Positions 1 to 64,000 of a DNA stretch of 64,000 bases are shown one piece after another (the stretch's first letter is position 1; every line of letters starts with the position of its first letter). The stretch spans positions 192,001 through 256,000 of the forward strand of contig CAWDPO010000023.1 in NCBI GenBank assembly GCA_963804165.1. Reading direction: 5' to 3'. A model generated the notes under the pieces. It made no database searches and was not told the origin of the DNA. It worked only from the letters and a program-made list of their open reading frames with translations. The DNA comes from an uncultured delta proteobacterium (lineage in GTDB: Bacteria; Desulfobacterota; Binatia; UBA9968). Both the position numbers and the translations under genes were made by a program.

Positions 1-650
1 TTGCTTACATCCATACGCGCGGCGTGCACACCCAGCAACATCCACGGAAAATCGGCGCGCCCGGAACGCTCCGTGGCCACGCGCGCGACGACCGGCGCAC
101 CGCTGGTGCCGCGGTGCATCCTCGCGTCCGTCAGGAAGTATCCTTGTCCCTGAAAACGTATACCGAACGCCGACGCGATCACGGCTTGGCGCGCCACCGG
201 CAGATGATGCAAGCTGTCATGAAATCCCAATGGGAACCCGACAATCAGCACAGCAGTTCCCACTTCGATCTGATCGAACTCGGTGACGAGATGATAAGGA
301 GTAAAGCTTGACAGAAGAATCGTCTGCGGCAGCGCCGCCCGCTCAAGCTCCACGGCGACAATGTCGACGCTGCCGCCGGAATCGACACCTTGGCGCCAAA
401 CCGGCTGGTTGCCCCGATAAAGTGGAATCGACATCTGTGTCACCACGGCGATGTTTTTCGGATCCACGTGCAGCTCGATTTCCAGTCGATCCGGCCGGTG
501 ATTACTGGCCTCATCCAACACGACGTGACGGCTCGTGACGAGATAGAGCCGGTCATCGCGCTCGAAAAAAAAGCCGGTGGCGCCGGTCAAGGTTTTCCCG
601 GCCGACATCGTTGAAACTCGTGTTACAGCTACCAGTAGGGATTCAATCAC
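1..650 (-). CDS. Trypsin-like serine peptidase domain protein (3' end runs off the window)
   Basis: Not in the ORF track; my translation from GTG at 650 (RBS GGAAGGA) gives MIESLLVAVTRV...ATGFFF...VTSRHV...GFPLGFHD...HRGTSGAPV, with trypsin-type His and GxSG motifs; open to the window edge. Confidence 0.85.
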   Translation of the reverse strand, partial: MIESLLVAVTRVSTMSAGKTLTGATGFFFERDDRLYLVTSRHVVLDEASNHRPDRLEIELHVDPKNIAVVTQMSIPLYRGNQPVWRQGVDSGGSVDIVAVELERAALPQTILLSSFTPYHLVTEFDQIEVGTAVLIVGFPLGFHDSLHHLPVARQAVIASAFGIRFQGQGYFLTDARMHRGTSGAPVVARVATERSGRADFPWMLLGVHAARMDVS

Positions 651-864
651 GAGTAGATTCCTTCCGGTGACTTCAAATCCATCAGTAAGATAAATGAGCG
701 CTGATCAAAACCGTCAGATCCAGAATAGGTTCACGCGGCCACCGGTTCAACTACCGCCGCGCAAGGCTTTGATTCATTGAATCAAATGAGCCCAACGCAA
801 GTGATTGCGCATATCGAGGACCGTTAGTAATTTGAGAATGGCACCGCCCCCGTTGCACGGCGGC

Positions 865-1671
865 TCAGAAAAGTCTTCGGTGTTTCAGCGCCGGCAGCTC
901 GGCGCGCACTTTGGCGAGATGATCCAAGTCGATTTCCGCCGTGATCACACCGGAACCGTGGGGAAGTTCGGCCAAGATCTCTCCCCATGGGTCGACGATC
1001 ATGCTGTGACCGTGGGTTTCGAAGCTTTTAGCGCTCTTGCCGAACTGATCCGGCGCGATGATGTAGACTTGATTTTCGATGGCGCGGGCGCGCAGCAACA
1101 ACTCCCAATGCGCCTGACCCGTATAGGCGGTAAAAGCGGAGGGAACAAAAACTAAATCAACACCGCGCTTGGTCAAATTACGATACAGCTCGGGAAAACG
1201 CAGATCGTAACAGACCGACAAACCCATTTTGCAAAGCTCGGTGTCGGCAACGACGACGCCATCGCCGAACTCGCGAGTGGCGGATTCTCTGAGCGAAGTG
1301 CCATTGGCGAGATCGACGTCGAACAGATGAATCTTGCGGTAAGAAGCCAAGAGTTTTCCCGCCGGATCGAAGAGCAGGCTCGTGTTGTAAGCTTTCGGCC
1401 TGCCGGGGATCTCCTCAAGAATCGACCCGGCCAAAAGATAGACACCCAGCTCACGCGCCAACTCGGCCATCGCGGTCGATGTCTGACCGGGAATGGGTTC
1501 AGCAAACTCACGCTCCAAATTTTTGCTACCGCGCCAGATAAATACTTCCGGCAGAGCGATCACGCGCGCGCCTTGCTCCGCCGCGTGGCGCACCCAGTGT
1601 TTGGCTTCCCTGAGATTGGCTGCCTTGTCATCCGAAGCAACCATTTGCACGGCGGCTGCAATAAATTTCAT
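865..1671 (-). CDS. Carbon-nitrogen hydrolase (Nit1/YbeM-like amidase)
   Basis: ALPE, YRKIHLFD and VCYDLRFPE motifs give the E-K-C triad; start MKFIAAAVQ at 1671. Confidence 0.93.
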   Translation of the reverse strand: MKFIAAAVQMVASDDKAANLREAKHWVRHAAEQGARVIALPEVFIWRGSKNLEREFAEPIPGQTSTAMAELARELGVYLLAGSILEEIPGRPKAYNTSLLFDPAGKLLASYRKIHLFDVDLANGTSLRESATREFGDGVVVADTELCKMGLSVCYDLRFPELYRNLTKRGVDLVFVPSAFTAYTGQAHWELLLRARAIENQVYIIAPDQFGKSAKSFETHGHSMIVDPWGEILAELPHGSGVITAEIDLDHLAKVRAELPALKHRRLF

Positions 1672-1709
1672 GGAGGTCCGACCTTGAACATTGAACGCTT
1701 GAACGGTTG

Positions 1710-2546
1710 TTACCGATTGAGAAACACCGGACAAGGCGCGTTGCGCAGGACATACTCGGTGGTGCTGCCCAAGACCATTTTGATGATGCGCCGGTGGCCG
1801 TAAGCGCCGATGAAGAGCAGATCGTGATTCATGCTGACCAAATATTCGACAATTTTTTGTTCGGGATAGCCGATCGCACGCTCGTATTTCACGTCGACGC
1901 CGTAGGAACTGAGATAGCCGCGGGCTTGCTGTAAATTGGTATGCGCCATGGCGTCTTCTTTCGCGATCGTCAAGACGGTCAACGGCAGATGCAACACCGT
2001 GCAGAACTCGGCCGCCGACTCCATGGCGGAGCTGGCGCGCTGGCTGCCGTCGTAAGCCAACAACGGCTTTTCGACCGGTTTGAATTCTTTCGTGGAGACA
2101 AAAACCGGTCGCGGACATTTGCGCGTAATGGTTTCGGCGGTCGTCCCCAACAGCCCGGTGGAAAATTCTTCGTTGACGCCGCGGTGGCCAATCACCACAA
2201 GGTCGGCAACTTTGGCGCGTTCGCAAATTTCATTGGCGATCAAACCCATATCGAGAATCGTCGTGTAGCGGATACCCTTCTTTTCGCAGCGCGCCGCAAA
2301 CTCTTCAAGAATCATCTTGCCGCGCTCCTCGAGCACTTCGCGCATCTTGCTCGAAAAGTCCAAATAGGGTTCGAAGCCCAGCGAGCCGGAGATGTCGTGA
2401 AAGAAAGTGCCTTCGATCGAGATGGTATCGATAATATGTTGGCCGAAAAGCGTGCCGCTGAACCTTTCGGTGATCCAAATGGCATAGTCGAGCGCCGCCT
2501 TGGAATGCTCCGAACCGTCCAGAGGCACAAGAATGTTCTTAATCAT
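1710..2546 (-). CDS. Universal stress protein (tandem USP domains)
   Basis: ILVPLDGS, LLAYDGS and two G(T/S)TxE..PCPV-type USP signatures. Confidence 0.93.
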   Translation of the reverse strand: MIKNILVPLDGSEHSKAALDYAIWITERFSGTLFGQHIIDTISIEGTFFHDISGSLGFEPYLDFSSKMREVLEERGKMILEEFAARCEKKGIRYTTILDMGLIANEICERAKVADLVVIGHRGVNEEFSTGLLGTTAETITRKCPRPVFVSTKEFKPVEKPLLAYDGSQRASSAMESAAEFCTVLHLPLTVLTIAKEDAMAHTNLQQARGYLSSYGVDVKYERAIGYPEQKIVEYLVSMNHDLLFIGAYGHRRIIKMVLGSTTEYVLRNAPCPVFLNR

Positions 2547-2721
2547 ACCGACCTCCCGAGGTTTGCCCTCGCGGGCTACAGTGCCGCCAGTTGCACACGC
2601 GCTCAAAACCGCCCAGCCACGATAACAAGGAGATGCGTTTTTGCAAGGAGAAAATTAGCCCGACCGTTTACAACCGGCGCGTTTTTGTAGATAATCAACT
2701 GACTCGTCGACGCGTCAGCCA

Positions 2722-2994
2722 ATGGCCCAACCGAAAAATAGGCAGGAAGCTCGCCTGCAGGAATTGATTCTGAGCGCAAAACGGATGAACATCCAGGTGC
2801 GCACTGAGAAGCTTTTGCGTGAGGCGGGATATCGGGCTCAGAGCGGTCGTTGCCGGGTCCGTGACCAGGAACTCATCCTGATCGATCGTGACGCCCGGAT
2901 CAGTGATCAAATCGAGTTTCTCACCGGTGAATTGGCCGAGCGGCAAGGCCACGATAGCGCTTCAAACGCCGCCCCTTATGCAGCGGAAGATTAG
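2722..2994 (+). CDS. Hypothetical protein (90 aa)
   Basis: ATG ORF filling the intergenic gap; SGRCRV..LILID motif; no function assignable. Confidence 0.6.
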   Translation: MAQPKNRQEARLQELILSAKRMNIQVRTEKLLREAGYRAQSGRCRVRDQELILIDRDARISDQIEFLTGELAERQGHDSASNAAPYAAED

Positions 2995-3017
2995 CGATGG
3001 CTCGTAATCGCCGTCGT

Positions 3018-3683
3018 CTAGTGCACGCGGATTTTCTTCGCCGCTTCAATCCCTAGCGAAAACGCATCCTCGCCTACTTTCAATGTCATCATGCCGAGTG
3101 AAGGCGCGACGTCGAGGACGTGCACCTTGGCGCCGGGCCGCATGCCGTGCTCTTGCAGAAAACTGAGCAATCGAACGTCACGTTCACCGCCTTCAGTGAT
3201 GAAATCAAGCTCGACGCTCTGACCGTCCGGCGCTTCATTCAACGGAATGGTCTTCTGCGAGGGACCCGATAGTGCCCCCGGGATAGGATTCCCGTGCGGA
3301 CAGGTAGTCGGATTACTCAATAATTTGGCCAGCCGTTCTTCCACATCCTGGGATATCGCGTGCTCCAAACGGTGCGCCTCCTGGTGTGCCTTCACCCAAT
3401 CGAGTCCGAGCAGATCGGTGAGAAACCGCTCGGTCAGGAAGTGCCGCCGCACAATCCTTTCTGCCACCGTCTTGCCGTCGGACGTCAGATGGATCTCCTT
3501 GCGGCGATTGATCGTCACATAGCCTTCCCGTGCCAAACGCTGCAGCGTCGTAAATATGGTGGACGGAGAAACCCCCGTTTCCGCCGCGATGCGCGCTGCG
3601 ATCACCGGCTGGGACTCCTCGGCGAGCTGGTAAATGGACTTGAGATAATCCTCTAAAGCGTTACTTACTTTGGGCACTTCCAT
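3018..3683 (-). CDS. DtxR/MntR-family metal-dependent repressor with C-terminal FeoA domain
   Basis: EDYLKSIY HTH, RRHFLTERFL, EAHRLEH, CPHGNPIP. Confidence 0.95.
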   Translation of the reverse strand: MEVPKVSNALEDYLKSIYQLAEESQPVIAARIAAETGVSPSTIFTTLQRLAREGYVTINRRKEIHLTSDGKTVAERIVRRHFLTERFLTDLLGLDWVKAHQEAHRLEHAISQDVEERLAKLLSNPTTCPHGNPIPGALSGPSQKTIPLNEAPDGQSVELDFITEGGERDVRLLSFLQEHGMRPGAKVHVLDVAPSLGMMTLKVGEDAFSLGIEAAKKIRVH

Positions 3684-3687
3684 AGCG

Positions 3688-3718
3688 TTGACAAACTTTT
3701 TTCTTTCGACTATACGAA
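3688..3718 (+). promoter_or_regulatory. Sigma70-type promoter for the phnDCE-ftr1 operon overlapping a DtxR-like palindrome
   Basis: TTGACA (3688-93), 17 nt spacer, TATACG (3711-16); palindrome TTCG-ACTATA-CGAA (3705-18) next to the divergent DtxR gene. Confidence 0.5.
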
Positions 3719-3825
3719 CTTTTGACTTTGCCATAACGAAAGTATTAAATTGTTTATATATTAACAATGAATCACACAAACCTCTTATAGTAAAGATGAC
3801 TATTTAGATCAAGGGAGAACTCGCC

Positions 3826-4761
3826 ATGAAAGAAATCTTCAAACGCGTCCTAGGATCGCTGCTCATTTTTGCCGGTGGGGCATTCCTGCCGGACTCCAGC
3901 TCCGCGCAAAATAAGCTGGTGGTCGCGATTCAGCCCACCGTAGCGAGCGACGAGATGCTCAACAAGGCCAAGCCCTTGCAGCAATTTCTTGAAAAGGGCT
4001 TGGGCGGCAAAACCAAGGTCGAAATCTACGTGCCGACCAGTTACGCCGCCGTGGTGGAGTCGCTCCGCTTCGGCCACGCGCACCTGGCCTTCATGTCGGC
4101 ATGGCCGGCGCAGCTCGCGGTACGGCTCGGCGGCGCCGAAGTCGCTCTGGCGGAGATCCGGCAGGTGCTGCACGGCAAGGAGAAAGTCGAGGCACCGCAC
4201 TATTTTTCTTATTGGGTCGTTGCTCCCGACTCGCCCTACAAAGACCTGCAATCGTTAAAAGGCAAGAGCGCGTGTTTTCCCAGTCCGATCTCGACCTCCG
4301 GTTTCGTCGCGCCGATCGGCCGTATGATCGAAATGAATTTGTTGCAGCCGGGAGAAGGCAAAGAAGCCGATCCCAAAGCCTATTTTAAGGAAGTTCTGTT
4401 CGGCGGCGGCTATGGCCAGTGCTGGCAGGCGCTAAAGCAGGGCCAGGTGGACACCACGGTGATCGCCGGCGACGTGCCCGAGAAGCTTTATAATGAAGTC
4501 CTCGCCGGCACGCGCACGGTCGAGCAGCAAGGGCCGATCCCGTCCCACGCAGTAGTGCTCAGCAAAGAGCTGAAGGATCCTCTGCGCACGCAAGCAGTGC
4601 AGACCATCGTAAAGCTCGGCGCGCCCGAGCACCGCGAGCTCATGCGCGCGTTTATTTCCAGCATCTTCGTCGGCTTTAAGCCGACTACAGCAAACGAGCA
4701 TCTCGGCTCACTGCAAAAGTATCTGAAAGCGGCCAACCTGAAGTTTACGGAGCGTCTGTGA
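3826..4761 (+). CDS. phnD: Phosphonate/phosphate-type ABC substrate-binding protein
   Basis: Signal peptide, SYAAVVESL, STSG motif, PIPSH; followed by phnC/phnE-like genes. Confidence 0.85.
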   Translation: MKEIFKRVLGSLLIFAGGAFLPDSSSAQNKLVVAIQPTVASDEMLNKAKPLQQFLEKGLGGKTKVEIYVPTSYAAVVESLRFGHAHLAFMSAWPAQLAVRLGGAEVALAEIRQVLHGKEKVEAPHYFSYWVVAPDSPYKDLQSLKGKSACFPSPISTSGFVAPIGRMIEMNLLQPGEGKEADPKAYFKEVLFGGGYGQCWQALKQGQVDTTVIAGDVPEKLYNEVLAGTRTVEQQGPIPSHAVVLSKELKDPLRTQAVQTIVKLGAPEHRELMRAFISSIFVGFKPTTANEHLGSLQKYLKAANLKFTERL

Positions 4762-5507
4762 CATCAAACAGCGACACCGCTCCCGCTCTCCAAGCGGATC
4801 GAGTTTGGTTCGCGTACCGTAACCGCGATTGGGTACTGCGGGATGTGTCGCTGTCGATTCCAGCGGGTCAACACACCGTCATCATGGGTCCCTCGGGCAT
4901 GGGAAAGACGACTCTGTTGCGCGTGCTCGCCGGAATACTGAAACAGACGCAAGGCGGAGTGAGAGCTTTCGGCCAACCGGTTCACACACTCAGCCGGCGT
5001 CCGTTGAGCTCTTTGATCGGCTACATCCCGCAGCAGTTGGGATTAGTAAGAAGTCTCTCGGCGCTCGACAATGTTTTGATGGGCTCCCTCGGCCGGATCG
5101 GCGACGGTAAAGCGCTCTTCGGTCTGTTCCCGCGCGCGGAAACGGACCGGGCCGAGGCCGCGCTCGACATGATGGGCATCGCGCATAAGCGCTCCGAACA
5201 GGTTTTTCGTCTGAGCGGCGGCGAGCGCCAGCGGGTCGCCATCGCTCGTACCTTGCTCCAACATCCGCGGATCGTGATCGCCGACGAATTCGCGTCCGAC
5301 TTGGATCTCGCTCTGGCGTCGGAGATTCTCGCGCGCATCCGGCGCGCCGCCGACAAGGAAAATATTACCTTCGTTATGAGCATGCATCGGCTCGGCCTGG
5401 CGCGCCAATTCGGCGACGACGTTCTCGCGCTCAAAGACGGCGAGATCGTGCCGGGCTTTATCGGCAACGAAATGCTCGAGACGCCGCGACCTGAGGTGGG
5501 TTTGTGA
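4758..5507 (+). CDS. phnC: Phosphonate-type ABC ATP-binding protein
   Basis: Walker A GPSGMGKT, LSGGERQRVAIAR, IADE. Confidence 0.88.
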   Translation: MTSNSDTAPALQADRVWFAYRNRDWVLRDVSLSIPAGQHTVIMGPSGMGKTTLLRVLAGILKQTQGGVRAFGQPVHTLSRRPLSSLIGYIPQQLGLVRSLSALDNVLMGSLGRIGDGKALFGLFPRAETDRAEAALDMMGIAHKRSEQVFRLSGGERQRVAIARTLLQHPRIVIADEFASDLDLALASEILARIRRAADKENITFVMSMHRLGLARQFGDDVLALKDGEIVPGFIGNEMLETPRPEVGL

Positions 5508-6271
5508 AAGCAACTCTAGTCTTGCCCGCAACCACCGCCCTCTTCTTGCTCGCCGTGCTGGCGCATCTTGGCTTTTTCGACTTGGAGCGCCTCGCGCGCG
5601 GCGTGCGCAATTTGGGCATCCTCGGATCGGAGATGTTGCCGCCGGACGTGGGCATCCTGCCGACTGTTGGCGCCGCTTTGTGGGAGACCGTGGAAATGTC
5701 GTTCGCCGGCACGCTCCTCGGCTTCCTGGCGTCACTGCCGCTGAGCGTTCTCGGCACCCGAAGATTATTTTCTTCATGGGTTTCAAGCTTCGCCCGTTTC
5801 ATCGCGGCGGGTATTCGCACCGTGCCCGTCCTGCTGTGGGCGATCATCTTCGTCATCCTCGTCGGCCTCGGCCCGCTGGCCGGCACCTTGGGCATCGCCG
5901 CTTACACCGTCGGGTATCTTGCCAAGATTTACGCGGATCTTTTCGAAGGCACCGATCCGGAGATTATCGAGGCGGTTCAAAGCACCGGCGCATCCAAGCT
6001 CCAACTCGTCCGCTTCGTGATCCTCCCCGAAGCGGCCAATGCGGTACTTGCCCAAGTGCTCTTCATGCTCGAGTACAACATTCGCGCGTCGTCGGTGCTC
6101 GGCTTTGTCGGCGCCGGCGGACTTGGCTTCGTCATCCAAATCTATTTGCAAAGTTTGGACTATCAACGGCTGGCAACGATTTTATTGTTGGTGCTGGTGA
6201 TCGTGCTCGTGATGGACGGCATCAGCGCGTGGTTGAGAAAACGCTTTCTGTTGTCAGCCCAAGCATCATGA
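5504..6271 (+). CDS. phnE: Phosphonate-type ABC permease
   Basis: GLGPLAG and EYNIRASSVLGFVGAGGLG PhnE signatures. Confidence 0.9.
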   Translation: MKATLVLPATTALFLLAVLAHLGFFDLERLARGVRNLGILGSEMLPPDVGILPTVGAALWETVEMSFAGTLLGFLASLPLSVLGTRRLFSSWVSSFARFIAAGIRTVPVLLWAIIFVILVGLGPLAGTLGIAAYTVGYLAKIYADLFEGTDPEIIEAVQSTGASKLQLVRFVILPEAANAVLAQVLFMLEYNIRASSVLGFVGAGGLGFVIQIYLQSLDYQRLATILLLVLVIVLVMDGISAWLRKRFLLSAQAS

Positions 6272-6274
6272 TCC

Positions 6275-8305
6275 ATGGAAACTCGATCGCATCGAACGGA
6301 CTCGCTCCAAACCCTCGGGCGGTGCTCCAACCAGAAAATCGGTGACGCCGGTAGAATCGGCAAGCTTGTCGCGGTCGTTTTAGCGGTAGTCTTGACGCTG
6401 TTGACCGCGGTAGCCACGGCCTCTGCGCAAGATCAAGCGCGGCGTCTGGTCGCGTTGTTGGACTATCTGGGCGGCGATTATCAAAACGCGGTCCAAGACG
6501 GCAAGATCATCAATCCGGATGAATACGCCGAGATGCAGGAGTTCTCAAAGCGCATCCTGGAGCTCATGGGTCAACTTAAGGCGGTTGAAAAAGTCGACAA
6601 AGCCCAAGTCGAGCCCACGCTCAAATCCCTGGTGAGCGAAGTCGGAAAAAAAGGCGATGTAAAAACCGTGGCGACGCTTGCCAATGACGCCAAGGAAAAA
6701 CTGATCGCCGCCTACAAAATCGTCCCGCATCCGCGCCAACTCCCATCCTTGGCCGACGGGCGAAAACTCTTCCTCGAAAATTGCGCCCAGTGCCACGGCG
6801 ACAGCGGCAAGGGCGACGGCCCCGGCCGCGCATCGATGAATCCAAAAACACCACCGCCGGCGAATCTAATCGATGCGGGTTTCATGGCCGGCTTGTCACC
6901 TTTCAAGGCCTATAACACGGCTACTTTCGGCATCGATAACACCGCCATGGCATCTTTCGCCGCTTTGTCGGACGATCAACGCTGGCAGGTTGCTTTCTAC
7001 GTCATGTCCCTGCGCTTCTCGCAAGAGCAAGCCGCGCTCGGCGAAACGTTAATTCAGGAGAAAAAGATAGCTCCCGAGCTAACCGCCGTAGCGACTCTAG
7101 CGACGCTTTCCGACGATCAGCTGACCGAGAGGCTCACGAGCTACTTCGAGCAAGAAGCGCCGCGCAACAATGCCCTCGCATATCTGCGACGCGGGCTGCT
7201 TGAGAAGAAACCCGCGGATCCGCTCTTAATTGCCCGCAACCTGCTCGGCGAGGCCTCGGAGCTGTACGGCAAAGGTGAAAAGGAAAAGGCCTATCAGAAG
7301 GCGATTGAGGCTTATCTTGATGGCTTCGAAATGGCCGAGCCCGCGCTGTTCGCCAAGGACGCCTCCTTTGGACGATCCCTCGAAGACCAGTTCACCCAAT
7401 TTCGCAACTCCATCCGGCAAGGCATAACCCCGCAGGAGCTCGAAAAACAGCGCACGGAGATCGAGGCCAAGCTAGACCAAGCCTCACAGCTCATGACTCG
7501 CAGTGATAGCTTTTCGGGTTACTATGCCTTCGTCAATTCGGCGTTAATCATTTTGCGCGAAGGGCTGGAGGCCGCGTTGATCCTGGCGGCGATCGTCGCG
7601 ATGCTCAAAGTGATGGGCGCGGCAGACGCTATCCGTTATATCCACTTCGGCTGGATCCTTGCGTTGCTCGCCGGAGTGCTGACTTGGCTTGCGGCTCAAA
7701 CCGTATTGACTTTCAGCGGCCAACACCGCGAGAGCTTGGAGGGGTTCATCTCGGTCTTTGCGGCCGTGGCTCTTTTCTATGTTGGATATTGGCTGCACAC
7801 CCGGAGTGAGGCCAAACGTTGGCAATCATTTATTCAACAAAAAGTGCAGAACGTGCTTTCCAATCGGAAAATTCTCGGGCTCGTCGGCATCTCGTTCTTC
7901 GCTGTCTACCGGGAAGCCTTTGAAGTTGTACTTTTTTACCAGGCACTCTGGCTACAGAACGAAAGCAGTCACCAGGCCATTGTCGGCGGTTTCGCGGCAG
8001 GCGTCATTGCTCTAGTAGCAGTGACTTTTGCAATCTTCAAGCTTGGATTGCGCCTACCGCTCAAATACTTCTTCGGGGTCACGGGCACGCTGCTGTACAT
8101 CATGGCGTTCATTTTCGCCGGTACCGGCATCAAAGAACTCCAAGCGGCAGGTTGGGTGCCAAGCACACCTTTGAAATTTCCACCGCAAGTACCTCTCGTG
8201 GGCATCTACCCAACCGTCGAAACCTTGGCAGCCCAAGGACTCATGGTTTGCGCCTTCATCGCCACTACAGTTTGGATGGCGTACGAGCGAAAGAAGACCG
8301 CGTAG
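6275..8305 (+). CDS. Cytochrome c / FTR1-family iron permease
   Basis: Heme motif CAQCH, two RExxE motifs (REGLE, REAFE) and a TM domain; exact start uncertain. Confidence 0.93.
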   Translation: METRSHRTDSLQTLGRCSNQKIGDAGRIGKLVAVVLAVVLTLLTAVATASAQDQARRLVALLDYLGGDYQNAVQDGKIINPDEYAEMQEFSKRILELMGQLKAVEKVDKAQVEPTLKSLVSEVGKKGDVKTVATLANDAKEKLIAAYKIVPHPRQLPSLADGRKLFLENCAQCHGDSGKGDGPGRASMNPKTPPPANLIDAGFMAGLSPFKAYNTATFGIDNTAMASFAALSDDQRWQVAFYVMSLRFSQEQAALGETLIQEKKIAPELTAVATLATLSDDQLTERLTSYFEQEAPRNNALAYLRRGLLEKKPADPLLIARNLLGEASELYGKGEKEKAYQKAIEAYLDGFEMAEPALFAKDASFGRSLEDQFTQFRNSIRQGITPQELEKQRTEIEAKLDQASQLMTRSDSFSGYYAFVNSALIILREGLEAALILAAIVAMLKVMGAADAIRYIHFGWILALLAGVLTWLAAQTVLTFSGQHRESLEGFISVFAAVALFYVGYWLHTRSEAKRWQSFIQQKVQNVLSNRKILGLVGISFFAVYREAFEVVLFYQALWLQNESSHQAIVGGFAAGVIALVAVTFAIFKLGLRLPLKYFFGVTGTLLYIMAFIFAGTGIKELQAAGWVPSTPLKFPPQVPLVGIYPTVETLAAQGLMVCAFIATTVWMAYERKKTA

Positions 8306-8509
8306 ATGCTGAAGCGAGAACAAGATGCGCGACAGGATGCGGTTTTGGCCGTCAGGAATGATGATAGCTTGCGCTGTTGCTGCGGCAGTCTATTGGCCCG
8401 GCTGGTACCAGCTGGCGTAGAGCTCAAGTGTCGGCGCTGCAAACGACAAATTATCATTCCATTGACCGAAGCAAGGTTGCGCGAAAAATCCGCCGGAGGC
8501 GGTTCATAG
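8306..8509 (+). CDS. Small Com-like zinc-ribbon protein
   Basis: LRCxCGSLLAR...VELKCRRCK pattern like the phage Mu Com family; abuts the FTR1 stop codon. Confidence 0.7.
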   Translation: MLKREQDARQDAVLAVRNDDSLRCCCGSLLARLVPAGVELKCRRCKRQIIIPLTEARLREKSAGGGS

Positions 8510-8613
8510 GGGGCGCTGCAGAATAATCTGCAGCCCTGGTTAAATATAATAAACGAATAACTTTCTGTAACTTGGAAGTTATTATTCGTATCTACTAATT
8601 TGTCTAGTTAGGC

Positions 8614-8642
8614 TTGACAAATAATTATTATTTGAATATACG
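8614..8642 (+). promoter_or_regulatory. Promoter with Fur/PerR-like operator upstream of the exbBD-tonB operon
   Basis: TTGACA (8614-19), 17 nt spacer, TATACG (8637-42); perfect palindrome CAAATAAT-T-ATTATTTG (8618-34) with ATAATnATTAT core. Confidence 0.65.
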
Positions 8643-8673
8643 ACACTAGTCAGCGGCCAGCGATCCAGAATCC

Positions 8674-8725
8674 AGAGCCCGGCGTTGCGCAGAACATTCT
8701 GCAGCGCTCCGGGCTTTTTTATTTT
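8674..8725 (+). terminator. Intrinsic terminator within the 5' leader (attenuator candidate)
   Basis: GCCCGG (8677-82) pairs with CCGGGC (8709-14), inner stem, then TTTTTTATTTT; lies between the promoter and the RBS of the 8740 ORF. Confidence 0.7.
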
Positions 8726-8739
8726 GTACGGAGGTCAAG

Positions 8740-8952
8740 ATGCACGACGTCAAATCACGCGAAGGCAGATGGTCGGTTTCACTTTGTAACTGCAGTCAAG
8801 ATACCGCTCATGTTCACTACGGCAATGTCGTTCTGCATATCCTGCGTGACGATCTGCGCGAGTTGGGGCTTGCGATGCAAAGTGTGGCGGAGGGGCTCGA
8901 ACAAAGAGACGGGCAAAATTTCTCGGCGCTCAAGAAAGGTTTGGTTCAGTAG
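8740..8952 (+). CDS. Small Cys/His-containing hypothetical protein, first gene of the TonB operon
   Basis: GGAGG RBS; CNC..HVHYG motif; abuts exbB. Confidence 0.7.
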   Translation: MHDVKSREGRWSVSLCNCSQDTAHVHYGNVVLHILRDDLRELGLAMQSVAEGLEQRDGQNFSALKKGLVQ

Positions 8953-8954
8953 TC

Positions 8955-9563
8955 ATGGCACATATCGTTTCCATTATCGTCAAAGGCGGGGTCGTGATGA
9001 TCCCTCTCCTCGCCTGCTCCTTGATCTCGCTCGCGCTCACCATCGAGCGAATCATGTTTTGGACCAAACTGAAGTCGAAAGACGTTCTCCAGCAAATCTT
9101 GTCATTGGTCGAAAATGGCGAATTCGAACAAGCGCTGAAGTTGGGTAAGACCTCGAGCCAGCCGATCGCGCGTGTTTTAGCCGCTGGCATCGCGCACCGT
9201 AATCCGGCTCCGGCCAAGGCGATGGAAGCCGCCGCACAGGCGGAGATTCCCGTGCTCAAGAGCCGGCTTGGCGTTCTCGACACGATTGTCACGTTGGCAC
9301 CTTTGCTTGGCCTGCTCGGCACGGTCGTCGGTATGATCGGCTCGTTCGATGTCATGTCCGAAGCGGGCATGGGTCAGCCGCACGCCGTTACCGGCGGCGT
9401 CGCCGAAGCACTGATCGCAACCGCCACCGGGTTGTTGATCGCAATCCTAACCCTCGTCTCCTACAACTACTTCACCGCTCGGGCGGAACGGGAAATGGAT
9501 CGGATGGAGCATTTCAGCTCGTCGCTTGAATTGCAGCTCCACGAACACGCGGCGAAACATTGA
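8955..9563 (+). CDS. exbB: MotA/TolQ/ExbB proton channel
   Basis: APLLGLLGTVVGMI and EALIATATGL motifs. Confidence 0.93.
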   Translation: MAHIVSIIVKGGVVMIPLLACSLISLALTIERIMFWTKLKSKDVLQQILSLVENGEFEQALKLGKTSSQPIARVLAAGIAHRNPAPAKAMEAAAQAEIPVLKSRLGVLDTIVTLAPLLGLLGTVVGMIGSFDVMSEAGMGQPHAVTGGVAEALIATATGLLIAILTLVSYNYFTARAEREMDRMEHFSSSLELQLHEHAAKH

Positions 9564-9976
9564 TGCGCATCCAACGCCGCAGCATAAAAAAGGCGCGTAT
9601 CGAGATCATCCCAATGATCGACACGATCTTTTTCTTGTTGGTCTTTTTCATGATCTCGACCCTATCGATGAGGCAATTTAGGGGCATGCCGGTCAATCTT
9701 CCCAAAGCGGCCTCCGGCCAGCAAGCACCCGCCGAGAGCGCGTCGATCACGATCACCAGAGAAAGCCAGATCTTTCTCGACAAACAGGCGGTCGACAAAA
9801 CGACCCTTGGCAATCTTTTGCGCGCGCAACTCGTCAAGAATCCCGATCTCTTGGTCGTCATTAACGCCGATGACGGCGTTGAGCATGGCCACGTCGTTGA
9901 AGTCATGGACATCGCCCGGGGCGCCAACGTCGCCAAAATGGCGATCGCGGTAAAGCCGAAGGAGAAGAAAGAATGA
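9560..9976 (+). CDS. exbD: Biopolymer transporter ExbD
   Basis: IIPMIDTIFFLLVFFM, VNLP and INAD motifs. Confidence 0.93.
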   Translation: MMRIQRRSIKKARIEIIPMIDTIFFLLVFFMISTLSMRQFRGMPVNLPKAASGQQAPAESASITITRESQIFLDKQAVDKTTLGNLLRAQLVKNPDLLVVINADDGVEHGHVVEVMDIARGANVAKMAIAVKPKEKKE

Positions 9977-10800
9977 GCGATCGTTGGATCATCTCGTCAT
10001 TTACTGCTTCATCGCTGATTCATTTGGGGCTAATTCCGCTGGCGGCATTGGTCATGCACGTCAAACCGATCAAGCCAATCACCGTGCCCATCGAATTGGT
10101 CGACGTGCCACGAATCGAGGAGCCGAAGAAAATCGAAATGACACCACCGCCTTCGCGGCTCCAACACCCAAACCAAAAAACATAACTGCGCCAAAACTCC
10201 TGTCCAAGCCAGTCCTCGAAACCAGTCGACTGCCACCGACTGGCAACACTAAGGAGGAAATTAAAGAGAAACCGATCGAAGAACCGCCCCGATGGCTTCA
10301 TTGCCGGACAACACCGGCGCCGCCAAGGCAGGATGGAACCAGGGTCGAAGGCAACCGAAGCCGAAGGCAGCGCTGCCGGGGCCGGCAATCTTTTTGGCAA
10401 AGGCGACATCGGCGTGGTGGTGGCACCGGCGTCGAGGGCGGTGGCGGGGGAAAAGGCGCGCGGGATTGGGACGAGGCGAGAAGGGCGACGGCACTGGCGG
10501 GGGTGTCGGCACGGTGAAGCGCTTTCCGGGCTGGCCCGGCCCCTCGGCGGCTATCAAGTCAAGCCGCGCTATCCGGAGTCCGCACGAAGGGCGGGCGTGC
10601 AGGGCGTGACAACGTTACGTGTCCGCGTCCTCGAAAACGGCCGAGTCGGTGAAGTCCTCGTCGATCAATCCGCCGGATTTCGCGACCTGGATGTTTCCGC
10701 GATAGAAGCGGTCAAAAAATGGCTTTTCGAGCCGGCGCGTCGCGGCAAAGATCCGGTGTCGGTCTGGGTGATGCTTCCGGTGAAGTTCGAGCTGCATTAG
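9973..10800 (+). CDS. tonB: Energy transducer TonB (frameshifted in this sequence)
   Basis: TM anchor with SxxxH, Pro/Lys-rich linker and C-terminal YPESARRAGVQG...WLFEPA domain are spread over several frames. Confidence 0.85.
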
Positions 10801-10821
10801 CATGCCCATGGGAGACATCAA

Positions 10822-11000
10822 TTGTCCATTGCGTCAATAAACAACCGGGACTTTCGAGCGATATCGCGTCAACTGAAAAAAAGCCACGCATCGAAAGCAA
10901 CAATTTATTTCAAGGAAATAGCGAAGTCGTCATCGTGCACAAAAACAAAGAATACAACTTGCGAATCACGAAAAACGGCAAGTTGATTTTGACGAAGTAG
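10822..11000 (+). CDS. hemP: Hemin uptake regulator HemP/HmuP
   Basis: C-terminus LFQGNSEVVIVHKNKEYNLRITKNGKLILTK is the HemP signature; probable TTG start at 10822 with GGAG RBS and an extra A in the A7 run near 10876. Confidence 0.85.
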
Positions 11001-11062
11001 AAAAAGACAAGGAGTCACGCAAACCTTTGGGGAGGTCGTGAAGAGTATTTTGTAGGTTGAAA

Positions 11063-11099
11063 GCCAGCCAGCGTGTGAGGCGACTCATGCCAGCCAGCG
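11063..11099 (+). promoter_or_regulatory. Putative HmuP-responsive leader element: GCCAGCCAGCG direct repeat around a GNRA hairpin
   Basis: Repeats at 11063-73 and 11089-99 flank the stem GTGTGAG-GCGA-CTCATGC, just before RBS GGAGGA of the receptor gene. Confidence 0.65.
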
Positions 11100-11124
11100 A
11101 AAATTTACACCATTGGAGGAACAC

Positions 11125-13269
11125 ATGAGTCGACAAGAGAAACGTGCGAATGAAAGGCGGGTGCGCAAGGCGTTAAGCAAAATCAGTCTCGCCGCCGGCG
11201 AAGGAGTGGGCCGGGCGGTGGCGTTTTCGTTAACGCTGGCGAGCAACGCCTTTGCGGCAGAGCCGAAAAAGGAAGAAACCTTCACGCTCCCGCCAGTGGT
11301 CGTGCAAGACCAAGGCAGCCCCTATGTCGTGCCGGAATCCTCGCTAACCAAGTTCCCGGTGCCGCTGAAAGACACGCCGCAATCGATCACGATCATTCCG
11401 GAAAAACTCGTCGAAGAACAAGCCGGCACAACACTGCGTGACGCGCTGCGCAACGTGCCGGGCATCACTGCCACCGCCGGCGAAGGCGGCGGCGCGCAAG
11501 GCGACGTTTTCACACTAAGGGGATTCAATGCCCGCAACGACACGTTTATCGACGGCGTGCGCGATTCCGGCTCCTATTTTCGCGATGCGTTCAATTTCGA
11601 ATCGGTCGAAGTGCTGAAAGGTCCCTCTTCCACCTTCTTTGGCCGTGGTTCCACCGGGGGCATTATCAATCAGGTGAGCAAGGTTCCCCGCCTGGATCCC
11701 AGCTACGAGGGCATTTTCAGCAGTGGAGCCGGCCCGCTCTTTCGCAGCACCATGGATGTCAATCAACCGATTCCGCAACTGCTGCCCAATGCGGCCGTCC
11801 GCGTCAACCTCATGGCCCATAGAGACGACGTCGTGGAACGCGACAAGATCGAACTCAGACGGCTGGGCTTTGCACCGTCGATCGCCTTCGGGCTCGGCAC
11901 GCCGACGAGATTACGCTGAGCTACCTTCTCCAGCATGAAGACAATATTCCGGACTATGGTTTCCCCTATCTTAACGGCGCACCGCTGCGCGTCCGCCGCG
12001 ATACGTTCTTCGGTCTCACCAAGGAGGACCATGAACGCACGTTGGTCAACATCGGTACGCTGCGACTGGATCACCGCTTCAACGACATCTTCAATCTGCG
12101 CAATACGTTCCGCTACAGTCACGTCGATCGCGATTCGGCGGTGACCAATGCCACCGCGGTTCTTCCGAACACACTGAATCGGAGCCGACCCCAACGCGAC
12201 ACGCAAGAAAGCATTCTAAGCAATCAGACCGATCTCGTCGCCAAGTTCGACACCTATGGTTTCAAACACACGGCGACCACGGGTTTGGAAGTATCGCGCG
12301 AAACCTTCGACCTGGTGCGCTGGGCGAGCACCGGTCCCAATACCACGATCAACGATCCTGCCAACAATCAGGCGCCGAACGCGAAAACCTTGGCTGCAGA
12401 CTCGGATACGCGCGCGATCGGTTATGGGATCTATGCTGCGGACCAGATCAAGTTAAACGAATATTTCGATATCGTCGGCGGTGTGCGCTGGGACTATTTC
12501 GACACCGACGTGAAAGATGACTTTCTCAACGACAAACGAAAACAAATCGACAAGATGTGGAGTTATCGGGGCGGACTGGTCTTTCACCCGACGCCGTCTC
12601 AGAGTTATTATTTTTCTTACGGCACTTCGTTCAATCCATCGGCCGAGGGCATCGCGCTGAGTCCCGCCACCAACGGCACGCCGCCGGAAAAGAACCGGAT
12701 TTTCGAAGTCGGAGCCAAACTGGAGTTTTTTCAAGGCGCGCTCAGTCTCCAGAGCGCGGTATTCCGTATCGACAAGACTAACGCACGCACGCCGAATCCA
12801 ATTGACGATACATTGCCCAACGTAGTGACCGGTAAACAGCGCTCACAGGGATTCGAAGTGGGTCTGAACGGCCGCCTGGCCCCCGGTGTGAACGTATTTA
12901 CCGGTTATACGTTTCTCGATACGGAAATTCTCAAAGATACGGCCACGGCTAACATTGGAAATGAAATCTCCAACGTGCCGAGACACAGCGCGACGCTTTG
13001 GACCACCTACGATTTTCTAGAAAAATGGCAGGTCGGCGGTGGTCCGACCTATGTCGGCAGCCGCTACTCGAATAATGCGAACGCTAACCGTGTCCCTGGA
13101 TTCGTCCGATGGGATTCAACGATCGCGTACCAGATCACTCAGGAATATTCAGTTGCGGATCAACGCAATTAATCTCACGAACCAGCTTTACTTCGACAGC
13201 ATCTCGGGATCGAAAGCCGTGCCGGCTGCCGGTCGCACATTCCTCGGCAGCGCGAGCTTTAAGTTCTAA
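11125..13269 (+). CDS. TonB-dependent siderophore receptor (Fiu/PiuA-like), two frameshifts
   Basis: Plug motifs DTPQSI, LRNVPGIT, EVLKGPSS; beta-barrel; terminal Phe (...ASFKF); frame changes near 11910 and 13145. Confidence 0.92.
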
Positions 13270-13283
13270 GGAGTTTTACATAA

Positions 13284-13964
13284 GTGATTGTCCAGGTTCC
13301 CAATGTATTGAATACCGAACAGGTCGCGCGTTGCCGGGAAGTGATGAACCACGCGAGCTGGATCGACGGCAGGGTGACCGCGGGTTATCAGTCGGCCGTC
13401 GTAAAGGACAATCGCCAGTTGCCGGAGAATAGTCCGGAAGCGCGGGAGCTGGGCGATATGATCGTGACGGCCCTGGAGCGCAGCCCGCTGTTTATCACCG
13501 CGGCGTTGCCGCTCCGGGTCTTCCCGCCGCTGTTTAACCGCTACGAAGGCGGCGAAGCCTTCGGCGCACATTTAGATAATTCAATCCGCCAGATTCCCTT
13601 CACTCCTTACCGCATTCGCACCGATATTTCGGCGACCCTGTTTCTCAGCGCGCCGCAAGACTACGACGGCGGCGAGCTGGTGATCGACGACGTCTACGGC
13701 GCGCACGCCGCCAAACTACCCGCAGGCGACATGGTGGTCTACCCGGCGAGTAGCCTGCACCACGTGAATCCGGTGACGCGCGGTGTGCGTCTCGCGGCGT
13801 TTTTCTGGGTCCAAAGTATGGTGCGAGACGACGGCGAGCGCACGCTTCTCTTTGATCTCGACATGGCAATCAACAAGGTCAATCAAGTGATACCCAACAA
13901 CGGCGCTGTGGTGGAACTGACCAACTGCTATCACAACTTGTTGCGGCGCTTCGCGGAGGTGTGA
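13284..13964 (+). CDS. piuC: Fe(II)/2-oxoglutarate dioxygenase PiuC/YbiX
   Basis: [41 protein letters not shown]. Confidence 0.95.
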
Positions 13965-13965
13965 C

Positions 13966-14508
13966 GTGAATGTTGTTGCTTGTCGGCGATTATATAATTT
14001 CTCGGCGGCTGTCCTTCTGCTCGTCGTCGGCTGCGCCACCGCTGCGCCGGTGGACGAATCGGCCTCGCGGGTCTCTGTCACTTTCATCGAACCGGAGAAG
14101 TTCACCGACGCGCGCCGTGCCGAGCTGGAGGAGACGTCGACGGGCATCCTCGGCGAACTGAAAAATTTTATCGTCTTGACCGGCGCGCGCTACGTGCCCG
14201 AGAACATGAAATTGAATATCCGAGTCACCAACGTCGATCTCGCGGGCGATTTCGAGTTGTTTCGCGGTCCGCAAGCGGATCAAGTGCGCATCACCAAAGG
14301 TCTCTACCCGCCGCACATCGTGCTTGAGTTCGAGGTCATCGATAGCGCGGAGAAGGTCATCAAATCCGGCAAGCGCGATCTAACGGATATCGATTACCAA
14401 TCGCGCAGCGTTAACCCGCGGGAGGACTACCTACGCTACGAAAAAGATATCTTGCGCGATTGGCTGCGCGCCGAATTCGCCGATCTCAAGAATCGCGCGG
14501 CGAGCTAG
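13966..14508 (+). CDS. DUF3016-like exported protein/lipoprotein
   Basis: Lipobox-like VVGC; EPEKFTD, VDLAG and LRYEK motifs. Confidence 0.7.
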   Translation: MNVVACRRLYNFSAAVLLLVVGCATAAPVDESASRVSVTFIEPEKFTDARRAELEETSTGILGELKNFIVLTGARYVPENMKLNIRVTNVDLAGDFELFRGPQADQVRITKGLYPPHIVLEFEVIDSAEKVIKSGKRDLTDIDYQSRSVNPREDYLRYEKDILRDWLRAEFADLKNRAAS

Positions 14509-14529
14509 ACGGGAGGAAGAGGGTCAGCG

Positions 14530-16350
14530 ATGAAACTCCTACACAAGGTCATTTTTTGGAGCCACCTGCTCGCCGGCGTGATCGGCGGAGTCGTCATCTT
14601 CATCATGTCCGCGACCGGCGTGATCCTCATGTACGAATCGCAGATCACCGAGTATATCGAGCGCGACGCGCGGCGAGTGATTCCGTCCGCCGACGGCAAG
14701 CGCTTGAGGTACGACGACCTGATCGGCAAAGTCCGCGACGCCAACCCCGACGCGCGCCCCGCGGCGATCATCGTCAAGTCCGATCCCACTGCGTCGGTGG
14801 CGGTCAATCTCGGCCGCGAGAATACTGTCTTCGTCAATCCCTACAACGGCCAGCTCTTGGGTGGACTGTCAGCAACGCACGACTTTTTGCATGACGTCGT
14901 CGATTGGCATCGCTGGCTCGGCGCCGAAGGCGAAGGCCGCGTCACAGCGCGCGCGATCACCGGAGCCTGCAACCTGGCGTTTTTCTGGCTCGCCGTTACT
15001 GGAGTTTATCTCTGGTGGCCGCGCAGCTGGCAATGGCGCGGATTGAAAATGAGTCTCCTATTCAGTACCCGCTTGCGCGGCAAAGCGCGCGACTGGAATT
15101 GGCACAACGTCATCGGCTTTTGGTCTTCGGCCGTGCTCGTCGTACTTACGTTGACCGCTGCAGTCATGTCTTACCCCTGGGCCAATGATCTACTCTACAC
15201 GATCACCGGCAGCGAACCGCCACCGCGCCGCACGGAAGGCCCCGCCAGCGAGCCCGTTCAGGGAGCACGGGCACGCGCTCGTGGCGAAGCTCGGACCGCT
15301 GTTCAGACGGCGAGCTTCGATGTTCTATTGGCGCGAGCGCAAGAGCAAGTGCCCGGTTGGGTGATGATCATGCTGCGCATGCCGCCACGCGGTGATGGAC
15401 CGGTCACGGCTACCATCCAGGGACCCGATGCCTTTCATCGTTTTGAGCGCTCGCAGCTCACGCTCCAGCGCGCCAGCGGCGACGTCGTCAAGTGGGAGCC
15501 CTATTCCAACAACAGCACCGGGCGAAAACTGCGTACCTGGGTGCGCGCGCTGCACACTGGCGAAGCATTCGGCTTCCCCGGCCAGACCGTCGCCGGCCTC
15601 GCCTCTCTCGGCGGCTGCTTTCTCGTCTGGACCGGATTCGCGATGGCCTGGCGCCGCTTTCGATCTTGGCGCCGTACACAGAAAGAGTTTACTGCAGAGG
15701 AGTTCGTGATGAATCTAGATAGTGAGCAAATCAATATTCCCGATCAACACCAGGCCGAGAGCGAGAGCGTCGACCCCAGCATAGCAACCTCGTTAAGCGA
15801 AGCCCCAATCAGCGCGCCTAACGGTGCCAACGGCCATGGCCGCGCCGTACAGGATCTCGCGCGCGAACGAGTGACGGCGCCGTTCAACGGCGAGTCGGTG
15901 TTGATTCTTTTCGGCACCGTGACCGGCAACTCGGAGACACTCGCCAAAAAACTGGCCGACACGCTGCGCGCAACCGGTCTCACCGTGCGGGTGCGCGACA
16001 TGGCGCACTGTCAACCGACCGTGCTGACGCAGGCGAACTGTGTGCTGGTCGTGGCGAGCACCTACGGTGACGGCGAACCGCCCGACGACGCCGCGCCGTT
16101 TTGCGAAGCAGTCGTGCACGGCAACGGCCTCGATCTGAGGGGCGTGAAATATTCCGTGCTGGCGCTCGGCAATACGACCTACGATCATTTTTGCAAATGT
16201 GGCCGCGAGCTCGATGCTTCCCTTGAGCGCCACGGCGCCGTGCGTCTTTATCCGCGCGTCGATTGCGATGTCGACTATGATGATCTCGCCAGACGCTGGA
16301 TCGAAGGCGTGCTCGCTACTCTGCGGCAAAACCATTCCGCATCGGCCTAA
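14530..16350 (+). CDS. PepSY-associated TM-helix iron reductase-like protein fused to a flavodoxin domain
   Basis: Conserved His motifs (WHRWL, WHNVIG, LHTG) then FGTVTGNS, STYGDGEPPD and LALGNTTY flavodoxin motifs. Confidence 0.88.
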   Translation: MKLLHKVIFWSHLLAGVIGGVVIFIMSATGVILMYESQITEYIERDARRVIPSADGKRLRYDDLIGKVRDANPDARPAAIIVKSDPTASVAVNLGRENTVFVNPYNGQLLGGLSATHDFLHDVVDWHRWLGAEGEGRVTARAITGACNLAFFWLAVTGVYLWWPRSWQWRGLKMSLLFSTRLRGKARDWNWHNVIGFWSSAVLVVLTLTAAVMSYPWANDLLYTITGSEPPPRRTEGPASEPVQGARARARGEARTAVQTASFDVLLARAQEQVPGWVMIMLRMPPRGDGPVTATIQGPDAFHRFERSQLTLQRASGDVVKWEPYSNNSTGRKLRTWVRALHTGEAFGFPGQTVAGLASLGGCFLVWTGFAMAWRRFRSWRRTQKEFTAEEFVMNLDSEQINIPDQHQAESESVDPSIATSLSEAPISAPNGANGHGRAVQDLARERVTAPFNGESVLILFGTVTGNSETLAKKLADTLRATGLTVRVRDMAHCQPTVLTQANCVLVVASTYGDGEPPDDAAPFCEAVVHGNGLDLRGVKYSVLALGNTTYDHFCKCGRELDASLERHGAVRLYPRVDCDVDYDDLARRWIEGVLATLRQNHSASA

Positions 16351-16363
16351 AAGGAGAGCTGCG

Positions 16364-17038
16364 ATGGTGCAATTGATTGTCAGCGCGATCTTGCTTTTGG
16401 CGTTGAGCCAAACCGCTTATGCTCATTTCGTCTGGCTCGAACGCGACGGCGACGGTCCGGCACGCGTCTACTTTGGCGAATGGATCGACGACATTCGCGA
16501 AAAAACCGGCGGCCTGCTCGACCGCTTCAAAGCGCCGCGCGCCTTTCTCGGCACGAGCAGCGAAGCGCTGCCGGTGAAGCGCAATGACAACCATCTAGAG
16601 ATCGGCGCGAAAGGGCGCGGCGATGTCCGTTTCGTCGACAGCGGCGTGCCGGCGCGCGAAGACAAAGAAAAAGGCGGCGTCACCAAAACGATTTATTACG
16701 CCAAAGCCGGGCGTGCGGAAACCGCTGCAAAGCTCGATTTAGAGCTGGTGCCTACTGCAACGAACGGTAACACGGTTGTTCTGGTTTTTCTCGGCGCGCC
16801 GCTGCCGAAGGCTGAACTCACGATCATCGGCCCCTCCAAGTGGGAAAAGCCTCTCGTCACCGACGAGCAAGGGCGGGTGACGCTGCCAACACCCTGGGCC
16901 GGACGCTACGTATTGGAAGTCACCCATTTCGACGAGAAGCCCGGCGGCAGCGGCGAGGAAAAGTTTAGCCGCACGCGTCACATATCGTCGCTCTCGTTCG
17001 TGCAGCAAAGTGGCATACGCTGGACCGATAAACGCTAA
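16364..17038 (+). CDS. DUF4198-like periplasmic metal-uptake protein
   Basis: Signal peptide ending AYA-HFVWLE; TDEQGRV motif; AAGGAG RBS. Confidence 0.75.
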   Translation: MVQLIVSAILLLALSQTAYAHFVWLERDGDGPARVYFGEWIDDIREKTGGLLDRFKAPRAFLGTSSEALPVKRNDNHLEIGAKGRGDVRFVDSGVPAREDKEKGGVTKTIYYAKAGRAETAAKLDLELVPTATNGNTVVLVFLGAPLPKAELTIIGPSKWEKPLVTDEQGRVTLPTPWAGRYVLEVTHFDEKPGGSGEEKFSRTRHISSLSFVQQSGIRWTDKR

Positions 17039-17061
17039 CCCTAATGATCGGTAGGTGAGAA

Positions 17062-17352
17062 ATGGATAGTCTCGTACAGAAAGCATGGGAAATTTATCAA
17101 GTTATGGCGCGTTTTCCCGTTGAAACCATTCTCGAGGCCGCGCTCTGGCTCGAAGAATTGTACCGAAAAGCGCCTAACACCAACGTCGCAACGGCGATCG
17201 CGTTCCACTACTCTTTGCTGGCGTTGCGTGAAGACACCACGCTGGACTCGAAGAGCGCCCAGGAATATTGCGCCCGCGCGGCGCGCTGGCAAGTGGTGGC
17301 GACCGAATGTCGTGGAGTCTCCCTGTTGGAAGCTGTTACAAGGCAGAGCTGA
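17062..17352 (+). CDS. Hypothetical protein
   Basis: ATG ORF with AGGTG RBS; no recognisable motif. Confidence 0.45.
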   Translation: MDSLVQKAWEIYQVMARFPVETILEAALWLEELYRKAPNTNVATAIAFHYSLLALREDTTLDSKSAQEYCARAARWQVVATECRGVSLLEAVTRQS

Positions 17353-17426
17353 CGAAAGCTTATCAGAGGTGCTCGTTTACAGGATCGTCAGAAAGGGCAC
17401 GCTGAGTCCTCTCCCAGGTTGTGGGT

Positions 17427-18197
17427 CTATATATGGAAGAGACTGTGAACGTTTTGTGTAGTGACGCGAGCGACCTCTTCGAAGTCGATCTCTTTGATCT
17501 TTGCAATAGTCGCCGCCACAAAGCGGACATAAGCCGGCTCATTGCGCTTGCCGCGATGCGGCACAGGCGTTAAGTAAGGCGAATCGGTTTCGATGAACAT
17601 TCTCTCTAGCGGAATTTTGCGGACCACGTCCCTTAGCGGTTCGGCATTCTTGAAAGTGATAATGCCGGTGAAGGAAAGGTAAAAGCCCATATCCAAATAT
17701 GCGCGGGCCGCTTCATAATTACCGGTGAAGCAGTGGATCACGCCGTGCAGCTTCCCTTCGCCCTCGGAGCGCAATAACTCTGCCGCGTCATGCGCCGCAT
17801 CGCGCTCGTGTACCACGATTGGCAAATCGGTATCACGTGCCATGCGAATGAACTGAGTGAAAACTCGGCGCTGAACGTCGCGCGGCGAGTGATTGTAATA
17901 GTAATCGAGCCCCGTCTCACCGACCGCGACAACTCTTGGATGCGCAGTTAATTCACGCAGCGCCCGCAATTCGTCATCGCCCACGTGCTTGGCGTCGTGC
18001 GGATGCATTCCCACCGTTGCATAAACGTTCGGAAACGAATTGGCTAGCGCGATCGCCTCGGTGTTGCTCGACATATCGCCCGCGCCGCCGACGGCGATGA
18101 TCTTCTCAACTCCAGCATCGCGAGCGCGCGCGACTACAGCGTCGCGTTCGCCGGCATATTCTTTGCCTTGGATGTGCGCGTGACTATCGATGAGCAT
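17427..18197 (-). CDS. tatD: TatD-family nuclease
   Basis: IDSHAH, GxHPH, GETGLDY, HCF, ETDSPY. Confidence 0.96.
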   Translation of the reverse strand: MLIDSHAHIQGKEYAGERDAVVARARDAGVEKIIAVGGAGDMSSNTEAIALANSFPNVYATVGMHPHDAKHVGDDELRALRELTAHPRVVAVGETGLDYYYNHSPRDVQRRVFTQFIRMARDTDLPIVVHERDAAHDAAELLRSEGEGKLHGVIHCFTGNYEAARAYLDMGFYLSFTGIITFKNAEPLRDVVRKIPLERMFIETDSPYLTPVPHRGKRNEPAYVRFVAATIAKIKEIDFEEVARVTTQNVHSLFHI

Positions 18198-18211
18198 TGC
18201 ATCAGGAAGAA

Positions 18212-19750
18212 TTAGTTCTTTGTCTCGGTCTCAATGCGGGGAAAGAGAACTTTTGGCCCGTTGACCTTATGTCCGGATTGAAAGCCCTGTCCCCACCGCG
18301 CGGGCGACGCTGCTCCATGATCAACAAGCCCGAGCAAAGCGCGCAACTCTATCGCGGTGTCCGGCATAAACGGAGCGAGAAGACGGGAAAGAGTTCTCAC
18401 GACCTCAAGCAAGTGATGCAGCACTTCGCCGACGCGGCCCTGTTTTGCCGGATCTTTGATCATCGTGAACGGCGCAGTTTGGACGATGTAGCGATTCGCA
18501 TGATCGAGCGCCGACCAGAGGGACTCTAAGGCGCGATGGAATTGTAGCTCCGCGATGTAGCTATTCAGCTCGTTTTCAGCCTGAATAAACTTGTCCCGCA
18601 ACTCGAAATCTTCGGTGGTCCAATCGGAACTTAACGGCTGAACCGCACCGGCGAAATACTTTTGCTGCATTGCCAATACGCGGCTCACCAGGTTGCCCAA
18701 ATTGTTCGCCAGATCGGCGTTGATCCGGGTTACCAACGCCTCCTCGGAGAACTTTGCGTCCTGACCAAAAGCCATTTCACGCAGCAGAAAATAGCGAAAC
18801 GCGTCCATGCCGAAGCGCGCTTTCATCTCCAACGGGCGAATGACGTTGCCCAAGCTTTTCGACATCTTGCCGGAGTCCATCACCCAATAGCCGTGAACGT
18901 TCAGATGATCATAGAGCGGCAGGCCTGCAGCCATCAGCATCGTCGGCCAATAAATCGCGTGAGGTTTTAAAATATCTTTGGCGATAAGATGTTGAGCCTT
19001 GGGCCAAAACGATTGCAGCGAATCCCCGCCCCTGTGTTCCAAAGCACTCACGTAATTGAGCAGCGCATCGAACCAAACATAGGTGACGTAATTTGCGTCG
19101 AAGGGCATGGGTATGCCCCATTGCAAACGACTGGTCGGACGCGAAATACAAAGGTCTTCCAGCGGCTCGCGCAGAAAGGCCAAGACTTCGGTGCGATAAC
19201 GTTCGGGCCGAATGAGATTGGGTTTGCTTTGAATCGTGTCTATGAGTTGCTGCTGATACTTACTCATGCGAAAAAAATAGTTCTTCTCGCTAATGTAATC
19301 CGGCACCGTCTGATGGTCCGGACACTTGCCGTCGACCAGCTCCTTCTCCGTGTAAAAGCGCTCGCAACCGTAACAGTAAAAGCCGCCGTATTCGCCGAAA
19401 TAAATGTCTCCGCCGTCATAGATCTTTTGCAGCACGCTCTGAACAAATTCTTTGTGGTATGAGTCGGTCGTGCGAATGAAGTGGTCGTAGGCAATGCCGC
19501 AAGTATCCCATGTCGAGCGAAACAGATTACTGATCCTGTCCGCGTACTCCTTTGGGTTCGTCCCATCGGCGGCAGCCGCTTGCGCGATCTTATCGCCGTG
19601 CTCGTCGGTACCAGTGAGCAAAAATGTTTCGTACCCAATCGATTGGTAATAACGTTTCAGGGTATCGGCTACGACGGTCGTGTACGTATGGCCCAGATGA
19701 GGCTCAGCGTTGACGTAGTACAGCGGCGTGGTGATGTAGATCCTTTCCAT
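18212..19750 (-). CDS. metG: Methionine-tRNA ligase (short form)
   Basis: YITTPLYY, HLGH, GTDEHG, YVWFDAL, KMSKS. Confidence 0.97.
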   Translation of the reverse strand: MERIYITTPLYYVNAEPHLGHTYTTVVADTLKRYYQSIGYETFLLTGTDEHGDKIAQAAAADGTNPKEYADRISNLFRSTWDTCGIAYDHFIRTTDSYHKEFVQSVLQKIYDGGDIYFGEYGGFYCYGCERFYTEKELVDGKCPDHQTVPDYISEKNYFFRMSKYQQQLIDTIQSKPNLIRPERYRTEVLAFLREPLEDLCISRPTSRLQWGIPMPFDANYVTYVWFDALLNYVSALEHRGGDSLQSFWPKAQHLIAKDILKPHAIYWPTMLMAAGLPLYDHLNVHGYWVMDSGKMSKSLGNVIRPLEMKARFGMDAFRYFLLREMAFGQDAKFSEEALVTRINADLANNLGNLVSRVLAMQQKYFAGAVQPLSSDWTTEDFELRDKFIQAENELNSYIAELQFHRALESLWSALDHANRYIVQTAPFTMIKDPAKQGRVGEVLHHLLEVVRTLSRLLAPFMPDTAIELRALLGLVDHGAASPARWGQGFQSGHKVNGPKVLFPRIETETKN

Positions 19751-20736
19751 CACTGTTCCCCCGCTACGCCGAACAAGAGTTTTTCCAAGACCATGCGGCG
19801 GTTAAAATTGCGCTGGATCGCCGCGGCAGCGCTGACGGTTTTACCGATCAATACAGGGAGTTGTTCAACGACGATTTTAGCCGCCTGCTGTTCGATTTGC
19901 GGTAGCATGTCCAAATTTACCAATTCGTCCGATTGGTTCGTGACCCTATAAACTAACAGATCCCGATACCAGCTCTCCGCCCACTGCAGAAATTTAAGCG
20001 CCTCATCGCGATCTTCGGCGAGCGCGTCTGCGGCCGCCATCGCCGAATGATAATCTCCAACCTTAAGCGAACTCAACATGCCCATCCAGACTTGTCTTTT
20101 TTCAACGAGGTCATCCTTATCCAATTTGACCGCGACGCCGATGCTGCCCATGCTCATCGCCGCAACCAGCTCGGCATCATCCGCAGCTTGCCCACGCTTC
20201 GAACTTAGGTAATCCGCAACCTCCTGCCGCGCCAAAGGCGCGAAGCTCAACCGCAGACAGCGCGATCGCAACGTCGCCAATAGCGCGCCTGCGCTTGGAG
20301 CAATCAAAATGATTATCGAGTTTTGCGGCGGCTCTTCGAGTGTTTTCAGCAAGGCGTTTTGTGCGGCGGAGTTCAGCAGCGTCGCCGGATCGATAATCAT
20401 GATTTTTCGCTTGCCGGTAAACGACCGATAGTTCAGCTCGCGTTCGAGTTCGCGGATTTGTTGAATGCTGATTTCTTTCTTGTCTGGGAGAGGCTCAATC
20501 ACGCGCACATCGGGATGGTTGCCGTTGGCGATACGAGCGCAGTTGGCGCATTGGCCGCAAAAATCATTGTTGACCGCTTGGCAGTGAATCGCTTTAGCGT
20601 AAGCCACCGCGACCATGCGCTTGCCCACGCCCTCAGGTCCCACGAACAGGTAAGCGTGGTGCAGGCGATCGCCCGCCAATGCCGAGCGTAGGATCGCGAG
20701 TTGTCTTTGATGACCGACAAGCTCTGTGAAGCTCAT
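19750..20736 (-). CDS. holB: DNA polymerase III delta' subunit
   Basis: HAYLFxGPEGVGK, CGQC..C, HPD, NALLKTLEEP, SRC; tmk-holB-metG-tatD synteny. Confidence 0.95.
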   Translation of the reverse strand: MSFTELVGHQRQLAILRSALAGDRLHHAYLFVGPEGVGKRMVAVAYAKAIHCQAVNNDFCGQCANCARIANGNHPDVRVIEPLPDKKEISIQQIRELERELNYRSFTGKRKIMIIDPATLLNSAAQNALLKTLEEPPQNSIIILIAPSAGALLATLRSRCLRLSFAPLARQEVADYLSSKRGQAADDAELVAAMSMGSIGVAVKLDKDDLVEKRQVWMGMLSSLKVGDYHSAMAAADALAEDRDEALKFLQWAESWYRDLLVYRVTNQSDELVNLDMLPQIEQQAAKIVVEQLPVLIGKTVSAAAAIQRNFNRRMVLEKLLFGVAGEQ

Positions 20737-21380
20737 GTAACCAATTCCTGATCGATAATGCCACGAATCTCCGCAGAAATTACTTCCACGGGCTTGGCGG
20801 CATTGATGACGCGAAAGCGCGAAGGTTCGTTCTGTGCCAAGTCGAGAAACCCCGCGCGAACTTTTTCGTGAAACTCGATCTTCTCGCGCTCGAAACGATC
20901 TTCCTGCACTCTGCCGGTCACCCGCTCGGCTTGCCTGCGAACCGTTCGCGCCAAACCGATGTCGACGGGGCAATCCAGCAAGAATGTTAGATCTGGGCGC
21001 ACGGCGCCACTCGCCGCATCGTTAAGCTGGCGCAGCCAATTGAGATCAATGTCGCGGCCGTAGCCCTGATAAGCGAGAGTGGAATCCGTGAAACGATCGC
21101 ACAGCACGATCTTGCCCGCATCGATAGCCGGCAGGATGACTTCGTGTACATGCTGGGACCGATCCGCCAGATACAAGAACATTTCGGTTGATGAGGCGAT
21201 TTCGTGATCGCCGACCTCCAGCAATACTTTTCGGATCAGCTTCCCAAGCGCCGTGCCTCCCGGCTCCCTCGTCACTAGGCACGGTCGTCTTTGTTGTCGG
21301 AGGTAATTCTCTAGCGCGCGGACCTGTGTGGTCTTGCCGGTGCCGTCTCCTCCTTCGAACGTGATCAGGCGGATCATCAC
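20733..21380 (-). CDS. tmk: Thymidylate kinase
   Basis: FEGGDGTGKTTQ, REPGGT, DRFTDSTLAYQG. Confidence 0.97.
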   Translation of the reverse strand: MMIRLITFEGGDGTGKTTQVRALENYLRQQRRPCLVTREPGGTALGKLIRKVLLEVGDHEIASSTEMFLYLADRSQHVHEVILPAIDAGKIVLCDRFTDSTLAYQGYGRDIDLNWLRQLNDAASGAVRPDLTFLLDCPVDIGLARTVRRQAERVTGRVQEDRFEREKIEFHEKVRAGFLDLAQNEPSRFRVINAAKPVEVISAEIRGIIDQELVT

Positions 21381-21477
21381 TTAGAAGAATGTAGAAAACG
21401 CGGGAAAGATGCAAACAGCTGTATCGAGTCTGTGTCGACTCGATACAAAATTGGCGAGCGGATTGAGTTAGGCGGGC

Positions 21478-21861
21478 TTAGGCTTTGCCTTCGCCCAAGA
21501 GCAAATTGATACCGTTGACTAACTGGGTGCTCGTGAACGGCTTCGTGATATAATAGTCAGCTCCTAGTTTGTAGCCGCCCAGAACATCTTCGTATTGCAC
21601 TTTCGCCGTTAGCAAGATTACCGGGATGGTAGCGGTTTCGCTTTTACCCTTTAACCGCGTCAGCACTTCCAAACCATCCATCTCCGGCATCATGATATCC
21701 AATATGATCAAGTCGGGCTTTTGGTTCGGCAGCATGTTTAGTAATTCAGGGCCACTGGACGCACTGAAGACAGTATAACCGCGCCCTTCCAGAATGGTTT
21801 TGACGATCGTAATGATATCGGGGTTATCGTCAACCACCATTATGGTCTTCTTTGTTTCCAT
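21478..21861 (-). CDS. Stand-alone response regulator receiver
   Basis: VVDD, LDIMMP, LTAK, KPF. Confidence 0.93.
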   Translation of the reverse strand: METKKTIMVVDDNPDIITIVKTILEGRGYTVFSASSGPELLNMLPNQKPDLIILDIMMPEMDGLEVLTRLKGKSETATIPVILLTAKVQYEDVLGGYKLGADYYITKPFTSTQLVNGINLLLGEGKA

Positions 21862-22060
21862 GCTCGCTCCCTCTTGCGCCTCTCCCATGATTGCTCTTCA
21901 CCCACCAGTCTCATGCCGCTATAAGAAGCATTCGAACCTGTAGCTGTGTTGTACCTTTAAAAACCCGTCACAAAGGCCTTATAGGCTTGCCAAACCGTTG
22001 CAGATTAATAATTTACCATCTTGCAGGATCATTGTAAATTTAAAAGTCGTGGCCATCAAA

Positions 22061-23245
22061 TTAGGGGCTGGAAGTGCGCCAGTAGTCTTGCGAAACGAAG
22101 GAAGGCAATGCAACGTAAGCATTGCTGAGCGTCGTACTAGGAATCAGCTGTGCGGCCCGCCGCAATGCTCCGCGGCTAAAAAGTAGACGTAAATTCCCCT
22201 GAATATCGAGAATTGCGGTGCTGCTTCCGGGGCTGCCGGTTTCGTTAATCACCACCGCGCCAAAAATTTCTTTGCTTGTCAACGTCGAAACTTTGAGGCC
22301 CAGTTCTTGACCAGAAACGATCACCAACCCCTCCCAGCGAAACGAGCCGCTCAGGATCAAATCCGCGTTTTTGACCACCAGAATTCCTACGCCACTCATA
22401 TTCCCCGTGAAGCTCACTGCGTCACCCGGCGCTGACAGGCCCTCGATACAATGGAGCTGTGGCGAAAGTTGGGAACCCCAAAGCTGATTTTCAAAACTCA
22501 GGTTTCCGTCACTAGGAATCGAATGCAGCGAAACACCGGGAGCAACGCATAAGTCGTTGGCCAATTGCGTAATGAGGTTCGCTGGGACATGACTGCTCAG
22601 CGCGAGCGCCGGCACGTCGATCGCGCTCTCCAGTATACCTAGCGGCGGAGAACTTCCCAACGCTTGCATGAACAGATCGCGCGACGCATCGTCGGCAACG
22701 GTGACTGCGCTTCGTGACTTCGCCTCGGGCAGAGGATTCCCGATTGCCGGATCATGGTCAAGGCCTGAAATAAATGTTGCGCCACCACTGAGATTGACGC
22801 GCGCGACGCTACCCCGCAGCCCGAGTGCGCCGTCAGCGAGGTCATAGGCCTTGGTAAGTTGAGCTTGGAGAACTTGGGAAGACGTGCCGATTGTTCCGAT
22901 GGAGCGGACCACGACCCTCGCCGTCAACGGATCCGTCACGGCAGGGGACAGGGAGGAAACGGCGAAACTGCCAGTAGCGAAAGACTTCGACTGGTTTGGC
23001 GGAGCAGGCGGAAAAGCGATATCGCCAGCAATTTCATTCTTGCTCCATTCAAGGCCGGCTGTTGAATAGTAAAAGGCCTCTGTACCGCCACGTAAATTGC
23101 TCAACACGCGATAGTCATTTTGCATCATTACGCGGATACCGATGCCGACGGCCAGCAAGATGGAGAGGATCGCGAGCGAGCTCATGAGCACCATTCCCCG
23201 TGAGTCCCGCAGTCGCTTCCCACTGATATTGATACGATTGAACAT
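22061..23245 (-). CDS. pilX: PilX-like minor pilin (set A)
   Basis: G|MVLMSSL N-terminus lacking E5; paralogue of 25471-26610. Confidence 0.7.
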   Translation of the reverse strand: MFNRINISGKRLRDSRGMVLMSSLAILSILLAVGIGIRVMMQNDYRVLSNLRGGTEAFYYSTAGLEWSKNEIAGDIAFPPAPPNQSKSFATGSFAVSSLSPAVTDPLTARVVVRSIGTIGTSSQVLQAQLTKAYDLADGALGLRGSVARVNLSGGATFISGLDHDPAIGNPLPEAKSRSAVTVADDASRDLFMQALGSSPPLGILESAIDVPALALSSHVPANLITQLANDLCVAPGVSLHSIPSDGNLSFENQLWGSQLSPQLHCIEGLSAPGDAVSFTGNMSGVGILVVKNADLILSGSFRWEGLVIVSGQELGLKVSTLTSKEIFGAVVINETGSPGSSTAILDIQGNLRLLFSRGALRRAAQLIPSTTLSNAYVALPSFVSQDYWRTSSP

Positions 23246-23896
23246 CAGTTACGAAATTCAACGCTCGTCGAAAGCGCCGAAGTCACGCTGCCGGCGATTT
23301 TCGGATCGGGATTCTTCACTTGAACACTAAAAGCAACCTTAACTCGCTTGATGGCGTTCAACGACGGGGTGTTGCCGAGATCGGCGCCGCTCGAATCGTA
23401 AAATGTGAAGATTTTTCCCGAACGCCATAGGCACGACGTTGGCCACCAAGCAGTCACCGTTGCGTCGAATGATATGGGTGCCGGCGCAAGTGGCAGTCGG
23501 CCCTGTCAACTCATAGCGAATATTTTCTCGCGGATCGACATCGCCGCAATTACCGTTACCGTTCAGATCCATTTGAACATGAATCATGCTTGTGCTCGCA
23601 GCATAGACGCGATTACAGACCGTATCGGCATCATCGTTGGGATCGTCGGTGCCACCGAACTCTGACGGCACACTGCCACTTCCCCACGAGCCCGCCTCTC
23701 GCAGATCGCGAATCATGATATCAAAAGAGCCGCGGGCGTCTTCGAGCGTGGCGGTTTTCAACTCGAGCCTGAGCACGTGGTACAACTCGCTGCGAAAATA
23801 GCCGTACAGCGAGGTAATCAGGACCGATCCGATCAACAACGACGCCAGTTGTTCGATCAATGTTGCGCCGCGACTGTCGAGATGCATCCGAGCCAT
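23245..23896 (-). CDS. pilW: PilW-like minor pilin (set A), frameshift near 23405
   Basis: G|ATLIE prepilin motif, RDLREAG; C-terminal VEFRN in another frame. Confidence 0.7.
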
Positions 23897-23898
23897 GT

Positions 23899-24303
23899 TC
23901 AATCACCTACAAATAAAAGCGTCGTAAGCGTGATCTCACGAGCCTCATAATCCCGCCATGAGACGATGACATCAATTTGTTTGAGGTTCGTTCCGAGGGG
24001 TGACAGAGCAACTCTCCAGCATCGATCGAAAATTCCCGCGACGCCGGTTTTTGCAGAGATGCCCCGATCGCCCCCGCTTGGGCATAAATCGATGTCGGCA
24101 AGCGAACGTAGCACTTGTAATTCTTCGATCTTGTCCTGTGCCAAGTGAATCGCGACGGTTGAGTGGTCACTCACAGTCTGCCGCTGAATGACAGTGACAC
24201 TACTCAACGAGTAACCCATCACACCCAGGACCACGATACTCATCGCGGCGAGGATCTCATTGAATGTGAAGCCCGCTTCACGTCGAGATTGGATTGGGCT
24301 CAT
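23899..24303 (-). CDS. pilV: PilV-like minor pilin (set A)
   Basis: G|FTFNE motif, LAQDKIEEL, V.VSW. Confidence 0.75.
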   Translation of the reverse strand: MSPIQSRREAGFTFNEILAAMSIVVLGVMGYSLSSVTVIQRQTVSDHSTVAIHLAQDKIEELQVLRSLADIDLCPSGGDRGISAKTGVAGIFDRCWRVALSPLGTNLKQIDVIVSWRDYEAREITLTTLLFVGD

Positions 24304-24313
24304 CGTCGCTAAC

Positions 24314-24763
24314 TCAGCAGTCCTCGATGCAGCTGTTCGGCGAGCAAATTCTAACTCTGCCCGTCGCGCTGACAATAACCTGTTTGCACACGCCGTCGCT
24401 GTTGCGCAATCGTACCCGATTTGCTCCTGCTGTGCCGCGCGGCGAAAACGAAATTATGCCGTCTTTAGTAATATTCGTTCCTTCCGCGATTGGCTTGGTC
24501 GCCAGCGCCTTGGAATCACGCTGAATCGTGTAAGCTTTCGCGCCCTCAAGATACGCTAACTGGAATCCGACGTTTTCCGCCGCAGCGCGCATCTTGAGAC
24601 TGTGGAGCTCCGATTGAAGCTGCCGAACAGAATTATTCAGCGCGTAGGTCGGCAACAACCTGTTCCAGTTGGGTAAGGCAATCGCGGTGAGAATTCCCAT
24701 GACTGCCAGAACGAAGACCACTTCGATGATTGAGAAGCCGTTGCCTCTAAGCGCGAATCTCAT
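24314..24763 (-). CDS. fimT: FimT/GspH-like pseudopilin (set A)
   Basis: G|FSIIE motif, FSPRG, TGRVR. Confidence 0.8.
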   Translation of the reverse strand: MRFALRGNGFSIIEVVFVLAVMGILTAIALPNWNRLLPTYALNNSVRQLQSELHSLKMRAAAENVGFQLAYLEGAKAYTIQRDSKALATKPIAEGTNITKDGIISFSPRGTAGANRVRLRNSDGVCKQVIVSATGRVRICSPNSCIEDC

Positions 24764-24911
24764 AGTTTCCTCCAAGACGCGGACAATACTGCCGCAGACT
24801 TGGAAGTGTCAAGAGGCGACAAACCGACCCATGGGATGCAAAATTAGACTTTTGCGATAACCCAATAGGATGTTAAAATGGGGTAAATTTGGTTGGGAGG
24901 TTTGAGGTTTA

Positions 24912-25477
24912 ATGAGTAAACGGTTCGCCTGCTGGTCGGTTCTGGCCGTGTGCAGCGGGGTGTTGGCGTCGCTGACGCGGCCTACGTGATCAAACTGAAG
25001 AACGGCAACGAGTACGTCACCACCCGATATTGGCATGAAGGCGGGCAGGTGCTCTTCGATACCTACGGGGGAATATTCGGGATTGAAAAGCGTTTTGTGG
25101 TCAAGATCGAGAAGACCGAACAAGTTGTAAAATTGGTTACCGTGTCGGATCGAGACCCATCGGAAAGAACTCAGACGGATTCTAAAAAGGAGTCCGATGA
25201 GCAGGGTAAGGTAAAAACCAAGGAGGACGCACCGCCTAAGAAGGACAAAGCGCCTGACGACCCGATCGTCGGTGAGTTTAATCGTCTGAAAGAACTGTCT
25301 CAGCAAGTCGATGGAATGTTAACGAGTGAGATCCGCGAACTGCTAAATCGAATTACCGAGTTTAAGAGTAAACTATCAAGGGATAGTAAACTGTTTGTCG
25401 AATACGGTCGTGAATTCAACGATGCGCATGAAATCGGTGCTGTCGTCGAGACCGCTCTGGGCACGAGAACTCAATAG
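24912..25477 (+). CDS. Exported hypothetical protein between the pilin sets (frameshift in the signal region)
   Basis: ATG at 24912 with GAGG RBS; body IKLKNG.. lies in frame 24950-25477. Confidence 0.6.
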
Positions 25478-26610
25478 CTTTGCTTCCAATTGACAACTTT
25501 CAAAGGCTGACTGGATAGCGATTTTTTGACCTCGCAGCTGTTGTAACCAATAGTGACGCTTCCGCTTACTGCCGTATCGCCAAGCGAATAAGCGCCCGAA
25601 TAAACCTGACCCTGGATATTCTTGGTATTGCTACCACCTCCACTGGCCGTCACGACTCCGGTGGCAATGATGATTCCATGCCAATTGATATTGCCCGCAA
25701 GCTGCAAATTACCCTTCACTACGAGAATTCCGTAACCCGTAACATTGTTCAATCGCAGCTCTCCATCAGCTTGCTGCGTAGCATCGGCGTAGACCGTTAC
25801 GTAGTCCGTAGCACTTCCATAGCTCGTTGTACCATTCCCTGAGGCAGACACATCCGCCGTCAGAGTCACGGAGGCTCCTCCTTTTAAGGCGTCGACGTAG
25901 GATTGAAGGTCCAGGTTGGTGGTTCCGACGGCCGTCGCCGGATTGCCAGCGACTGATGGACTGCCATTCGCGGTGTAAGTATGCGTATTGCTCGGCGGCT
26001 CGCTGTAGACGTATACCCCTCCGATATTCGAGCCACCGCAACTTCCCGCATCATTGCCACTAATATTGATCGAAGATCCGTTTAGGGTCGTGTTATCCTG
26101 GGAGTAAAGGACCGCCGGACTGTTGTTGGAAAGTGAATACAGTTGAACTGTAGTAATCACGATCGCTTTGGTGTTATTCGGCCCAGTCGCGACGGACGTG
26201 ATCACAGCTTTCCCGTTATTATCTGTCGTAGTCGTTTCGCCCACGGCCGAATCGTTCGTCAGGGACGCGTTGTATGCATAACCGCTGACCAAAGTGCTTG
26301 ACGACGCCAACGGTGTGCTCGCATAGGCGACCAGCTCTTCGCTGAAGTTGGTTGTGTTGGAGCTCGAGGCATTTGCTGCCCGAAGAGTCTGGCGTGCTTG
26401 CTCCGTGCCGGCCATCGCCAACTGCAGCGCGGTTTGATTGGTTCTGAAATTTCCGCCAATCTTAACGTCGGTGGAAGACACGATGTAAGCAGTGGTTCCG
26501 ACCAAGACAAGAGCCGCAATCAAACAAAGAACAGCGATCAGAACGATACCCCTCTCGTTCTCTAATAAGCGCATCCCCGCAGGACGACGGGTTTGTTCAT
26601 TGAACTTCAT
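25471..26610 (-). CDS. pilX: PilX-like minor pilin (set B)
   Basis: ERG|IVLIAVL; AMAGTE PilX N-terminal motif. Confidence 0.8.
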   Translation of the reverse strand: MKFNEQTRRPAGMRLLENERGIVLIAVLCLIAALVLVGTTAYIVSSTDVKIGGNFRTNQTALQLAMAGTEQARQTLRAANASSSNTTNFSEELVAYASTPLASSSTLVSGYAYNASLTNDSAVGETTTTDNNGKAVITSVATGPNNTKAIVITTVQLYSLSNNSPAVLYSQDNTTLNGSSINISGNDAGSCGGSNIGGVYVYSEPPSNTHTYTANGSPSVAGNPATAVGTTNLDLQSYVDALKGGASVTLTADVSASGNGTTSYGSATDYVTVYADATQQADGELRLNNVTGYGILVVKGNLQLAGNINWHGIIIATGVVTASGGGSNTKNIQGQVYSGAYSLGDTAVSGSVTIGYNSCEVKKSLSSQPLKVVNWKQSY

Positions 26611-26622
26611 AAATATTCCTCG

Positions 26623-27228
26623 TTACAGCGCTAGATTCGGCGGAGTCACATCGGCGCTTATCTGATAGGTTCTATAGCCACCATTACTCGTATAACTGGG
26701 GTCTGGTTTAGCAGTCCGGGCAGTGATGTCGATGGTAACCCTTCTGACGGACGTATTCGTGGTGGTTGACGCGCCAGTGGCATCCAAATATGTAAACGTG
26801 AACGCCGTGATATTGTCGGCAACCGTGGCACTTGCTCCGCTATTATTGAGAGTTCTCGTGATGAGACCGGTAGAACTATCAAAGGCATAGGAAATGTCGT
26901 CAGTCGACCCGTCCGTTTCAACGCCGCTGGAATCCAAATCAAGCTTTATACGCAGCGTTGTTGATGTCGAAGTTTGAATTCCATTGAATGTTCCACCTGC
27001 CGGTTTGTACCCTGCCATTTGGATCTCGCGCAACATCAAGTCCAGGGCTCCACGCACGTTTTGCTGCATCTGCCCAATCTGTTCCTCGGCACTGTTTTGT
27101 CGGCTCTGGGCGGTAAACGTCTTGGCGATCCCGCCCAGGACAACAAGCCCAATAGTCATGGCGACCAGCAGTTCCATGAGCGTAAAGCCCGAGGTGACCT
27201 TAAATTTTTGATTCGATAATTGGATCAT
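26623..27228 (-). CDS. pilW: PilW-like minor pilin (set B)
   Basis: G|FTLME, REIQMAGY. Confidence 0.85.
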   Translation of the reverse strand: MIQLSNQKFKVTSGFTLMELLVAMTIGLVVLGGIAKTFTAQSRQNSAEEQIGQMQQNVRGALDLMLREIQMAGYKPAGGTFNGIQTSTSTTLRIKLDLDSSGVETDGSTDDISYAFDSSTGLITRTLNNSGASATVADNITAFTFTYLDATGASTTTNTSVRRVTIDITARTAKPDPSYTSNGGYRTYQISADVTPPNLAL

Positions 27229-27656
27229 GATGCCGCCAAGATAGTCTTTAGCGTAACTGACTTAGAGCCCACGGCACCTTCGGACCATGTCACCGTAACT
27301 GTAAGCGTCTTTATCGTAGGCGAGATGGAGGGTGTTGGTGTTACCGTAAGCGCCCGTGTGAACGTGACTGGGCCTTGGGTCACATTGACGCTGCCCGATA
27401 GGCAAGTACTAGAACCGGCGCCGGCATTGGTAAAGCCCACACGTCGATTTTCTTCTAAACAAGACTGCGCAATCGCAGTGGCGGTCGTCATGTTTCGGCT
27501 CCCCACGTTGCCGCGGACGACGCCGGTGGTAAGAGCGGCTGTCCCAAGCAATCCGACCGTAAGCAACACGATCGCGATAAAAACCTCGATCAGAGTGAAA
27601 CCATCCTGGTTACTGGCAATTGTCGACACCGATGAATTGAATCGCAGGTTCGCCAT
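27225..27656 (-). CDS. pilV: PilV-like minor pilin (set B)
   Basis: G|FTLIEV, VTVTW. Confidence 0.85.
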   Translation of the reverse strand: MANLRFNSSVSTIASNQDGFTLIEVFIAIVLLTVGLLGTAALTTGVVRGNVGSRNMTTATAIAQSCLEENRRVGFTNAGAGSSTCLSGSVNVTQGPVTFTRALTVTPTPSISPTIKTLTVTVTWSEGAVGSKSVTLKTILAAS

Positions 27657-28099
27657 CAGCTGATACTCGCCGTTCCGGTAATTCTAATTGTGACCGTTTT
27701 AGTTCCACCGGAGTTCGTTAACGTGATCGTCGGCGCGACATCCGTCGTACCCCGTGAGGAAAATGTAATCGTCGACGCAGTGGAGGTTAACGTTACATCC
27801 GAGTATTCCGTTTGAATGTTAACTGTTTTCGTTGTGGAGCCAGCAATTTGCATCGTCTGATTGGTCGGGAAGGTCACGGTGTACGCAGTATTGTCGTTGA
27901 CCGCTTTTGACCGCGCCCACATAAGCTCGGCATAGACTTGACGCGCGGCGCCGTTGAGCCGATTCATTGGGCGAAACGCTAGGAATTGAGGTGCCGCAGT
28001 TGCAGCGAGGATACCGAAAACCCCGATCGCCACCAATATTTCACCGAGGCTGAATCCCCGACGATCTGTCAGTATATATTTACAACGATGGATAACCAT
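27656..28099 (-). CDS. fimT: FimT/GspH-like pseudopilin (set B)
   Basis: RRG|FSLGE, ARSKAV, FSSRG; GAGG RBS before ATG at 28099. Confidence 0.8.
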   Translation of the reverse strand: MVIHRCKYILTDRRGFSLGEILVAIGVFGILAATAAPQFLAFRPMNRLNGAARQVYAELMWARSKAVNDNTAYTVTFPTNQTMQIAGSTTKTVNIQTEYSDVTLTSTASTITFSSRGTTDVAPTITLTNSGGTKTVTIRITGTASIS

Positions 28100-28186
28100 G
28101 ACCTCTTTCAAATGAGCAATTCTGCAAAACTCCAAAAAGGCCTGCATTTGCCAGGATACAGCGATCCACAGCGCAAGATGATGCGC

Positions 28187-28202
28187 TGCAATACACGCAC
28201 CA
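28187..28202 (-). promoter_or_regulatory. Sigma54 (-24/-12) promoter for minor pilin set B
   Basis: Minus strand TGGTGCGTGTATTGCA has GG-N10-GC spacing, about 90 nt upstream of fimT. Confidence 0.55.
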
Positions 28203-28351
28203 GGCAAATTGGCACTTCAGTTCGACTTAAAAGTCCGCAGTTGGCGCGAAATGAGGACGGAAGTTTCCGAAAATGCCCAGGATCAAAATGGTTAGAATGT
28301 CAAAGCGTGTAACGCTGGCAAAATTTTGTAAGGAAGGCCGGCCCTCCCTAT

Positions 28352-29137
28352 TTAACTGGGATAGAGATAAAGCTGGATGAGATCGTCACCGAAGAAGATG
28401 AATAAGACCGCGCCGGAGCACAGAAAGGGCGCGAACGGTAATGCCAGCCTGCGTCCCGCGCCCGTCGCCACCATGCAGGCAATTCCGACGACCGAACCGA
28501 CCAGGGAGGCGAAGAAAAGCGTTACCGGAATTGAGGGCCAACCGAGAAACGCACCGATCATCGCGAGCAATTTGATGTCGCCGCCGCCCATTCCTTCGAC
28601 GCCTGTGATTTTTTCGTAGATCCACGCCGTCGCCAGCAGAAACCCGCCGCCGGCGAGTATGCCGATCACAGAACTTAGCGGTGAGGGAACGATGCTGGAC
28701 TGATTGCCAATCGCGAAATACCCAACAATCGATAAGACCAAACCTAATACAATCCCTGGCAAACTAATCACATCAGGCACAATACGGACGTCCAAATCGA
28801 TGAATGAAATCACAATTAGCGCCGCAACAAAAATAAACCCGACAATAAATTCAAACCCGAACCCGAAACGGTAATATAGGGCGACTGCCACTAGGCCCAT
28901 TAATAACTCGACCAAAAAATAACGAGACGAAATCCGTTCCGAGCAGGAACGACAACGCGCTCTCAACAGAACATAACTGACGAGCGGAACATTGTCGTAG
29001 AACGCGATCGGTGTCCGGCAATTCGGGCAACGCGACGGCGGTGTCACAACGGATTCTTCATTTGGAATCCGTCCGATACAGACATTAAGAAAACTGCCGA
29101 CCACCGCACCAAAAAGAAATTCGATTAAGTAAGCCAT
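28352..29137 (-). CDS. pilD: Prepilin peptidase/N-methyltransferase
   Basis: GSFLNV, CPNC..CRSC, IDL, MGGGDIKL, PFAPFL. Confidence 0.96.
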   Translation of the reverse strand: MAYLIEFLFGAVVGSFLNVCIGRIPNEESVVTPPSRCPNCRTPIAFYDNVPLVSYVLLRARCRSCSERISSRYFLVELLMGLVAVALYYRFGFGFEFIVGFIFVAALIVISFIDLDVRIVPDVISLPGIVLGLVLSIVGYFAIGNQSSIVPSPLSSVIGILAGGGFLLATAWIYEKITGVEGMGGGDIKLLAMIGAFLGWPSIPVTLFFASLVGSVVGIACMVATGAGRRLALPFAPFLCSGAVLFIFFGDDLIQLYLYPS

Positions 29138-29243
29138 CTTAATTCCGGTACAGTCTTACAATGTCTGATGATTTCAGGAGCCATTCAGAAACAGAATCTT
29201 CCGTTAGCTTCCCTTTTATTATAGCAAAACACCTTCAGATCCT

Positions 29244-30137
29244 TTATAACCAGTCGCGTAAGCACCAAGTGTACCCCACATCTTCCATAGTTTTGTGTGT
29301 AGCGCGCCACACTTTGAATTTCTCACGCACCGATAAGTCAGACTTCCAGGTATTGGGTCGAGCTTTGCGGACAAAACCTTGAGGCAGCTTTGCAGTTGGG
29401 CCCGTGTGTACCTCGACTTCGCCATAGACGGGAATGGGAGTTCCGCCCGATTCCATCACGTCCGCTCTGTTAGCTTCAATCGCTAGCTTAATGTCATCGT
29501 CGTTCCAGGACACATCAAGGAACAGTGCAAGGTCCTTTAATGTTTCCACTGGAAAGTTCCAGAGCCTTTCATAACTAAGCTCGTAGAACTCGTGAGTGGA
29601 TAGATTCCTGGCAGAGGACTGAACTGCTTGAACATGTTGGACCCACATGGCCGCGGCAAGTCCAGGATGGTTCGGCGCCCAGGTCGCTCCCCAGGTCCGA
29701 GAAGCTGCCATCAGTGAAGCTACCACATCTCTAGCATCTCGCAACAAATGTATAAAACGACTGTCAGGCAATAATTCTTTAATCTCAGGTATAAACAACG
29801 CATGAGATGGCGTTTTTTCTAAAAACAATTCTTCTGGTTGCAACCGATCGATCACCGGCTTGAGTAATTCCAAGAGATAGTCTTTCAAAATCGCCAGAAA
29901 TTCTTCTTCACGGAAATAGGCTGGTGGACCAGCCGCATGACCAATTCCGGCATTGAAATGGTGTGTTTTTTGGCTTTTCCATGCGCGCAATTGTGGACCC
30001 ACATATAAGCTAAACAAATGTGACTCTTCACCAGAACGAACTCTTGGATGACTTGCCAATAGTTTTTGAAGCCAGGTCGTACCGCTACGCGGACAGCCTA
30101 CGAGAAAGACCAAGTTTTTACCCGTGTACTCCATCAC
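29244..30137 (-). CDS. Sulfotransferase
   Basis: GCPRSGTT PAPS-binding motif, EKTP, RDARDVVAS. Confidence 0.9.
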   Translation of the reverse strand: MMEYTGKNLVFLVGCPRSGTTWLQKLLASHPRVRSGEESHLFSLYVGPQLRAWKSQKTHHFNAGIGHAAGPPAYFREEEFLAILKDYLLELLKPVIDRLQPEELFLEKTPSHALFIPEIKELLPDSRFIHLLRDARDVVASLMAASRTWGATWAPNHPGLAAAMWVQHVQAVQSSARNLSTHEFYELSYERLWNFPVETLKDLALFLDVSWNDDDIKLAIEANRADVMESGGTPIPVYGEVEVHTGPTAKLPQGFVRKARPNTWKSDLSVREKFKVWRATHKTMEDVGYTWCLRDWL

Positions 30138-30223
30138 ATTATCTGCTCAAGAGATTCGGGTGCTCCCTTTCAGCGACCGCAACGACGCAAGCCGCTCACG
30201 CACATCAAAAGCAAGATGAGAAG

Positions 30224-31081
30224 TTAATGCGCAGGCTTTTCCGCCGGAGCATAAAGAAATCCTGGATATCGTTCTTGCACACCGCCGGTTTTTTGTCCGA
30301 CAGCGAAAATGGTATCTCCGCGCTCCCTTGCTTTTACTAAACCTAAACTAAGAACGTTGCCGATTTTGAGCAACGCTTTCATTTGGAGTGTCCATATCCA
30401 TCCAAATTGCTGATCCTGGTAAACATCAACCGTTTTAAACACGCTAGGTGTATAGCCGCAAAGCTTGAGGAGCTCTCTTACTTCCCACGGAACATATTCA
30501 TGGTTGTGACGATCTGTACTAGGCTGCCGTTGATACACCGGATAAATATTGGGATTGCCGCCGCGTAGAATCCTAAGGATCGATCGAGTCGATGCGCAAT
30601 TTGGCGTGGACAGAATTAAACAGCCTCCCAACTTCGTGATACGATTGATCTCGGACATTGTTTGTAAGGGATCACGGCTCAGATGCTCTAAGACTTCGGT
30701 AAAAATTACGACATCGAATGAACCATCTTGATACGGGAAGGGTCCCTCGATGTCGAACCGATCAACGTGAAAAGAATACCTCTCTCCATTCCGCGCATTT
30801 TGCAGGAAGTTATCCTCGCTTGCAGGTTTCCGCTCCTGAAAAGGCTCCGTTAAAGTAATATCGGTGGCCCCAAGAATGTCCCTAAGAGCGGGTACTAGGC
30901 TTCCGTAAGAGCCCACATCGACGATACGCGTCCCCGGCTGAATTATGGCGCGAAGCAAAGACACCGTCTCGGCAAAACGATTCATGTGAACTTTCACGTA
31001 ATCGTTCACATACGCTATTGAATCATACTGTGGGGCCAGCAACGCGGTTTCAACGGCTCGTCGAAGTTCAAAAAAATCCAT
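30224..31081 (-). CDS. Class I SAM-dependent methyltransferase
   Basis: VDVGS, FDVVIFTEVLEHL, STPN. Confidence 0.88.
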   Translation of the reverse strand: MDFFELRRAVETALLAPQYDSIAYVNDYVKVHMNRFAETVSLLRAIIQPGTRIVDVGSYGSLVPALRDILGATDITLTEPFQERKPASEDNFLQNARNGERYSFHVDRFDIEGPFPYQDGSFDVVIFTEVLEHLSRDPLQTMSEINRITKLGGCLILSTPNCASTRSILRILRGGNPNIYPVYQRQPSTDRHNHEYVPWEVRELLKLCGYTPSVFKTVDVYQDQQFGWIWTLQMKALLKIGNVLSLGLVKARERGDTIFAVGQKTGGVQERYPGFLYAPAEKPAH

Positions 31082-31376
31082 TGAATTGAACGGTAATGGA
31101 GGTTATGAGATCGGCTGTGGATTAGGTGTCCAAGGAATCATTTTTTCAAAAAATAGTTGCCCTTGCCGTCTATTGAATTCAAGGATTCGGTCGATTGTGC
31201 TATACCAATCAACATTCCAATTTATGCAAATATAGCATAACCGCCTAGTTCCAGACACGACTTTCCATGGGAGATACCAAATCTTTTACATCTAAGCAGC
31301 GCCCATCGTTTTTAAATTCGTTGGGAGTTGTCATGCTACAGGCACAGCAGAACCGCGGAGACTTCGACATTAGATC

Positions 31377-32660
31377 TTGAAAGCACCCTCTATGTCACCC
31401 TTGCCGCATCTGCCCGGCGCTCAATCTAGTCGGCAAATCGCCATTATCTGCGATACCGTCCCATATCCAACGCGATCTGGCGACAATCAGCGTATCGCCG
31501 AACTTATTAGTGTTTTAAGGGAACAAGGATGGTATGTGCATCTTGTGCTTTGCGGCCTGATCGAGCGCAGATTTAGAAACATTTGTCGCTCGCACGTGGA
31601 CGCCTTGCATATCTACAGCGGCAGGGGACTGAGAACTCGTGTTCGAAATGCCTTGCGCCGCGCCGTCCGGTTGCTTGATCGCGCCGGAAAAATCGTCAGC
31701 ATACCGCCCATGGAAACAATTGCTAATCGACTGCTTGGTCGTTCTGTTTCGCCGTTCATTATTGACTATTGGCAACGTTACCCAAGAGGGGCTAAGCGAT
31801 TTTGTCGCGGAACTAGAGGCGCGTTTCCTGTGGAGGGCCGTGATCGTTGAATATATTTGGCTATACCAATCCAACAGACAAACTGAAGAATGGCATCATC
31901 CGGCTGCTTGACACACACGACATCCAGCACAAACGAGTTGAGGAATTCGCATCCCGAGGCATGATGTTTCCTCTGCAGATTACCCGAGACGAAGAACGCC
32001 GAATCTTCAACCAGTTCGACGCCGTAATCGCCATTCAAGCTGTGGAAGCGGAAGTAATAAGAGAAATGTGCCCGCAATTGAGGGGTGCTGACTGTAGGTT
32101 CGTCGGGATCTTCCGCGAGTGTTGCATCGATCCGCCCGGTGGAAGGGCGCATACTCTATGTAGGCGGTTATAACGGCGCCAACATTGACGGACTGCGCCG
32201 CTTTTTTCACTTTGTGTGGCCTAAGATTCTCCGACAAATTCCACATGCGAAACTGCACGTCTGCGGTCATATTTATCGAGCATTTCCCGGGCAGCGATTC
32301 GAAAATGTGAAGTTTCTCGGACACAAAGAGCGTATCGAAGAAGAATATGGCGAGGCTGCCGTGGTCATCAATCCTGCATGGATCGGCACCGGACTAAAGA
32401 TCAAAACGATCGAGGCGCTAACTCGTGGCAAGGCACTGGTGACAACCCCGAAGGGAATCGAAGGATTACCCAGTGGTGCCGAGCAAAGCGCGTTGATAGC
32501 GGAAGACGACGAGAAGTTTGCTGTTGACCTTATCCGGCTTCTGACCGATCGGGAATCGCGACAATCCTTGTCACAGTCGGCATTCGCTTTTGCCAATACT
32601 CACCTGAATAAGCGCGCTGTTTACAAAGAACTCTTTCATTTTCTAGATCATTTAAGGTAA
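31377..32660 (+). CDS. Glycosyltransferase family 4 (frameshifted)
   Basis: YPTRSG N-terminus, DTHD and GTGLKIKTIEAL in three successive frames. Confidence 0.8.
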
Positions 32661-32851
32661 ATATCGAGGTCTGAGCAAGCGCCAATACAAGGAACCCAAT
32701 CTCTTCTTCACCGGCGGACATAATCAAGGCTGTATCACGAGAAAATGAAATTGAATGCGCATTCCGAACCACGATAATGAGCTGCAAGTCGAGGTCATGC
32801 CCTGACCTCGTGGAGCTGGGCACAGACCGAGTTATACATTCTGATTGGCGG

Positions 32852-34075
32852 TCAATCTGCCGCGATCCATTCCGCAGGCATGGCGAACACTCCGCCGCCA
32901 TCGACCATTTTGCTCTCTAAATGAATTCCGATGGAAGTGGTCATCTGATGAATAGGCAATTCGTCGTACTGCGACGAATACGGCAACGCATACCCAATAA
33001 TCACCGCTGAGCAGACTGAGATCAGGATATCGTAAAACAATCGTTCCTTCGCCGGAGATTTCACCGCATTCGATACCATGTCGTTCTGTGTTCATTCCGT
33101 GGCAGAACAATCCGTCATTTCGATAAATTTGAACACGAAACACGGGATTCAATATTGGCCGATAAGCTTTGAATCCAATGATCACCCGCAGTTCGTCGTG
33201 AGTGTGAAAATAACTCTTCCTTGCCCCGTCGCCCCCACATACTTCAACTTCGACAATCTCGATCACTGGTTCATGAGCTGCTTCACTGAACTCTTTACGC
33301 TGTAGTTTCCTGGTGTTCAGCAGATTCATGTAACTCGCGATGACTTGATCCGCGCGTCCATTAGCTCGAATTAGCCCGTGATCTAATAGAAGCATCCTTT
33401 GGGCGATTTTCTCAATCTCTTGCAGGTTATGGGTCACAACGATAATCGTCTTCCCCGCTTTGATAAAAGTGTCAATTTGATCCAAGCAACGTTTTCTGAA
33501 CGCACCGTCCCCGACCGCCATGGACTCATCGACAATCAGGATATCTGGGTTAGTGCTTACGGCCACCGCAAAACCCAGTCGTACATACATTCCCGGAAGA
33601 ATATTGCTTCACCGGGCTATCGATAAATTCTTCTAACCCGGCGAAGTCGACGATGGAGTCAAATTTTTTCGTCATGTCGATCTTTACTAAACCCTAAAAT
33701 CGCTCCACTCAGATGAATATTCTCTCGGCCGGTGAGCGTGGGATGAAATCCGGCTCCCAACTCTAATAAAGCCCCAATGCGGCCGCTTATCCGAATTGAT
33801 CCCTTATCGGGCAATGTGACGCCATTCATTAACTTTAACAACGTGCTCTTGCCGGCGCCGTTTGGGCCGATCAGGCCAACACACTCACCGCGTTTCACTT
33901 CAAACGAAACATCGTTCAAGGCCCAAAACTCATCTCGACGTAAACGGCTCAAGCGCCGAGTTAGACCCAACATGTCGCATGCTACGTCCCTCACACCGTA
34001 AAACATGGTGCGTTTTAGCGAGCGGCAAAACTTCTTGCTCACGCCTTCTATGCTAATGATCGTATCTGTAGACAT
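32852..34075 (-). CDS. wzt: Polysaccharide export ABC ATP-binding protein with C-terminal carbohydrate-binding domain (frameshifted)
   Basis: GPNGAGKST, LELGAGFHP, RLGFAVA, VGDGAF, Wzt C domain. Confidence 0.88.
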
Positions 34076-34090
34076 GACGCGACACGGGGC

Positions 34091-34991
34091 TTAAGCGTAC
34101 CCTGCCACGCGGGGAATCGTTACTCGAAAGGCACGCCAACCGCCGAGCGCCAATGCCAGCGATAAAACATATGCTGCAGCGAACATTTCCGGTCTGGTTA
34201 AAAATCCTGCGGCGATGAGATCCTGGCTTGCGGTCAGAAGCGGGCTGAGTGGATTCAAGAGATTAACTAAGAAGAATGGCCACCGGACGGGCGGTGGATA
34301 AAGTACTGGCGTGAGAAACATGCCGATCGTGAGGGCTGTTCCAAGCGCATTTCCCGTATCCCGGATCACCAGATTGGCGATGGATAGGACAAAACCCAAC
34401 CCCAGGGCCAAGAGTATGACTGGTATTAACACGAGAGGGCACAAAAACGACTCCCCATGAGGGAGTGACGCCGTACCAGATAAAGACTGCAACGACCGGC
34501 ACAAGCCGCACAAAAAAATCAAAGACGGGCTGTCCTAGAGCCGCTATCACCAGAGCTTCCCGCGGAAAATTCACTTTGGTTACCAAAGATCCCGATGACA
34601 CCAAGCTCGTTGTGCAGCTAGAAAGACAACCGGCAAAGAGCTGCCATACACTTATCCCCCACAATGCGTATGCGACATAGGCGATCCGAGTCCCGCCAAT
34701 CGGCAAAACCCGTGATGCGTGAAGAAAGGCAAATACCCCGACAGTCGCGATTTGTGGGATGACGGCCCAGACATATCCCAGGATCGATTGGCGATAGCGC
34801 ACGGAAATGTCGCGGCGTATCAAGAGCCATATCAATCGGCGACTCTCGACCAATTCAGCAAACATTATCCTCCAACCGGAGACGCCATTACGTCGCATTC
34901 CATTGGGAGAATATACGATCTCCACTTCTTCACGACGCGAAGCAGCGCGTGGAACGATCTCGGGTTGATCCGAATTAATAGCGTCTTCCAT
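34091..34991 (-). CDS. wzm: Polysaccharide export ABC permease (frameshifted)
   Basis: RDISVRYRQSILG, KVNFPRE, FLTPVLYP, NPL. Confidence 0.88.
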
Positions 34992-35315
34992 GACAAATAA
35001 CTGCGCCTGGTACTGCAGCTTTAAAGAAGCCAATGCGCGAAAACGCCAGTGATTATACTTCGCTGCGGTGATTTTTGCCATTTTTTTGTGTTTAGCGTGA
35101 TTCATGGGGAAACCTTGGGAGTCCTTCGACCAAGCTCGGGACGAACGGCAGGGGATTTGATTATCATTCATGCCTCTCCGGTCTGCTGAGCGTGTCGAAG
35201 CATGAGGCACTCGAAGTCGATTGCCCCCATTGATTCGAGAGAAAACTGAGAATTTGAGATGGGGTGAGATCGGCTCAACGAGCGGGTAAGATGGACCCGC
35301 AGAAGATGTCGATCG

Positions 35316-35430
35316 ATGGGAAAACAACGACGAAATTTGAAACAGGGTTTAAGCATCCGATTGTCCAAGAAGTGGAATCGGGGCTGTTCTCAGTCAGCGC
35401 CGCCAGCCGCAAGCACCAGATCTACAGTAG
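35316..35430 (+). pseudogene. IS3-type transposase OrfA HTH remnant
   Basis: MGKQRR then FETGFK..IVQEVESG..SVSAASRKHQI across a frameshift; no DDE part seen. Confidence 0.45.
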
Positions 35431-35690
35431 CTGTTGTGATAATCAACTCGCCGATATTCAGGAGGAGCCTCAAAAGCGTTTGCGAGCCAAGGAAGAGGAA
35501 ATTGTCCAGCGCATCCACGAACGAGACATGAAGCGCGGTGAACGAAAACCATTGACGCATCTCGTCGATTAAGCGTACGCCTTCAGGCGCCTACAATGCT
35601 TTGAAAATCCTGCGCTGCATGGCATAGTGGAAACCGTTTGCTATAGCTTGCTTGAGAATGGGGCCGCGCGGTTTAAAAGATCTATAAAGT

Positions 35691-36578
35691 TTGCGTGATC
35701 CCGATGCTCCAAAATTTATCATGCCTCCGCCTCCCAGGGAACCGGCCATGTTTGATCGCTTGGTATGGCAACGTGACCGCATGTTGCTGGATGACCTCGT
35801 CTTCCGGCTCGAGCACTACCGGTCCGCAGATTGGGATGGAGGCGACCATTTTCGATTCTACAAGATCAAGGGACTGGTCGACCAATACGCAAATTACTTC
35901 TCCAGCCGCTCTGATTTCCGCCCCGAGCGAGTGATGGAGTTGGGCATATATGACGGTGGTAGCACCGCGTTCTGGTATGAACTGTTCCGTCCCCAAAAGA
36001 TGGTGGCCCTGGACATTCAGGATCAGACAGACACCCCTTATTTCCGCCGCTATGTCGAATCTCGCGGGGCGGGTGGGCGGATCAAGACTTACTGGAAGAC
36101 CAACCAAGCAGACAAAGCCCGGCTCCGAACGATTGTTGAAACAGAATTCGATGCCCCTCTCGATCTGGTGGTCGATGATGCCTCGCACTTGTATGGGCAG
36201 ACCCGAGCCAGCTTCGAAGCCTTATTCCCGTTATTTGTACCGGGCGGGCTGTACATCATCGAGGATTGGGCCTGGGGCCACTGGCCCGAGTTCATTTCAC
36301 CGAGCCACCCGTGGGCGGGCGAGGAGTCGTTGACACGACTCGTCGTCGAACTAATCGAAGCCGCTGGGACATCGATTCAACTGATCTCAAGCATCGTAGT
36401 GTATCGGGGTTTCGTAGTAGTCGAACGTGGCCCACAGCAGCTCAATAAAGCCACACATTTCAACCTCGAACATCACATTATCCGTCGCCCGGCTCGTCGG
36501 CTGACGAGTTTGTTCTTTCAGCTGGCAAGGAAGCTGAAGCGCGCGTTGGGAAAGCTCGTAAACCGATTCAACCGTTGA
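35691..36578 (+). CDS. Class I SAM methyltransferase (Methyltransf_24-like)
   Basis: ELGIYDGGS, DDASH, GGLYIIEDW. Confidence 0.85.
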   Translation: MRDPDAPKFIMPPPPREPAMFDRLVWQRDRMLLDDLVFRLEHYRSADWDGGDHFRFYKIKGLVDQYANYFSSRSDFRPERVMELGIYDGGSTAFWYELFRPQKMVALDIQDQTDTPYFRRYVESRGAGGRIKTYWKTNQADKARLRTIVETEFDAPLDLVVDDASHLYGQTRASFEALFPLFVPGGLYIIEDWAWGHWPEFISPSHPWAGEESLTRLVVELIEAAGTSIQLISSIVVYRGFVVVERGPQQLNKATHFNLEHHIIRRPARRLTSLFFQLARKLKRALGKLVNRFNR

Positions 36579-36846
36579 TCCGCGACCGCGAGCGACAGCT
36601 CAGACTCAACGTTCGCCACTAGGACGCAAATCAGATGTTGTGCGACCGTCGCTAAATCACCTTATTCATATCGGTGGAGAATTTAGCGACCTTCAGTTCT
36701 TTAGCTAAGTGAAGCCGGAAGACAAGCCCTATTTAGCAGTTTTGATGAAGTAGCATTTCGCGAGCGAGAAAAGCAGGTGATCTTCCGCCCGCGCCTCACT
36801 CCAAACTATAAACACCGGGGAAAGATCAAATTCTTTGTGCCGTAGG

Positions 36847-38009
36847 ATGCGCATTCTCGTTCTCACCAAACGTCAGTACATGGGAAAGGATCTCCTTGAC
36901 GACCATTTCGGCCGATTCCGGGAGTTGCCTTTGGAACTGGCACGCCTCGGACACGAAGTGCAGGGGCTCTGTTTCAGTTACCACGGCAATACGAGGGTAA
37001 ATTCGTCGATGGAGACGGCTCATCCAGCAGCGGAGTGACATGGGATTCGGTCAATTTGTTGAACGGCTATCTGCCACAAATCGAACGATATACGAGACGC
37101 GCACTGCAAATATGCCGGGGATTTTGTCCTGATATAATCTGGGCCTGCTCCGACGCTTATCACGCCATCTTCGGCAACTGGCTTGCCAAGCGCGTACAAT
37201 CGAAATGCGTGATCGATCTTTACGACAACTTTGAAGCGTTCAAAGCCAGCCAATTTCCCGGTGTCGTACCGCTGTTCCGCCGGGCCGTCAGGGCCGCCGA
37301 CGGAATCACTGCTTTCAGCAAGCGCTTGGCCGATCACGTCGCGCGAACGTATATGCGGACGAAACCGATATCGGTCATTGAGAGTGGCGCTGGGCCGAAC
37401 CTTTTTTTCCCGCGAGAGCGAACGGAATGCCGGCGGCATTTTGGCTTGCCGCAAGACGCCAAAATCATCGGCACGGCCGGCGCGCTGTACCGTAGTCGGG
37501 GCATTGAAACTCTATTTAAAGCGTTCGAACAGCTGTCTGCTGAAGGCGATGATCTGCATTTGCTGCTCGCCGGCCCGCGCGATCGAGAAATGTCAATCCC
37601 CGCCGGGCGGCGAGTTCACGACCTTGCCGAATTACCGCACGCGGAAGTGCCATTACTTTACAATTCGCTGGATGTCGCCGTGGTTTGTTACCGCCACTCG
37701 GCCCAAGGCGAATACAGTTTCCCGCAAAAAGCCTACGAGATCATCGCCTGCCGTGTGCCACTCGTTGCGGCAGCAGTGGGGTCTATGAACGAATTGTTAC
37801 TGAATTATCCCGACTGCTTGTACGAACCCGAAAATCCGTCCGCCCTTGCGACCGCCATCCGTGGTCAATTACAGACAAGGAAAGTGATCGATATACCGGC
37901 TCCCTCCTGGGCGGATTCGGCGAAGCACCTGAGCAATTTTTTTCTGCAGGTCAACGATGGCATTGCCGCGACGGCTGTGCAGGACGCAAAGAATCAGTCG
38001 CCAGGTTAA
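36847..38009 (+). CDS. Glycosyltransferase family 4 (frameshift near 37010)
   Basis: MRILVL start, DLYDNFE, FPQKAYE. Confidence 0.82.
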
Positions 38010-39157
38010 CTCGCTGCGCGTGTTGCCGCATCAAACACACCTTCATAAAGAACTGAAACGCGACGCCATGCGAAATCTTTGTTTACCCGACACCGCCCAT
38101 AGGAACCCATAGAGAAACGCAACTCACGGTCTTTCAAGAGTGAAATAATGATTTGGCTGAGCCCTAGGTAATCGCCCGGATCGACCAGGACTCCGCTTTT
38201 CCCCTCTTCCACCGCATCCGGTATCCCGCCGGCCCGGGTAGCGACAACCGGTTTTCCGGCAGCCGCCGCTTCGAGGACAACGATTCCGAATCCTTCGACA
38301 TCGTCGTCCACGTCCAACACCGGCAAAACCACCAAATCGCACGCCTGATACAACTTGATTACATCCTCGTCGCTGACCGAGCCAAGCAAGCGAACATGAT
38401 TTTCCAGACCGAGACTCGAAACGGCGTCTTTGATTTCGCTGATAACGTCATCTCGATGGGCCAGCGATGCGGTCGGATTATCGCCGGCGATCAAAAACAC
38501 AGTTTCCGGAACGGCTTGAACCACACTCGCGAGAGAACGTTCAATAAATTCTTTCACACCCTTGCGCCTTGCCAACCGCCCGACAAAAAGGATGATCTTT
38601 TTTCCTTCTACTGCCCAGGCTCGCTTGTCCGCGGCGATATCCGTTCGCTGATCAAACCGTTCACAATCCACTCCCGGCGGAATTACGGCGGTCCGTTCTC
38701 GTAGAACTCCCTTGGTTTGCGCCAGCTGTGCCGTGCATCGACTGTTGGCCACGACCCGATCGCACCATTTCAACCAGCGCACGCACAGCAGCTGATAGAT
38801 CACGCGACGATAAATTACATCGAGGCCATGAATCTGCATGACCGCGCGACGCGCGAAGACACGGGCGAGAATCACAACCAGAGGTGTCACGACCGCGCTG
38901 CCACCGAGCACGATGCGAATTTTTCGATCGCGCGCCAGGAGAGTGGCGCCGCGCCAAACGGCATAGAGAGCGAAGGCCACTAACCCGGGCAACGGCGCGC
39001 GAAAAACATTTTGGTCACCGGGCGCCGCAATAGGCGCATGCGCCGTAATGACCCGGACGGTGTGGCTCTTCTTGACTTCCGCACAGAGGCTACCGATCAG
39101 ATTTTCGATACCGCCCCGGCGCGGCGGGTAGTTCCAGGTGATGACGAGGACGTCCAT
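38006..39157 (-). CDS. Glycosyltransferase family 4
   Basis: YPPRRGGI, FVGRL..RKG, EGFGIVVLEA. Confidence 0.93.
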   Translation of the reverse strand: MDVLVITWNYPPRRGGIENLIGSLCAEVKKSHTVRVITAHAPIAAPGDQNVFRAPLPGLVAFALYAVWRGATLLARDRKIRIVLGGSAVVTPLVVILARVFARRAVMQIHGLDVIYRRVIYQLLCVRWLKWCDRVVANSRCTAQLAQTKGVLRERTAVIPPGVDCERFDQRTDIAADKRAWAVEGKKIILFVGRLARRKGVKEFIERSLASVVQAVPETVFLIAGDNPTASLAHRDDVISEIKDAVSSLGLENHVRLLGSVSDEDVIKLYQACDLVVLPVLDVDDDVEGFGIVVLEAAAAGKPVVATRAGGIPDAVEEGKSGVLVDPGDYLGLSQIIISLLKDRELRFSMGSYGRCRVNKDFAWRRVSVLYEGVFDAATRAAS

Positions 39158-39166
39158 TTGATGAGC

Positions 39167-39943
39167 TTACTGCCTGCGCGTGACACACAGATGGTAGACT
39201 TGGTATTGCCAGGATAGAGGCCACAGAGGCAACGCTATTGCCTGTGCGGCGCGAAGCGGCCATCCGTACTTGGGTCCGCGAAGGATCCACGATTTCGACA
39301 GCACGTGCAGATCTCTCCAACGGTGGAGAACAATGAGGCCGGCGGACTCGAAGAGTTCTCTCCACTCGCGCAACGAGCGAACATCTTCTTTCAGATCCGC
39401 CTGATGCGTACCGGAATAGAACCCCAAGCGTCGGGTTAAGAACCCGGAGTTTGGAACCAGGAGCAAGTACATTGCATTCGGCTTGGCTACCCGAACCATC
39501 TCGCGAAGCGCGCCTCGAGCATCTAAGAAATGTTCAAGAGCCCCGAGGCAAGAGATGAAATCAAACTCACGATCGCCGAAGGGAAGTATCTCCGCGGAGC
39601 CACAGCGGAGCTGCGCCTCGGGCAACACTCGACGGCAAACTTCCACCGCCTTTTGCGAGATATCAATCCCGGCTGGGGTGGCGCCAAGCGCAACGGCAGC
39701 CATAAGCCAATCACCGGTTCCGCAAGCTACGTCGAGTAGCCGTCGGCCATTCCAGGGTCCAAGTTTTTTTGCCAACTGCCGTAGGTGACGGGAGACAATA
39801 GGCGCCTCACCCGCATCCTTATAATAAATTTGATCGTAGAAGCGCCGGACTTCTGGATCGGCCTGAAGCGATGGATCGTCGTGGCGGTTTTCTTGCAATA
39901 CCATTTGCGGTCGCCGCGCGGCGACAGGCCGTTCGGAGCCCAA
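39167..39943 (-). CDS. Class I SAM methyltransferase
   Basis: LDVACGTG, LPF, ALEHF; start may be internal. Confidence 0.88.
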   Translation of the reverse strand: MGSERPVAARRPQMVLQENRHDDPSLQADPEVRRFYDQIYYKDAGEAPIVSRHLRQLAKKLGPWNGRRLLDVACGTGDWLMAAVALGATPAGIDISQKAVEVCRRVLPEAQLRCGSAEILPFGDREFDFISCLGALEHFLDARGALREMVRVAKPNAMYLLLVPNSGFLTRRLGFYSGTHQADLKEDVRSLREWRELFESAGLIVLHRWRDLHVLSKSWILRGPKYGWPLRAAQAIALPLWPLSWQYQVYHLCVTRRQ

Positions 39944-39950
39944 TCAGCGG

Positions 39951-40847
39951 TCAATCTTCCGCGTCACTCCGAAAATCTACAACGTGGCCGTGCCGTTCCA
40001 TGCGCAACAACGCGATCTGTTCGGAGACTAATCCGAGCATAAATATAATTACCGCGGTGGTGAACATGAATACTGACATGTTCGTGAACCGACCCTCGGT
40101 AAAATACGTATATACGTAGTTCGACATGCCGGCGAGGAAGAAAAAAATACTGACGGGCAGGAACACGCGAAACGGTGAAAATAGCGTTGCGATCTTGGTA
40201 ATGATGAGTAAGAAGCGAACGCCGTCGGTGACCAGACTGATCTTGCTTTGGCCGGCGCGGTAAAGTGTCTGGATGGGAACATATTTAACGGTGAATCCGG
40301 AGCGCAAAAAAGCCAACGTCAACGTCGTCGGATAGGAAAAAGTATTGGGCAAAAGATCGATAAACCGCAAAGCATCGCGGCGCGACAAGACTCGAAACCC
40401 GGACGTGAGGTCTTGCACTTTGAATTGGGTGACATAAGACGCGAGAAAATTATAGAGCAGGTTCGCCGCGTAGCGGTGAAATCTCAACTTCGATCCCTTG
40501 GCGCGCGCACCGACGACCATATGATAGCTGGAGGCCTGCGAGAGCAATTTGGGGATATCTTCCGGTGGATGTTGTCCGTCTCCGTCTAACAAGACGATGA
40601 TTTTCCCACGCGCCGCGCGGATGCCGCTTTTCACGGCGGCACCGTTGCCGATGTTGTAAGGATGACGAATCACGCTGGCGCCCGCGCTGAGGGCAATCTC
40701 CGCACTGTCATCGGTGGAACCGTCGTCGACTACGATGATTTCCGTACGTGAGAGTCTGAGCGACTGCACTTTGCCGAGGAGCGTCGCCAAGGTCGCCGCC
40801 TCGTTAAAGACCGGAATCACGACTGAGATATCGCAACCGCTAGCCAT
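39951..40847 (-). CDS. Glycosyltransferase family 2 (polyprenol-phosphate sugar synthase-like)
   Basis: VIPVFNE, VDDGSTD, DGDGQH, DLTSGFR and two C-terminal TM helices. Confidence 0.92.
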   Translation of the reverse strand: MASGCDISVVIPVFNEAATLATLLGKVQSLRLSRTEIIVVDDGSTDDSAEIALSAGASVIRHPYNIGNGAAVKSGIRAARGKIIVLLDGDGQHPPEDIPKLLSQASSYHMVVGARAKGSKLRFHRYAANLLYNFLASYVTQFKVQDLTSGFRVLSRRDALRFIDLLPNTFSYPTTLTLAFLRSGFTVKYVPIQTLYRAGQSKISLVTDGVRFLLIITKIATLFSPFRVFLPVSIFFFLAGMSNYVYTYFTEGRFTNMSVFMFTTAVIIFMLGLVSEQIALLRMERHGHVVDFRSDAED

Positions 40848-42621
40848 GGACTTGATAGACGGCATGGCCGCGGTCGCGAAAATTTAATATGAGCCGGTTT
40901 TGTGCGAACTGGTTCCACACCGCCGCTTGATTCGGCGTCAAATTATGACTCAAAAAATTTGCCAGAAGATCCTCGCGGATCATGAGATGAGTAATTTGTT
41001 TTCGCTTCAATGCGTGTTCGATTTGATCTGGGGTCTTAGATTCACGCAGGACTCCCAATAGATATCCCGGCAGATCGCCGCCGTCGTGAAAGTATTCTCG
41101 TTGGCAATAATACGCTCTTCGGCCTATAAAGAGAAGATAAATTTTCGCAGCCGGCGGAGTTCTGCGGTTGATGTATTCGAAAGAACTATACTCGGGCAAC
41201 ACCCGTGTGAGATAAACGTGACGGCTTTCGTCTCCGGCCAGGTACCTGAGCGGAGCCGCCTCCCGGAAATAGCCCCAAAGATAGATACCGTGCCACGCCG
41301 AGAACAAAACAATGCCCGCGAATAGATAGACCGGCCGCGTGATGCGCAAATAGACATTGAAGATGCCGTAGACCGCCAGAATCACGAGAGGAGGGACGAT
41401 CGAAAGAATATAACGAATACGCAGGTCGACGAGAAATAGAGCATACGATAGAAACAGAAACGCATAAGCCGCTAAACACTTTTTTTCTTCCAGCCATTTA
41501 CCTTTGAAGGCCCACGGTAAAAGGACGATCAATATCGGCGTCAGCACGCCGTCGAATAGTTGCGGATTGTCGTCTTGACCGGACAAAAAAATTCGCAGCG
41601 GCAGGCCAAGAATCTGCCAACTGTTCTCGCCGTAAAGCAACGCTCGTCTTTCTAGAATGGCGAGTCCGCCGAAATTTACCCCGGTGATTATTTCGACGTG
41701 GGTGGAAGGAAACCAACGGCCCAAAAGTGGATAGAATGGATTGCTGGTCTGAAACCAACTCTTAAGGAGCCAGGGCAAAAACGGCAGCAACGTCAATCCG
41801 CCGAACAGAAACAGCTCGCGGCCGATCTCAGTTAGGCGCTTTAGCGGTGGCTTCACGATGACGAGCAAGAACAGAAAAGAAATCAGCAGAGCCGCCACCA
41901 AGCCGTTGGGTTTGGTGGCAAGGGCAAATCCCAACGACAGCGCCGCAAGGCATAACCAACTAACGCTCTGGCGATCTTCGCGCCAGCGTAACAAAAACAG
42001 AAGGGAAGCCGTTATGTAGAACGTAATACCAAGATCGATGTAGCCCCAGTGACTCAGACGAGCGATCGCCGGCGTCGATAAATAGATAAAAAAACCGAGC
42101 AAACCATATACCGCATTCATGCGTCGGCCGAGATAGGCGAACAACAACAAACCCGTGAGATAGGCAAAAAGCCCATGAATCAACTTGGGAACGAAATCAT
42201 ATCCCCAATACACCCACGGGACGTACAGCATGTCGAGCAGCATCGGGTAGTAAGCGTACGGCGCCATCGGGACTTCGATGATCCGGCCGGCTTTAGCATA
42301 GAGTTTTGGGATTGCCAAGTGATGGGTGAGCTCGTCACGGCTGATCGGCGGCAGCAGACCTAGAATAACTTCAGTGATGATTAAAATTAAAATTGCCACC
42401 CAGAGGACACAGCCGACCCAGTTTGTCCGTCTTGGAATAGCGAGGAAAGTGGAAACAAAGAAACTCGCACTGAGGAGAAGAACTACGGCAACGCTGAAGT
42501 TGAGCGCTGAACTGCGAACGTAGCCTGCCAAACCGAATAGGAAGTAAACCGTTGCCGTGGAACCGAGCAGGCAGCCGATCCAACCAGTCCGCCTTAACAG
42601 GGGCGAAAAACGCTCTGGCAT
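40840..42621 (-). CDS. Polytopic membrane protein, GT-C/ArnT-like glycosyltransferase candidate
   Basis: Many TM helices; D..THHLAIPK, LATK and NPFYP motifs; overlaps the GT2 start. Confidence 0.65.
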   Translation of the reverse strand: MPERFSPLLRRTGWIGCLLGSTATVYFLFGLAGYVRSSALNFSVAVVLLLSASFFVSTFLAIPRRTNWVGCVLWVAILILIITEVILGLLPPISRDELTHHLAIPKLYAKAGRIIEVPMAPYAYYPMLLDMLYVPWVYWGYDFVPKLIHGLFAYLTGLLLFAYLGRRMNAVYGLLGFFIYLSTPAIARLSHWGYIDLGITFYITASLLFLLRWREDRQSVSWLCLAALSLGFALATKPNGLVAALLISFLFLLVIVKPPLKRLTEIGRELFLFGGLTLLPFLPWLLKSWFQTSNPFYPLLGRWFPSTHVEIITGVNFGGLAILERRALLYGENSWQILGLPLRIFLSGQDDNPQLFDGVLTPILIVLLPWAFKGKWLEEKKCLAAYAFLFLSYALFLVDLRIRYILSIVPPLVILAVYGIFNVYLRITRPVYLFAGIVLFSAWHGIYLWGYFREAAPLRYLAGDESRHVYLTRVLPEYSSFEYINRRTPPAAKIYLLFIGRRAYYCQREYFHDGGDLPGYLLGVLRESKTPDQIEHALKRKQITHLMIREDLLANFLSHNLTPNQAAVWNQFAQNRLILNFRDRGHAVYQVHG

Positions 42622-42760
42622 CAGCGTGCCGGGACCCGCATCGAAAAGATCGAGTTGATCACCGCGGATTGAGCGGCCACCCGACCATCCCGCCATGCTT
42701 GAATCTGCCGGGCGAGCAATAGATCAAGTTTTGACACCAAGGTTGGGATTATCGTCATTG

Positions 42761-42797
42761 TCGCAGTCGAGGCGTGCGTTGCACGCCTCGACTGCGA
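42761..42797. repeat. Perfect 17-bp inverted repeat (REP-like hairpin)
   Basis: TCGCAGTCGAGGCGTGC-GTT-GCACGCCTCGACTGCGA; no U tract. Confidence 0.7.
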
Positions 42798-42807
42798 TTC
42801 AGAGTGA

Positions 42808-43098
42808 TTAAACGAGCACTGGGATCAACCGATTCGTTGAGAATCGAATCAATTCGCCCTTGTCGATGATAGCGACAACGGAGCCAAACTTGACGAAGTC
42901 CCCTTCGTTGGCGCTGATTTCTCCCAGCGTGCCGTCCTCCGGCGCTTCGACTTCGACGTTGACTTTGTCGGTCTCGACTTCGAGTAGCGCCTCGCCTTTT
43001 TTCACGCTGGCGCCTGGGCTCGCGATCCAGCGTAGAATTCTTACTTCATCGCTCTCATCGCTCGAACCCAAGCGCGGAATGATCACGTTTTTCTTCAT
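42808..43098 (-). CDS. Stand-alone lipoyl/biotin carrier domain protein
   Basis: EVETDKV lipoylation motif. Confidence 0.85.
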   Translation of the reverse strand: MKKNVIIPRLGSSDESDEVRILRWIASPGASVKKGEALLEVETDKVNVEVEAPEDGTLGEISANEGDFVKFGSVVAIIDKGELIRFSTNRLIPVLV

Positions 43099-43106
43099 GC
43101 CAAATT

Positions 43107-43706
43107 CTAGAGCGAGGGCGCTTCAAAACTGTCGGCAAGGGAATTGAGCTTGAGCATCTGGCGCATGTTTTCCAGAAAGGCATGGACGTTCTTATACTGC
43201 GCCGGCACATCGTATTTCACCGCCGTGTATAAATAGTGCAATTGCGAGAAGATCGAGATGTCGGCAAGGGTCAACTTATCGAAGATGAACTTCTTACCGG
43301 CGTAGATCTGGTCAAGAGTTTTGAAATGGCTATCCCACTCCGCTTGCGCTTTCTGTTTCGCCTCCGGATTATCCGCCCGCCGCATGGCGTGGTTGGCGTG
43401 GATCAATACTTCATCGGACCAGTCTTCCAAGGCCAAGCAAAGCCCTTTGTTCGCGGCGCCGTCAGGGTAGATACTGTTCTGCGGATAATCCTTCTCCAGC
43501 CGCGCCGAGATCACCGTAGAGTCGATGACACACTCGCCGTTGTAGTTAAGCGTCGGCACCTTGCGCTGATTGGTATACTCGAGCAACGATTTGCGCTCGT
43601 CGGCGCGCACGTCGATGACTTCATAGGGCACCTTCTTCATCGCGAAGACCATCCGGACCTTTTCGCAAAACATCGAAGTTTGGGAATTGAACAGTTTGAT
43701 CGCCAT
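43107..43706 (-). CDS. Glutathione S-transferase family protein
   Basis: SMFCEKV, KVPTL, IDSTVI, TLADI. Confidence 0.9.
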   Translation of the reverse strand: MAIKLFNSQTSMFCEKVRMVFAMKKVPYEVIDVRADERKSLLEYTNQRKVPTLNYNGECVIDSTVISARLEKDYPQNSIYPDGAANKGLCLALEDWSDEVLIHANHAMRRADNPEAKQKAQAEWDSHFKTLDQIYAGKKFIFDKLTLADISIFSQLHYLYTAVKYDVPAQYKNVHAFLENMRQMLKLNSLADSFEAPSL

Positions 43707-43915
43707 AGTTATGTCCTCCTGCTAATTGCCTAATGTTATCATTGGCTATGCCAACTTTGTTCACATCTCATATCCCATGCAACAAAATCGCGCATTTCTC
43801 AACCCTGCGATCCTGTCAAGCCATCTCAAAATCTAACCGGAGCTAGGATTGACCTTGCCAGGGTTCGTGAGTATTCTCTCCGACACGATAAACCGAACGA
43901 CGCACAGAGGAAACT

Positions 43916-44128
43916 ATGGCGAAATATTTACAATGCAGTGAGTGCGGCAAGCTAGCATTCTACTACGACGACTTCGTCGGCACCGAGAAGCCCTTTTACC
44001 GGCGCTTCATGCGTTACCCGGAAGGCGAAACCAAACATGAACCGCCGCGCTGCTTTAGCTGCGGCGGCGTACCGCGCATGATCCATGAGAATATCAAGGA
44101 AGAAAAAGCCGCGGCGGCGAAGCATTGA
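43916..44128 (+). CDS. Small CxxC...CxxC protein
   Basis: CSEC and CFSC pairs; GAGGA RBS. Confidence 0.65.
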   Translation: MAKYLQCSECGKLAFYYDDFVGTEKPFYRRFMRYPEGETKHEPPRCFSCGGVPRMIHENIKEEKAAAAKH

Positions 44129-44137
44129 TCAGCCCAA

Positions 44138-46196
44138 TCAAACTGTCAGCTCACGGCCACCCCCCGCCCGCGATTTCGCTAGTAAACTCGCCAGATAGAA
44201 CATCAGGACGACCAAGAGCAGGGCTTTTGTCCCTGCGATCATGCCGAGATACTCGACAAATCCTCCGACCATAGCGCCAAGCAGGTTGCTACCGAAGGCA
44301 AAGGTAGGATCTGGGCTCCCCTTAAGGCTTAACGAAAAGATCAATCCGGCAAAGAAGATCGGCAAAGGGATCAACAAGACGCTGTAAAACAATCTCGCGT
44401 AGGGGGACGAGCCGAGCACGAGAGAATTTGGGAAAAAATACAGGAATGCCAGGGAAACCACGAGCGGCAAATAAAACCATCGATGGAATGATTTCAGCCG
44501 GGCCGCAACGACGTTTGCCAGCAGTACCATGATCAAAACGCCGAGGATGACTACCATGCTGACGAACCAGGTGGCGCCGAAGAACAACGATATTGTCGTG
44601 ATGCTCTTGGTCTCCAAGAGGAGAAACGCCGCGCCGAGAAAAAAGAAATGGAGTTCGATACCGCGGCGCTCCTTATCAAAGGTCGCGGCGATGAACAAAG
44701 TCGAAATCAGCAGCAGAGAACCGATCGTAAAAAGATAATCGACAGGTATCGATCGGCTGCGCAGGTAGAGATAGGGCCAATCGTCCAAGGCTTCTTCGGT
44801 CTCGCGCGGGGTTTTCTGGATCCTCCGGTAGGATTGCATTTCACTGGTCACCGGCGGTGAATAGCCTTTTGCTGCGAGGATAATGACTTGTCCGGTTGGT
44901 TTTGTAAAGATTAGCGGTAGGGATCCGGTGGCGGATCTAACCATCGCAATCAATCGGTCGAGCAGCCATAGATGACGGCCCGAAAAGAAGGACACGCTCA
45001 TCAGACCGCCTGGTCTGACGAGCTTGAATGCTTCCTCGAAACTCTCCCGTGTATAAACATATCCGTCTAAACGGATGCTCGACATGTGGCTCAATAGGCT
45101 TTGCGAATCCAAGAATCCGAAAACAATCATGTCGTAGGTCTTATCGTTGCGGCGGAAAAATGGTCGAGCGTCGGTATTGATCACCGTTACACGCGGGTCA
45201 TTGTATGACTGCGAGGGATTGAACTGCCTGCCTAAGTGAACAATCACCGGGTCGATTTCTAAAGCATCCACGTGAACCGCGCCTGCAAGTAGTGCCGCTT
45301 CAACGTCGACGCCGCCGCCAGAACCTACGACGAGGACGTCTCTCGCCGCCGGACGAAATTTATAGGGCAGCATATATTGCTCGTTGAGCTCGGTTGCCTT
45401 AGCCCGGTTTGCGTATCGGCGCAAATCGATCGTCCCGTTCCTCATGTAAAAATCGCCATTCACTTGGACGATATAAGATGGTGGATCGCGCAACGCGCCG
45501 ATGTTTTCCGGCGGTACAGACACGGACTTAAGCGATCCGTTGGTCTCCAACTCTTGTATCGTGATGAAATTATACGGCGACCAGATGGCGCCGTTCTCAA
45601 CTCGAGCCGTCAAAACCGCGAGGGTTACCGCGAAAAAAAGCGCGCTCCGGATCAGCTGGCGTCTATCAGCGCAAAAAAATAAGGATCCAACCATGACGAG
45701 GGAGAACCCTAAGATCGGTGAAAACCACGAATATGAGAACAGTCCAAAAAGTACAGTCCCCGCAATTGCACCGCCGATGTCCCACGTGTATGCCCGCAAG
45801 GGCGTGATCCGCGAAAAGTAATTCCCGATGATCTCACCGAGCGGCAAGAACAACAAACCGTTGAGCGCGAAGATCGCTAGGATCGGTAGCGTGGTCGAAC
45901 TCGTTCCGGCGGTAAACAAGAAACGAAATTCATCCGGGCCTTGTTGAAAGCTGACCCCTTTCAACGTGGCGATTACAGCCACAAGTCCGCACAGAAACGG
46001 CGCGAACAATCGACTGAGGCGAAGTCCTCGTTTGGCCAGCAGCGCTCCACTCCCGAGCCCGAGAAACGACGAGAGCAGCATCAGATTCCCGTAGTACGCG
46101 ACCACACGAACTTGGGACAGGAACCCATCGAATCAACAGGAGTTCAAGGAACAGAGAAAGAAACGAAGCCAGAAACAGATACAGTTTGGGCGACAA
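44138..46196 (-). CDS. Membrane-bound spermidine synthase-like methyltransferase (N-terminal frameshift)
   Basis: LFLELLLIRW, WSPY, VVGSGGGVD, EIDP, DDWPYLY, LLETKS. Confidence 0.82.
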
Positions 46197-46584
46197 GAGC
46201 CGGACCCCTAGTGTCGGATGATCAATGGCGGGAGGTGCAGTTATTGGCCGTGGACAAAGTTTTGTTTGCTCGCGGCCACTACACGAAGTCGCTTATTCCT
46301 CTACGGCTTAGAATTTTACTTCGACCGCCGGATCGCCATTCCCTAATATGAAGTTTCAAACGGCAGCACCCCACCGCCGCGGATGTTCTATTTTACATTC
46401 AATTCACGTGAAGCTGATAGATAAATAATTTGGAACTCAGGGGAGTAACTTACGAAGCGACAACCCATTCCACAATCTTAGCTTCCATCTTAGCTTCCAT
46501 GCGTACCCGACCTAAAGAGTGTCGAGAATTGTTCCGGGTTTTTGGCGGCTGTTTCGGCTTTTGCGCAATCCTTGCTATCGCCCC

Positions 46585-46893
46585 TCAGAGATCGCACGTA
46601 AGATGTTCCTGCACGACCTCCGGCGGGCAGAGCCGAAGAAAAAGTTTCAGCCCAGCCAGCATGACGGCTAGGTCGTCCATTTGCCCAACGCCGATGAGAA
46701 AATCAGGCAGCAAATCCGTCGGCAAAATTACGTAGGCCAGAATTCCCACGATGATCAGCTTGGGACTCGCCGATACCCGTGGGTCTTTGATCAAGCGCGA
46801 GAAGAGTTTGGTGAAACTCGGTAGGTGGGTGAGCAGCTGAAAGAAGCCGCGCCAGCCAAACTGGCGGATGATCCCCGTCGGTTTCAATGCCAT
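46585..46893 (-). CDS. DUF1232/YkvA family membrane protein
   Basis: YVILPTDLLPDF..GQMDD. Confidence 0.85.
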   Translation of the reverse strand: MALKPTGIIRQFGWRGFFQLLTHLPSFTKLFSRLIKDPRVSASPKLIIVGILAYVILPTDLLPDFLIGVGQMDDLAVMLAGLKLFLRLCPPEVVQEHLTCDL

Positions 46894-46973
46894 ACTTCTG
46901 ACCTCCGTCAGTGAACAGGCACTGGCGAACGCCACCCTTTCACACGAAAGCTGGCATGAACATCGATGCGAGT

Positions 46974-48167
46974 CTAGTGTTTCTCCAAAACTCCCACCGG
47001 ATTGCCGCGCGAAAACAGCCCAATCACGCCCGCGCGGCAATCTTTCTTTGCTATGACCAAAGCCATCGCGAGGAAAATATAGAGGAAAGAATAGTAGAAA
47101 CGGAATTGCGGGTCGGGAAATAGCAATTGCGTCGAGAACAGCAGAAAAATAACCGCCGCTTCGAAAAGCGAAAAGGACAGATTGGCGAGAATTGCCACGG
47201 CGAACAAAGACTGCGCCGCGGTCAAAAACATCTCTTCAATTTGGCGTTGATCCATGACCATAGGTGCCATGCTTCCGCCGGAGATCATGAAAACCACCGG
47301 CAGCATGCCGATCAGCAACGTCCATTGATTGACCTTCGACGACAGCAAAGCTCCCATGGCCGTGCCGGGTTGCGCTTTCAGCGCGAACAAGATCGCGACA
47401 ATGAACTCCGGAGACTCGGAGGCCAATGGCGCTAGCCACTGAACCAGGACGAATTCCTCGATGCCGAACGTACGGCCGGTAGCCAAGAGTCCTTCGGCGA
47501 AAGGTTCCGCCGCGATAAAAATCGTAAATCCGGAATACAAGAAGAACAGCACGGTGAACAGCCGTCGTGCACCTTCACCCCAGCCTTCGATCATCGCCGG
47601 CGGCCCTTCTAGCTCAGTCTCCACATGCTCGGCCTTGGACGCGGCGCGCATGTAGAGAACGAAAATCGCGATGAAGACGACCGCATCCATCAAATCGAGA
47701 CGCCCTCTGATGGGAATCAGAAACGAGTAAACCGTCGCCAGGCCCAAATATAAAATTTCACTCCTATGGCCAGGTTCGAGTTGGATGGATTTTTTTCCGG
47801 TCTTAAGAAAATAAGTCAGCACCACGGCCGCCCAACCGACACCGATCAACAAGCGGTTGGCGCCGGTCATGTTCGCCATCGCGAATGCCGTGTATTTCGG
47901 GTCTTTACCGGCCTGCCAAGCGAAATACATATCGACTGCGTACTCAGGAAGTACCGCGATCAACGCGAGCAGCGCGATCGCTAAAGCTTGGGGATATCTT
48001 TCTGCGCCAGTTCGGCGGCCCATGAAAGCATGAACGCCGCGCCAAAAATCGCCACGCCGGAGCTAAGCGCCATCCAATGCGGCGGCGGATGTCCGCCTGA
48101 CAAAGTGGATAACTATCCATTGTAAGCAGAGTAATGCCGATGAACCGATCCAGAGCCAATTCGCCAT
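46974..48167 (-). CDS. Sodium:calcium antiporter family protein (N-terminal frameshifts)
   Basis: Alpha repeats AVLPEY..ANMTGAN and ASESPE..SSKVNQ. Confidence 0.85.
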
Positions 48168-48250
48168 CCGTTCCTCCGCGCGACAATCACATGATCGACA
48201 ATAACTCCCGTCCCTATTTTCATAGCCAATAGTGGAAGTCAATGCCCAAA

Positions 48251-48301
48251 TAAAAAGGGCGGGGTGATGCCCGCCCTTTCTTGAATTTGGTGGAGGCAGC
48301 G
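48251..48301 (-). other. Displaced tmRNA-like 3' end with its terminator (probable island att boundary)
   Basis: Minus strand CGCTGCCTCCACCA, then hairpin AAAGGGCGGG/CCCGCCCTTT and a T tract; no RNA gene body upstream. Confidence 0.6.
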
Positions 48302-48670
48302 ACACAGTGTAAAGAACCACTGTGCACTCTTTCCTTCCGCTTCTTATAATGTGGCGGCATCAATCCTGTTTAGAATGGAAACTTTCCGGAAACAGCCATA
48401 CCACGTTGGCGAAAATGCAGCGATTCCGTTGGGGCAAATAACGGCCAATCAGTAGGTCCGGGGTCGCAAATCACAGCGCAATTTCTTAAAATTCTCCTCG
48501 CTTTAATCCACGGGCACATCTGATTACGAATCGCGGTCAGCCTGCGAAACCAACCAAGAAGACCCAAACATTCCCGAAGGAATCGGTTGATATAGTGACT
48601 CGGTTTCCGGGTCTGTTTGGGTCTCTTGGGAAGCACTTCACGGACAAAAGGCGGACATTCCTTCCGTTTG

Positions 48671-48700
48671 ATTGAAGGAGAATTCAATTCAATCCTAGCG
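48671..48700 (+). repeat. Cassette site S1 (right half)
   Basis: ATTGAAGGAGA-ATTCAATTCAATCCTAGCG, 10 nt from an SBP stop codon. Confidence 0.8.
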
Positions 48701-48710
48701 TCGCAACCGG

Positions 48711-49420
48711 TTACTTGATCACTCTATCTGCTCGCGCGAGCACGTTCGGCGGAATCGTCAGGCCGATTTGCTTGGCAGCTTTGAGATTTATGATGAACTC
48801 GAACTTCTTCGGCTGTTCGCTTAGCGCCTTTCTTGTCGACGTAGGTTGCGGAGCGGCGAAACAAGTCGCTAACGTTCACGCCGTAGGTCATGAGCCCACC
48901 AGCTTCCACATAGTCCGCCACGTTGTATATCGCTGGAAGCCGAGTCCTTACTGCAAGTTCGACAACCTGTTTTCGCTCAGAATTGAGCACAGGACCCCCC
49001 AGCGCGAGGACAGCCTCAGCACGCCCCTTGCTTGCGGCCCGGAAGGCAGCCTCAATATCCCTGCCATCTAGTACGTCTAGGTATTGAAGCTTCACCTTGA
49101 ACGCCCCTGCGGCGAATTCCGTTTCTTTCAACGACTGTGCTTGGCCTGGGATGGTTGAAGTCCCGAGGATGGCCACGCGGGAGAGGCTGGGAACAGTCTC
49201 CTTCAAAAGCTCCAGTTGTTTTCCGCTTATCTCTGGGCGAAGAGTTGACAGTCCAGTGATGTTCCCACCAGGACGTCATGACGATGGGAATCGTAACAGT
49301 CGCTTCCTTGGCAGCACGGGTTACTGACGGAGCAGCCGTGACGATGACATCCACCTTGAGACGCACTAGCTCCGCCGCGAGCGCGGGGAAGCGATCGAGT
49401 TTTTCCCCTGCAGTCGGTAC
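48711..49420 (-). pseudogene. ABC substrate-binding protein (PF04392-like) pseudogene
   Basis: LAAELVRLKVDVIV, GGLMTYG and [20 protein letters not shown] fragments; internal deletions; no N-terminus. Confidence 0.88.
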
Positions 49421-49536
49421 GCTTGGCAGTCGCCTCTTTTTGCAACTGATAGCGCAAGAGGCTTAGCCTCGATAACTCGGTTTTGAATGTTCTCAGCCCG
49501 GGGGTTGGCGGCCTGTTCGCGCGCAAGCGCTTGTTA

Positions 49537-49908
49537 TTATAGCTCAGCGCGAATAAATTTATCGATTTTTGCTTTAATTATCTCTAACGAGATCGGCTTT
49601 TCCAAGTAATCGACCATTCCCGCGTCTAAAGCCTCTTCCCGAGCGTGGCATCCAAGAAAATCGCTGCAACCAATGATCGGTATGTGAGTGGTTATTGAAT
49701 TGCTTCTCACTGCGCGGGCTACGTCGGCGCCTTTCATATCCGGAAGATCAATATCCAACAAGATAAGCGTTGGCTTACCGGAAATAGCTAGTTTCATTGC
49801 CTCTGCGCCGCTCGCGGCTTGTGCGACTTCGTAGCCACAACCATGGAGCATCAACGTCAGGATTTCTCTTAGATGTAGATTGCCGTCGACGATAAGGATC
49901 TTCGGCAT
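49537..49908 (-). CDS. Response regulator receiver (DivK-like)
   Basis: ILIVDG, LDIDLP, KPI. Confidence 0.85.
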   Translation of the reverse strand: MPKILIVDGNLHLREILTLMLHGCGYEVAQAASGAEAMKLAISGKPTLILLDIDLPDMKGADVARAVRSNSITTHIPIIGCSDFLGCHAREEALDAGMVDYLEKPISLEIIKAKIDKFIRAEL

Positions 49909-50119
49909 ATTGTGGCGGAGTCAAGTTTAGAGAAAGATCCATTGGGGCGCAACGCGGAAATTTTCTCATAATCACAGCACTGCAAAAGGGCGTTTCCAAT
50001 TTTGCTCTCTAGGAAACTCAAAGGCGCAATTACGGATTTAATGGAGCGGAAGCGATCTAGTTAAAGAATCATCGGCAACGCCAGTGCGCTGAATCGCCGG
50101 GCCGCCCGGAGCACTGTTT

Positions 50120-50662
50120 TTAACGAAGAGATCGCCCCGGCCGAATAGCAGGATTGGTCGACGAGCTTCGGTGTGATCGATGAAATCTGTTAAGCAATCC
50201 GAACTCTTGCAGCTTTCTAGAAGTGAAGGTTCGGGACTCGCTCTGCCCGTCCGCTTGCTGGTAATCCACCGCGACGGAATCGGGAGTCCAGAAAATATGA
50301 AATGCGTTGGCCCCCGCTCTATCAAAGTGATCGCCTAAGCTACGCATGAGTTGCGACAGCTTACTTGAGACCTGGGTTTGTGAAGAAGAATGGTTTCGTC
50401 TTTGCTTTTGCCATTGCGCCTCCAGTCGGGAAATAACAGCGGAGCTGAAGCGGAAGGCGCTGCCACTCGACGAGGAGCGATGACCAAAGTTTTCGCTCAA
50501 AAAGCCTTCGCTCGTTGCGTTTCGTAAAATCCACTCACTCGACGGGCTCAGAGCATCGCTACTAACAAGGTAGTCGTGGCCATCTTTCTCAAGTTCAAAG
50601 GTTGCAATCCTGGCAGCTTCTAGCGACTGGCCAATGACTCTCAACGATCTAGCATGGGTCAT
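50120..50662 (-). CDS. Hypothetical protein, paralogue of 50787-51194
   Basis: MTHARSLRVIGQSLE...LSQLMRSLGDH. Confidence 0.7.
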   Translation of the reverse strand: MTHARSLRVIGQSLEAARIATFELEKDGHDYLVSSDALSPSSEWILRNATSEGFLSENFGHRSSSSGSAFRFSSAVISRLEAQWQKQRRNHSSSQTQVSSKLSQLMRSLGDHFDRAGANAFHIFWTPDSVAVDYQQADGQSESRTFTSRKLQEFGLLNRFHRSHRSSSTNPAIRPGRSLR

Positions 50663-50786
50663 ATATGAGTTTTATTTGAATTGTAGGGGTCAGTGCAACA
50701 GCTATCGCGTCCGGAAAGACGCTGCAAGCAACTTAGGTGATTCTTATTCTTTGTTATCGTCTCTAGGCGACATTTATGCAAGGGGA

Positions 50787-51194
50787 TTAGACTGTGGCTG
50801 ATGGGATTGTCCAACCGAGCTCCTGCAGCTCTTTAGCCTTGAATGTTCGGCTCTCGCTTGGTCCAACGGGTCTTTGGTAATTCACTAAAACCGAGTGAGA
50901 CATCCAGGAAATGTGAAAGGCGCGTGTTCCGGCGTCGTCAAGATGATCGCCTAAATTGCGAAGCATTTGAGAGAGTCTATTCGCTTGCGTGCGTGAAAGA
51001 GAATGACGTTCTCTTTGTTTTTGCCCCTGGGTATCAAGCCGCGAGATATGGGCTGAACTGAGACGCACCAACCGATGAGTCAACGAATTGCTGAGCACAA
51101 GATAATTGTCGCCGCTATTCTCGATCTGAAAGTTCGTGACCCGAGCTGCCTCAAGTGATTGTCCGATTGCTCTCAGTGACTTTGCGTGATGCAT
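50787..51194 (-). CDS. Hypothetical protein, paralogue of 50120-50662
   Basis: MHHAKSLRAIGQSLE...LSQMLRNLGDH; GAGGGG RBS. Confidence 0.7.
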   Translation of the reverse strand: MHHAKSLRAIGQSLEAARVTNFQIENSGDNYLVLSNSLTHRLVRLSSAHISRLDTQGQKQRERHSLSRTQANRLSQMLRNLGDHLDDAGTRAFHISWMSHSVLVNYQRPVGPSESRTFKAKELQELGWTIPSATV

Positions 51195-51554
51195 TTTCGA
51201 TCCCCCTCGTGTGCGTGATGGCAAATTTCTGCGTGACCGCCAATCGCGCCTCCCCGACGGTAGTCAAAGCGAGTGAACCAATCGAATACCAGGTGTAAGA
51301 AACCATGTCGACAACTTTGTCCATCTTGTGAATATATTCTCCAACTTTTCTCAAAATGAGCGGATTATCCGAGCGCACGTGGCATGTTTTGAGTGTCCCA
51401 TCCAGCATTTGCCTATCGATGTAAGTCAAAACCAGCGAATTAGGACGCGAAACAGGGGTAGTATGCTGTTATGAGAATAAAGACTGAGACGAGGCTGTCA
51501 TGAAGCAGTGAAAGAATTGTTTAGGCGAAAAACGTGCAGCCGGAGGGATCAGTC

Positions 51555-51821
51555 CTAGAAACGTTGACTTCGGTCGGAGCGCAGGAGAGCGCCACAGTGA
51601 TGGCACTTAGATGTTCGGTAGTTGATTCGCTCGGAACAACGCGGACATTTAAATGCTTTTGGCGCGCGCCTCATCGCCCATGCCGCGAAAACGAAAATTG
51701 CACCCGCCGAGAACAGGACCGGACGGACTTCCTCGTGGTCGGCGATCACCGAGGCGGCGAAAACCATCAAGATTCCCAGGACAACGAAGACCCACGGGAC
51801 AAGAGTTGGAATCGTATGCAC
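51555..51821 (-). CDS. Small membrane protein with C-terminal zinc ribbon
   Basis: Two TM segments, then CPRC..CHHC. Confidence 0.5.
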   Translation of the reverse strand: MHTIPTLVPWVFVVLGILMVFAASVIADHEEVRPVLFSAGAIFVFAAWAMRRAPKAFKCPRCSERINYRTSKCHHCGALLRSDRSQRF

Positions 51822-52315
51822 CGAGGTCTTTGTACTAACGCGATTTGTTGTTTACAACTGTTTTCTTCCAAGCAGCCGCCCACCGATGACGATCACCAGA
51901 AAAGCCGCACTCACCGCGAATAGTAGATTGACGCCTAGGCCGAATGGCGCTAGCCAACCAACGATGAATACCACGACGCAGGCGACGAAAAGTAGCAGGT
52001 AAAATCGAAGCGCGTAGGGCATGAGGCTGGCTCATATCGCTGACCACATCGGACTGCAATCTCACGCTGTTCAAATCCGATGAGGTTTTCTAACTCGCCG
52101 ACAACCCTTTGGCGATTTTTCCCTCTATCACGAAAAACGCCTGTGGTTAGGGAAAGCCGTCTTACGCGTCTGAGTCTTTCGTTCACTAAATGCTTGATTC
52201 AGCCGTTTTGCTCCGCCCACGCTACCGCAAAGGGGCACGCGTTTCCTTACTTTATCCCGAAAATCCTTCTGGCATATCTATTGCGCTTTTGAAGGGACAA
52301 GGAGAGACATCATAG

Positions 52316-53278
52316 ATGCGAAAATCGGCGGAGAAAACTATCTTCCTGGAACCGATGTACGCCCTCGCGGTTCGCAATCTCCCCGAAGGAGAGGACTGGC
52401 AGTACGAGATAAAACTTGACGGCTATCGGTGTATCGCCGCCCATGACTCCACCGGAGTAAAGTTGTGGTCGCGCAGCGGGAATTTATTAACAGCTCAATT
52501 CCCGGCGATCGCACAAGTCTGCCAGGTGCTTCCCCGGGGCACGGTCGTCGACGGCGAGATCGTCTCCCTCGACGAGAACGGCCTGACGTCATTCAATCTA
52601 TTACAGCGCCACCGCTCGGAGGCATCGGCGATTCGTTACTATTTGTTCGATTTGCTTGTTGACCGCAGCGAAAGCTGGCTAAATGTCCCGCTCGCGGATC
52701 GGCGCGCCGCACTCGCCACAAAAGTCCGCCGGACCCTGCAACCTCCTTTATTAATCTCGGAAACGATCGAGGCGCCCGGCGATCAACTGATTCAGTCGGC
52801 GAAAACCCTCGGCTTCGAGGGCATTATCGCAAAGCGTTTGAACTCCCTATACGAATCGGGAAAGCGCAGCGGAGCCTGGGTCAAATATAAGATCAACAAA
52901 GGACAAGAGTTCGTGATCGGCGGCTTTACACCCGGCAATCCGTTCGACGCCGTCATCGTCGGATATTACCAGGACGGTAAGTTATTCTACGCGGGAAAAG
53001 TTCGTGCCGGCTTTGTGCCGCACGTCAGGCGCGAGGTGATGGCGAAGATGAAAGCATTGAGAATCGACACTTGCCCTTTTGCCAATCTACCGGAGAAACG
53101 ACGTACGCAGTGGGCGCTCACCCGCGAGGAAATGAAAGACTGCGTATGGCTCGAGCCGGAACTCGTCGCCCAGATTGAGTTCACCGAATGGACTCCAGAC
53201 GGGCATCTGAGACACGCGAGTTTCATCGGCCTTCGCACCGACAAGCGCGCGCGGGAAATTGTACGAGAGCCCGGTTAA
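52316..53278 (+). CDS. ligD: ATP-dependent DNA ligase (LigD ligase domain)
   Basis: EIKLDGYR, DGEIV, EGIIAKR, WVKYK, EFVIGG, LRHASF. Confidence 0.92.
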   Translation: MRKSAEKTIFLEPMYALAVRNLPEGEDWQYEIKLDGYRCIAAHDSTGVKLWSRSGNLLTAQFPAIAQVCQVLPRGTVVDGEIVSLDENGLTSFNLLQRHRSEASAIRYYLFDLLVDRSESWLNVPLADRRAALATKVRRTLQPPLLISETIEAPGDQLIQSAKTLGFEGIIAKRLNSLYESGKRSGAWVKYKINKGQEFVIGGFTPGNPFDAVIVGYYQDGKLFYAGKVRAGFVPHVRREVMAKMKALRIDTCPFANLPEKRRTQWALTREEMKDCVWLEPELVAQIEFTEWTPDGHLRHASFIGLRTDKRAREIVREPG

Positions 53279-53354
53279 ACTCGATGCAATCTCATCCCGA
53301 ATTTCCTCGTTCTGGCAAATTGCCGGAACCACGCGCTTTCTGCATGTCGGATTT

Positions 53355-53753
53355 TTACCTCGATCTAAACTCCCAGGGCGCCGGTATCCTCGCAACCTCG
53401 GCATTCAAGCGGTCGATCTCTGCCTTGATCTTTTCATCCTTGGTTCGGAGGTATTGCGTGCCAAGCCGGCCAAGGCGTTGATCGATTGCATAGCGGACGG
53501 CGTCATGAATGCCGCCAAAGTTAACGCGGAGATTCTGCTGCTGGCCCTCGCCATCGTCATTGAGGCCAAAGGGTTGCGGGATGCGATCAAGGTGATGTCG
53601 AAACGCTTCCGCGTCCCATCGTGTATCGATGTAGCGCTCGATCGTGTCTGCCGCCTCGTTAACCTCGGGTGTATCGATGCGGCGCTCATTGCAACCGAGC
53701 GTAGCGTCTTCAAGTATCTTGAGGGCTTCAAGGACTCGCACACACGATTGCAT
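53355..53753 (-). CDS. Hypothetical protein
   Basis: 132 aa ORF with plausible composition; overlapping alternative ORFs exist. Confidence 0.4.
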   Translation of the reverse strand: MQSCVRVLEALKILEDATLGCNERRIDTPEVNEAADTIERYIDTRWDAEAFRHHLDRIPQPFGLNDDGEGQQQNLRVNFGGIHDAVRYAIDQRLGRLGTQYLRTKDEKIKAEIDRLNAEVARIPAPWEFRSR

Positions 53754-54318
53754 GCACTGAAATACATTCAGGTGTCAAATCCTGAATGAGTTCAGACGGT
53801 GCATGCGACGACGACGCACCCGCGGGCGCTGCGTTGTCTGGAGTCGCGCGTAACGCCGGCAACGTCCGTCGTCGCCTGAATCAGAACGCCAAGCCAAAGC
53901 GCCTTTTCTTCCACAATTTATCGCCTTTCCGACAAGTGCCAGGGCTATTGACAAGGGCATCGTAAATAAATATTTTCGCACCGCCATGAATCTACGCAAT
54001 CACCCTGAATAAGCACCTGGCCGCCTAGCTGGCTTGCACTGTCGGGAACGCGGGGAAAAAATCGCCCGGTGAATCCGCCATCCTCATAAACGTTGGCCTC
54101 TCCAATATTGACCCGGTAACGATTTGTTATCTAACCGTGCAATTTGAGAATGAGGAATACTTGGGAACTCTGCTATGCAAAGAGCCTCACACTTGCCGCG
54201 CTGCGTTACCAAATCCTGCAAAACCATATCGGAAAACCGATGAGTGAGATTGGCGATTTAGACTTGCTCTACCCACAAACATGAGACCCAAGTCAGGGCT
54301 TAGAAGTAAAGGTTTTTT

Positions 54319-54531
54319 ATGCCGAATCGCGCGACCAAGCATACGTTTTCATTTAGCGTTAAATTTGAAGGCAAGAAATGCGAAGCGAACTACTCTATAC
54401 AGTCTGGCGTCGTCACTGTTACTTCCGACTACGGCTCTAAATCAGCTCTTGCTGGCGGAAAAGCTGATTTAACTGCGCGCATGTTGCTGCGCGAAATTCT
54501 TCGAGAAGCGAAAAGCCGTGGCAAACGATAA
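54319..54531 (+). CDS. Small hypothetical protein
   Basis: ATG ORF with AAAGG RBS, followed by hairpins. Confidence 0.5.
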   Translation: MPNRATKHTFSFSVKFEGKKCEANYSIQSGVVTVTSDYGSKSALAGGKADLTARMLLREILREAKSRGKR

Positions 54532-54970
54532 TTGAGCGCACCCGCTAACTCTCTCCCTCATGAGAGTTAAAAATTGAGAGAGCCGGGTGAAAGGATAGGC
54601 TCCGGCCCTCTCTCACTGGCCAACCCACGCCACACCTTTTATTTTGTGTGCGATTCAAGCGCGGCCAAGCCATAGCCCAAGCGATGATTTTCCCCCCTGC
54701 CCCGGCAGGCGGGCGCCCCCTCTTTTACTTGTAGAATCTAGCACGCGCGCTGGAATTTCGGTTAACTTTTGGCGTGGTCACTAGCAGATGACAAACCAGA
54801 TTACCGCGAGGGACGACCGTCTTTCCTGCTCGCGTCGTTAAAACCGCTTCATACACGACAACCGAGTTGGATTCCTAATCCGGTGCGGCGCTGCAACATG
54901 CCAAAGCGAAAAGATAATTTTGATGCTGTGCCCGACTTGTGCCCGCCCTGACAGCCCATCCGAGTTTCAA

Positions 54971-54999
54971 TCGTAGGAGAATTCAGTTCAATCGTAACG
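54971..54999 (+). repeat. Cassette site S2 (right half)
   Basis: TCGTAGGAGA-ATTCAGTTCAATCGTAACG. Confidence 0.78.
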
Positions 55000-55169
55000 T
55001 TTCGGGTGGGCGGTGCTTCGAGCGTCGGTCTCAACCCGAGGAGTTGGTGAAGCGGCAGCACAATCGCCTGTGATTGAGAAACGTGATGACCGCACATCAA
55101 TTGTTTCTCTCGGAAGGTCTTGCCTCAGCGTTTCTTCTTTCCAGTTTTTGCTTTGGTGGCCAGGTCATG

Positions 55170-56084
55170 CTAGGCGGAAAGCGCTTTCGCGGCGCCCTTG
55201 ATCTTTTCCGGTCCTTCTGTCGTCAACTCGTTGACGAGTTTGACAAAGTTGGGATGCTCCAATCCCGATACCAGGAAAGTCCATCTCCAGGCGCGATGGG
55301 TCTTTGTCGAAATCTCCTCTTTCTCGGCTTCCGTGAACTTGCGGCCGGTCACGTTCTGCAGAGTCTCTATGTTCAGCTGGATCTGCTGCAACAGTAACCC
55401 GTCGATAGCTCCCCCAAGTTCGAGGAGCTCATCGACAGCAGTTTCTCGCTCCTTGAGGGTCGCCGTCTCCGCAATCTCGTCGATTAGCATGGTGTCAAGT
55501 TTGGCGTGTTGTGCCTCTTCCATCCAATGAAATCTCAAAAGATCGCGGAACAGCTCATCGAGACCCGAGGCATCACGCACGTGTTCGACGTAATGGAGCT
55601 GGGTAAACCATTCGATTACCGTGGTCAAGTACAGCGCGGCCAGCACCGACTTGCTCAGGACGACCTTCGCCACATCCTCCCGACCGGGGATTAAGCCGCA
55701 CTGCGCGCCGAAACCTTGGTCGAACAAGACCACCGCGCGGCGAAAGAGCTCCTGATGCTTGAGCTCCTCCTCTGCGAACCGCAGCAGCGAACGGAGCCTG
55801 ACTTTCTCCCCGTAGGCGTCCTTCAACGCCGCTTGCGTCACCATGGGAATAATAAATTCCTCCACGAAAGCGAAGATATGGCAGTAGGCGTTGCCCATGA
55901 TCTGGTTCAACTGGCGCTTCTCGTTGTCGTTCAGACATGTGATGTTGTCAACACCGCTCAATCGATTCGGCAGGAAACGCTTCGAGAAATCGAAATTCTT
56001 CCCTGCAAAAACATCGTCCTCTTTCCACGCTACCTTCTTGGAATTGTCGAGACATTCCTGGTAGGAGTAATTGTGCGAAAGCAT
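55170..56084 (-). CDS. Ferritin-like diiron protein (AurF-like oxygenase candidate)
   Basis: EEELKH and EEAQH ExxH pairs; GAAGAGG RBS. Confidence 0.8.
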   Translation of the reverse strand: MLSHNYSYQECLDNSKKVAWKEDDVFAGKNFDFSKRFLPNRLSGVDNITCLNDNEKRQLNQIMGNAYCHIFAFVEEFIIPMVTQAALKDAYGEKVRLRSLLRFAEEELKHQELFRRAVVLFDQGFGAQCGLIPGREDVAKVVLSKSVLAALYLTTVIEWFTQLHYVEHVRDASGLDELFRDLLRFHWMEEAQHAKLDTMLIDEIAETATLKERETAVDELLELGGAIDGLLLQQIQLNIETLQNVTGRKFTEAEKEEISTKTHRAWRWTFLVSGLEHPNFVKLVNELTTEGPEKIKGAAKALSA

Positions 56085-56206
56085 CGCGCACCTCTTCAAC
56101 GTAAAGAGATTTTAGGCTTCGTCGAATGATTCTGAAAAACCCAACACACTCTGGCTAGCCCACGCTATTTTATCAGTTCGATCAAAGTCAAGCTTATTAT
56201 CGCCGC

Positions 56207-56277
56207 AGGATTGAACTGGAACGCAACAGTCGCGTCTTGTAGGATTAAGTCGTTGGAGAATACAATTCAATCCTAGC
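56207..56277 (+). repeat. Cassette site S3 (complete hairpin)
   Basis: AGGATTGAACTG...GGAGA-ATACAATTCAATCCT; alignable to S6 along its length. Confidence 0.82.
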
Positions 56278-56298
56278 TCGCCGCGTCGCTTTGTTCGG

Positions 56299-57284
56299 TT
56301 ACTTGATCACCTGATTCGCCCGCTCGAGCACGCGGGGCGGAATTGTCAGACCGATCTGCTTCGCCGTTTTCAGATTGATCACAAACTCAAACTTCGTTGC
56401 CTGCTGCACCGGCAAATCAGCCGGTTTGGCGCCTTTTAAAATCTTGTCGACGTAAACCGCCGCGCGCCGATAGAGGTCATCGTATTCCGTCCCGTAGAAC
56501 ATGAGGCCGCCCTCTTCGACAAACCCCTTATCAAAGTAAATAGCCGGCAACCGATATTTGTCGGCAAGCTCCACGATCCGCTTTCTTTCGGCGAAAAATC
56601 TGCGATTGGAGGTCGTCATAATCGCGCCAACCTGTTTTTGCTTTGCGGTTTGAAAGGCGCGCTCTAAATCTTTGGGGTCGGCTTGAGCCTCGATCTCGTC
56701 CAATTTGAGCTTCAGCGCCAGAGCCGCAGGCTTGATCTCTTTCAATTGAAAGTTTCCTGGTCCGGCTGCCGGAGTCCACAGAAGTCCAACTCGGCCGAGC
56801 TTGGGCACCGCGTCGTTGAGTATCTCTAGTCTTTTGGTATTCAGTTCTACTGATTGAGCAGTAAAACCCGTCACATTCCCACCCGGCCGGGCTAGACTGG
56901 CAACCAATCCTGCGCCTATAGGGTTCGCAGCGCTCGTCATTACGATGGGAATGGTAGCGGTGGCGCTCTGGCCGCTAACGCCGCTACTGTCCCGGTAACC
57001 ACAATCAGATCGATCTTAAGACGAACCAGCTCCCCCGCAAGCTCAGTTAGTCTTTCAGTCTTTTGCTCGGCAAACCGGTACTCGATGGTGAGATTCTTTC
57101 CTTCATTCCATCCAAACTTGCTCAGCTCTTGCCGGAACGCGTCCACGAGGACTGCATTGCCAGAAGCAGTGCTTGGATCCAGCAAACCTATGCGGAAGAT
57201 TTTCCCTGTCGGCTGCGCCTCGACTATGGCCACAAAAGCAAGCAGGACCACTACAAACAGGATTGAGAAAATGGCTTTCCTCAT
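56299..57284 (-). CDS. ABC substrate-binding protein (PF04392-like), one frameshift near 56965
   Basis: Signal peptide, [26 protein letters not shown]. Confidence 0.9.
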
Positions 57285-57923
57285 TGCACATACCATTACC
57301 CGTCATGTGTATCACGTGGAACGGTAGTAGAGAACAGTGAAATTTACGACGGGAAGACGGCAGTTTTTCGTCGCATGGGAAGACCGAAGTGAGTCGTGGC
57401 GTAGGGAGTCAATCGAATGTCGCCGAAGGTCAAGAAAAAGACGCTTGAGGGCCTTTATAGAAGTGCGGGTCTGGATCATTGTGGATAAGACACACTTAGG
57501 GGAGCGAGTACTATGCACATCACCGCCGGACCTTGGCCACGTTTCTCTATCGCAACTTTGGTTATTGGCCTGTGGATGCTGTGGCGGAGAAAGCAGAATT
57601 AACTTTGAGCCCGCGATGGTTTTGCGTGCAATCCTAATTTTGGTCACCGAGTTGCGACTAATTCGTCGAAACAAAACTGCGCCCCTGGGTGAGCGTCTGG
57701 CGTTTTTCGGTACGCGCGCCCATCCCATATGACCGTGAAGCTATTGGCCGCATCATGGATGATCTCGCAAGGCTATCGCTTCATTGAAGACGCAGAAGTC
57801 AAAGCCGCGATTCTCGAAGTGCTGATCGACTTGGGTCGTCAATTGGGCGAGCTTGGGACACCCAACTATCATTGACCGTGGTTTCTGCACCTGTTCAAAC
57901 AAATTTGAAAGAAAGGCAAAACA

Positions 57924-58076
57924 ATGAAAGCGGAGAAGGACGATGGGTATAAGTGCCCACGATGTGACGACCACATTCCGGAGCAGTTCTACTGCCGCGA
58001 CTGCGGCTACGTGCCGAACTGGAGGCAGATTGAAACGACAAGACCCACAGAGAAGCGGCATAACTCATGGAGCTGA
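57924..58076 (+). CDS. 50-aa zinc-ribbon microprotein
   Basis: My translation: MKAEKDDGYKCPRCDDHIPEQFYCRDCGYVPNW...; GAAAGG RBS; below the ORF-track cutoff. Confidence 0.6.
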   Translation: MKAEKDDGYKCPRCDDHIPEQFYCRDCGYVPNWRQIETTRPTEKRHNSWS

Positions 58077-58098
58077 GATGTCCTATCTAAATTCGACT

Positions 58099-58510
58099 GT
58101 GATGACTTTCGTCTCCCTGCCAACGGCCTTGAACAACCGAAAACCGCTGATTGCCATCGTTGATGACGATGAGCCTGTCTGCCGTGCAGTGAGACGACTG
58201 GTGCGATCGGTGGCGATGGACGCGGAAACATTCAACTTCAGGACAACAGTTTCTCGATCTGCTTGAAGCGATGCCTTCGTTTCAACCCAAATGTTTGATT
58301 CTGGATGTGCAAATGCCGGAGATGAATGGTCTTGAAGTCCAAGATTGGCTCGTGAAAAACGGCAACACGGTTCCCGTGATTTTTATCACGGCGCACGATG
58401 AGGTCGGCGTCCGTGACAAGGCGCTAGCCGCTGGCGCAGTTGCGTTTTTGCGTAAGCCTTTCAACGACGAGCTTTTGATCAAGACGCTTCGCGAGGCGCT
58501 GAAGGACTGA
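58099..58510 (+). CDS. FixJ-like receiver-only response regulator (frameshift near 58237)
   Basis: IAIVDDD, LDVQMP, FITAH, KPF. Confidence 0.8.
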
Positions 58511-58511
58511 T

Positions 58512-58540
58512 TTGAAGGAGAATTCAGTTCAATCCTGGCG
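58512..58540 (+). repeat. Cassette site S4 (right half)
   Basis: TTGAAGGAGA-ATTCAGTTCAATCCTGGCG. Confidence 0.82.
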
Positions 58541-58569
58541 TCGCAGTTTGTTTTCCCGGCATCATCGAA

Positions 58570-59524
58570 TCACTTTATCCGACCTGGCCAATACATTCCG
58601 CGGAATCGTCAGGCCGACCTGCTTTGCGGCTAACTAAAGTCGATCCATCCCACCAGCGCGGTGCCGAAATGCTCGCCATCAACGACCCGGAACGAGCATT
58701 CAAGTGACCTGCACGTAGCGACCCTTCTCGATCTCATAACCACGCACAAGGTGATGGCGCTCTAAGACTTCGTTACAGACTGCACAGAGATGGCGGTGTT
58801 TGAGGCGTGACCCGCATTGGGCGTGTAAAAGATTGAAGAATGGTCGCTGTGTGGAGCTCGACCGGGATGGCACCAAGCCAAATGGCCAGGAGGTCTTCGA
58901 TGGCTCGATGCGGCGCGGGGCATCGGCTACCGGGCACCAAGCGATGAAGGCTTAAAGAAACAGATTGCACTGCCCTATCTTGATGGCGCTCTGGATCGTG
59001 CGCGAAAGCTCGAATAAAACTCCATTACGACGGACGGTGCATCTTTCCATCTGCTACTCTTAAATCCATGGCTCGCCCCATTGCCCGGAGCGTTCTGCGC
59101 TTTCAGAGCAGCGATGAACCTCCGGGCATACTCCAGTGATCGAACCCGCTGGCAACAGGATCGCCGTCCTGCGCAAAGACAATGGGAATCGTGGTCGTCG
59201 CTTTCTTGGCGGCACGGGTTACCGACGGACCAGCCGTTACGATGACATCGACCTTGAGACGCACCAGCTCGGCCGCAAGCTCACGCTCGCGATCCGCTTT
59301 TCCCTCTGCGTATCGATACTCAACGTCGATGTTTTCCCCCTCCACGTACGCCAGCTCGCGCAGCCCTGCCGGAATGCCGCGACGCGAGCGACAACGGCGG
59401 CGGGTTTGGTGTCAGCTAGGAATCCTATCCGTGAGACCTTCTTCGGCTGTTGCGCACCGGCTCTGACTGCGAAAGCAAGCAGTACCACTACAAACAGGAT
59501 TGATAAGGCACCCGCTTTCTTCAT
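58570..59524 (-). pseudogene. ABC substrate-binding protein pseudogene with its middle replaced by foreign DNA
   Basis: N-terminal part to DPVASGF at 59140-59524; C-terminal AAKQVGLTIPRNVLAR at 58570-58630. Confidence 0.85.
58700..58923 (-). pseudogene. ku: Ku protein N-terminal remnant
   Basis: FGLV / IPVELHTAT / FNLLHAQCGSRL..CAVCNEVLERHHLVRGYEIEKGRYVQV across frameshifts. Confidence 0.72.
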
Positions 59525-59627
59525 TGCACACACATGTATCACGCGGGACGCTACCAGAGAGAAAGTAACATTTAGGACGGAGGGCGACAGCGATTCTTCG
59601 GGTGAGAAAACCAGATTTTAAGCGTGA

Positions 59628-59688
59628 GATTGAACTGAACGACGCTTCAATGTAGATGCTGGCGGAGATTAAGCATTGAAGGAGAATT
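59628..59688 (+). repeat. Cassette site S5, left part (right part displaced to 62215-62233)
   Basis: GATTGAACTGAAC-GACG-CTTCAATG..CATTGAAG-GAGA-ATT. Confidence 0.85.
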
Positions 59689-59835
59689 GGACTAAACCGC
59701 TTCGCGGTAGGCCGGAGGGCCGGAGTCCCTGCCATGACGTTCTTCCTGCTTTAGTTTTGCAGTTATCATTTTTTTGACGGTGTGTCGTGTCGCAGTGATA
59801 GCCTCAGTGAAAATTTTTCACTCAAGGAGGCTGTC

Positions 59836-60681
59836 ATGGGAGCATTACGAGACCGGATGATCGAGGAGATGAAGCTGCGGAACTTTTCGGCTGCAACACA
59901 GAAGACGTACGTCTACGCGGTGACACGGCTAGCGAAATATCATGGCAAAGCGCCGGACCAGCTCGGTAAGGAGGAGATCCGAGCCTTTCTTGTGCATCTG
60001 ATAGTGGAGCGGAAGTTATCGCCCAATGGTCTGACCGGCTACTGCTCGGGGCTGCGGTTTTTCTATAACGAGACTCTGGGATGGGACGAGAACAAGCTGT
60101 TCATTCCACCGCGCAAGCAATCGTCACCTCTGGCGGAGGTCTTCAGTCCCGAGGAAATCGTGCGTCTGATCCGCGCGGCCCGAGGTCTCAAGCAGCGTGT
60201 GCTGTTAATGACCGCCTACTCGGCTGGACTGCGAGTCAGCGAGTTAGTCAATCTCAAGGTCAACGACATCGATCCGGCGCGCATGACGCTACGTATCAGG
60301 CAAGGTAAAGGCGGCAAAGACCGTTACGCGATTTTGTCGCAGAACCTCCTTGCGGAACTGCGTGTGTATTGGAAACGCTACCGGTCCGCGGTCTGGCTTT
60401 TCCCCAACCGAGCCAAGAACGGCCCTTTGAGTCGAAACGAAGCGTGGCACATCTTCAATTCGGTCAAGAGAAGAGCGGGCCTTAAAAAGGGCCGTGGCAT
60501 ACACAGCCTGCGGGCATGTTTTGCCACTCATCTGTTGGAAGCGGGTGTGGACCTACGCTCGATCCAGTTGTTGATGGGGCACACCTCGCTTATGTCTACC
60601 CAGCGCTACTTGAGGCTATCGCCACAGAGCGTCAACCGTGCCCTTAGTCCGCTCGACCGATTACCGTTAACGACGGTCTAA
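59836..60681 (+). CDS. Tyrosine recombinase with N-terminal SAM-like domain
   Basis: GLRVSE, GKGGKDR, HSLR, LMGH and TQRY give R-K-H-R-H-Y; AAGGAGG RBS. Confidence 0.95.
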   Translation: MGALRDRMIEEMKLRNFSAATQKTYVYAVTRLAKYHGKAPDQLGKEEIRAFLVHLIVERKLSPNGLTGYCSGLRFFYNETLGWDENKLFIPPRKQSSPLAEVFSPEEIVRLIRAARGLKQRVLLMTAYSAGLRVSELVNLKVNDIDPARMTLRIRQGKGGKDRYAILSQNLLAELRVYWKRYRSAVWLFPNRAKNGPLSRNEAWHIFNSVKRRAGLKKGRGIHSLRACFATHLLEAGVDLRSIQLLMGHTSLMSTQRYLRLSPQSVNRALSPLDRLPLTTV

Positions 60682-60684
60682 GCC

Positions 60685-61875
60685 GTGGGCGCCGGCTCTG
60701 GACAGCCGGCAGCAAGAGGCGGCGTTGAACTGGCCGATATTTTTCGCGCCTATGGCGAGTCGTATCGCCGCCACCATCCGTTGCCGGTCTCCCATCTTAA
60801 GGTTATGCAGGCCGTGGAGCGCTGTCGCACTGCAGCTCTCGGAGGCCACCTCCAGCAGTGTGATGCCTGTGGCTTCGAGCGTCCCGCCTACAACTCCTGC
60901 CGCAATCGACACTGCCCTAAATGCCAATCGTTGGCGAAGGTCAAATGGCTCGATAAACAAAAGTCAGAACTGTTGCCGACCGGATATTTTCATCTGGTCT
61001 TTACCTTGCCGCACGAATTGAACCCGTTGATCCTGATCAACAAGAAACCTCTCATCAATATCCTGTTTCAATCGGTCTGGCAGACCTTGGCGCAGTTTGC
61101 CCGGAGTCATCTCGGTGGGAGCTTGGGGATCACCGCAGTTCTGCACACCTGGGACCAGACCCTGTTGGATCATTTTCATCTGCACTGTCTGGTTCCCGCC
61201 GGCGCGTTGTCCTTTGATCGAAACCGCTGGGTCCCGGCGCGTCAGGACTTTCTCTTTCCAGTCAAAGCCCTGAGCCGGGTCTTCCGCGCTAAGTTTCTCG
61301 ACTCGCTCAAAAAGAGCTTCGATCAAAGCAAGTTGCTCTTCGTCGGACAGATCGCGCCCTTGGCCGACGCCGACAGCTTTGGTGTACTTCTCAATGGATT
61401 GCGGAAAAAACCGTGGGTGGTCTATGCCAAAAAACCATTTGGCTCTCCCGTCTATGTCCTTGATTACTTAGCTCGCTACACTCATCGTGTAGCACTCTCC
61501 AACGATCGCATCTGCTCGCTCCACAACCGGGAGGTCACCTTCACGTACCGCGATCGGAAAAATGAAGATCGACGTAAATTGATGACGCTGGGGGCCGAGG
61601 AGTTCATTCGACGCTTTTTGCTCCACGTCATCCCCAAGGGTTTCATGCGGGTGCGCCACTACGGCTTTTTAGCCAACCACCGCAAAGATTGTCTGTCGAA
61701 GTGTCGTCAACTCGTGGGACTTTCACCTGCACTCATCCCACCTCCTCAACGCTCTCCTGACGAGTTGATGCTGGCACTGAGGGGCATCGATATCCATCGC
61801 TGCCCCCGCTGCCAGACCGGAACGCTGATGTGGGTCTTCGACTTGGCGGTCTCCCGACCGTGGGATTCGTCGTGA
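60685..61875 (+). CDS. IS91-family (Y2 HUH) transposase with zinc-binding domain
   Basis: CRT..LGG..C..CG..SCRNRHCPKC, HLVFTLP, HTW..HFHLH, YLARY, RHYGFLAN. Confidence 0.95.
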   Translation: MGAGSGQPAARGGVELADIFRAYGESYRRHHPLPVSHLKVMQAVERCRTAALGGHLQQCDACGFERPAYNSCRNRHCPKCQSLAKVKWLDKQKSELLPTGYFHLVFTLPHELNPLILINKKPLINILFQSVWQTLAQFARSHLGGSLGITAVLHTWDQTLLDHFHLHCLVPAGALSFDRNRWVPARQDFLFPVKALSRVFRAKFLDSLKKSFDQSKLLFVGQIAPLADADSFGVLLNGLRKKPWVVYAKKPFGSPVYVLDYLARYTHRVALSNDRICSLHNREVTFTYRDRKNEDRRKLMTLGAEEFIRRFLLHVIPKGFMRVRHYGFLANHRKDCLSKCRQLVGLSPALIPPPQRSPDELMLALRGIDIHRCPRCQTGTLMWVFDLAVSRPWDSS

Positions 61876-62233
61876 AGATCGCTCGATCAAATCAAAACCA
61901 GAGTCTTGCTGTTGCTCAGTGCCGGAGCCAATGCAGCGCTGTATTCTGTTCCGCCATTTTCCCTGCTACTAGCCCGCGCTACAGTGCGCGCAGCTCCCTG
62001 CTCGCCGCTACAAACCACATCCCATACCGCCCCATCATCTTGTTGCTCACCACTCAGCAGCGTCCGTTTACCTCATCCTTTCCTGTTCAATCCCCATAGG
62101 CAACGACTCTTGCCTCTCCCAGCGCTTTAGTCCAATGGGTTTTAACCTGAATGCGCCCGTTCTTCCCAGCTATCACCGATCGTTCTGCGCTCGCATTCAG
62201 GTTAAAACCTGTACATTCAGTTCAATCCTGGCG

Positions 62234-63208
62234 TTACTTAATCACCTTGTCAGCCCGTGCCAGCACATTTGGCGGAATCGTGAGACCGATCTGCTTCGCC
62301 GTCTTCAGATTGATCACCAGCTCGAACTTCGTCGGGGCTTCAACGGGCAAGTCCGCAGGCTTGGTCCCTTTCAGAATCTTATCCACATAGGTTGCGGCGC
62401 GGCGGTACAAGGTAGTGTAGTCCGACCCGTAGGACATAAGGCCGCCCGCCTCCACAAACTCTTTCTCCCAGTACATCGCTGGCAGTCGATGCTTAGCGAC
62501 GAGTTCAACAATGCGCTTCCTGTTCGCGCTCGGGACAGGACCTTGGATCACGAGCAGCGCGTCGGCGCGCCTCTGGCTCAAGGCGCCGAACGACGGTTCG
62601 AGATCCTCCCGTCGTCTTATCTCAAGGGATAACGGCGTTAACCCCAGCGATGGTGCCACCGCCTCGGTCTCCTTGAATGCGACGACGGACGCTGTACCTT
62701 CTGGATTCCAGAGGATCGCCACCCGAGATGCCTTCGGCAAAACCTCCTTGATCAGTTCAAGCCCTTTAGTGCTCAACTCTGGAGAGAGGGTCGTGTTTCC
62801 AGTCACGTTGCCTCCGGGGCGTGCAAGGCTCGCGACAAGACCGATTCTCACAGGGTCGCCGCCCGCTGCGATCACGATCGGGATTGTCTTGGTTGCTTTG
62901 GCCGCCGCTCTCGCGGCCGTTAGGCCTCCCGTAACGATGACATCCATTTTGAGCCGTACTAGTTCAGTGGCTAGCTCAGGGTATTTCTCTGTTCGTCCTT
63001 CTGGATCTCGCTGTTCGATTATGATGCTCTTCCCCTCGATGTACCCGAGTTCGCGCAGACCCTGTTGAAAGGCATCGACGCGCTGCTGACCACCGCTCAC
63101 GAGCATGCCTACTCGCGGAACTTTCGCCGGCTGCTGCGCCTCGACTATAACTGCAACAGCAAGCAGTATCACGGCAACCAACGCCGACGCCCAGCCCGCT
63201 TTTTTCAT
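62234..63208 (-). CDS. ABC substrate-binding protein (PF04392-like), intact
   Basis: Signal peptide, [48 protein letters not shown]. Confidence 0.94.
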   Translation of the reverse strand: MKKAGWASALVAVILLAVAVIVEAQQPAKVPRVGMLVSGGQQRVDAFQQGLRELGYIEGKSIIIEQRDPEGRTEKYPELATELVRLKMDVIVTGGLTAARAAAKATKTIPIVIAAGGDPVRIGLVASLARPGGNVTGNTTLSPELSTKGLELIKEVLPKASRVAILWNPEGTASVVAFKETEAVAPSLGLTPLSLEIRRREDLEPSFGALSQRRADALLVIQGPVPSANRKRIVELVAKHRLPAMYWEKEFVEAGGLMSYGSDYTTLYRRAATYVDKILKGTKPADLPVEAPTKFELVINLKTAKQIGLTIPPNVLARADKVIK

Positions 63209-63306
63209 GGCCGCTACATTACCACGCGGAGCCTAGCGATGAAAAGTGTGATTTGCCGCAATAGAAGAACCAGAGTCTTCGAGGGGAAGAAGACCAATTT
63301 CGACGT

Positions 63307-63373
63307 AGGATTGAACTGAACGACGCTTCAGTCAAATCTCATAGGATTTAGTCGTAGGAGAAATCAGTTCAAT
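63307..63373 (+). repeat. Cassette site S6 (complete hairpin)
   Basis: AGGATTGAACTGAACGACGCTTCA...GTCGTAGGAGA-AATCAGTTCAAT. Confidence 0.85.
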
Positions 63374-63378
63374 TACAG

Positions 63379-63473
63379 CCTTAGCGTTGGCGTTGAGGGA
63401 GTGCTGAGGATCCGAAGCGATAAGGGAATCCAGCGGCAGGACTGCTGCGTTCCCCTCCACCGCTTTGTTAGTT
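63379..63473 (-). repeat. Degenerate classical integron attC-like site
   Basis: Minus strand AACTAAC-AAAGC-GGTGGAGG...CCTCAAC-GCCAAC-GCTAAGG follows the R-L-L-R box layout with GTT changed to GCT. Confidence 0.5.
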
Positions 63474-63586
63474 AAGTTAGATAGTGTCATTTCACGCAAT
63501 CGAGCAGTTGAAAGCGAGCCGAGAGCCGCTTGCAACGAACCGAGCCGAGGCGCTAAACGTCGAATCAACTGAAATTGATGGAACCG

Positions 63587-64000
63587 ATGAAGTTAATTAA
63601 ACAGTTACCCGTTTGGCTGTTCGTCTCGCTGCTTCTGCTGGGAGCCGTCCCTACTTCAGCAATGGAGATGAGCGTCAGCGGCTCTCAGCTCATCCTCAGC
63701 GGTTTCATTAACGAGTTGGATTACGACAAATTCCTTTCGCACCTAACCCCAGCCATACGAACTGTCGTCTTCACCAACAGCCCGGGCGGGGTACATTTGA
63801 TCGGGTTAGCCCTTGCTCACGAGATTCGACGCCGAGGGCTGTCGACCGTTGCCTTGGGGTACTGTAACTCAGCCTGCGCCAATGCGTTCCTTGGTGGAGC
63901 GGATCGCCGGTTGGCCAATGACCGTAGCTACGTTGCGTTTCACGGCAATTACTCGTACCGGATCGGCAGACCTTTAACCGGACACTTCGGCGAGCTATCT
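63587..64000 (+). CDS. Exported ClpP/crotonase-like protein (COG3904-like), partial
   Basis: Not in the ORF track; my translation shows a signal peptide, NSPGG, CNSAC..AFLGG and AFH; open to the window end. Confidence 0.75.
   Translation, partial: MKLIKQLPVWLFVSLLLLGAVPTSAMEMSVSGSQLILSGFINELDYDKFLSHLTPAIRTVVFTNSPGGVHLIGLALAHEIRRRGLSTVALGYCNSACANAFLGGADRRLANDRSYVAFHGNYSYRIGRPLTGHFGELS

Follow-up and report, generated by a model that had tools for sequence, protein, structure and literature searches.

Organisation of the locus

The window (the whole stretch of 64,000 nucleotides that was analysed) carries an iron-uptake cluster in which a small gene, com67, stands between the gene for a cytochrome c-FTR1 fusion permease and a leader region that precedes orf70, exbB, exbD and tonB (Table 1). 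Every feature which the original prediction had listed for this window was recovered at its position, and Pfam searches confirmed that exbB, exbD and tonB lie downstream of the leader. Two points had been overlooked in it: the ATG of com67 abuts the TAG stop codon of the cytochrome c-FTR1 gene (a junction of the form ERKKx-stop-ATG, seen in 12 of 16 loci of the genus), and a conserved open reading frame of 70 amino acids, orf70, is the first gene past the terminator, between it and exbB. The product of orf70 is 69-76% identical in 9 further locus records, representing 7 distinct places (tblastn), but had no Pfam or NCBIfam match and gave only unnamed clusters in the ESM Atlas. The cluster is headed by a divergent gene for a DtxR/IdeR-type repressor, as is also the case in two other genomes (G012 and G014). 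The G+C hairpin directly 3' of com67 and the loop region of the terminator have a 20-nucleotide word in common (family D3).

Table 1. Features of the com67 locus, with positions given in the window
Feature	Position	Strand	Evidence or remark
DtxR/IdeR-type iron-dependent repressor with FeoA domain	3021..3779	-	Divergent, cluster head; Pfam Fe_dep_repr_C 7e-30, Fe_dep_repress 2.5e-13, FeoA 7.9e-13
Cytochrome c-FTR1 fusion iron permease	6275..8305	+	Pfam FTR1 8.7e-29, Cytochrom_C 1e-11
com67, 67-aa Com-like zinc-ribbon gene	8306..8509	+	Invariant Cys and profile match to Mu Com
G+C hairpin directly 3' of com67, without T-run	8511..8537	+	Fold
Conserved promoter region	8585..8642	+	Conservation across aligned loci
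Palindrome TTCGTATCTACTAA	8585-8598		Within promoter region
TTAGG	8608-8612		Within promoter region
-35 TTGACA; -10-like TATACG	8614-8619; 8637-8642	+	17-nt spacer
Conserved RNA box, about 27 nt	8654..8680	+	59 aligned boxes
Box parts GGC; CCAGCG; CCAGAG; GCC	8655-8657; 8657-8662; 8672-8677; 8677-8679		
Box 3-bp hairpin, G8662-A-T / A-T-C8672	8662-8672		Loop 8665-8669
Intrinsic terminator	8674..8725	+	Stem 8674-8717, G+C core 8677-8714, T-run 8715-8725
GGAGG and orf70, conserved 70-aa ORF	8730..8952 (GGAGG 8730-8734, orf70 8740-8952)	+	tblastn
exbB	8955-9563	+	Pfam MotA_ExbB 1.2e-32
exbD	9560-9976	+	Pfam ExbD 9.8e-31
tonB	9973-10800	+	Pfam TonB_C 1.7e-21; spans two frames in this assembly
hemP	10719-11000		Further down cluster
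GCCAGCCAGCG repeat pair	11063-11073 and 11089-11099		Right after hemP

com67 and its relation to phage Mu Com

The predicted four-Cys, Com-like gene of 67 codons is present, and its product has five Cys residues (RCCCG...KCRRC), four of which (C24, C26, C42 and C45), together with the KCRRCKR motif, showed no variation when 15 homologues were aligned; the first knuckle is CxC and not CxxC. In the AlphaFold model a core of residues 21-57 (pLDDT 79-90) has three strands and both tails are disordered, and this core, with the invariant Cys, gives com67 the zinc-ribbon core of the Mu Com family. The proposed kinship with Com was borne out by profile comparison, as a com67-family profile built from 15 sequences matched Mu Com at 95.4% in hhalign (E = 1.8e-8, 33 columns, 42% identity), and by this measure of sequence the com67 product is a remote, cellular relative of phage Mu Com. 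The Pfam Com model (PF10122, Zn_ribbon_Com) did not match com67 at E ≤ 0.1 and matched 2 of 15 relatives, with a best E of 0.015 that falls below the curated threshold, while Mu Com itself scores 36.8 bits with a cut-off of 22.9.

Relatives of com67 are numerous (976 at E ≤ 1e-3), many of them labelled “phage FluMu protein Com” by JGI, and a tblastn search with com67 of 50,697 phage records returned nothing but a chance match in a helicase gene. Searching PDB sequences with the com67 profile brought up weak matches to C1 domains, with E values from 0.45 upwards, but not a Com structure. Foldseek comparison of the AlphaFold model with the PDB produced nothing at E ≤ 0.001, and its top matches (E 1.7-3, to zinc domains of ATCase regulatory chains and the zinc ribbon of aIF2-beta) are uninformative. 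Neither com67 nor its Myxococcus xanthus homologue matched NCBIfam, and Pfam detected no CAT/PRD, HutP, ANTAR or HemP domain in com67.

A conserved promoter and RNA box in the leader

The promoter expected after com67 was found, and its pattern TTGACA-17-TAnAC is kept in all 11 aligned loci of the window's type, with TTGACA invariant. It was not picked up by a simple promoter scan because the second hexamer has no final T. Upstream of it a TTAGnnnnnnCTAA-like palindrome is conserved in the aligned loci of this type, and this palindrome (TTCGTATCTACTAA in the window) is a candidate DtxR/IdeR operator on comparison with the consensus for such sites. In loci of the window's type, the transcription start predicted from this promoter falls 5-10 nt ahead of a conserved box, and the terminator follows about 70 nt later.

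Alignment of 59 boxes gave the consensus GGCC-MGMG, 3-bp hairpin, CC-MGMG-CCC, with ten invariant columns. The original prediction had placed the regulatory site in a tandem ATCCAGA repeat, which is indeed present (8663-8676, with a CCAG at 8657-8660) but is not a conserved unit, occurring in 4 of the 59 boxes; its first copy falls mostly inside the variable loop of the hairpin, and the conserved words are those that flank the hairpin, CCAGCG and CCAGAG in the window, i.e. CCAGMG on both sides. The hairpin covaries, 115 of 116 cells being paired with AU/GC/GU and UA/CG/UG exchanges (pair 10-21: GC 39, AU 9, GU 9, other 1; pair 11-20: UA 39, CG 16, UG 3), and the observed covariation score was reached by none of 500 shuffles. 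The outer GGC/GCC pairing is invariant, but it was also fixed by the search pattern, so that helix cannot be judged. The box (88-100%) is better conserved than the genes on either side of it, whose amino-acid identities are 49-76%.

A DNA operator was considered for the box and rejected: 12 of the hairpin cells hold G-U or U-G pairs, which are meaningful only if this strand is read as RNA, and the box keeps one orientation with respect to the terminators. Both observations point to RNA. A multi-copy small RNA or mobile repeat was likewise rejected, since both the model and the pattern found one copy in the 7.5-Mb genome from which the window comes, and copies in other genomes are confined to the cluster. 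Rfam 15 had nothing overlapping 8650-8725 at E ≤ 10 (search of 7800-9600 of the window) and no match at gathering score in four related loci.

Overlap of the box with an intrinsic terminator

The region 8640-8745 folds at -39.6 kcal/mol (z = -3.4), and across 18 sequences the terminator stem has 12 consensus pairs, 5 of them with compensatory changes; bulges in the stem kept a simple terminator scan from detecting it. That an element of the leader would run into the 5' arm of this terminator held true, and in all 18 sequences the 3' half of the box doubles as the 5' arm, or stem base, of the terminator and supplies six basal pairs. Because of this overlap, occupancy of the box would remove the stem base: when the box was forced unpaired in the window, the 6 basal pairs were lost and the energy went from -28.8 to -14.2 kcal/mol, and in each of the 18 sequences six pairs beside the T-run were stripped at a cost of 10-21 kcal/mol. 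The free box is much weaker than the terminator, so read-through would need tight co-transcriptional binding.

In loci of the window's type the GGAGG of the next gene begins 5-15 nt past the T-run, which leaves no room for a promoter between them, and transcripts of exbBD-tonB therefore have to come through the terminator. The layout is that of an attenuator, in which the site shares the 5' arm of the terminator and the downstream genes lack a separate promoter.

Pairing of gene and box across genomes

The protein family and the leader element, whose co-occurrence across genomes the original prediction had put forward as a check, were found together. The window's own genome has one Com-like gene and one box, and within the genus a box lies less than 400 nt downstream of the gene, on the same strand, in 19 of the 20 genomes with a strong gene match (the exception, G045, has the gene and no match to the strict box pattern). 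Among the genus genomes without the gene, 9 of 10 had no box and 1 had a dubious match. Across the genus genomes the box pattern gave 39 matches compared to 3 for a reversed control.

Searching 79 loci from other species with a covariance model yielded 48 matches in 40 loci. For 39 of these the distance downstream from the gene is at most about 400 nt, and the other 9 belong to the same cluster but lie either 0.7-4 kb away or upstream. A looser pattern placed a box after the gene in about 69 of the 79 loci, which come from Binatia-labelled MAGs and from Myxococcota, including Myxococcus, Corallococcus, Hyalangium and Pyxidicoccus. Additional boxes that adjoin no Com-like gene occur between sub-operons of the same cluster, 0.4-13 kb further down and on the same strand. 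In another type of locus the element forms the 3' UTR of com.

Iron-uptake or Fur/DtxR genes (counted as FTR1, ExbB/D, TonB, TonB-dependent receptor, HmuY, HemS, FeoB, siderophore, Fur and DtxR) are immediate neighbours in 66 of 78 loci. An FTR1 gene is directly upstream of the Com-like gene in 40 of the 78 wider loci, and the Com-like gene directly follows a fur gene in 6 (L053, L086, L089, L099, L107 and L110).

The Com-like gene and box of M. xanthus stand in front of a haem receptor operon (TonB-dependent receptor, HmuY and HemS). Boxes in Myxococcota lack a terminator with a T-run, which requires another mechanism in that group, perhaps one at the level of translation, and the M. xanthus leader folds no better than shuffles (z = 0.13). 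RNA runs of a Myxococcus relative (X21-X23 raw, X1 contig) gave flat coverage across gene, box and receptor in both orientations (depth about 7-90), which is uninformative on regulation; starts and ends did not accumulate anywhere before 5785, the libraries appear to be unstranded, and one “RNA” contig measures 62 kb.

Comparison with known systems

BglG/SacY with their RAT sites, HutP and the ANTAR proteins are antiterminators whose RNA site overlaps a terminator. Like these sites, the box shares nucleotides with the terminator 5' arm, so that putative binding and termination would be mutually exclusive, but com67 has no sequence relation to any of these proteins.

The RNA site published for Com is CC(N)2-3GAG, SELEX with Com gave a two-part motif either side of a 3-4 bp stem, and Com bound beside a regulatory hairpin melts that hairpin (PMC6483171). 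The box resembles this site, as its flanking words read CC-A-GAG or CC-CA-GAG and the Myxococcota hairpin GGC-C(N)TTGA-GCC fits the consensus exactly; the words in the window, however, have one spacer base (CC-A-GAG) where the consensus has 2-3, and the hairpin loop of Binatia boxes has UC..GAA in place of CC..GAG (PMC6483171). As with Mu Com and mom, com67 encodes a small four-Cys zinc ribbon with disordered tails just upstream of its putative target gene, and the proposed site, with its CC..GAG words and short hairpin, immediately precedes on the 5' side a regulatory hairpin that would be opened by binding (PMC6483171). Unlike Mu Com, com67 is cellular, lies in an iron-uptake cluster, has a CxC first knuckle and falls below the Pfam threshold; the hairpin at com67 is an intrinsic terminator, affecting transcription, whereas that of Mu is a translation-inhibition structure, and some genomes of the com67 type have several boxes per cluster.

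Homologues of com in Pseudomonas precede genes for lectin-like bacteriocins, tailocin cargo and levansucrase, and like com67 they are chromosomal, lie directly before a cargo gene and are suspected of a regulatory role (PMC6240691). They differ in that their cargo is bacteriocins and glycosyl hydrolases, that the proteins match PF10122 and that the available part of that paper describes no conserved, terminator-linked RNA box (PMC6240691).

HemP/HmuP (ChuP) acts after transcription initiation, at a leader word upstream of a gene for a TonB-dependent receptor, and resembles com67 as a small protein encoded in an iron/haem uptake operon with a conserved leader word (PMC9131926). It is nevertheless of an unrelated family with no Cys ribbon, its word is GCCAGCCAGCG, and the part of the paper available describes no overlap with a terminator (PMC9131926). 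The com67 protein has no HemP domain and the box is not an GCCAGCCAGC-type leader word; the window has a separate hemP and two HPRE-type words (10719-11100).

A proposed antitermination mechanism

Taken on balance, Com-dependent antitermination of orf70-exbB-exbD-tonB, serving as an RNA-level gate in the iron regulon, is somewhat probable. The com67 protein would be made from the end of the iron-repressed cytochrome c-FTR1 permease operon and its target would be the RNA box, with its two CCAGMG words round the 3-bp hairpin, at the extreme 5' end of the transcript from the promoter at 8614-8642. With protein on the box the terminator would be unable to close next to the T-run and RNA polymerase would continue into orf70-exbB-exbD-tonB and the genes beyond, while with no protein the leader would terminate. 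The binding, its direction (read-through and not termination) and the order of these events are what we infer. The iron signal would enter through DtxR/Fur-type repression of the promoters, and the protein would be a second, RNA-level gate tying expression of the TonB system to that of the permease operon. Such control of transcription accounts for the iron signal more simply than would sensing by the Cys site; there is a DtxR-like gene at 3021-3779 and there are operator-like palindromes at the conserved promoter.

Bacterial iron uptake is taught as a matter of Fur/DtxR repression and small RNAs, and what is known of Com-type proteins comes mostly from a single phage system. In the clusters described here, iron uptake appears to have gained a second gate, at the level of RNA, by recruiting an RNA-binding zinc finger of phage type, and the gene-box pair suggests an undescribed RNA-level switch for iron import in soil bacteria, Myxococcus included. 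Its RNA site is short, well-defined and covarying, and lies on terminators between sub-operons of iron-uptake clusters; if the proposal is true, Com-type proteins would gain a function in cells and a consensus for their natural targets. As the pair occurs in the cultivated and genetically tractable M. xanthus, the idea is directly testable. Among the literature matches listed, we found no published account of the pair: the Com family names (COG4416, PF10122, Zn_ribbon_Com, FluMu Com) brought up the bacteriocin context only, Myxococcus Fur/haem uptake and zinc ribbon with antitermination and iron brought up nothing relevant among the matches listed, and the box motif words brought up, among theirs, only unrelated eukaryotic papers.

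Alternative explanations

The protein could bind the box and yet have its output on translation or mRNA stability, as Mu Com does on mom, the terminator then simply closing off the upstream operon or a short leader RNA. Mu Com activates translation (PMC6483171), and in Myxococcota, where the box is kept and the T-run is missing, a Shine-Dalgarno GGAGGA lies in or beside a G+C hairpin. We nevertheless consider this unlikely, though it carries some weight, as all 18 genus sequences and most of the 48 model matches join the box to a canonical terminator whose basal pairs come from it, and the ribosome site of the window (8730-8734) is outside the terminator hairpin.

With a conserved promoter whose predicted start is 5-10 nt ahead of the box and a terminator about 70 nt on, the arrangement also has the anatomy of a small RNA gene. 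The box with its terminator might thus be a small RNA that is transcribed from an iron-repressed promoter of its own or, as the 3' UTR position in the other locus type would fit, is the 3' end of com mRNA; the conserved 5' part would be a seed that pairs with other mRNAs, as in RyhB-like iron sparing, and the Com-like protein a chaperone or a mere neighbour. This we rate as quite unlikely, because exbBD-tonB needs read-through (with the ribosome site so close to the T-run and no promoter between), a single-stranded seed would not need a covarying hairpin, and the boxes are confined to these clusters, with one in the window's own genome. A small RNA and antitermination can both hold.

Antitermination by the Com-like protein was extended in the original prediction to possible metal sensing through its Cys site; on this reading the Cys4 site would bind Fe or Zn reversibly and RNA binding would report metal status. 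The protein would then be an iron sensor whose Cys4 site takes Fe(II), an Fe-S centre or zinc according to supply, only one form binding the box. Members of the family occur almost exclusively next to iron-uptake or Fur/DtxR genes and, in the six loci named above, directly after fur, which would suit a sensor, but the four Cys of Mu Com hold structural zinc (PMC6483171) and the iron-dependent repressor genes and operator-like sites already account for the iron response, making a sensing role very doubtful. If it were true, the pair would be a bacterial counterpart of eukaryotic IRP/IRE, acting at the terminators of an entire iron-uptake cluster, with conservation that reaches from Binatia to Myxococcus.

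There is a slim chance that the box is a riboswitch or other protein-independent attenuator sensing a metal or metabolite, with the Com-like gene a co-regulated passenger. The strand common to the conserved 5' structure and the terminator is the classic riboswitch layout, but the conserved part, about 27 nt and a 3-bp hairpin, offers little room for a ligand pocket, one small RNA-binding-type protein accompanies it very closely (19 of 20 genus genomes and about 69 of 79 loci, in several phyla and with differing downstream genes) and the box words resemble the known Com site (PMC6483171).

That the box is instead the target of a HemP/HmuP-type small protein from further down the cluster is barely credible, for although the HmuP-responsive element with GCCAGCCAGCG has CCAGCG in common with the box (PMC9131926) and the window encodes hemP, a hemP gene accompanies only 14 of 79 loci (13 close and one weak, L051) compared to a box in about 69, none was found in Myxococcus-type loci, and the hemP of the window has its own GCCAGCCAGCG repeat pair directly after it.

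Gene content of the window

The gene content of the window is that of an iron-uptake cluster, and the features listed in the original prediction (a Cys-rich ORF, a promoter, a CCAG-rich stretch, a terminator hairpin and exbB-exbD-tonB) were all present. Neither the promoter nor the terminator of the spacer was picked up by a simple consensus scan, the former because the final T is missing from its second hexamer, the latter because of bulges in its stem. The hairpin which directly follows com67 has a 20-nt word in common with the upper part of the terminator (8689-8708; 85% identity), with 86% complementarity between the arms 8510-8531 and 8689-8710. The conserved orf70 is the first gene 3' of the terminator, ahead of exbB; no Pfam or NCBIfam family was found for it, and in the ESM Atlas it falls into unnamed clusters only, from Binatota, Myxococcota and Acidobacteriota. 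Both tonB and the TonB-dependent receptor gene are broken across two frames in the assembly, which could be sequencing errors or real breaks.

Features of the iron-uptake cluster and of its regulatory spacer in the window
Feature	Position	Strand	Remarks
DtxR/IdeR-type repressor with FeoA domain	3021-3779	minus	faces the remaining cluster genes
binding-protein/ABC transporter set	3826-6271
cytochrome c-FTR1 fusion permease	6275-8305
com67, 67-aa Cys-rich ORF	8306-8509	plus	ATG immediately 3' of permease stop codon
spacer			230 nt, between com67 and orf70
G+C hairpin	8511-8537		in spacer
TTAG...CTAA palindromes	8585-8619		in spacer
A+T-rich stretch with TTGACA-17-TATACG	8614-8642		in spacer
CCAG-rich stretch			in spacer; pointed out in the original prediction
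box (conserved leader RNA element)	8654-8680		overlaps 5' arm of terminator
strong hairpin of the intrinsic terminator, then TTTTTTATTTT			in spacer
intrinsic terminator	8674-8725
orf70, 70 aa	8740-8952		no known family
exbB, exbD, tonB	tonB 9973-10800		3' of orf70
hemP	10719-11000		3' of tonB
two copies of GCCAGCCAGCG	11063-11073, 11089-11099		between hemP and receptor gene
TonB-dependent receptor	11113-13172		3' of hemP
PiuC-like hydroxylase, DUF3016, PepSY_TM-flavodoxin protein			follow receptor, in that order

The Com-like protein

No Pfam or NCBIfam match was obtained for the com67 product, but a profile built from 15 homologues in related genomes aligned with phage Mu Com (sequence from record NC_000929) at 95.4% probability and E 1.8e-8, bearing out the relationship originally proposed; the 33 aligned columns include both zinc knuckles. 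The Pfam Com model, which Mu Com itself passes, was reached by only 2 of the 15 homologues, with E 0.015 at best. Taken together, the profile match and the failure on the Pfam model indicate that the com67 product is a remote Com homologue outside the curated family. Its first knuckle is CxC, in contrast to the CxxC of the Com family. Residues L22, R23, C24, C26 and G27 and the run G37-V-E-x-K-C-R-R-C-K-R47 are invariant in the 15 homologues while the tails vary, and an AlphaFold2 model has a confident core of three strands (residues 21-57) with disordered ends; Foldseek with this model returned nothing significant and no Com structure was found in the PDB sequence set. At E<=1e-3 the wider family counts 976 of 1504 candidate proteins; JGI names many of them "phage FluMu protein Com", and most NCBI labels read "Candidatus Binatia bacterium".

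Co-occurrence of the gene and a leader element

When 40 relatives were searched at the DNA level, 14 of the 24 that share the genus of the window gave matches, and the 16 belonging to two other families of the order gave none. Conservation was highest not in a gene but in some 35 nt of leader (88-100% identity versus 49-76% for the flanking proteins), and the consensus of 18 distinct genus copies (including one from genome G005, flagged as unpublished) was AGCGGCCAG-M-G-R-TC-nn-GAA-Y-CCAGAGCCCGG, after which come a sequence-variable hairpin and a T-run.

The co-occurrence of gene and leader element expected from the original prediction was found both within the genus and beyond it. A strong gene match (E<=1e-20) was present in 20 of 31 genus genomes, and in 19 of these the box lay less than 400 nt downstream on the same strand (in the remaining one, G045, none was found by the strict pattern); 9 of the 10 genomes lacking a gene match had no pattern match, and the single long-loop match in the other, G001, looks like chance. 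The genus total was 39 pattern matches, about 10 of them chance-like, compared to 3 in the reversed control. The genome of the window itself, at 81% completeness, carries a single gene and a single box. Across the phylum the distribution is patchy, since the gene was detected at E<=1e-8 in only 5 of 300 evenly drawn genomes.

A wider scan of one genome per species with the peptide word GVE[IL]KCRRC yielded 183 stretches. Confirmation succeeded for 181 of these, and 79 loci were retained, whose titles name Binatia and "delta proteobacterium" MAGs, cultivated Myxococcota (Myxococcus xanthus and other Myxococcus, Corallococcus, Pyxidicoccus, Hyalangium, Sorangium) and, in a few cases, MAGs with labels such as Acidobacteriota and Nitrospirae. 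At E<=1e-4, a covariance model built from the genus matched the plus strand 48 times, in 40 of the 79 loci. Of these matches, 39 fell within about 400 nt downstream of the Com-like gene and the other 9 elsewhere in the same cluster, one of them upstream of the gene and the rest 0.7-4 kb downstream; the model missed the box of the high-G+C Myxococcus-type loci, which is of the same design, GAGGCCCGAGGCC-nTT-GAGCCCAGCGCCC. A loose pattern matched at least once in 68 loci, from which seven G+C-rich matches more than 300 nt from the gene (including the sole match in L055) were discarded as chance. True sites in L051 and L063 and a proper one in L094 were gained with a second pattern, which also gave four further chance matches far upstream, likewise discarded. 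This leaves a box 3' of the Com-like gene in about 69 of the 79 loci.

The box as an RNA structure

The structure tested in an alignment of 59 distinct boxes (30 columns) has an inner 3-bp hairpin, set off by a 4x4 internal loop (CAGM opposite CMGM) from a putative outer helix, GGC/GCC. The test bears on the two variable pairs of the inner helix, which were left free by the search pattern; the outer helix and closing G-C were fixed by it and are also invariant. Pair 10-21 was GC in 39 boxes, AU in 9, GU in 9 and other in 1, and pair 11-20 was UA in 39, CG in 16 and UG in 3. None of 500 column shuffles equalled the observed pairing or covariation score, and shifting the partner by one column lowered pairing from 99.7% to 44-64%, figures which come from related sequences and so overstate independence. 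The exchanges follow separate lineages, with U-A in Binatia-type and C-G in Myxococcus-type loci, and A-U/C-G in Haliangium- and Nannocystaceae-labelled MAGs. Both the G-U pairs and the fixed orientation of the box towards terminators favour its acting as RNA and not as a DNA operator. No matching family was found in Rfam. The tandem ATCCAGA-ATCCAGA, originally proposed as the binding unit, did not prove to be conserved, as the exact repeat occurs in only 4 of the 59 boxes, and the two variable box bases fall within its first copy.

In a SELEX study with a Com zinc finger, the selected motif is GAG(N)2CC or CC(N)2-3GAG, mostly in two parts flanking a 3-4 bp stem with a C-G loop-closing pair; Com prefers the hairpin form and protects a GA dinucleotide, and its natural site adjoins the mom translation-inhibition hairpin, which binding is proposed to melt (PMC6483171). 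Compared with the motif as described there, the Myxococcota hairpin GGC[C-N-TT-GA]GCC qualifies as a site of this kind, the box words on either side read CC-A-GAG or CC-CA-GAG, and in the Binatia hairpin the motif takes a variant form, UC-NN-GAA with U-A as closing pair. This resemblance is suggestive, although the fit is not exact. In Pseudomonas, chromosomal com-like genes have been reported ahead of genes for bacteriocins and levansucrase, their role being left open (PMC6240691).

Coupling of the box to the terminator

RNAalifold recovered the terminator from the 18 genus copies, with compensatory changes in 5 of 12 pairs. The 3' word of the box, AGAGCC, pairs in the genus sequences with GGCUCU or GGCUUU immediately 5' of the T-run, and when the box was forced to be single-stranded in ViennaRNA only the upper hairpin remained, at least 6 bases from the T-run, at a cost of 10-21 kcal/mol in 18 of 18 sequences (-28.8 to -14.2 kcal/mol for the window leader). 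Since an intrinsic terminator works only with its stem directly against the U-tract, termination should, on these foldings, be disabled when the box is occupied. The pairing of a Com relative with a leader element predicted to control a terminator ahead of iron-uptake genes is well supported by sequence comparison; binding of the box by the Com-like protein and the resulting read-through are putative, and the metal sensing suggested for its Cys site is speculation. In RNA runs assigned by label to the species of a Myxococcus relative, coverage of L069:4700-5900 was continuous and similar in both read orientations, with no starts or ends near the box.

Genomic contexts of the box

Two contexts were distinguished, in both of which the next ribosome site lies close behind the T-run. 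In type A, that of the window (11 aligned loci), a conserved promoter (invariant TTGACA, TAnAC at 17 nt) separates the Com-like gene from the box, which lies at the transcript 5' end and is followed by orf70-exbBD-tonB. TTAG...CTAA palindromes lie 5' of and over the -35; these resemble the DtxR/IdeR consensus and are putative operators of that kind, which fits the DtxR-like repressor gene of the cluster. In type B the box begins 30-70 nt 3' of the com stop codon, and downstream genes include those for cupredoxin/Haem_bd, DUF6662, ApbE, FMN_bind and porin-like proteins. Some clusters carry several boxes on one strand between sub-operons (four in G014, at L022, G014:C4:216000-235900, and two in G012), and at the far cluster end, 9-13 kb downstream, G003:C12, G004:C1 and G019:C34 have a recurrent box, GGCCAGCGGTCACGAACCCAGAGCC. 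One box of the multi-box clusters sits just upstream of a second com gene. In a Haliangium-labelled MAG (L092, 5157-5260) the Com-like gene is separated from siderophore biosynthesis genes by two tandem boxes, GGCCAGAGACC..GTCCAGAGCC.

Neighbours (same-strand ORFs, one upstream and at most two downstream) were scanned in 78 of the 79 loci, L058 having no picked ORF, and belonged to iron-uptake or iron-regulator families in 66. The first batch was iron-linked in 37 of 39 loci (misses L063, L071) and the second in 29 of 39, including a siderophore monooxygenase (L092) and an imelysin (L093); some of the second-batch misses (L078, L090, L094, L096, L097, L103, L104, L105, L106, L109) are likely to be ORF-calling failures in high-G+C DNA. 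In Myxococcus, Corallococcus, Hyalangium and Pyxidicoccus the order of gene, box, TonB-dependent receptor, HmuY and HemS is that of a haem uptake operon. In six loci (L053, L086, L089, L099, L107, L110) fur lies directly upstream of the Com-like gene, which is followed by the box and then DUF6662, multicopper oxidase or ApbE genes.

HemP was considered as a partner of the box but is unlikely to be one, because hemP was found in only 14 of the 79 loci (13 close matches and a weak one, L051) and not in those of Myxococcus type. The word GCCAGCCAGCG is quoted as the HmuP-responsive element upstream of chuR (PMC9131926), and hemP accompanied by this word in paired form is likewise present in L034, L040, L049, L054, L071, L085 and L111.

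Follow-up and report, generated by a model that had tools for sequence, protein, structure and literature searches.

Our analysis of a 64,000-nucleotide stretch of DNA (the window) suggests, with a probability that we put at roughly 55%, that its repeats serve as recombination sites in a system of cassette arrays parallel to but separate from integrons, with a Xer-like tyrosine recombinase as the likely enzyme and the recombinase/HUH gene pair of the window as an IS91-family guest. If this reading is true, there are integron-like cassette arrays with different sites and probably with a recombinase of their own. In the proposed mechanism, gene units would run from arm B to arm A' of the sites, strand exchange would take place at the inner arm edges beside the 6-nt spacers, and shuffling would act independently on the units, each flanked by inverted arms, and on the short interiors that separate them. 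The enzyme would be a Xer-like tyrosine recombinase of 301-307 aa, whose gene lies between two half-sites in other genomes and in metagenomes. The preliminary description had not recognised a described system here, and no description of the site family or of the nested recombinase was found in the literature that we searched.

The six repeat copies reported earlier are real. The core TTCAGTTCAATCCT with up to two mismatches has eight matches in the window, all within 48683-63320, compared with 0.51 expected from shuffles, and eight or more were reached in none of 100 shuffles. The full site is a palindrome of 72 bases that reads, in gene direction, arm A' (AGGATTGAACTGAA), the spacer TTCTCC, a degenerate arm, a short variable stretch, a second degenerate arm, the spacer GCGTCG and arm B (TTCAGTTCAATCCT). 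It comprises two back-to-back core sites of the tyrosine-recombinase type, each made of a 14-nt arm, a 6-nt spacer and a degenerate arm (14-6-14), and half-sites and 14-6-14 short sites exist alongside full sites. Three plus-strand copies in the window are half-sites, defined as GGAGAA plus an arm: S1 (48670-48700; an inner arm remnant, GGAGAA at 48677-48682 and arm TTCAATTCAATCCT at 48683-48696), S2 (54962-54995; an inner arm, GGAGAA at 54976-54981 and arm TTCAGTTCAATCGT at 54982-54995) and S4 (58509-58540; GGAGAA at 58517-58522 and arm TTCAGTTCAATCCT at 58523-58536). S3 (56204-56277, sense on the minus strand) is a full site with arm A', TTCTCC, the interior, a spacer variant and arm B. S6 (63304-63379, minus strand) is likewise full, with arm B' at 63307-63320, GGAGAA at 63357-63362 and the degenerate arm ATCAGTTCAATTAC at 63363-63376. 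The plus-strand site S5 is split by a 2,529-bp insert at 59687-62215 into a left part (59626-59686; arm B' at 59626-59639, CGACGC, the interior and GGAGAA at 59681-59686) and a right arm (62216-62233; TTCAGTTCAATCCT at 62216-62229 followed by GGCG), the boundary being ambiguous by up to 3 nt owing to a shared ATT. The "ATT core" proposed earlier is this 3-nt overlap where the insertion joins the site. It lies right at the arm/spacer edge, which is also the position of other homology breakpoints.

Both core sites of a full site can fold jointly as a nested hairpin in single-stranded DNA. Across 50 distinct full sites from three genomes, 90.4% of the outer helix and 61.3% of the inner helix are paired, and the spacers TTCTCC and GCGTCG are both conserved and mutually non-complementary. 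Register 0 gives the best helix pairing among seven slides, and the inner stem covaries modestly (59 double-change cells compared with 48.7 in shuffles, a value reached by 25 of 500). The full sites are predicted to fold at -10 to -14 kcal/mol, with z-scores of -3.7 to -4.3 in five of the six folded site strands and -1.95 for the plus strand of S3. Because the spacers differ, the two core sites of a junction would be unable to undergo classical two-strand exchange with each other, and short sites would therefore need a one-strand mechanism, which we assume. The substrate may be double-stranded or folded single-stranded DNA.

The single-gene units described between successive sites of the window held in two of four cases. 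Unit 54981-56259 contains one ORF (309 aa, 55170-56099, minus strand) with a weak match to AurF-like di-iron oxygenases, and unit 62215-63361 contains one gene, an intact ABC_sub_bind gene between S5 and S6 (324 aa, 62234-63208, minus strand). By comparison, 58522-59685 holds only the degraded minus-strand remnants of an ABC_sub_bind gene, between S4 and S5 (58541-59542; E 4.6e-08 at 59237-59542), and 59686-62214 is a two-gene IS91-family element. Also on the minus strand are an ABC_sub_bind (PF04392) gene fragment at 48724-49206 (E 3.7e-07), whose 3' end and stop adjoin S1, and an ABC_sub_bind gene at 56299-57296 that is broken into two ORFs (56299-56940 and 56940-57296); the plus strand carries the start of a 215-aa ORF without a Pfam family (63575-64000). 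Self-complementarity of unit ends was borne out for the last unit, whose two end arms are exact complements, but it did not generalise: among 30 arms with both kinds of partner, the partner in the same unit is closer in 9, the partner in the same site in 14, and 7 are ties.

The soil bacterium's 7.5 Mb genome (G000) carries about 127 arms, clustered in arrays on contigs C5, C8, C12, C14, C18, C21, C23 and C43. They form 25 full sites and 33 arm-bounded intervals, 28 of which are arm-B-to-arm-A' units under a stricter arm filter. Within the bacterial family, 70 of 90 genomes, from 20 of 23 genera, contain GCGTCG plus arm B (up to two mismatches); a reversed-pattern control gave 0-2 matches per genome. 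The genes between the sites share a polarity. On the B-to-A' strand and the opposite strand, ORF bases number 34,926 and 3,990 in G000 (28 units), 16,302 and 3,576 in G018 (21 units), and 23,331 and 1,140 in G062 (12 units), respectively, corresponding to a gene polarity of 82-95% relative to the sites. Units hold one to three co-oriented genes of mixed content, including a TIR-methyltransferase fusion, GNAT/FeeM, TENA, methyltransferases, ATP-grasp, DUF4440, the metallo-beta-lactamase fold, histidine kinases and ABC_sub_bind. The idea that the sites are a regulatory element of ABC_sub_bind genes was rejected because only 17 of 104 ABC_sub_bind ORFs carry sites.

Homology breakpoints lie close to the arms. 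Among 17 near-identical block pairs, 19 of the 34 ends fall within 31 nt of an arm, and 17 of these within 17 nt. In the window, contig C21 matches unit 54976-56455 at 98.4% identity, the homology beginning at the S2 spacer, and the block from 63309 onward, including the 215-aa ORF, is 99.3% identical to contigs C21 and C22. One break, between a short site in C23 and a long site in C21, falls exactly at the arm B'/spacer edge, and a methyltransferase unit common to another genus begins at position +1 of arm B; breakpoints were found at three of the four arm/spacer edges. Across 49 sites, whose pairs are non-independent, arm A' variants track the upstream flank (r = -0.28; 0 of 2,000 permutations as extreme) and not the site interior (r = 0.02), and arm B variants track the downstream flank (r = -0.19; 15 of 2,000 permutations). 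The 45 site pairs whose interiors are at least 0.85 identical have mean flank identities of 0.63 upstream and 0.58 downstream, as compared with a background of 0.58. Such recurrence of interior types between unrelated flanks is a pattern that a mobile hairpin element would equally give. No recombined product, circular form or gain or loss between strains was observed; the Logan contigs were too short to reveal how cassettes are ordered.

The gene for the Xer-like recombinase is nested inside a site in 5 of the 90 family genomes. In the genome copies, arm A' plus TTCTCC lies upstream of the gene in five of six, and GCGTCG plus arm B lies downstream in all six; in metagenome loci, the downstream (3') arm is present in 42 of 48 testable cases and the upstream arm in 22 of 35, and further co-oriented sites surround the gene. 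More than 100 clusters of about 301 aa, with 62-100% identity, make up the protein family. The recombinase reaches about 200 bits with the XerC and XerD models, under their cut-offs, and is 26% identical to IntI. The IntI insert is missing from it, and its gene is found inside a site, whereas integron IntI lies beside attI. It is a better candidate for the engine than the recombinase/HUH pair of the window. The gene is absent from the present assembly (81% complete) and from 85 of the 90 family genomes, which counts against the cassette-system reading, and a recombinase gene set between inverted arms resembles an insertion sequence with terminal inverted repeats as well.

The recombinase/HUH pair of the window is an IS91-family insertion sequence (59687-62215, plus strand, 2,529 bp) that landed at the arm/spacer edge of S5, the same edge at which strand exchange would take place in the proposed mechanism. 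Its Y2 HUH transposase (396 aa, 60685-61875, plus strand) has an N-terminal Zn-binding domain and matches PF04986 (3.6e-59), PF14319 (1.5e-32) and NF033538 (430.6 bits against a cut-off of 125). The left end consists of TTGGACTAAACC and the CCGCTTCGCGG palindrome, and the right end of a hairpin with an 18-bp stem (62138-62209; -19.3 kcal/mol, z -5.7) followed by TGTACA. According to the accessible part of PMC13181058, IS91 elements insert with oriIS beside an (A/G)TTC tetranucleotide (T second) and without target duplication, and have a palindrome at terIS. The insert likewise has an adjacent (A/G)TTC, no target duplication, and both the subterminal oriIS and the terIS palindromes, with a boundary ambiguity of 1-3 nt from the shared ATT/GTT. 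It differs from the family by an upstream IntI/Xer-like tyrosine recombinase gene (299 aa, 59782-60681, plus strand, without the IntI insert), which some IS91 elements do carry according to the accessible part of 10.1101/542381, and by its targeting: all copies in G000 lie at one position of one site family, far narrower than a tetranucleotide. A second copy, 99.7% identical, lies 8 kb away.

The sites also invite comparison with integrons. The bacterial family also contains canonical integrons with ordinary attC sites, which are distinct from the 72-nt sites. One ordinary attC-like element, at 54988-55052, overlaps the outer end of the S2 arm 3' of the AurF-like gene (nhmmer E 1.3e-13, the profile combining this element itself with three attC sites from IntI-linked arrays). 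In an attC site, outer boxes are followed by about 5-6 unpaired nucleotides, inner boxes and a variable loop. The junction, at G|TT, lies on the side of our arm B; the R'' (RYYYAAC) and R' (GTTRRRY) boxes contain AAC and GTT triplets. The present sites share this shape: both outer and inner boxes are paired, the spacers are unpaired and the loop is variable. This part of the preliminary description, that they resemble cassette-delimiting recombination sites of attC geometry, is upheld. Further likenesses to integrons and CALINs (cassette clusters without a nearby integrase, as the accessible part of PMC7923331 defines them) are that the units, mostly of one gene, share an orientation, vary in accessory function and form arrays that often have no recombinase gene close by, and that the sites are imperfect palindromes able to form hairpins, in which the outer boxes are conserved, the spacers short and the inner stems variable, with a junction just 5' of TT. 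By comparison, the outer boxes here are at least 14 nt long and near-invariant across genera, the AAC/GTT pair occurs on one side only, both 6-nt spacers are conserved in sequence, the interior acts as a separate module, and breakpoints fall at three of the four arm/spacer edges rather than one. The sense-strand boxes are ACTGAAT and GTTCAGT. In all 50 aligned sites T follows GAA, which gives AAT for AAC; the other strand has AAC but ATT for GTT. A scan of 46000-64000 against Rfam, which has no attC family, gave no match at E ≤1.

The preliminary description had proposed that the tyrosine recombinase/HUH pair serves the system; in such a scheme, the HUH enzyme would make single strands and the recombinase would insert folded cassettes at the ATT core. 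We consider this very unlikely. All five copies of the IS subfamily in G000 and a copy in G062 do lie at exactly N|TTCAGTTCAATC of a site, A-type copies at A|TT (2/2) and G-type copies at G|TT (4/4); the IS ends mimic attC, with GTCCAA(C/T), a hairpin and (G/A)TTGGAC, and a C/T-to-G/A double change preserves end complementarity between IS subfamilies. IS91-linked recombinases are also grouped with IntI in an "Integron-like" subgroup, as far as the accessible part of 10.1101/542381 goes. However, the insertion point fits the IS91 rule, (G/A)TTC next to oriIS without duplication (accessible part of PMC13181058), and the transposase alone can therefore explain the insertion. Only 7 of 14 positions agree between the IS R-box and the site arm, and the copy in G043 lies outside any site. 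No Y2 transposase match was found in G018, G003 and G044 despite 31, 10 and 11 arm-B motifs, respectively, and G018 and G003 yielded no close homologue of the IS recombinase, yet all three genomes carry arrays. Because arrays exist in genomes without such a pair, it is better read as a guest than as the engine. It is also improbable that the sites are an unusually uniform attC subfamily whose arrays are CALINs recombined by the family's common canonical IntI. The agreement in geometry and the G|TT junction would fit, as would IntI above its curated cut-off in 33 of 90 family genomes, ordinary attC sites abutting arms at four loci, and a decayed integron on contig C34 of G000. G060 even has, 5 kb upstream of its first site and in the same orientation, an IntI gene and a GTTAGGC attI-like core. 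Against it stand the invariant AAT, the long arms conserved across genera where attC sites of the same genomes vary, and the sites' own nested, IntI-divergent recombinase gene. Moreover, G000 has no TIGR02249 match above cut-off, the 20-kb IntI neighbourhoods in G018, G062, G014, G015 and G066 contain no arm with its spacer, and IntI occurs in 6 of 16 genomes with at least seven arm-B matches, which is no enrichment over 33 of 90.

A third possibility, which we hold to be unlikely, is that the 72-nt sites are MITE- or REPIN-like derivatives of a roughly 1-kb element, namely the Xer-like recombinase gene between 14-nt inverted repeats, and that the "cassettes" are genes between insertions. The inverted arms around the recombinase gene, full sites with the same ends and a short interior, and the few interior types that reappear between flanks unrelated on both sides agree with it. 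So do a rare variant common to both arms of some sites (for example, C21 5502/5545) and the length of many gene-bearing metagenome contigs, only 1-3 kb, as expected if repeats break assemblies. Pointing the other way are arm variants that track the neighbouring genes and not the interior, sharply resolved breakpoints at the inner and not the outer arm edge, the existence of half-sites and short sites, and the strong gene polarity; the sequences inspected show no target duplication beyond the arms. REP/BIME elements and REPINs are many-copy intergenic inverted-repeat pairs that form hairpins, serve as insertion-sequence targets and are associated with RAYT (Y1 HUH) enzymes. The sites share the first three traits, but they are clustered in accessory-region arrays rather than dispersed, have a fixed gene polarity, and their associated enzyme is a tyrosine recombinase, not one of the Y1 HUH type. 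G000 has 18 Y1_Tnp (RAYT-type) matches; for 13 of the 15 genes examined, no arm-like match lies within 3 kb.

Under the cassette-array reading, there are also likenesses to Xer systems. Acinetobacter plasmids carry pdif (XerC/XerD-site) modules, whose shuffling is deduced by comparing mosaics, as it is here, and in which genes lie between inverted arm-6 nt-arm core sites that adjacent modules have in common. The present units likewise appear, from their sequence, to be bounded by inverted 14-6-14 core sites of a Xer-family recombinase. The arrays described here differ in being chromosomal, with dozens of units in environmental hosts, and in that each junction consists of two core sites with different spacers and the system has a dedicated nested recombinase gene. 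XerS/difSL are single-recombinase Xer systems for dimer resolution with one site per chromosome; they share with the present system a Xer-family recombinase gene directly beside its own core site, whereas here dozens of sites bound gene units.

The repeat family noted in the preliminary description is genuine, and its extent goes far beyond what the window alone would indicate. With up to two mismatches, its 14-nt core TTCAGTTCAATCCT occurs eight times in the window, all within 48683–63320, against 0.51 copies expected from shuffles, and eight copies were reached in 0 of 100 shuffles; the copies listed at the outset are thus present. Read in gene direction, a full site consists of the outer arm AGGATTGAACTGAA (arm A′, the prime denoting inverted orientation), the spacer TTCTCC, a degenerate arm copy, a short run of variable bases, a second degenerate copy in inverted orientation, the spacer GCGTCG and the outer arm TTCAGTTCAATCCT (arm B). 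By its sequence, this is a pair of 14-6-14 core sites of the tyrosine-recombinase type placed back to back. Among the six sites of the window, S3 and S6 are full, and S1, S2 and S4 are half-sites, each made of a GGAGAA spacer and an arm. S5 is a full site split by a 2,529-bp insert at 59687–62215, the boundary of which is ambiguous by up to 3 nt through a shared ATT. Short forms, such as A′-TTCTCC-B, also occur.

Viewed as a single strand, the full site takes the shape of a nested hairpin whose two 6-nt spacers are unpaired, in agreement with the layout of outer arms, unpaired spacers, inner stem and loop proposed earlier, and this layout matches that of integron attC sites. Counted on a hand-written structure, which tends to beat slid versions for that reason alone, 50 distinct sites from the window's genome and two relatives (G018 and G062) are 90.4% paired in the outer helix and 61.3% in the inner helix, with changes on both sides in 7 of 11 inner pairs, a covariation score of 0.135 versus 0.108 in shuffles (as high in 0/500), and only 59 double-change cells versus 48.7 (reached by 25/500 shuffles). 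RNAalifold alone returns only 5 pairs for the 50 sites (–0.44 kcal/mol), and the folding energies of individual sites are –10 to –14 kcal/mol. Rfam gives no match to the site region at E values up to 1. An origin of the sites as duplicated tRNA ends was rejected, as the arm is T-arm-like but ARAGORN finds no tRNA gene in the window. An association of the sites with RAYT was looked for in the window's genome and not found.

The assembly of this genome (7.5 Mb, 46 contigs, 81% complete) carries 29 exact copies of the core and 61 with one mismatch. A spacer-aware count gives 127 arms, grouped into arrays that are spread over eight contigs and in several cases lie at a contig end. The window spans 192001–256000 of contig C23, and its array continues to the end of that contig. 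Across the bacterial family, the spacer-plus-arm-B motif is found in 70 of 90 genomes and 20 of 23 genera, with a reversed-pattern control close to zero, and most copies are in the window's genome (60), G062 (50) and G018 (31). In two further families of this order, the arm is no commoner than expected by chance.

The gene units, each running from an arm B to the next arm A′, have a marked polarity: the B-to-A′ strand holds 90% of ORF bases in 28 units of the window's genome, 82% in 21 units of G018 and 95% in 12 units of G062. Exactly one ORF is present in 13 of the 28 units. Unit content is varied, with ABC_sub_bind genes being common, and the idea that the sites are a regulatory element of these genes was rejected, since only 17 of 104 ABC_sub_bind paralogues in the genome have sites and other gene families lie in the same frame. 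These 104 ORFs (≥200 aa) match the ABC_sub_bind protein of the window; many of them stand in tandem runs on contigs C6, C16 and C37 that are free of any site, and many copies within arrays are broken into two or three ORFs. A response-regulator gene at 57943–58510 of the window looks frameshifted, its receiver domain extending over two ORFs (57943–58266, matching no family, and 58271–58510, matching PF00072 positions 41–110). Just past the window, at C23 257795–259290, a 1,496-bp stretch with a 472-aa ORF interrupts a unit; it is 99.9% identical to C10 33983–35478 and 76% to a stretch of C34, and is probably another insertion sequence. In a locus of contig C5 (L001, 13199–14872), a unit gene encodes a 557-aa TIR-methyltransferase domain fusion beside a GNAT/FeeM-like gene. 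We take its TIR domain to resemble those of anti-phage defence proteins, and by this analogy the unit may be a defence-type cassette.

Breakpoints between related arrays mostly lie close to the arms. The 17 near-identical block pairs between contigs have 34 ends, 19 of which lie no more than 31 nt from an arm, including 17 at a distance of 17 nt or less. At the sharpest break, C23 and C21 are identical through the last base of a rare-variant arm B′, past which C23 proceeds to GGAGAA plus an arm and C21 to CGACGC plus a full interior, the part of the site between the spacers. The sharpest breakpoints come from the small contigs C21, C22 and C41, which repeat array parts of C23 and C5 at 97–99% identity with differing neighbours; these contigs may represent strain variants that were placed in one bin, or else arrays that are genuinely paralogous. 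The AurF-like unit of the window is also found on C21, with the sequence differing past the S2 spacer, and a methyltransferase unit shared with G062, a genome of a different genus, is homologous from position +1 of arm B. Among 49 sites, arm A′ mismatches correlate with upstream flank identity (r = –0.28; as extreme in 0/2000 permutations), with r = 0.02 for interior identity, and arm B mismatches give r = –0.19 with downstream flank identity (15/2000) and r = –0.10 with interior identity (23/2000). Furthermore, interior types recur between unrelated flanks. As arm variants track the flanks, the arms appear to remain with the genes and the interior to be a separate module, an arrangement that points to strand exchange at the arm/spacer edges. 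An attC-like interior belonging to the upstream unit is unsupported (interior–flank r = 0.10 upstream and 0.09 downstream). The self-complementarity between the two ends of one unit, previously taken as a sign of cassette organization, is not general: mean mismatches are 2.06 for own-unit and 2.08 for same-site arm partners, and the closer partner is own-unit in 9 cases and same-site in 14 with 7 ties, an uninformative comparison.

The tyrosine recombinase/HUH pair at 59687–62215 inside S5 is, from its sequence, an IS91-family element. Its transposase matches NF033538 (430.6 bits), PF04986 and PF14319, and its recombinase is Xer/IntI-like, the IntI model matching in two stretches with positions 182–240 skipped. 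In a survey of tyrosine recombinases (10.1101/542381), IS91-linked enzymes are grouped with IntI in an 'Integron-like' subgroup lacking the IntI insert. A second copy, 99.7% identical, lies 8 kb off, and diverged copies are found on C18, C30 and C24. All five copies in this genome and one in G062 are located at N|TTCAGTTCAATC of a site; a copy in another relative (G043) lies outside any such position. The IS91 rule, as stated in PMC13181058, comprises no duplication, an oriIS palindrome by a tetranucleotide with T in second place, and a terIS palindrome. The junctions here fit this rule, with no duplication, a terIS palindrome and GTTC or ATTC as the tetranucleotide, and the oriIS palindrome folds at –19.3 kcal/mol. 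If joined, the ends would read GTCCAA(C/T), a hairpin and (G/A)TTGGAC, which fits the attC boxes. Between IS subfamilies, the C/T change at one end is matched by a complementary G/A change at the other, and A-type copies lie at A|TT (2/2) and G-type copies at G|TT (4/4). The IS91 elements here have attC-like ends and, with the G043 copy excepted, are placed at crossover points of recombination sites, a result that bears on the role of the integrase found in some IS91 elements. A second IS91-plus-integrase subfamily, with a recombinase 57% identical to that of the window, is found at C5 ~2650–5090, at C10 ~35560–37980 and on C37, C9 and C41 (two loci). At its left end, GTTGAACTAAACC, it borders on sequences of the type ctggtcagtatactc..G|TT, which resemble the attI region beside IntI in a further relative, G060 (locus L026, 2880–2900).

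Ordinary integrons are also present in the family. The neighbourhoods of IntI in five genomes contain varied attC sites (GCCTAAC...GTTAGGC) and none of the 14-nt arms; a strict attC finder, which has low sensitivity and says little about absence, reports one site per IntI neighbourhood and eight unconvincing hits in the window's genome. Contacts of attC with the 14-nt-arm sites occur at four loci, including 54988–55052 of the window beside S2, and in G060 an IntI gene precedes the first site by 5 kb. At C34 ~24300–28400 lies a decayed ordinary integron, which keeps a C-terminal remnant of IntI and an attI-like GTTAGGC core. It has five or more ordinary cassettes, whose attC sites (GCCTAAC...GTTAGGC) vary, and immediately after the last attC comes a degenerate arm B′ with the spacer CGACGT. 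In G062, four tandem tyrosine recombinase genes (C1 42291–46880) stand directly beside a canonical IntI gene and may be a recombinase-in-trio-like element by an integron.

A nested Xer-like gene would be a better recombinase candidate than the IS pair. G060 has two intact genes for 307-aa Xer-like recombinases, each between arm A′-TTCTCC and GCGTCG-arm B. With the full G060 protein as query, the gene is found in 5 of 90 family genomes from three genera (a G018 fragment, searched across its genus, recovered only itself, 1/31 genomes), with arms upstream of 5 of 6 copies and downstream of 6 of 6. The 72 metagenome loci have the downstream arm after the stop codon in 42 of the 48 cases that could be assessed, and the upstream arm in 22 of 35. 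Further co-oriented sites surround the gene. The proteins form a large, conserved family of about 301 aa, and a protein identical to the G060 recombinase is named by one source as from Candidatus Binatia bacterium. The nested recombinase reaches about 200 bits with the XerC and XerD models, short of the cut-off of either, and is 26–30% identical to IntI, the IS recombinase and a host Xer. The window's genome, an 81% complete assembly, is without the gene.

We favour, at a probability of roughly 55%, recombinase-driven cassette arrays resembling integrons or Xer modules, with their own site family and probably their own nested Xer-like recombinase; recombination, its enzyme and the form of its substrate are what we infer. 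That the sites are instead a mobile miniature element derived from a recombinase-bearing unit seems unlikely, for a hairpin moving as a whole fits poorly with arms that stay with the genes while the interior is a separate module. Slightly less likely still is an attC subfamily served by IntI: the folded layout is attC-like and IntI exceeds its curated cut-off in 33 of 90 family genomes, but one side of each of the 50 aligned sites departs from the AAC/GTT rule, and IntI shows no enrichment among site-rich genomes (6/16 versus 33/90 overall).

The preliminary description had the recombinase/HUH pair serve the system, and the pair does lie inside a site. As the engine it is very improbable, because no Y2 transposase hit is obtained in the array-bearing genomes G018, G003 and G044; the IS would then be a guest that targets the sites.

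A fuller version of the favoured reading, that of a second gene-capture system independent of integrons, is tentative and somewhat less probable than its failing. In it, a Xer-like recombinase encoded inside a double-core, hairpin-forming site would, in soil bacteria, excise, insert and shuffle units that have inverted 14-nt arms at their ends, and IS91 elements bearing IntI-like recombinases would be cassette mimics, their joined ends forming an attC-like site, that enter these sites and integron att sites at N|TT. To our knowledge, no well-studied platform other than the integron accumulates single genes as cassettes behind recombination sites that fold, and no description of the present site/recombinase system was found in the limited set of papers searched. 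A parallel system with other sites and a Xer-type enzyme would indicate that this architecture arose repeatedly or diversified far from IntI. It would also offer a natural comparison for the way tyrosine recombinases switch from duplex to folded single-stranded substrates and back, and would bring to light a large pool of mobile genes, so far unannotated, in soil bacteria that are abundant and uncultured.

In metagenome reads, one run has a joint leading from 56247 back to 54971, which could mark a circle or a tandem copy of the AurF-like unit, or be another site variant, and is short-sided; the read joints have sides of 20–67 nt at 90% likeness, and other organisms may be their source. In 20 of the 24 runs listed (12 studies), 21–31% of sampled words of 54900–63400 are found, about the share of the IS. 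Contigs of four soil metagenomes from four studies (X1, X2, X7 and X9) cover only conserved gene parts outside the IS and cover the IS itself, at 59681–62233, with few differences.

What the first reader, a model, noticed from the sequence alone, without database searches (positions are those of the whole stretch)
59628..62233. Integrase + IS91-like HUH unit behaves as a self-encoding cassette inserted exactly at ATT
Seen: left junction GGAGA-ATT-GGACTAAA and right junction TGTAC-ATT-CAGTTCAAT. Removing 59686-62214 (2529 bp) restores a symmetric site GATTGAACTGAAC-GACG-CTTCAATG-N21-CATTGAAG-GAGA-ATTCAGTTCAATC. Circularising the removed piece makes an analogous hairpin: GCGCTTTAGTCCAAT-G-[18-bp arm]-N36-[18-bp arm]-TGTAC-ATTGGACTAAACCGC, with outer arms matching 14/15. 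Donor and target share only architecture and the ATT triplet. Known: some IS91-family transposases are paired with tyrosine recombinases; canonical IS91 inserts at GTTC/CTTG by rolling circle without such a core. Inference: the recombinase performs structure-specific hairpin x hairpin recombination, and the HUH protein supplies or amplifies the single-stranded circle.
Basis: partly seen in the sequence, partly recalled or inferred. Interest (0 to 1): 0.88.

Follow-up and report, generated by a model that had tools for sequence, protein, structure and literature searches.

The report
Integrase-linked IS91 element in attC-like hairpin
A 2.5-kb jumping gene that carries both a rolling-circle transposase and an integron-like recombinase sits at one exact spot in a repeated DNA hairpin, and its joined ends can fold into a similar hairpin, so it may move like a self-encoded integron cassette.

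Summary
Window 59686-62214 is an intact 2,529-bp element. It encodes an Xer/IntI-like tyrosine recombinase (TR) followed by an IS91-family Y2 HUH transposase.

The "target hairpin" is not unique. It is a 65-70-bp attC-like repeat with 32 complete copies in co-oriented arrays in this genome. Seven independent copies of this element type (five in this genome, two in other genomes) lie at the same phosphodiester, 5' of RTT at the inner edge of the repeat's outer stem.

The joined ends fold into an outer stem (left end paired with a box 5' of the right-end hairpin), an unpaired spacer and an inner hairpin. This fold recurs with compensatory changes in 41 distinct relatives from many phyla. It is absent from both canonical IS91-family elements tested. 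TR and transposase are reciprocally linked: 80 of 80 TR loci, and 20 of 23 transposase loci.

Which enzyme joins donor to target therefore remains untested. My reading is HUH-made single-stranded circle plus TR-mediated hairpin integration at about 0.45, against HUH-only transposition with an accessory TR at about 0.35.

The parts
59628..59685 (+). Left part of the interrupted 65-70-bp attC-like repeat. 5' outer arm GATTGAACTGAAC (59628-40), spacer GACG (59641-44), inner stem CTTCAATG (59645-52), 21-nt loop (59653-73), inner stem CATTGAAG (59674-81), spacer GAGA (59682-85).
   Evidence: There are 32 complete paralogous repeats in the genome, which fold as outer stem, internal loop and variable inner part.
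59686..59708 (+). Left end of the element (terIS-like). ATTGGACTAAACCGC (59686-59700) is the 3' partner of the outer stem of the folded junction. A small subterminal hairpin follows: ACCGC-TTC-GCGGT (59696-59708).
   Evidence: The motif RTTG(A/G)AC(T/G)AA(A/G)CCGC is conserved in 41 distinct relatives. Metagenome contigs break at 59681-59690.
59836..60681 (+). Tyrosine recombinase gene (281 aa from the ATG; a GTG at 59782 is also in frame). It is Xer/IntI-like and lacks the IntI-specific insert.
   Evidence: PF13495 and PF00589 match. TIGR02249 scores 156.7 bits against a cut-off of 265, matched in two stretches; positions 4-181 are shown and positions 4-181 plus 248-315. R133, H223, R226, H249 and Y258 are invariant in 9 homologues.
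60685..61875 (+). IS91-family Y2 HUH transposase gene (396 aa), starting 3 nt after the recombinase stop codon.
   Evidence: NF033538 scores 430.6 bits against a cut-off of 125. PF14319 and PF04986 match. HFHLH lies at 163-167 and Y261-LAR-Y265 is present.
62078..62089 (+). Conserved word CAATCCCCATAG, about 30 nt 5' of the right-end box. Role unknown.
   Evidence: ATCCCCATA lies within 90 nt upstream of the box in 20 of 41 relatives.
62122..62214 (+). Right end (oriIS-like). Box GCGCTTTAGTCCAAT (62122-36) pairs with the left end. Then G, an 18-bp perfect hairpin (62138-55 with 62192-62209, 36-nt loop) and spacer TGTAC (62210-14).
   Evidence: The arms covary between subtypes. The tip resembles CCTATC of IS91 and CCTATAC of a second canonical element.
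62215..62228 (+). Right part of the interrupted repeat: 3' outer arm ATTCAGTTCAATCC. ATT (62215-17) is the shared triplet.
   Evidence: Metagenome contigs join 59649 to 62215 through 31 other letters ending in GGAGA, which is the uninterrupted form (table 5c).
62234..63208 (-). ABC_sub_bind gene. Its stop codon lies 6 nt from the repeat. It is a cassette-like unit bounded by this repeat and the next one.
   Evidence: PF04392, E = 1.2e-53. Array layout.
63309..63374 (-). Neighbouring uninterrupted copy of the repeat. It serves as a paralogous empty site.

Best explanation
What it is (well supported). This is an intact, recently active member of a distinct and widespread clade of IS91-family rolling-circle insertion sequences. 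In this clade an Xer/IntI-like tyrosine recombinase (TR) gene always sits directly upstream of the Y2 HUH transposase gene. The ends are of IS91 type. The left end begins with RTTG and has a small hairpin (terIS-like). The right end has a long hairpin, a 5-6-nt CTATAC-like spacer, and abuts RTTN in the target (oriIS-like). The clade adds one feature: the first 15 nt of the left end pair with a box immediately 5' of the right-end hairpin.

How it most likely works (inferred).
1. The HUH transposase nicks at the right end and, by rolling-circle replication, releases the bottom strand as a single-stranded circle. This has been shown for IS91 itself and is inferred here.
2. The circle junction folds into 5'-outer arm ending AAY | unpaired spacer - inner hairpin - outer arm beginning RTT-3'. 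This is the layout of the bottom strand of an integron attC site as I recall it.
3. A TR dimer binds the two stems and synapses them with a target showing the same layout. The target here is the 65-70-bp attC-like repeat, read on whichever of its two nearly symmetric strands runs with the element's bottom strand.
4. The TR exchanges one strand at AAY| (top strand: |RTT). Replication then resolves the product.

The result is orientation-specific, duplication-free insertion at the inner edge of the repeat's outer stem. In short, the element would be a self-encoded cassette whose single-stranded form is supplied by its own HUH enzyme.
For: - Ends and empty sites. Two near-identical copies sit in two different repeats at the same bond.
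- Other copies of the same type: C18, C30 and a left-end remnant on C24, one in another genome of the genus (L042) and one in a further MAG (L123). All seven lie at |RTTCAGTTCAATCC (TTACAG... in L042). Two are in one arm of the repeat and five in the mirror arm.
- Target specificity. The genome has 120,900 RTTC sites against 111 such arms, so p is about 9e-4 per event.
- Real empty sites for a distant rhizobial subtype read ..GGG|ATTCC.., against occupied ..GGG|ATTGAAC...CTCCAG|ATTCC...
- The folded junction is predicted for three subtypes whose TRs are 46-56% identical.
- Covariation in the outer stem, in 41 distinct elements: four positions switch between A:T and G:C. Position 8, for example, is T:A in 16, G:C in 23 and unpaired in 2.
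- A hairpin follows the box directly in 32 of 41. RTT lies 3-9 nt after the hairpin in 29 of 41.
- The outer stem is absent from IS91 (best 8-9 of 15) and from a second canonical element (best 9-10 of 15). The TR-linked types score 13-14 of 15.
- Gene linkage. 80 of 80 TR loci have the transposase downstream. 20 of 23 transposase loci with enough upstream sequence have the TR, and the 3 exceptions are broken copies.
- Both enzymes keep their catalytic residues.
- Literature. TRs of IS91 elements are placed with IntI in an 'Integron-like' subgroup that lacks the IntI insert (bioRxiv 10.1101/542381, passage read). The bottom-strand single-stranded circle is the functional IS91 intermediate (PMC13181058, section 11 read).
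- Polarity. Only on the bottom strand does the crossover lie at arm|spacer with the arm on the 5' side. I recall, without testing it here, that this is where a tyrosine recombinase cuts.
Against: - No result here shows which enzyme cuts and joins at the target.
- For IS91, TnpA alone inserts the single-stranded circle (PMC13181058, section 11). HUH-only insertion is therefore the default for the family.
- The shared RTT(N) is what the HUH mechanism predicts.
- The target also mimics the right end: a hairpin, then a 4-5-nt spacer, then the cut. An HUH enzyme could read that.
- Each repeat arm holds two GTTC/GAAC words, the classic IS91-family target.
- The TR lacks the IntI domain that (recalled) reads extrahelical bases, and the 18-bp stem has none.
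- Hairpin targets are not universal. Targets of the second subtype in this genome (..CACTTAATA|GTTAGGC..) fold only weakly. Several rhizobial targets lack an inverted repeat. One Solibacteraceae copy has no RTT in its right flank.
- The base before TT is missing at the left junction of the C18 copy and at the right junction of L042.
- The 41 elements used for covariation were preselected at 12 or more of 15 paired positions.
- Only two canonical elements were compared.
Confidence: 0.45

Rival explanations
1. HUH-only transposition. The Y2 transposase does all cutting and joining, as in IS91, at RTTN sites. The repeat is favoured because it offers GTTC/GAAC words at a stem/loop boundary next to a hairpin that mimics oriIS. 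The recombinase has an accessory role. It could resolve tandem multimers made by failed termination, help terIS recognition (as Orf121 does in IS91), or regulate. The left-end/box pairing would then only bring the two ends together.
For: - IS91 TnpA alone inserts the bottom-strand circle. Orf121, in the same upstream overlapping position, tunes terIS cleavage (PMC13181058, abstract, introduction and section 11 read).
- The right-end tip resembles the right ends of the two canonical elements.
- RTT(N) at the left end and in the right flank is the family hallmark.
- Head-to-tail tandem copies exist in a Solibacteraceae MAG, and a 23-nt tip duplication in L057.
- Both the donor right end and the target show a cut about 5 nt from a hairpin.
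Against: - Canonical elements are described as having only tetranucleotide specificity. Here 7 of 7 insertions hit one position of one repeat (p about 9e-4 each).
- Other subtypes also recognise 8-20-nt targets.
- The covarying outer stem is confined to the TR-linked clade among the elements examined.
- The strict two-way gene linkage persists down to about 33% transposase identity. This suggests a core rather than an accessory role.
Confidence: 0.35
2. The element is moved as a passive cassette by a host integron integrase (IntI) acting on its attC-like right end and on the array's repeats. Its own two genes would serve other purposes.
For: - IntI above the curated cut-off occurs in 9 of 41 relatives. 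At E <= 1e-40, matches occur in 14 of 24 other genomes of the genus. These tallies include one unpublished genome, G005.
- Five of the seven insertions lie at the GCGTC(R)|TT side of the repeat, which is an integron-like position.
Against: - No IntI above cut-off was found in this 81%-complete genome.
- The attC sites found in the 20-kb stretch fetched around the two G014 IntI genes are of the ordinary GCCTAAC...GTTAGGC kind.
- In 5 relatives the 68-bp repeats are not on the IntI contigs, or lie more than 30 kb away.
- The same end architecture occurs in rhizobial plasmids at non-array targets.
Confidence: 0.05
3. Double-strand pathway. The recombinase integrates or excises a double-stranded circle at ordinary duplex sites, and the hairpins are incidental or act as cruciforms or transcription terminators.
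For: - Double-stranded IS91 circles are reported in vivo (PMC13181058, introduction).
- Targets of the second subtype look like duplex attI-type sites.
Against: - In duplex form the left end and its partner box are about 95 bp apart and could not form one core site.
- Compensatory changes indicate intrastrand pairing.
- Double-stranded IS91 junction circles gave no insertion (PMC13181058, section 11).
Confidence: 0.08

Closest known systems
IS91 family rolling-circle insertion sequences (IS91, IS801, IS1294)
   Same: - The transposase passes the NCBIfam IS91 equivalog model and has the Zn-binding domain, HUH and two-tyrosine motifs.
- The two ends are unlike each other, with subterminal hairpins.
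- There is no target duplication.
- A short RTTN word lies at the left end and beside the right end.
- A CTATAC-like word sits at the right tip.
- An upstream gene abuts tnpA, as orf121 does in IS91.
   Different: - The transposase is only 22-28% identical to the canonical ones and forms its own clade at 42-50% identity.
- The upstream gene is always a tyrosine recombinase.
- The left end pairs with a box 5' of the right-end hairpin. This is absent from 2 of 2 canonical elements tested.
- Target recognition extends well beyond four bases.
Integron cassettes (attC x attC or attC x attI recombination by IntI on the folded bottom strand)
   Same: - Donor and target fold into outer stem, unpaired spacer and inner stem.
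- The crossover lies at AAY / RTT at the inner edge of the outer stem.
- The strand logic is the same.
- The target repeats form co-oriented arrays directly 3' of genes.
- The recombinase is placed with IntI in the literature.
   Different: - The recombinase lacks the IntI-specific insert and scores below the IntI cut-off.
- No extrahelical bases are seen in the stem.
- The recombinase rides on the cassette rather than on a fixed platform with attI and Pc.
- An HUH transposase is present.
- The crossover appears one base further out (|RTT rather than G|TT).
CTX-type filamentous phages and other IMEX elements (recalled, not tested here)
   Same: An HUH Rep makes single-stranded DNA by rolling circle. 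A folded hairpin in that strand is integrated by a Xer-type tyrosine recombinase through one strand exchange.
   Different: Those use the host's XerCD and the dif site. Here the recombinase is self-encoded and the target is not dif.
attC-targeting elements: the IS1111-attC group and group IIC-attC introns (search listing only)
   Same: Mobile elements that insert at one position and orientation in attC-type hairpin sites.
   Different: Those use a DEDD transposase with a guide RNA, or a ribozyme with a reverse transcriptase. Neither has an HUH or a tyrosine recombinase.

Membership tests
IS91 family | Y2 HUH transposase matching the family model | tested here: met
   NF033538 scores 430.6 bits (cut-off 125). 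PF04986 E = 3.6e-59 and PF14319 E = 1.5e-32. HFHLH at 163-167 and Y261/Y265.
IS91 family | Two unlike ends (terIS, oriIS) with subterminal hairpins, and no terminal inverted repeats | tested here: met
   Left end has a small hairpin at 59696-59708. Right end has an 18-bp hairpin plus TGTAC. The tip resembles CCTATC and CCTATAC of canonical elements. Extra here: a subterminal 15-nt complement of the left end.
IS91 family | No target duplication, and a short target word beside oriIS that is also found at terIS | tested here: met
   Paralogous empty sites carry a single ATT/GTT. True empty sites were found for a distant subtype. The word is RTTN rather than strict GTTC/CTTG.
IS91 family | Rolling-circle transposition through a single-stranded circle | not testable with these tools
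   Only assembled contigs of public runs were available. No circle junction can be seen in them.
Integron (IntI with attC) | Integrase passing the IntI model and carrying the IntI-specific additional domain | tested here: not met
   TIGR02249 scores 156.7 bits (cut-off 265), and the match is split around model positions 182-240.
Integron (IntI with attC) | Recombination site folding into R box, unpaired spacer, L box and variable loop | tested here: met
   Met for the donor junction and for the target repeat, with covariation in the donor R box.
Integron (IntI with attC) | Extrahelical bases in the L stem (recalled feature) | tested here: not met
   The 18-bp stem of this element is perfect.
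Integron (IntI with attC) | Fixed platform: intI beside attI and the array | tested here: not met
   No IntI above cut-off in this 81%-complete genome. Repeats are not adjacent to IntI in the 5 relatives examined.
IS1111-attC group | DEDD transposase | tested here: not met
   Only tyrosine recombinase and Y2 transposase domains were found.

The most novel reading that the evidence does not exclude
The integrase-linked IS91 clade is a free-living 'autonomous cassette'. A rolling-circle enzyme makes the single strand, and an IntI-like recombinase, acting without the IntI insert, recombines folded hairpins. The 65-70-bp repeats would then be a class of attC-type sites served by such recombinases. 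On this reading the clade is a living model for, or a relative of, the ancestor of integrons, and the repeat arrays are integron-like stores that need no resident intI.
Probability: 0.2. Interest if true: 0.92.

Novelty: new variant of a known kind. Interest (0 to 1): 0.72.

Why it matters
It is already known that some IS91 relatives carry a tyrosine recombinase, and that these recombinases group with integron integrases. My searches of the held library found no description of four points:

- The two genes form an obligate module across many phyla.
- The element's ends are built to fold, as a single strand, into an attC-like two-stem site that covaries.
- One subtype lands at a single bond in an attC-like repeat that builds cassette-like arrays.
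- Other subtypes have their own long, specific targets.

If the recombinase does the joining, this would be a third natural system, after integrons and CTX-type phages, that recombines folded single-stranded DNA. It would be the first in which the enzyme that makes the strand and the enzyme that integrates it travel together. That would make the origin of integron recombination testable.

It would also offer a compact, site-specific, duplication-free insertion system. Relatives such as ISWz1 are reported beside resistance genes in Weeksellaceae (PMC11322121, passages read).

Subscription journals, ISfinder/TnPedia and paper supplements could not be searched. The features may be described there.

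Tried and rejected
- I first suspected that the flanking arms (GATTGAAC...GTTCAATC) were the true inverted ends of a larger element. Rejected: the arms occur as 32 complete 65-70-bp units without any insert, and metagenome contigs carry the uninterrupted form.
- Rfam search of window 46000-64000 at E <= 1: 0 matches.
- RNAalifold on 33 aligned repeats returned no consensus structure. I therefore relied on single-sequence folds. Covariation of the repeat's inner stem is not established.
- I looked for IntI beside the repeats. None is above cut-off in this genome. In G018, G014, G015, G012 and G006 the repeats are not adjacent to IntI. The repeats are therefore 'attC-like'; they are not shown to be integron attC sites.
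- I tried to define cassette boundaries by comparing arrays of G018 with this genome. This was swamped by dozens of ABC_sub_bind paralogues and gave no clean boundaries.
- Public runs were available only as assembled contigs. No circle junction, excision product or strand information can be read from them.
- Half repeats and 32-nt minimal hairpins (GATTGAACTGAA-GGAGA-ATTCAGTTCAATCC) flanking genes remain unexplained.
- I did not run complex prediction, structure prediction, fold search, the search of protein representatives, the search for homologous proteins or the protein-atlas search. No result from them would tell which enzyme acts at the target.
Full report
OBSERVATION. The element spans window 59686-62214 (2,529 bp). 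Its left junction reads GGAGA|ATTGGACTAAACC and its right junction TGTAC|ATTCAGTTCAATC. Removing the element restores a 13-nt outer inverted repeat (12 of 13 paired) around 4-nt spacers, an 8-bp inner stem and a 21-nt loop. The right end holds GCGCTTTAGTCCAAT (62122-36), which is complementary to the left end at 14 of 15 positions. This is followed by G, a perfect 18-bp hairpin with a 36-nt loop, and TGTAC. The right-end hairpin folds with z = -4.9 and -4.8. A neighbouring uninterrupted repeat folds with z = -4.4 and -4.1.

THE GENES. The first gene, 59836-60681, encodes a tyrosine recombinase (TR) with PF13495 and PF00589. Its best NCBIfam hits are archaeal XerA (180.9 bits), integron integrase (156.7 bits in two stretches), XerD and XerC. 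All are below their cut-offs. The stretch of the IntI model that corresponds to the IntI-specific insert is not matched. R133, H223, R226, H249 and Y258 are invariant in nine homologues. The second gene, 60685-61875, starts 3 nt after the TR stop codon. It encodes an IS91-family transposase: NF033538 at 430.6 bits against a cut-off of 125, with PF14319 and PF04986, HFHLH at 163-167 and Y261-LAR-Y265.

THE TARGET IS A REPEAT. The 'symmetric site' is a 65-70-bp unit with 32 complete copies in the window's genome (a 7.5-Mb, 81%-complete assembly). The copies cluster in arrays on contigs C5, C8, C12, C14, C18, C21, C23, C41 and C43. Within each array all copies face the same way and lie 1-4 kb apart, usually directly 3' of a gene. 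The outer arms and the two different spacers (TCTCC and GCGTC on the gene-sense strand) are conserved, while the centre varies. Of 137 array ORFs, 23 are ABC_sub_bind homologues. Others are response-regulator receivers, a DNA ligase, an AurF-like protein and unknowns, and several are fragments.

This layout resembles an integron cassette array, so I call the repeat attC-like. It is not shown to be an integron site, for four reasons:
- No IntI passes the cut-off in this genome.
- IntI occurs in 9 of 41 relatives above cut-off. This tally includes the unpublished G005.
- The attC sites found in the 20-kb stretch fetched around the two IntI genes of one relative are ordinary GCCTAAC...GTTAGGC sites.
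- In five relatives the repeats are not adjacent to IntI.
One relative, G018, has 31 hits to the repeat's 18-nt half-site pattern (up to 2 mismatches) but no TR-IS91 element. The arrays therefore do not depend on a resident copy.

SEVEN INSERTIONS, ONE BOND. A second copy lies at C23:259577-262105. It differs at 1 of 2,529 nt and sits in a different copy of the repeat at the same place. Copies about 75% identical lie on C18 and C30, and a left-end remnant lies on C24. These sit in the mirror arm, GCGTC(G)|TT...|GTTCAGTTCAATCC. A copy in another genome of the genus (L042) and one in a further MAG (L123) are again in this repeat.

Read on the strand that runs with the element's bottom strand, all seven are inserted after 5'-GGATTGAACTGAAY. 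This is at the boundary between the outer stem and the unpaired spacer. With 120,900 RTTC sites and 111 such arms in the genome, a random RTTC insertion would hit an arm with p about 9e-4.

Metagenome contigs from four studies break at 59681-59690 and 62205-62233. Two contigs carry the uninterrupted repeat form.

THE CLADE.
- All 80 TR homologue loci returned from a species-level genome collection have the transposase directly downstream. Their source records are labelled, among others, Binatia, Alpha- and Gammaproteobacteria, Acidobacteriota, Planctomycetota, Desulfobacterota, Bacteroidia and Verrucomicrobiota.
- Conversely, 20 of 23 transposase loci with enough upstream sequence have the TR. 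The other three are truncated or carry stop codons.
- In plasmids, the transposases of TR-linked elements are 42-50% identical to this one, while canonical IS91-family transposases are 22-28% identical.

THE FOLDED JUNCTION IS A CLADE FEATURE. Three subtypes were examined:
- Type A is this element.
- Type B is a second subtype in the same genome, 64-66% identical in DNA, with left end GTTGAACTAAACCGC and right end GCGGTTTAGTCCAAC-hairpin-CTATAC.
- Type R is rhizobial, with TRs 46-47% identical, and was seen in 9 copies.
All three are predicted to fold, as a circle junction, into an outer stem (left end paired with a box 88-96 nt from the right end), an internal loop and an inner hairpin.

Of 66 testable loci, 45 (41 distinct) show 12 or more of 15 complementary positions at the conserved left-end motif. 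In these, four positions switch between A:T and G:C:
- Position 1: 20 A:T, 12 G:C.
- Position 5: 31 A:T, 7 G:C.
- Position 8: 16 T:A, 23 G:C.
- Position 11: 12 A:T, 18 G:C.
The preselection favours pairing. The near absence of mixed combinations is still informative.

A hairpin of 10-22 bp starts within 3 nt of the box in 32 of 41 elements. Its arms differ widely in sequence between subtypes. RTT follows 3-9 nt after it in 29 of 41.

Two canonical elements lack the outer stem. IS91 (1,827 bp) scores 8-9 of 15. A 1,717-bp E. coli plasmid element with five copies scores 9-10 of 15.

THE ATT IS THE FAMILY'S OWN CORE. The IS91 literature describes three relevant features: a target tetranucleotide next to oriIS (CTTG, GTTC or GTCC), a similar cleavage site at terIS, and a bottom-strand single-stranded circle as the functional intermediate, inserted by TnpA alone (PMC13181058; abstract, introduction and section 11 read). 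Here the left end begins with RTTG and the right flank begins with RTTN. The right tip (TGTAC, TATAC, TATCC, CTATAC) resembles CCTATC of IS91 and CCTATAC of the second canonical element. The shared triplet is therefore expected under plain HUH transposition.

The rule 'insert 5' of RTT without duplication' generalises. For the rhizobial subtype, three orthologous empty sites read ..ctggtcGGG|ATTCCcc... The occupied site reads ..GGG|ATTGAAC...CTCCAG|ATTCC...

Targets of other subtypes are long and specific, but they are not always hairpins. Type B uses ..CACTTAATA|GTTAGGC.. and ..TATATTACTG|GTTAGC.. modules with paralogous empty copies. Type R uses RGG|ATTCC.

MECHANISM. On the element's bottom strand, both the donor junction and the type A target read 5'-outer arm ending AAY | 4-5 unpaired nt - stem - loop - stem - spacer - RTT...-3'.
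- This is the geometry that I recall for the bottom strand of attC, where IntI cuts AA|C. It puts the crossover at an arm|spacer boundary with the arm on the 5' side, which I recall as the place where a tyrosine recombinase cuts.
- The bottom strand is also the strand that a rolling circle started at oriIS would displace.
- These three points fit a division of labour: the HUH enzyme makes the single-stranded circle and the TR integrates it. The CTX phage system (recalled) is a precedent for an HUH enzyme paired with a Xer-type recombinase acting on a folded single strand.

The same geometry fits an HUH enzyme that cuts 5 nt from a hairpin. The repeat arms are also rich in GTTC/GAAC. I therefore give:
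- 0.45 to the TR-integration model.
- 0.35 to HUH-only transposition with an accessory TR (multimer resolution, termination or regulation).
- The rest is spread over minor rivals.

What holds it back is the lack of any direct evidence for TR catalysis at the target.

NOVELTY. The preprint 10.1101/542381 (passage read) already groups IS91-borne recombinases with IntI and notes that they lack the IntI insert. Papers on ISWz1 (PMC11322121, passages read) treat such elements only as IS91 members. My seven searches of the held library found no account of the folded junction, of the attC-like target or of the obligate two-gene module. Subscription literature, ISfinder/TnPedia and paper supplements were out of reach.

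VERDICT.

Noticed in passing
window 48683-63374 and beyond (G000:C23:240677-268935); also G000 contigs C5, C8, C12, C14, C18, C21, C41, C43: There are co-oriented arrays of a 65-70-bp attC-like repeat directly 3' of genes. No integron integrase is in the assembly. They look like CALIN-type cassette arrays but are not next to IntI in the five relatives examined.
   Followed up: partly
G000:C5:21534-22650 (L136); G000:C23:256330-256847 (L137); G000:C8:28312-29431: Some genes are bracketed by a half repeat on one side and by a 32-nt 'minimal' hairpin (GATTGAACTGAA-GGAGA-ATTCAGTTCAATCC) on the other. Many lone halves also occur. How these arise is unexplained.
   Followed up: partly
G000:C41:58400-61013, C5:2590-5093, C10:35555-38083, C41:1062-3620, C37, C9: A second subtype of integrase-linked IS91 (type B) sits at its own conserved targets (..CACTTAATA|GTTAGGC.., ..TATATTACTG|GTTAGC..). 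These targets have uninterrupted paralogues on C15, C26, C12, C10 and C5, and the right flanks read like the integron core GTTRRRY.
   Followed up: partly
window 62078-62089 and the same place in relatives: The word (C)AATCCCCATAG lies about 30 nt 5' of the right-end box in types A, B and R, and in 20 of 41 relatives. Its role is unknown.
   Followed up: partly
L127 (Solibacteraceae MAG contig) and L057 (Binatia MAG contig): L127 has head-to-tail tandem copies of a related element. L057 has a 23-nt tandem duplication of the right tip. These could be products of failed rolling-circle termination or of insertion into the element's own junction.
   Followed up: no
window 56299-57296 and 59103-59542 (- strand); genome-wide on C6, C16, C19, C37, C38: There are dozens of ABC_sub_bind (PF04392) paralogues. 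Several in the arrays are broken into fragments, and most paralogues outside the arrays lack the repeat.
   Followed up: partly
rhizobial plasmid loci L046-L054 and Bradyrhizobium loci L074-L076: The right flanks of the rhizobial subtype share GATTCA 17-24 nt from the junction, followed by a GCTGGC...GCCAGC hairpin. They often lie just before annotated IS5, IS630 or other transposase genes. This looks like a second, still undefined, structured target module.
   Followed up: no
window 52316-53278 (+): An ATP-dependent DNA ligase gene (PF01068 and PF04679) lies inside the array region, among repeat halves.
   Followed up: no
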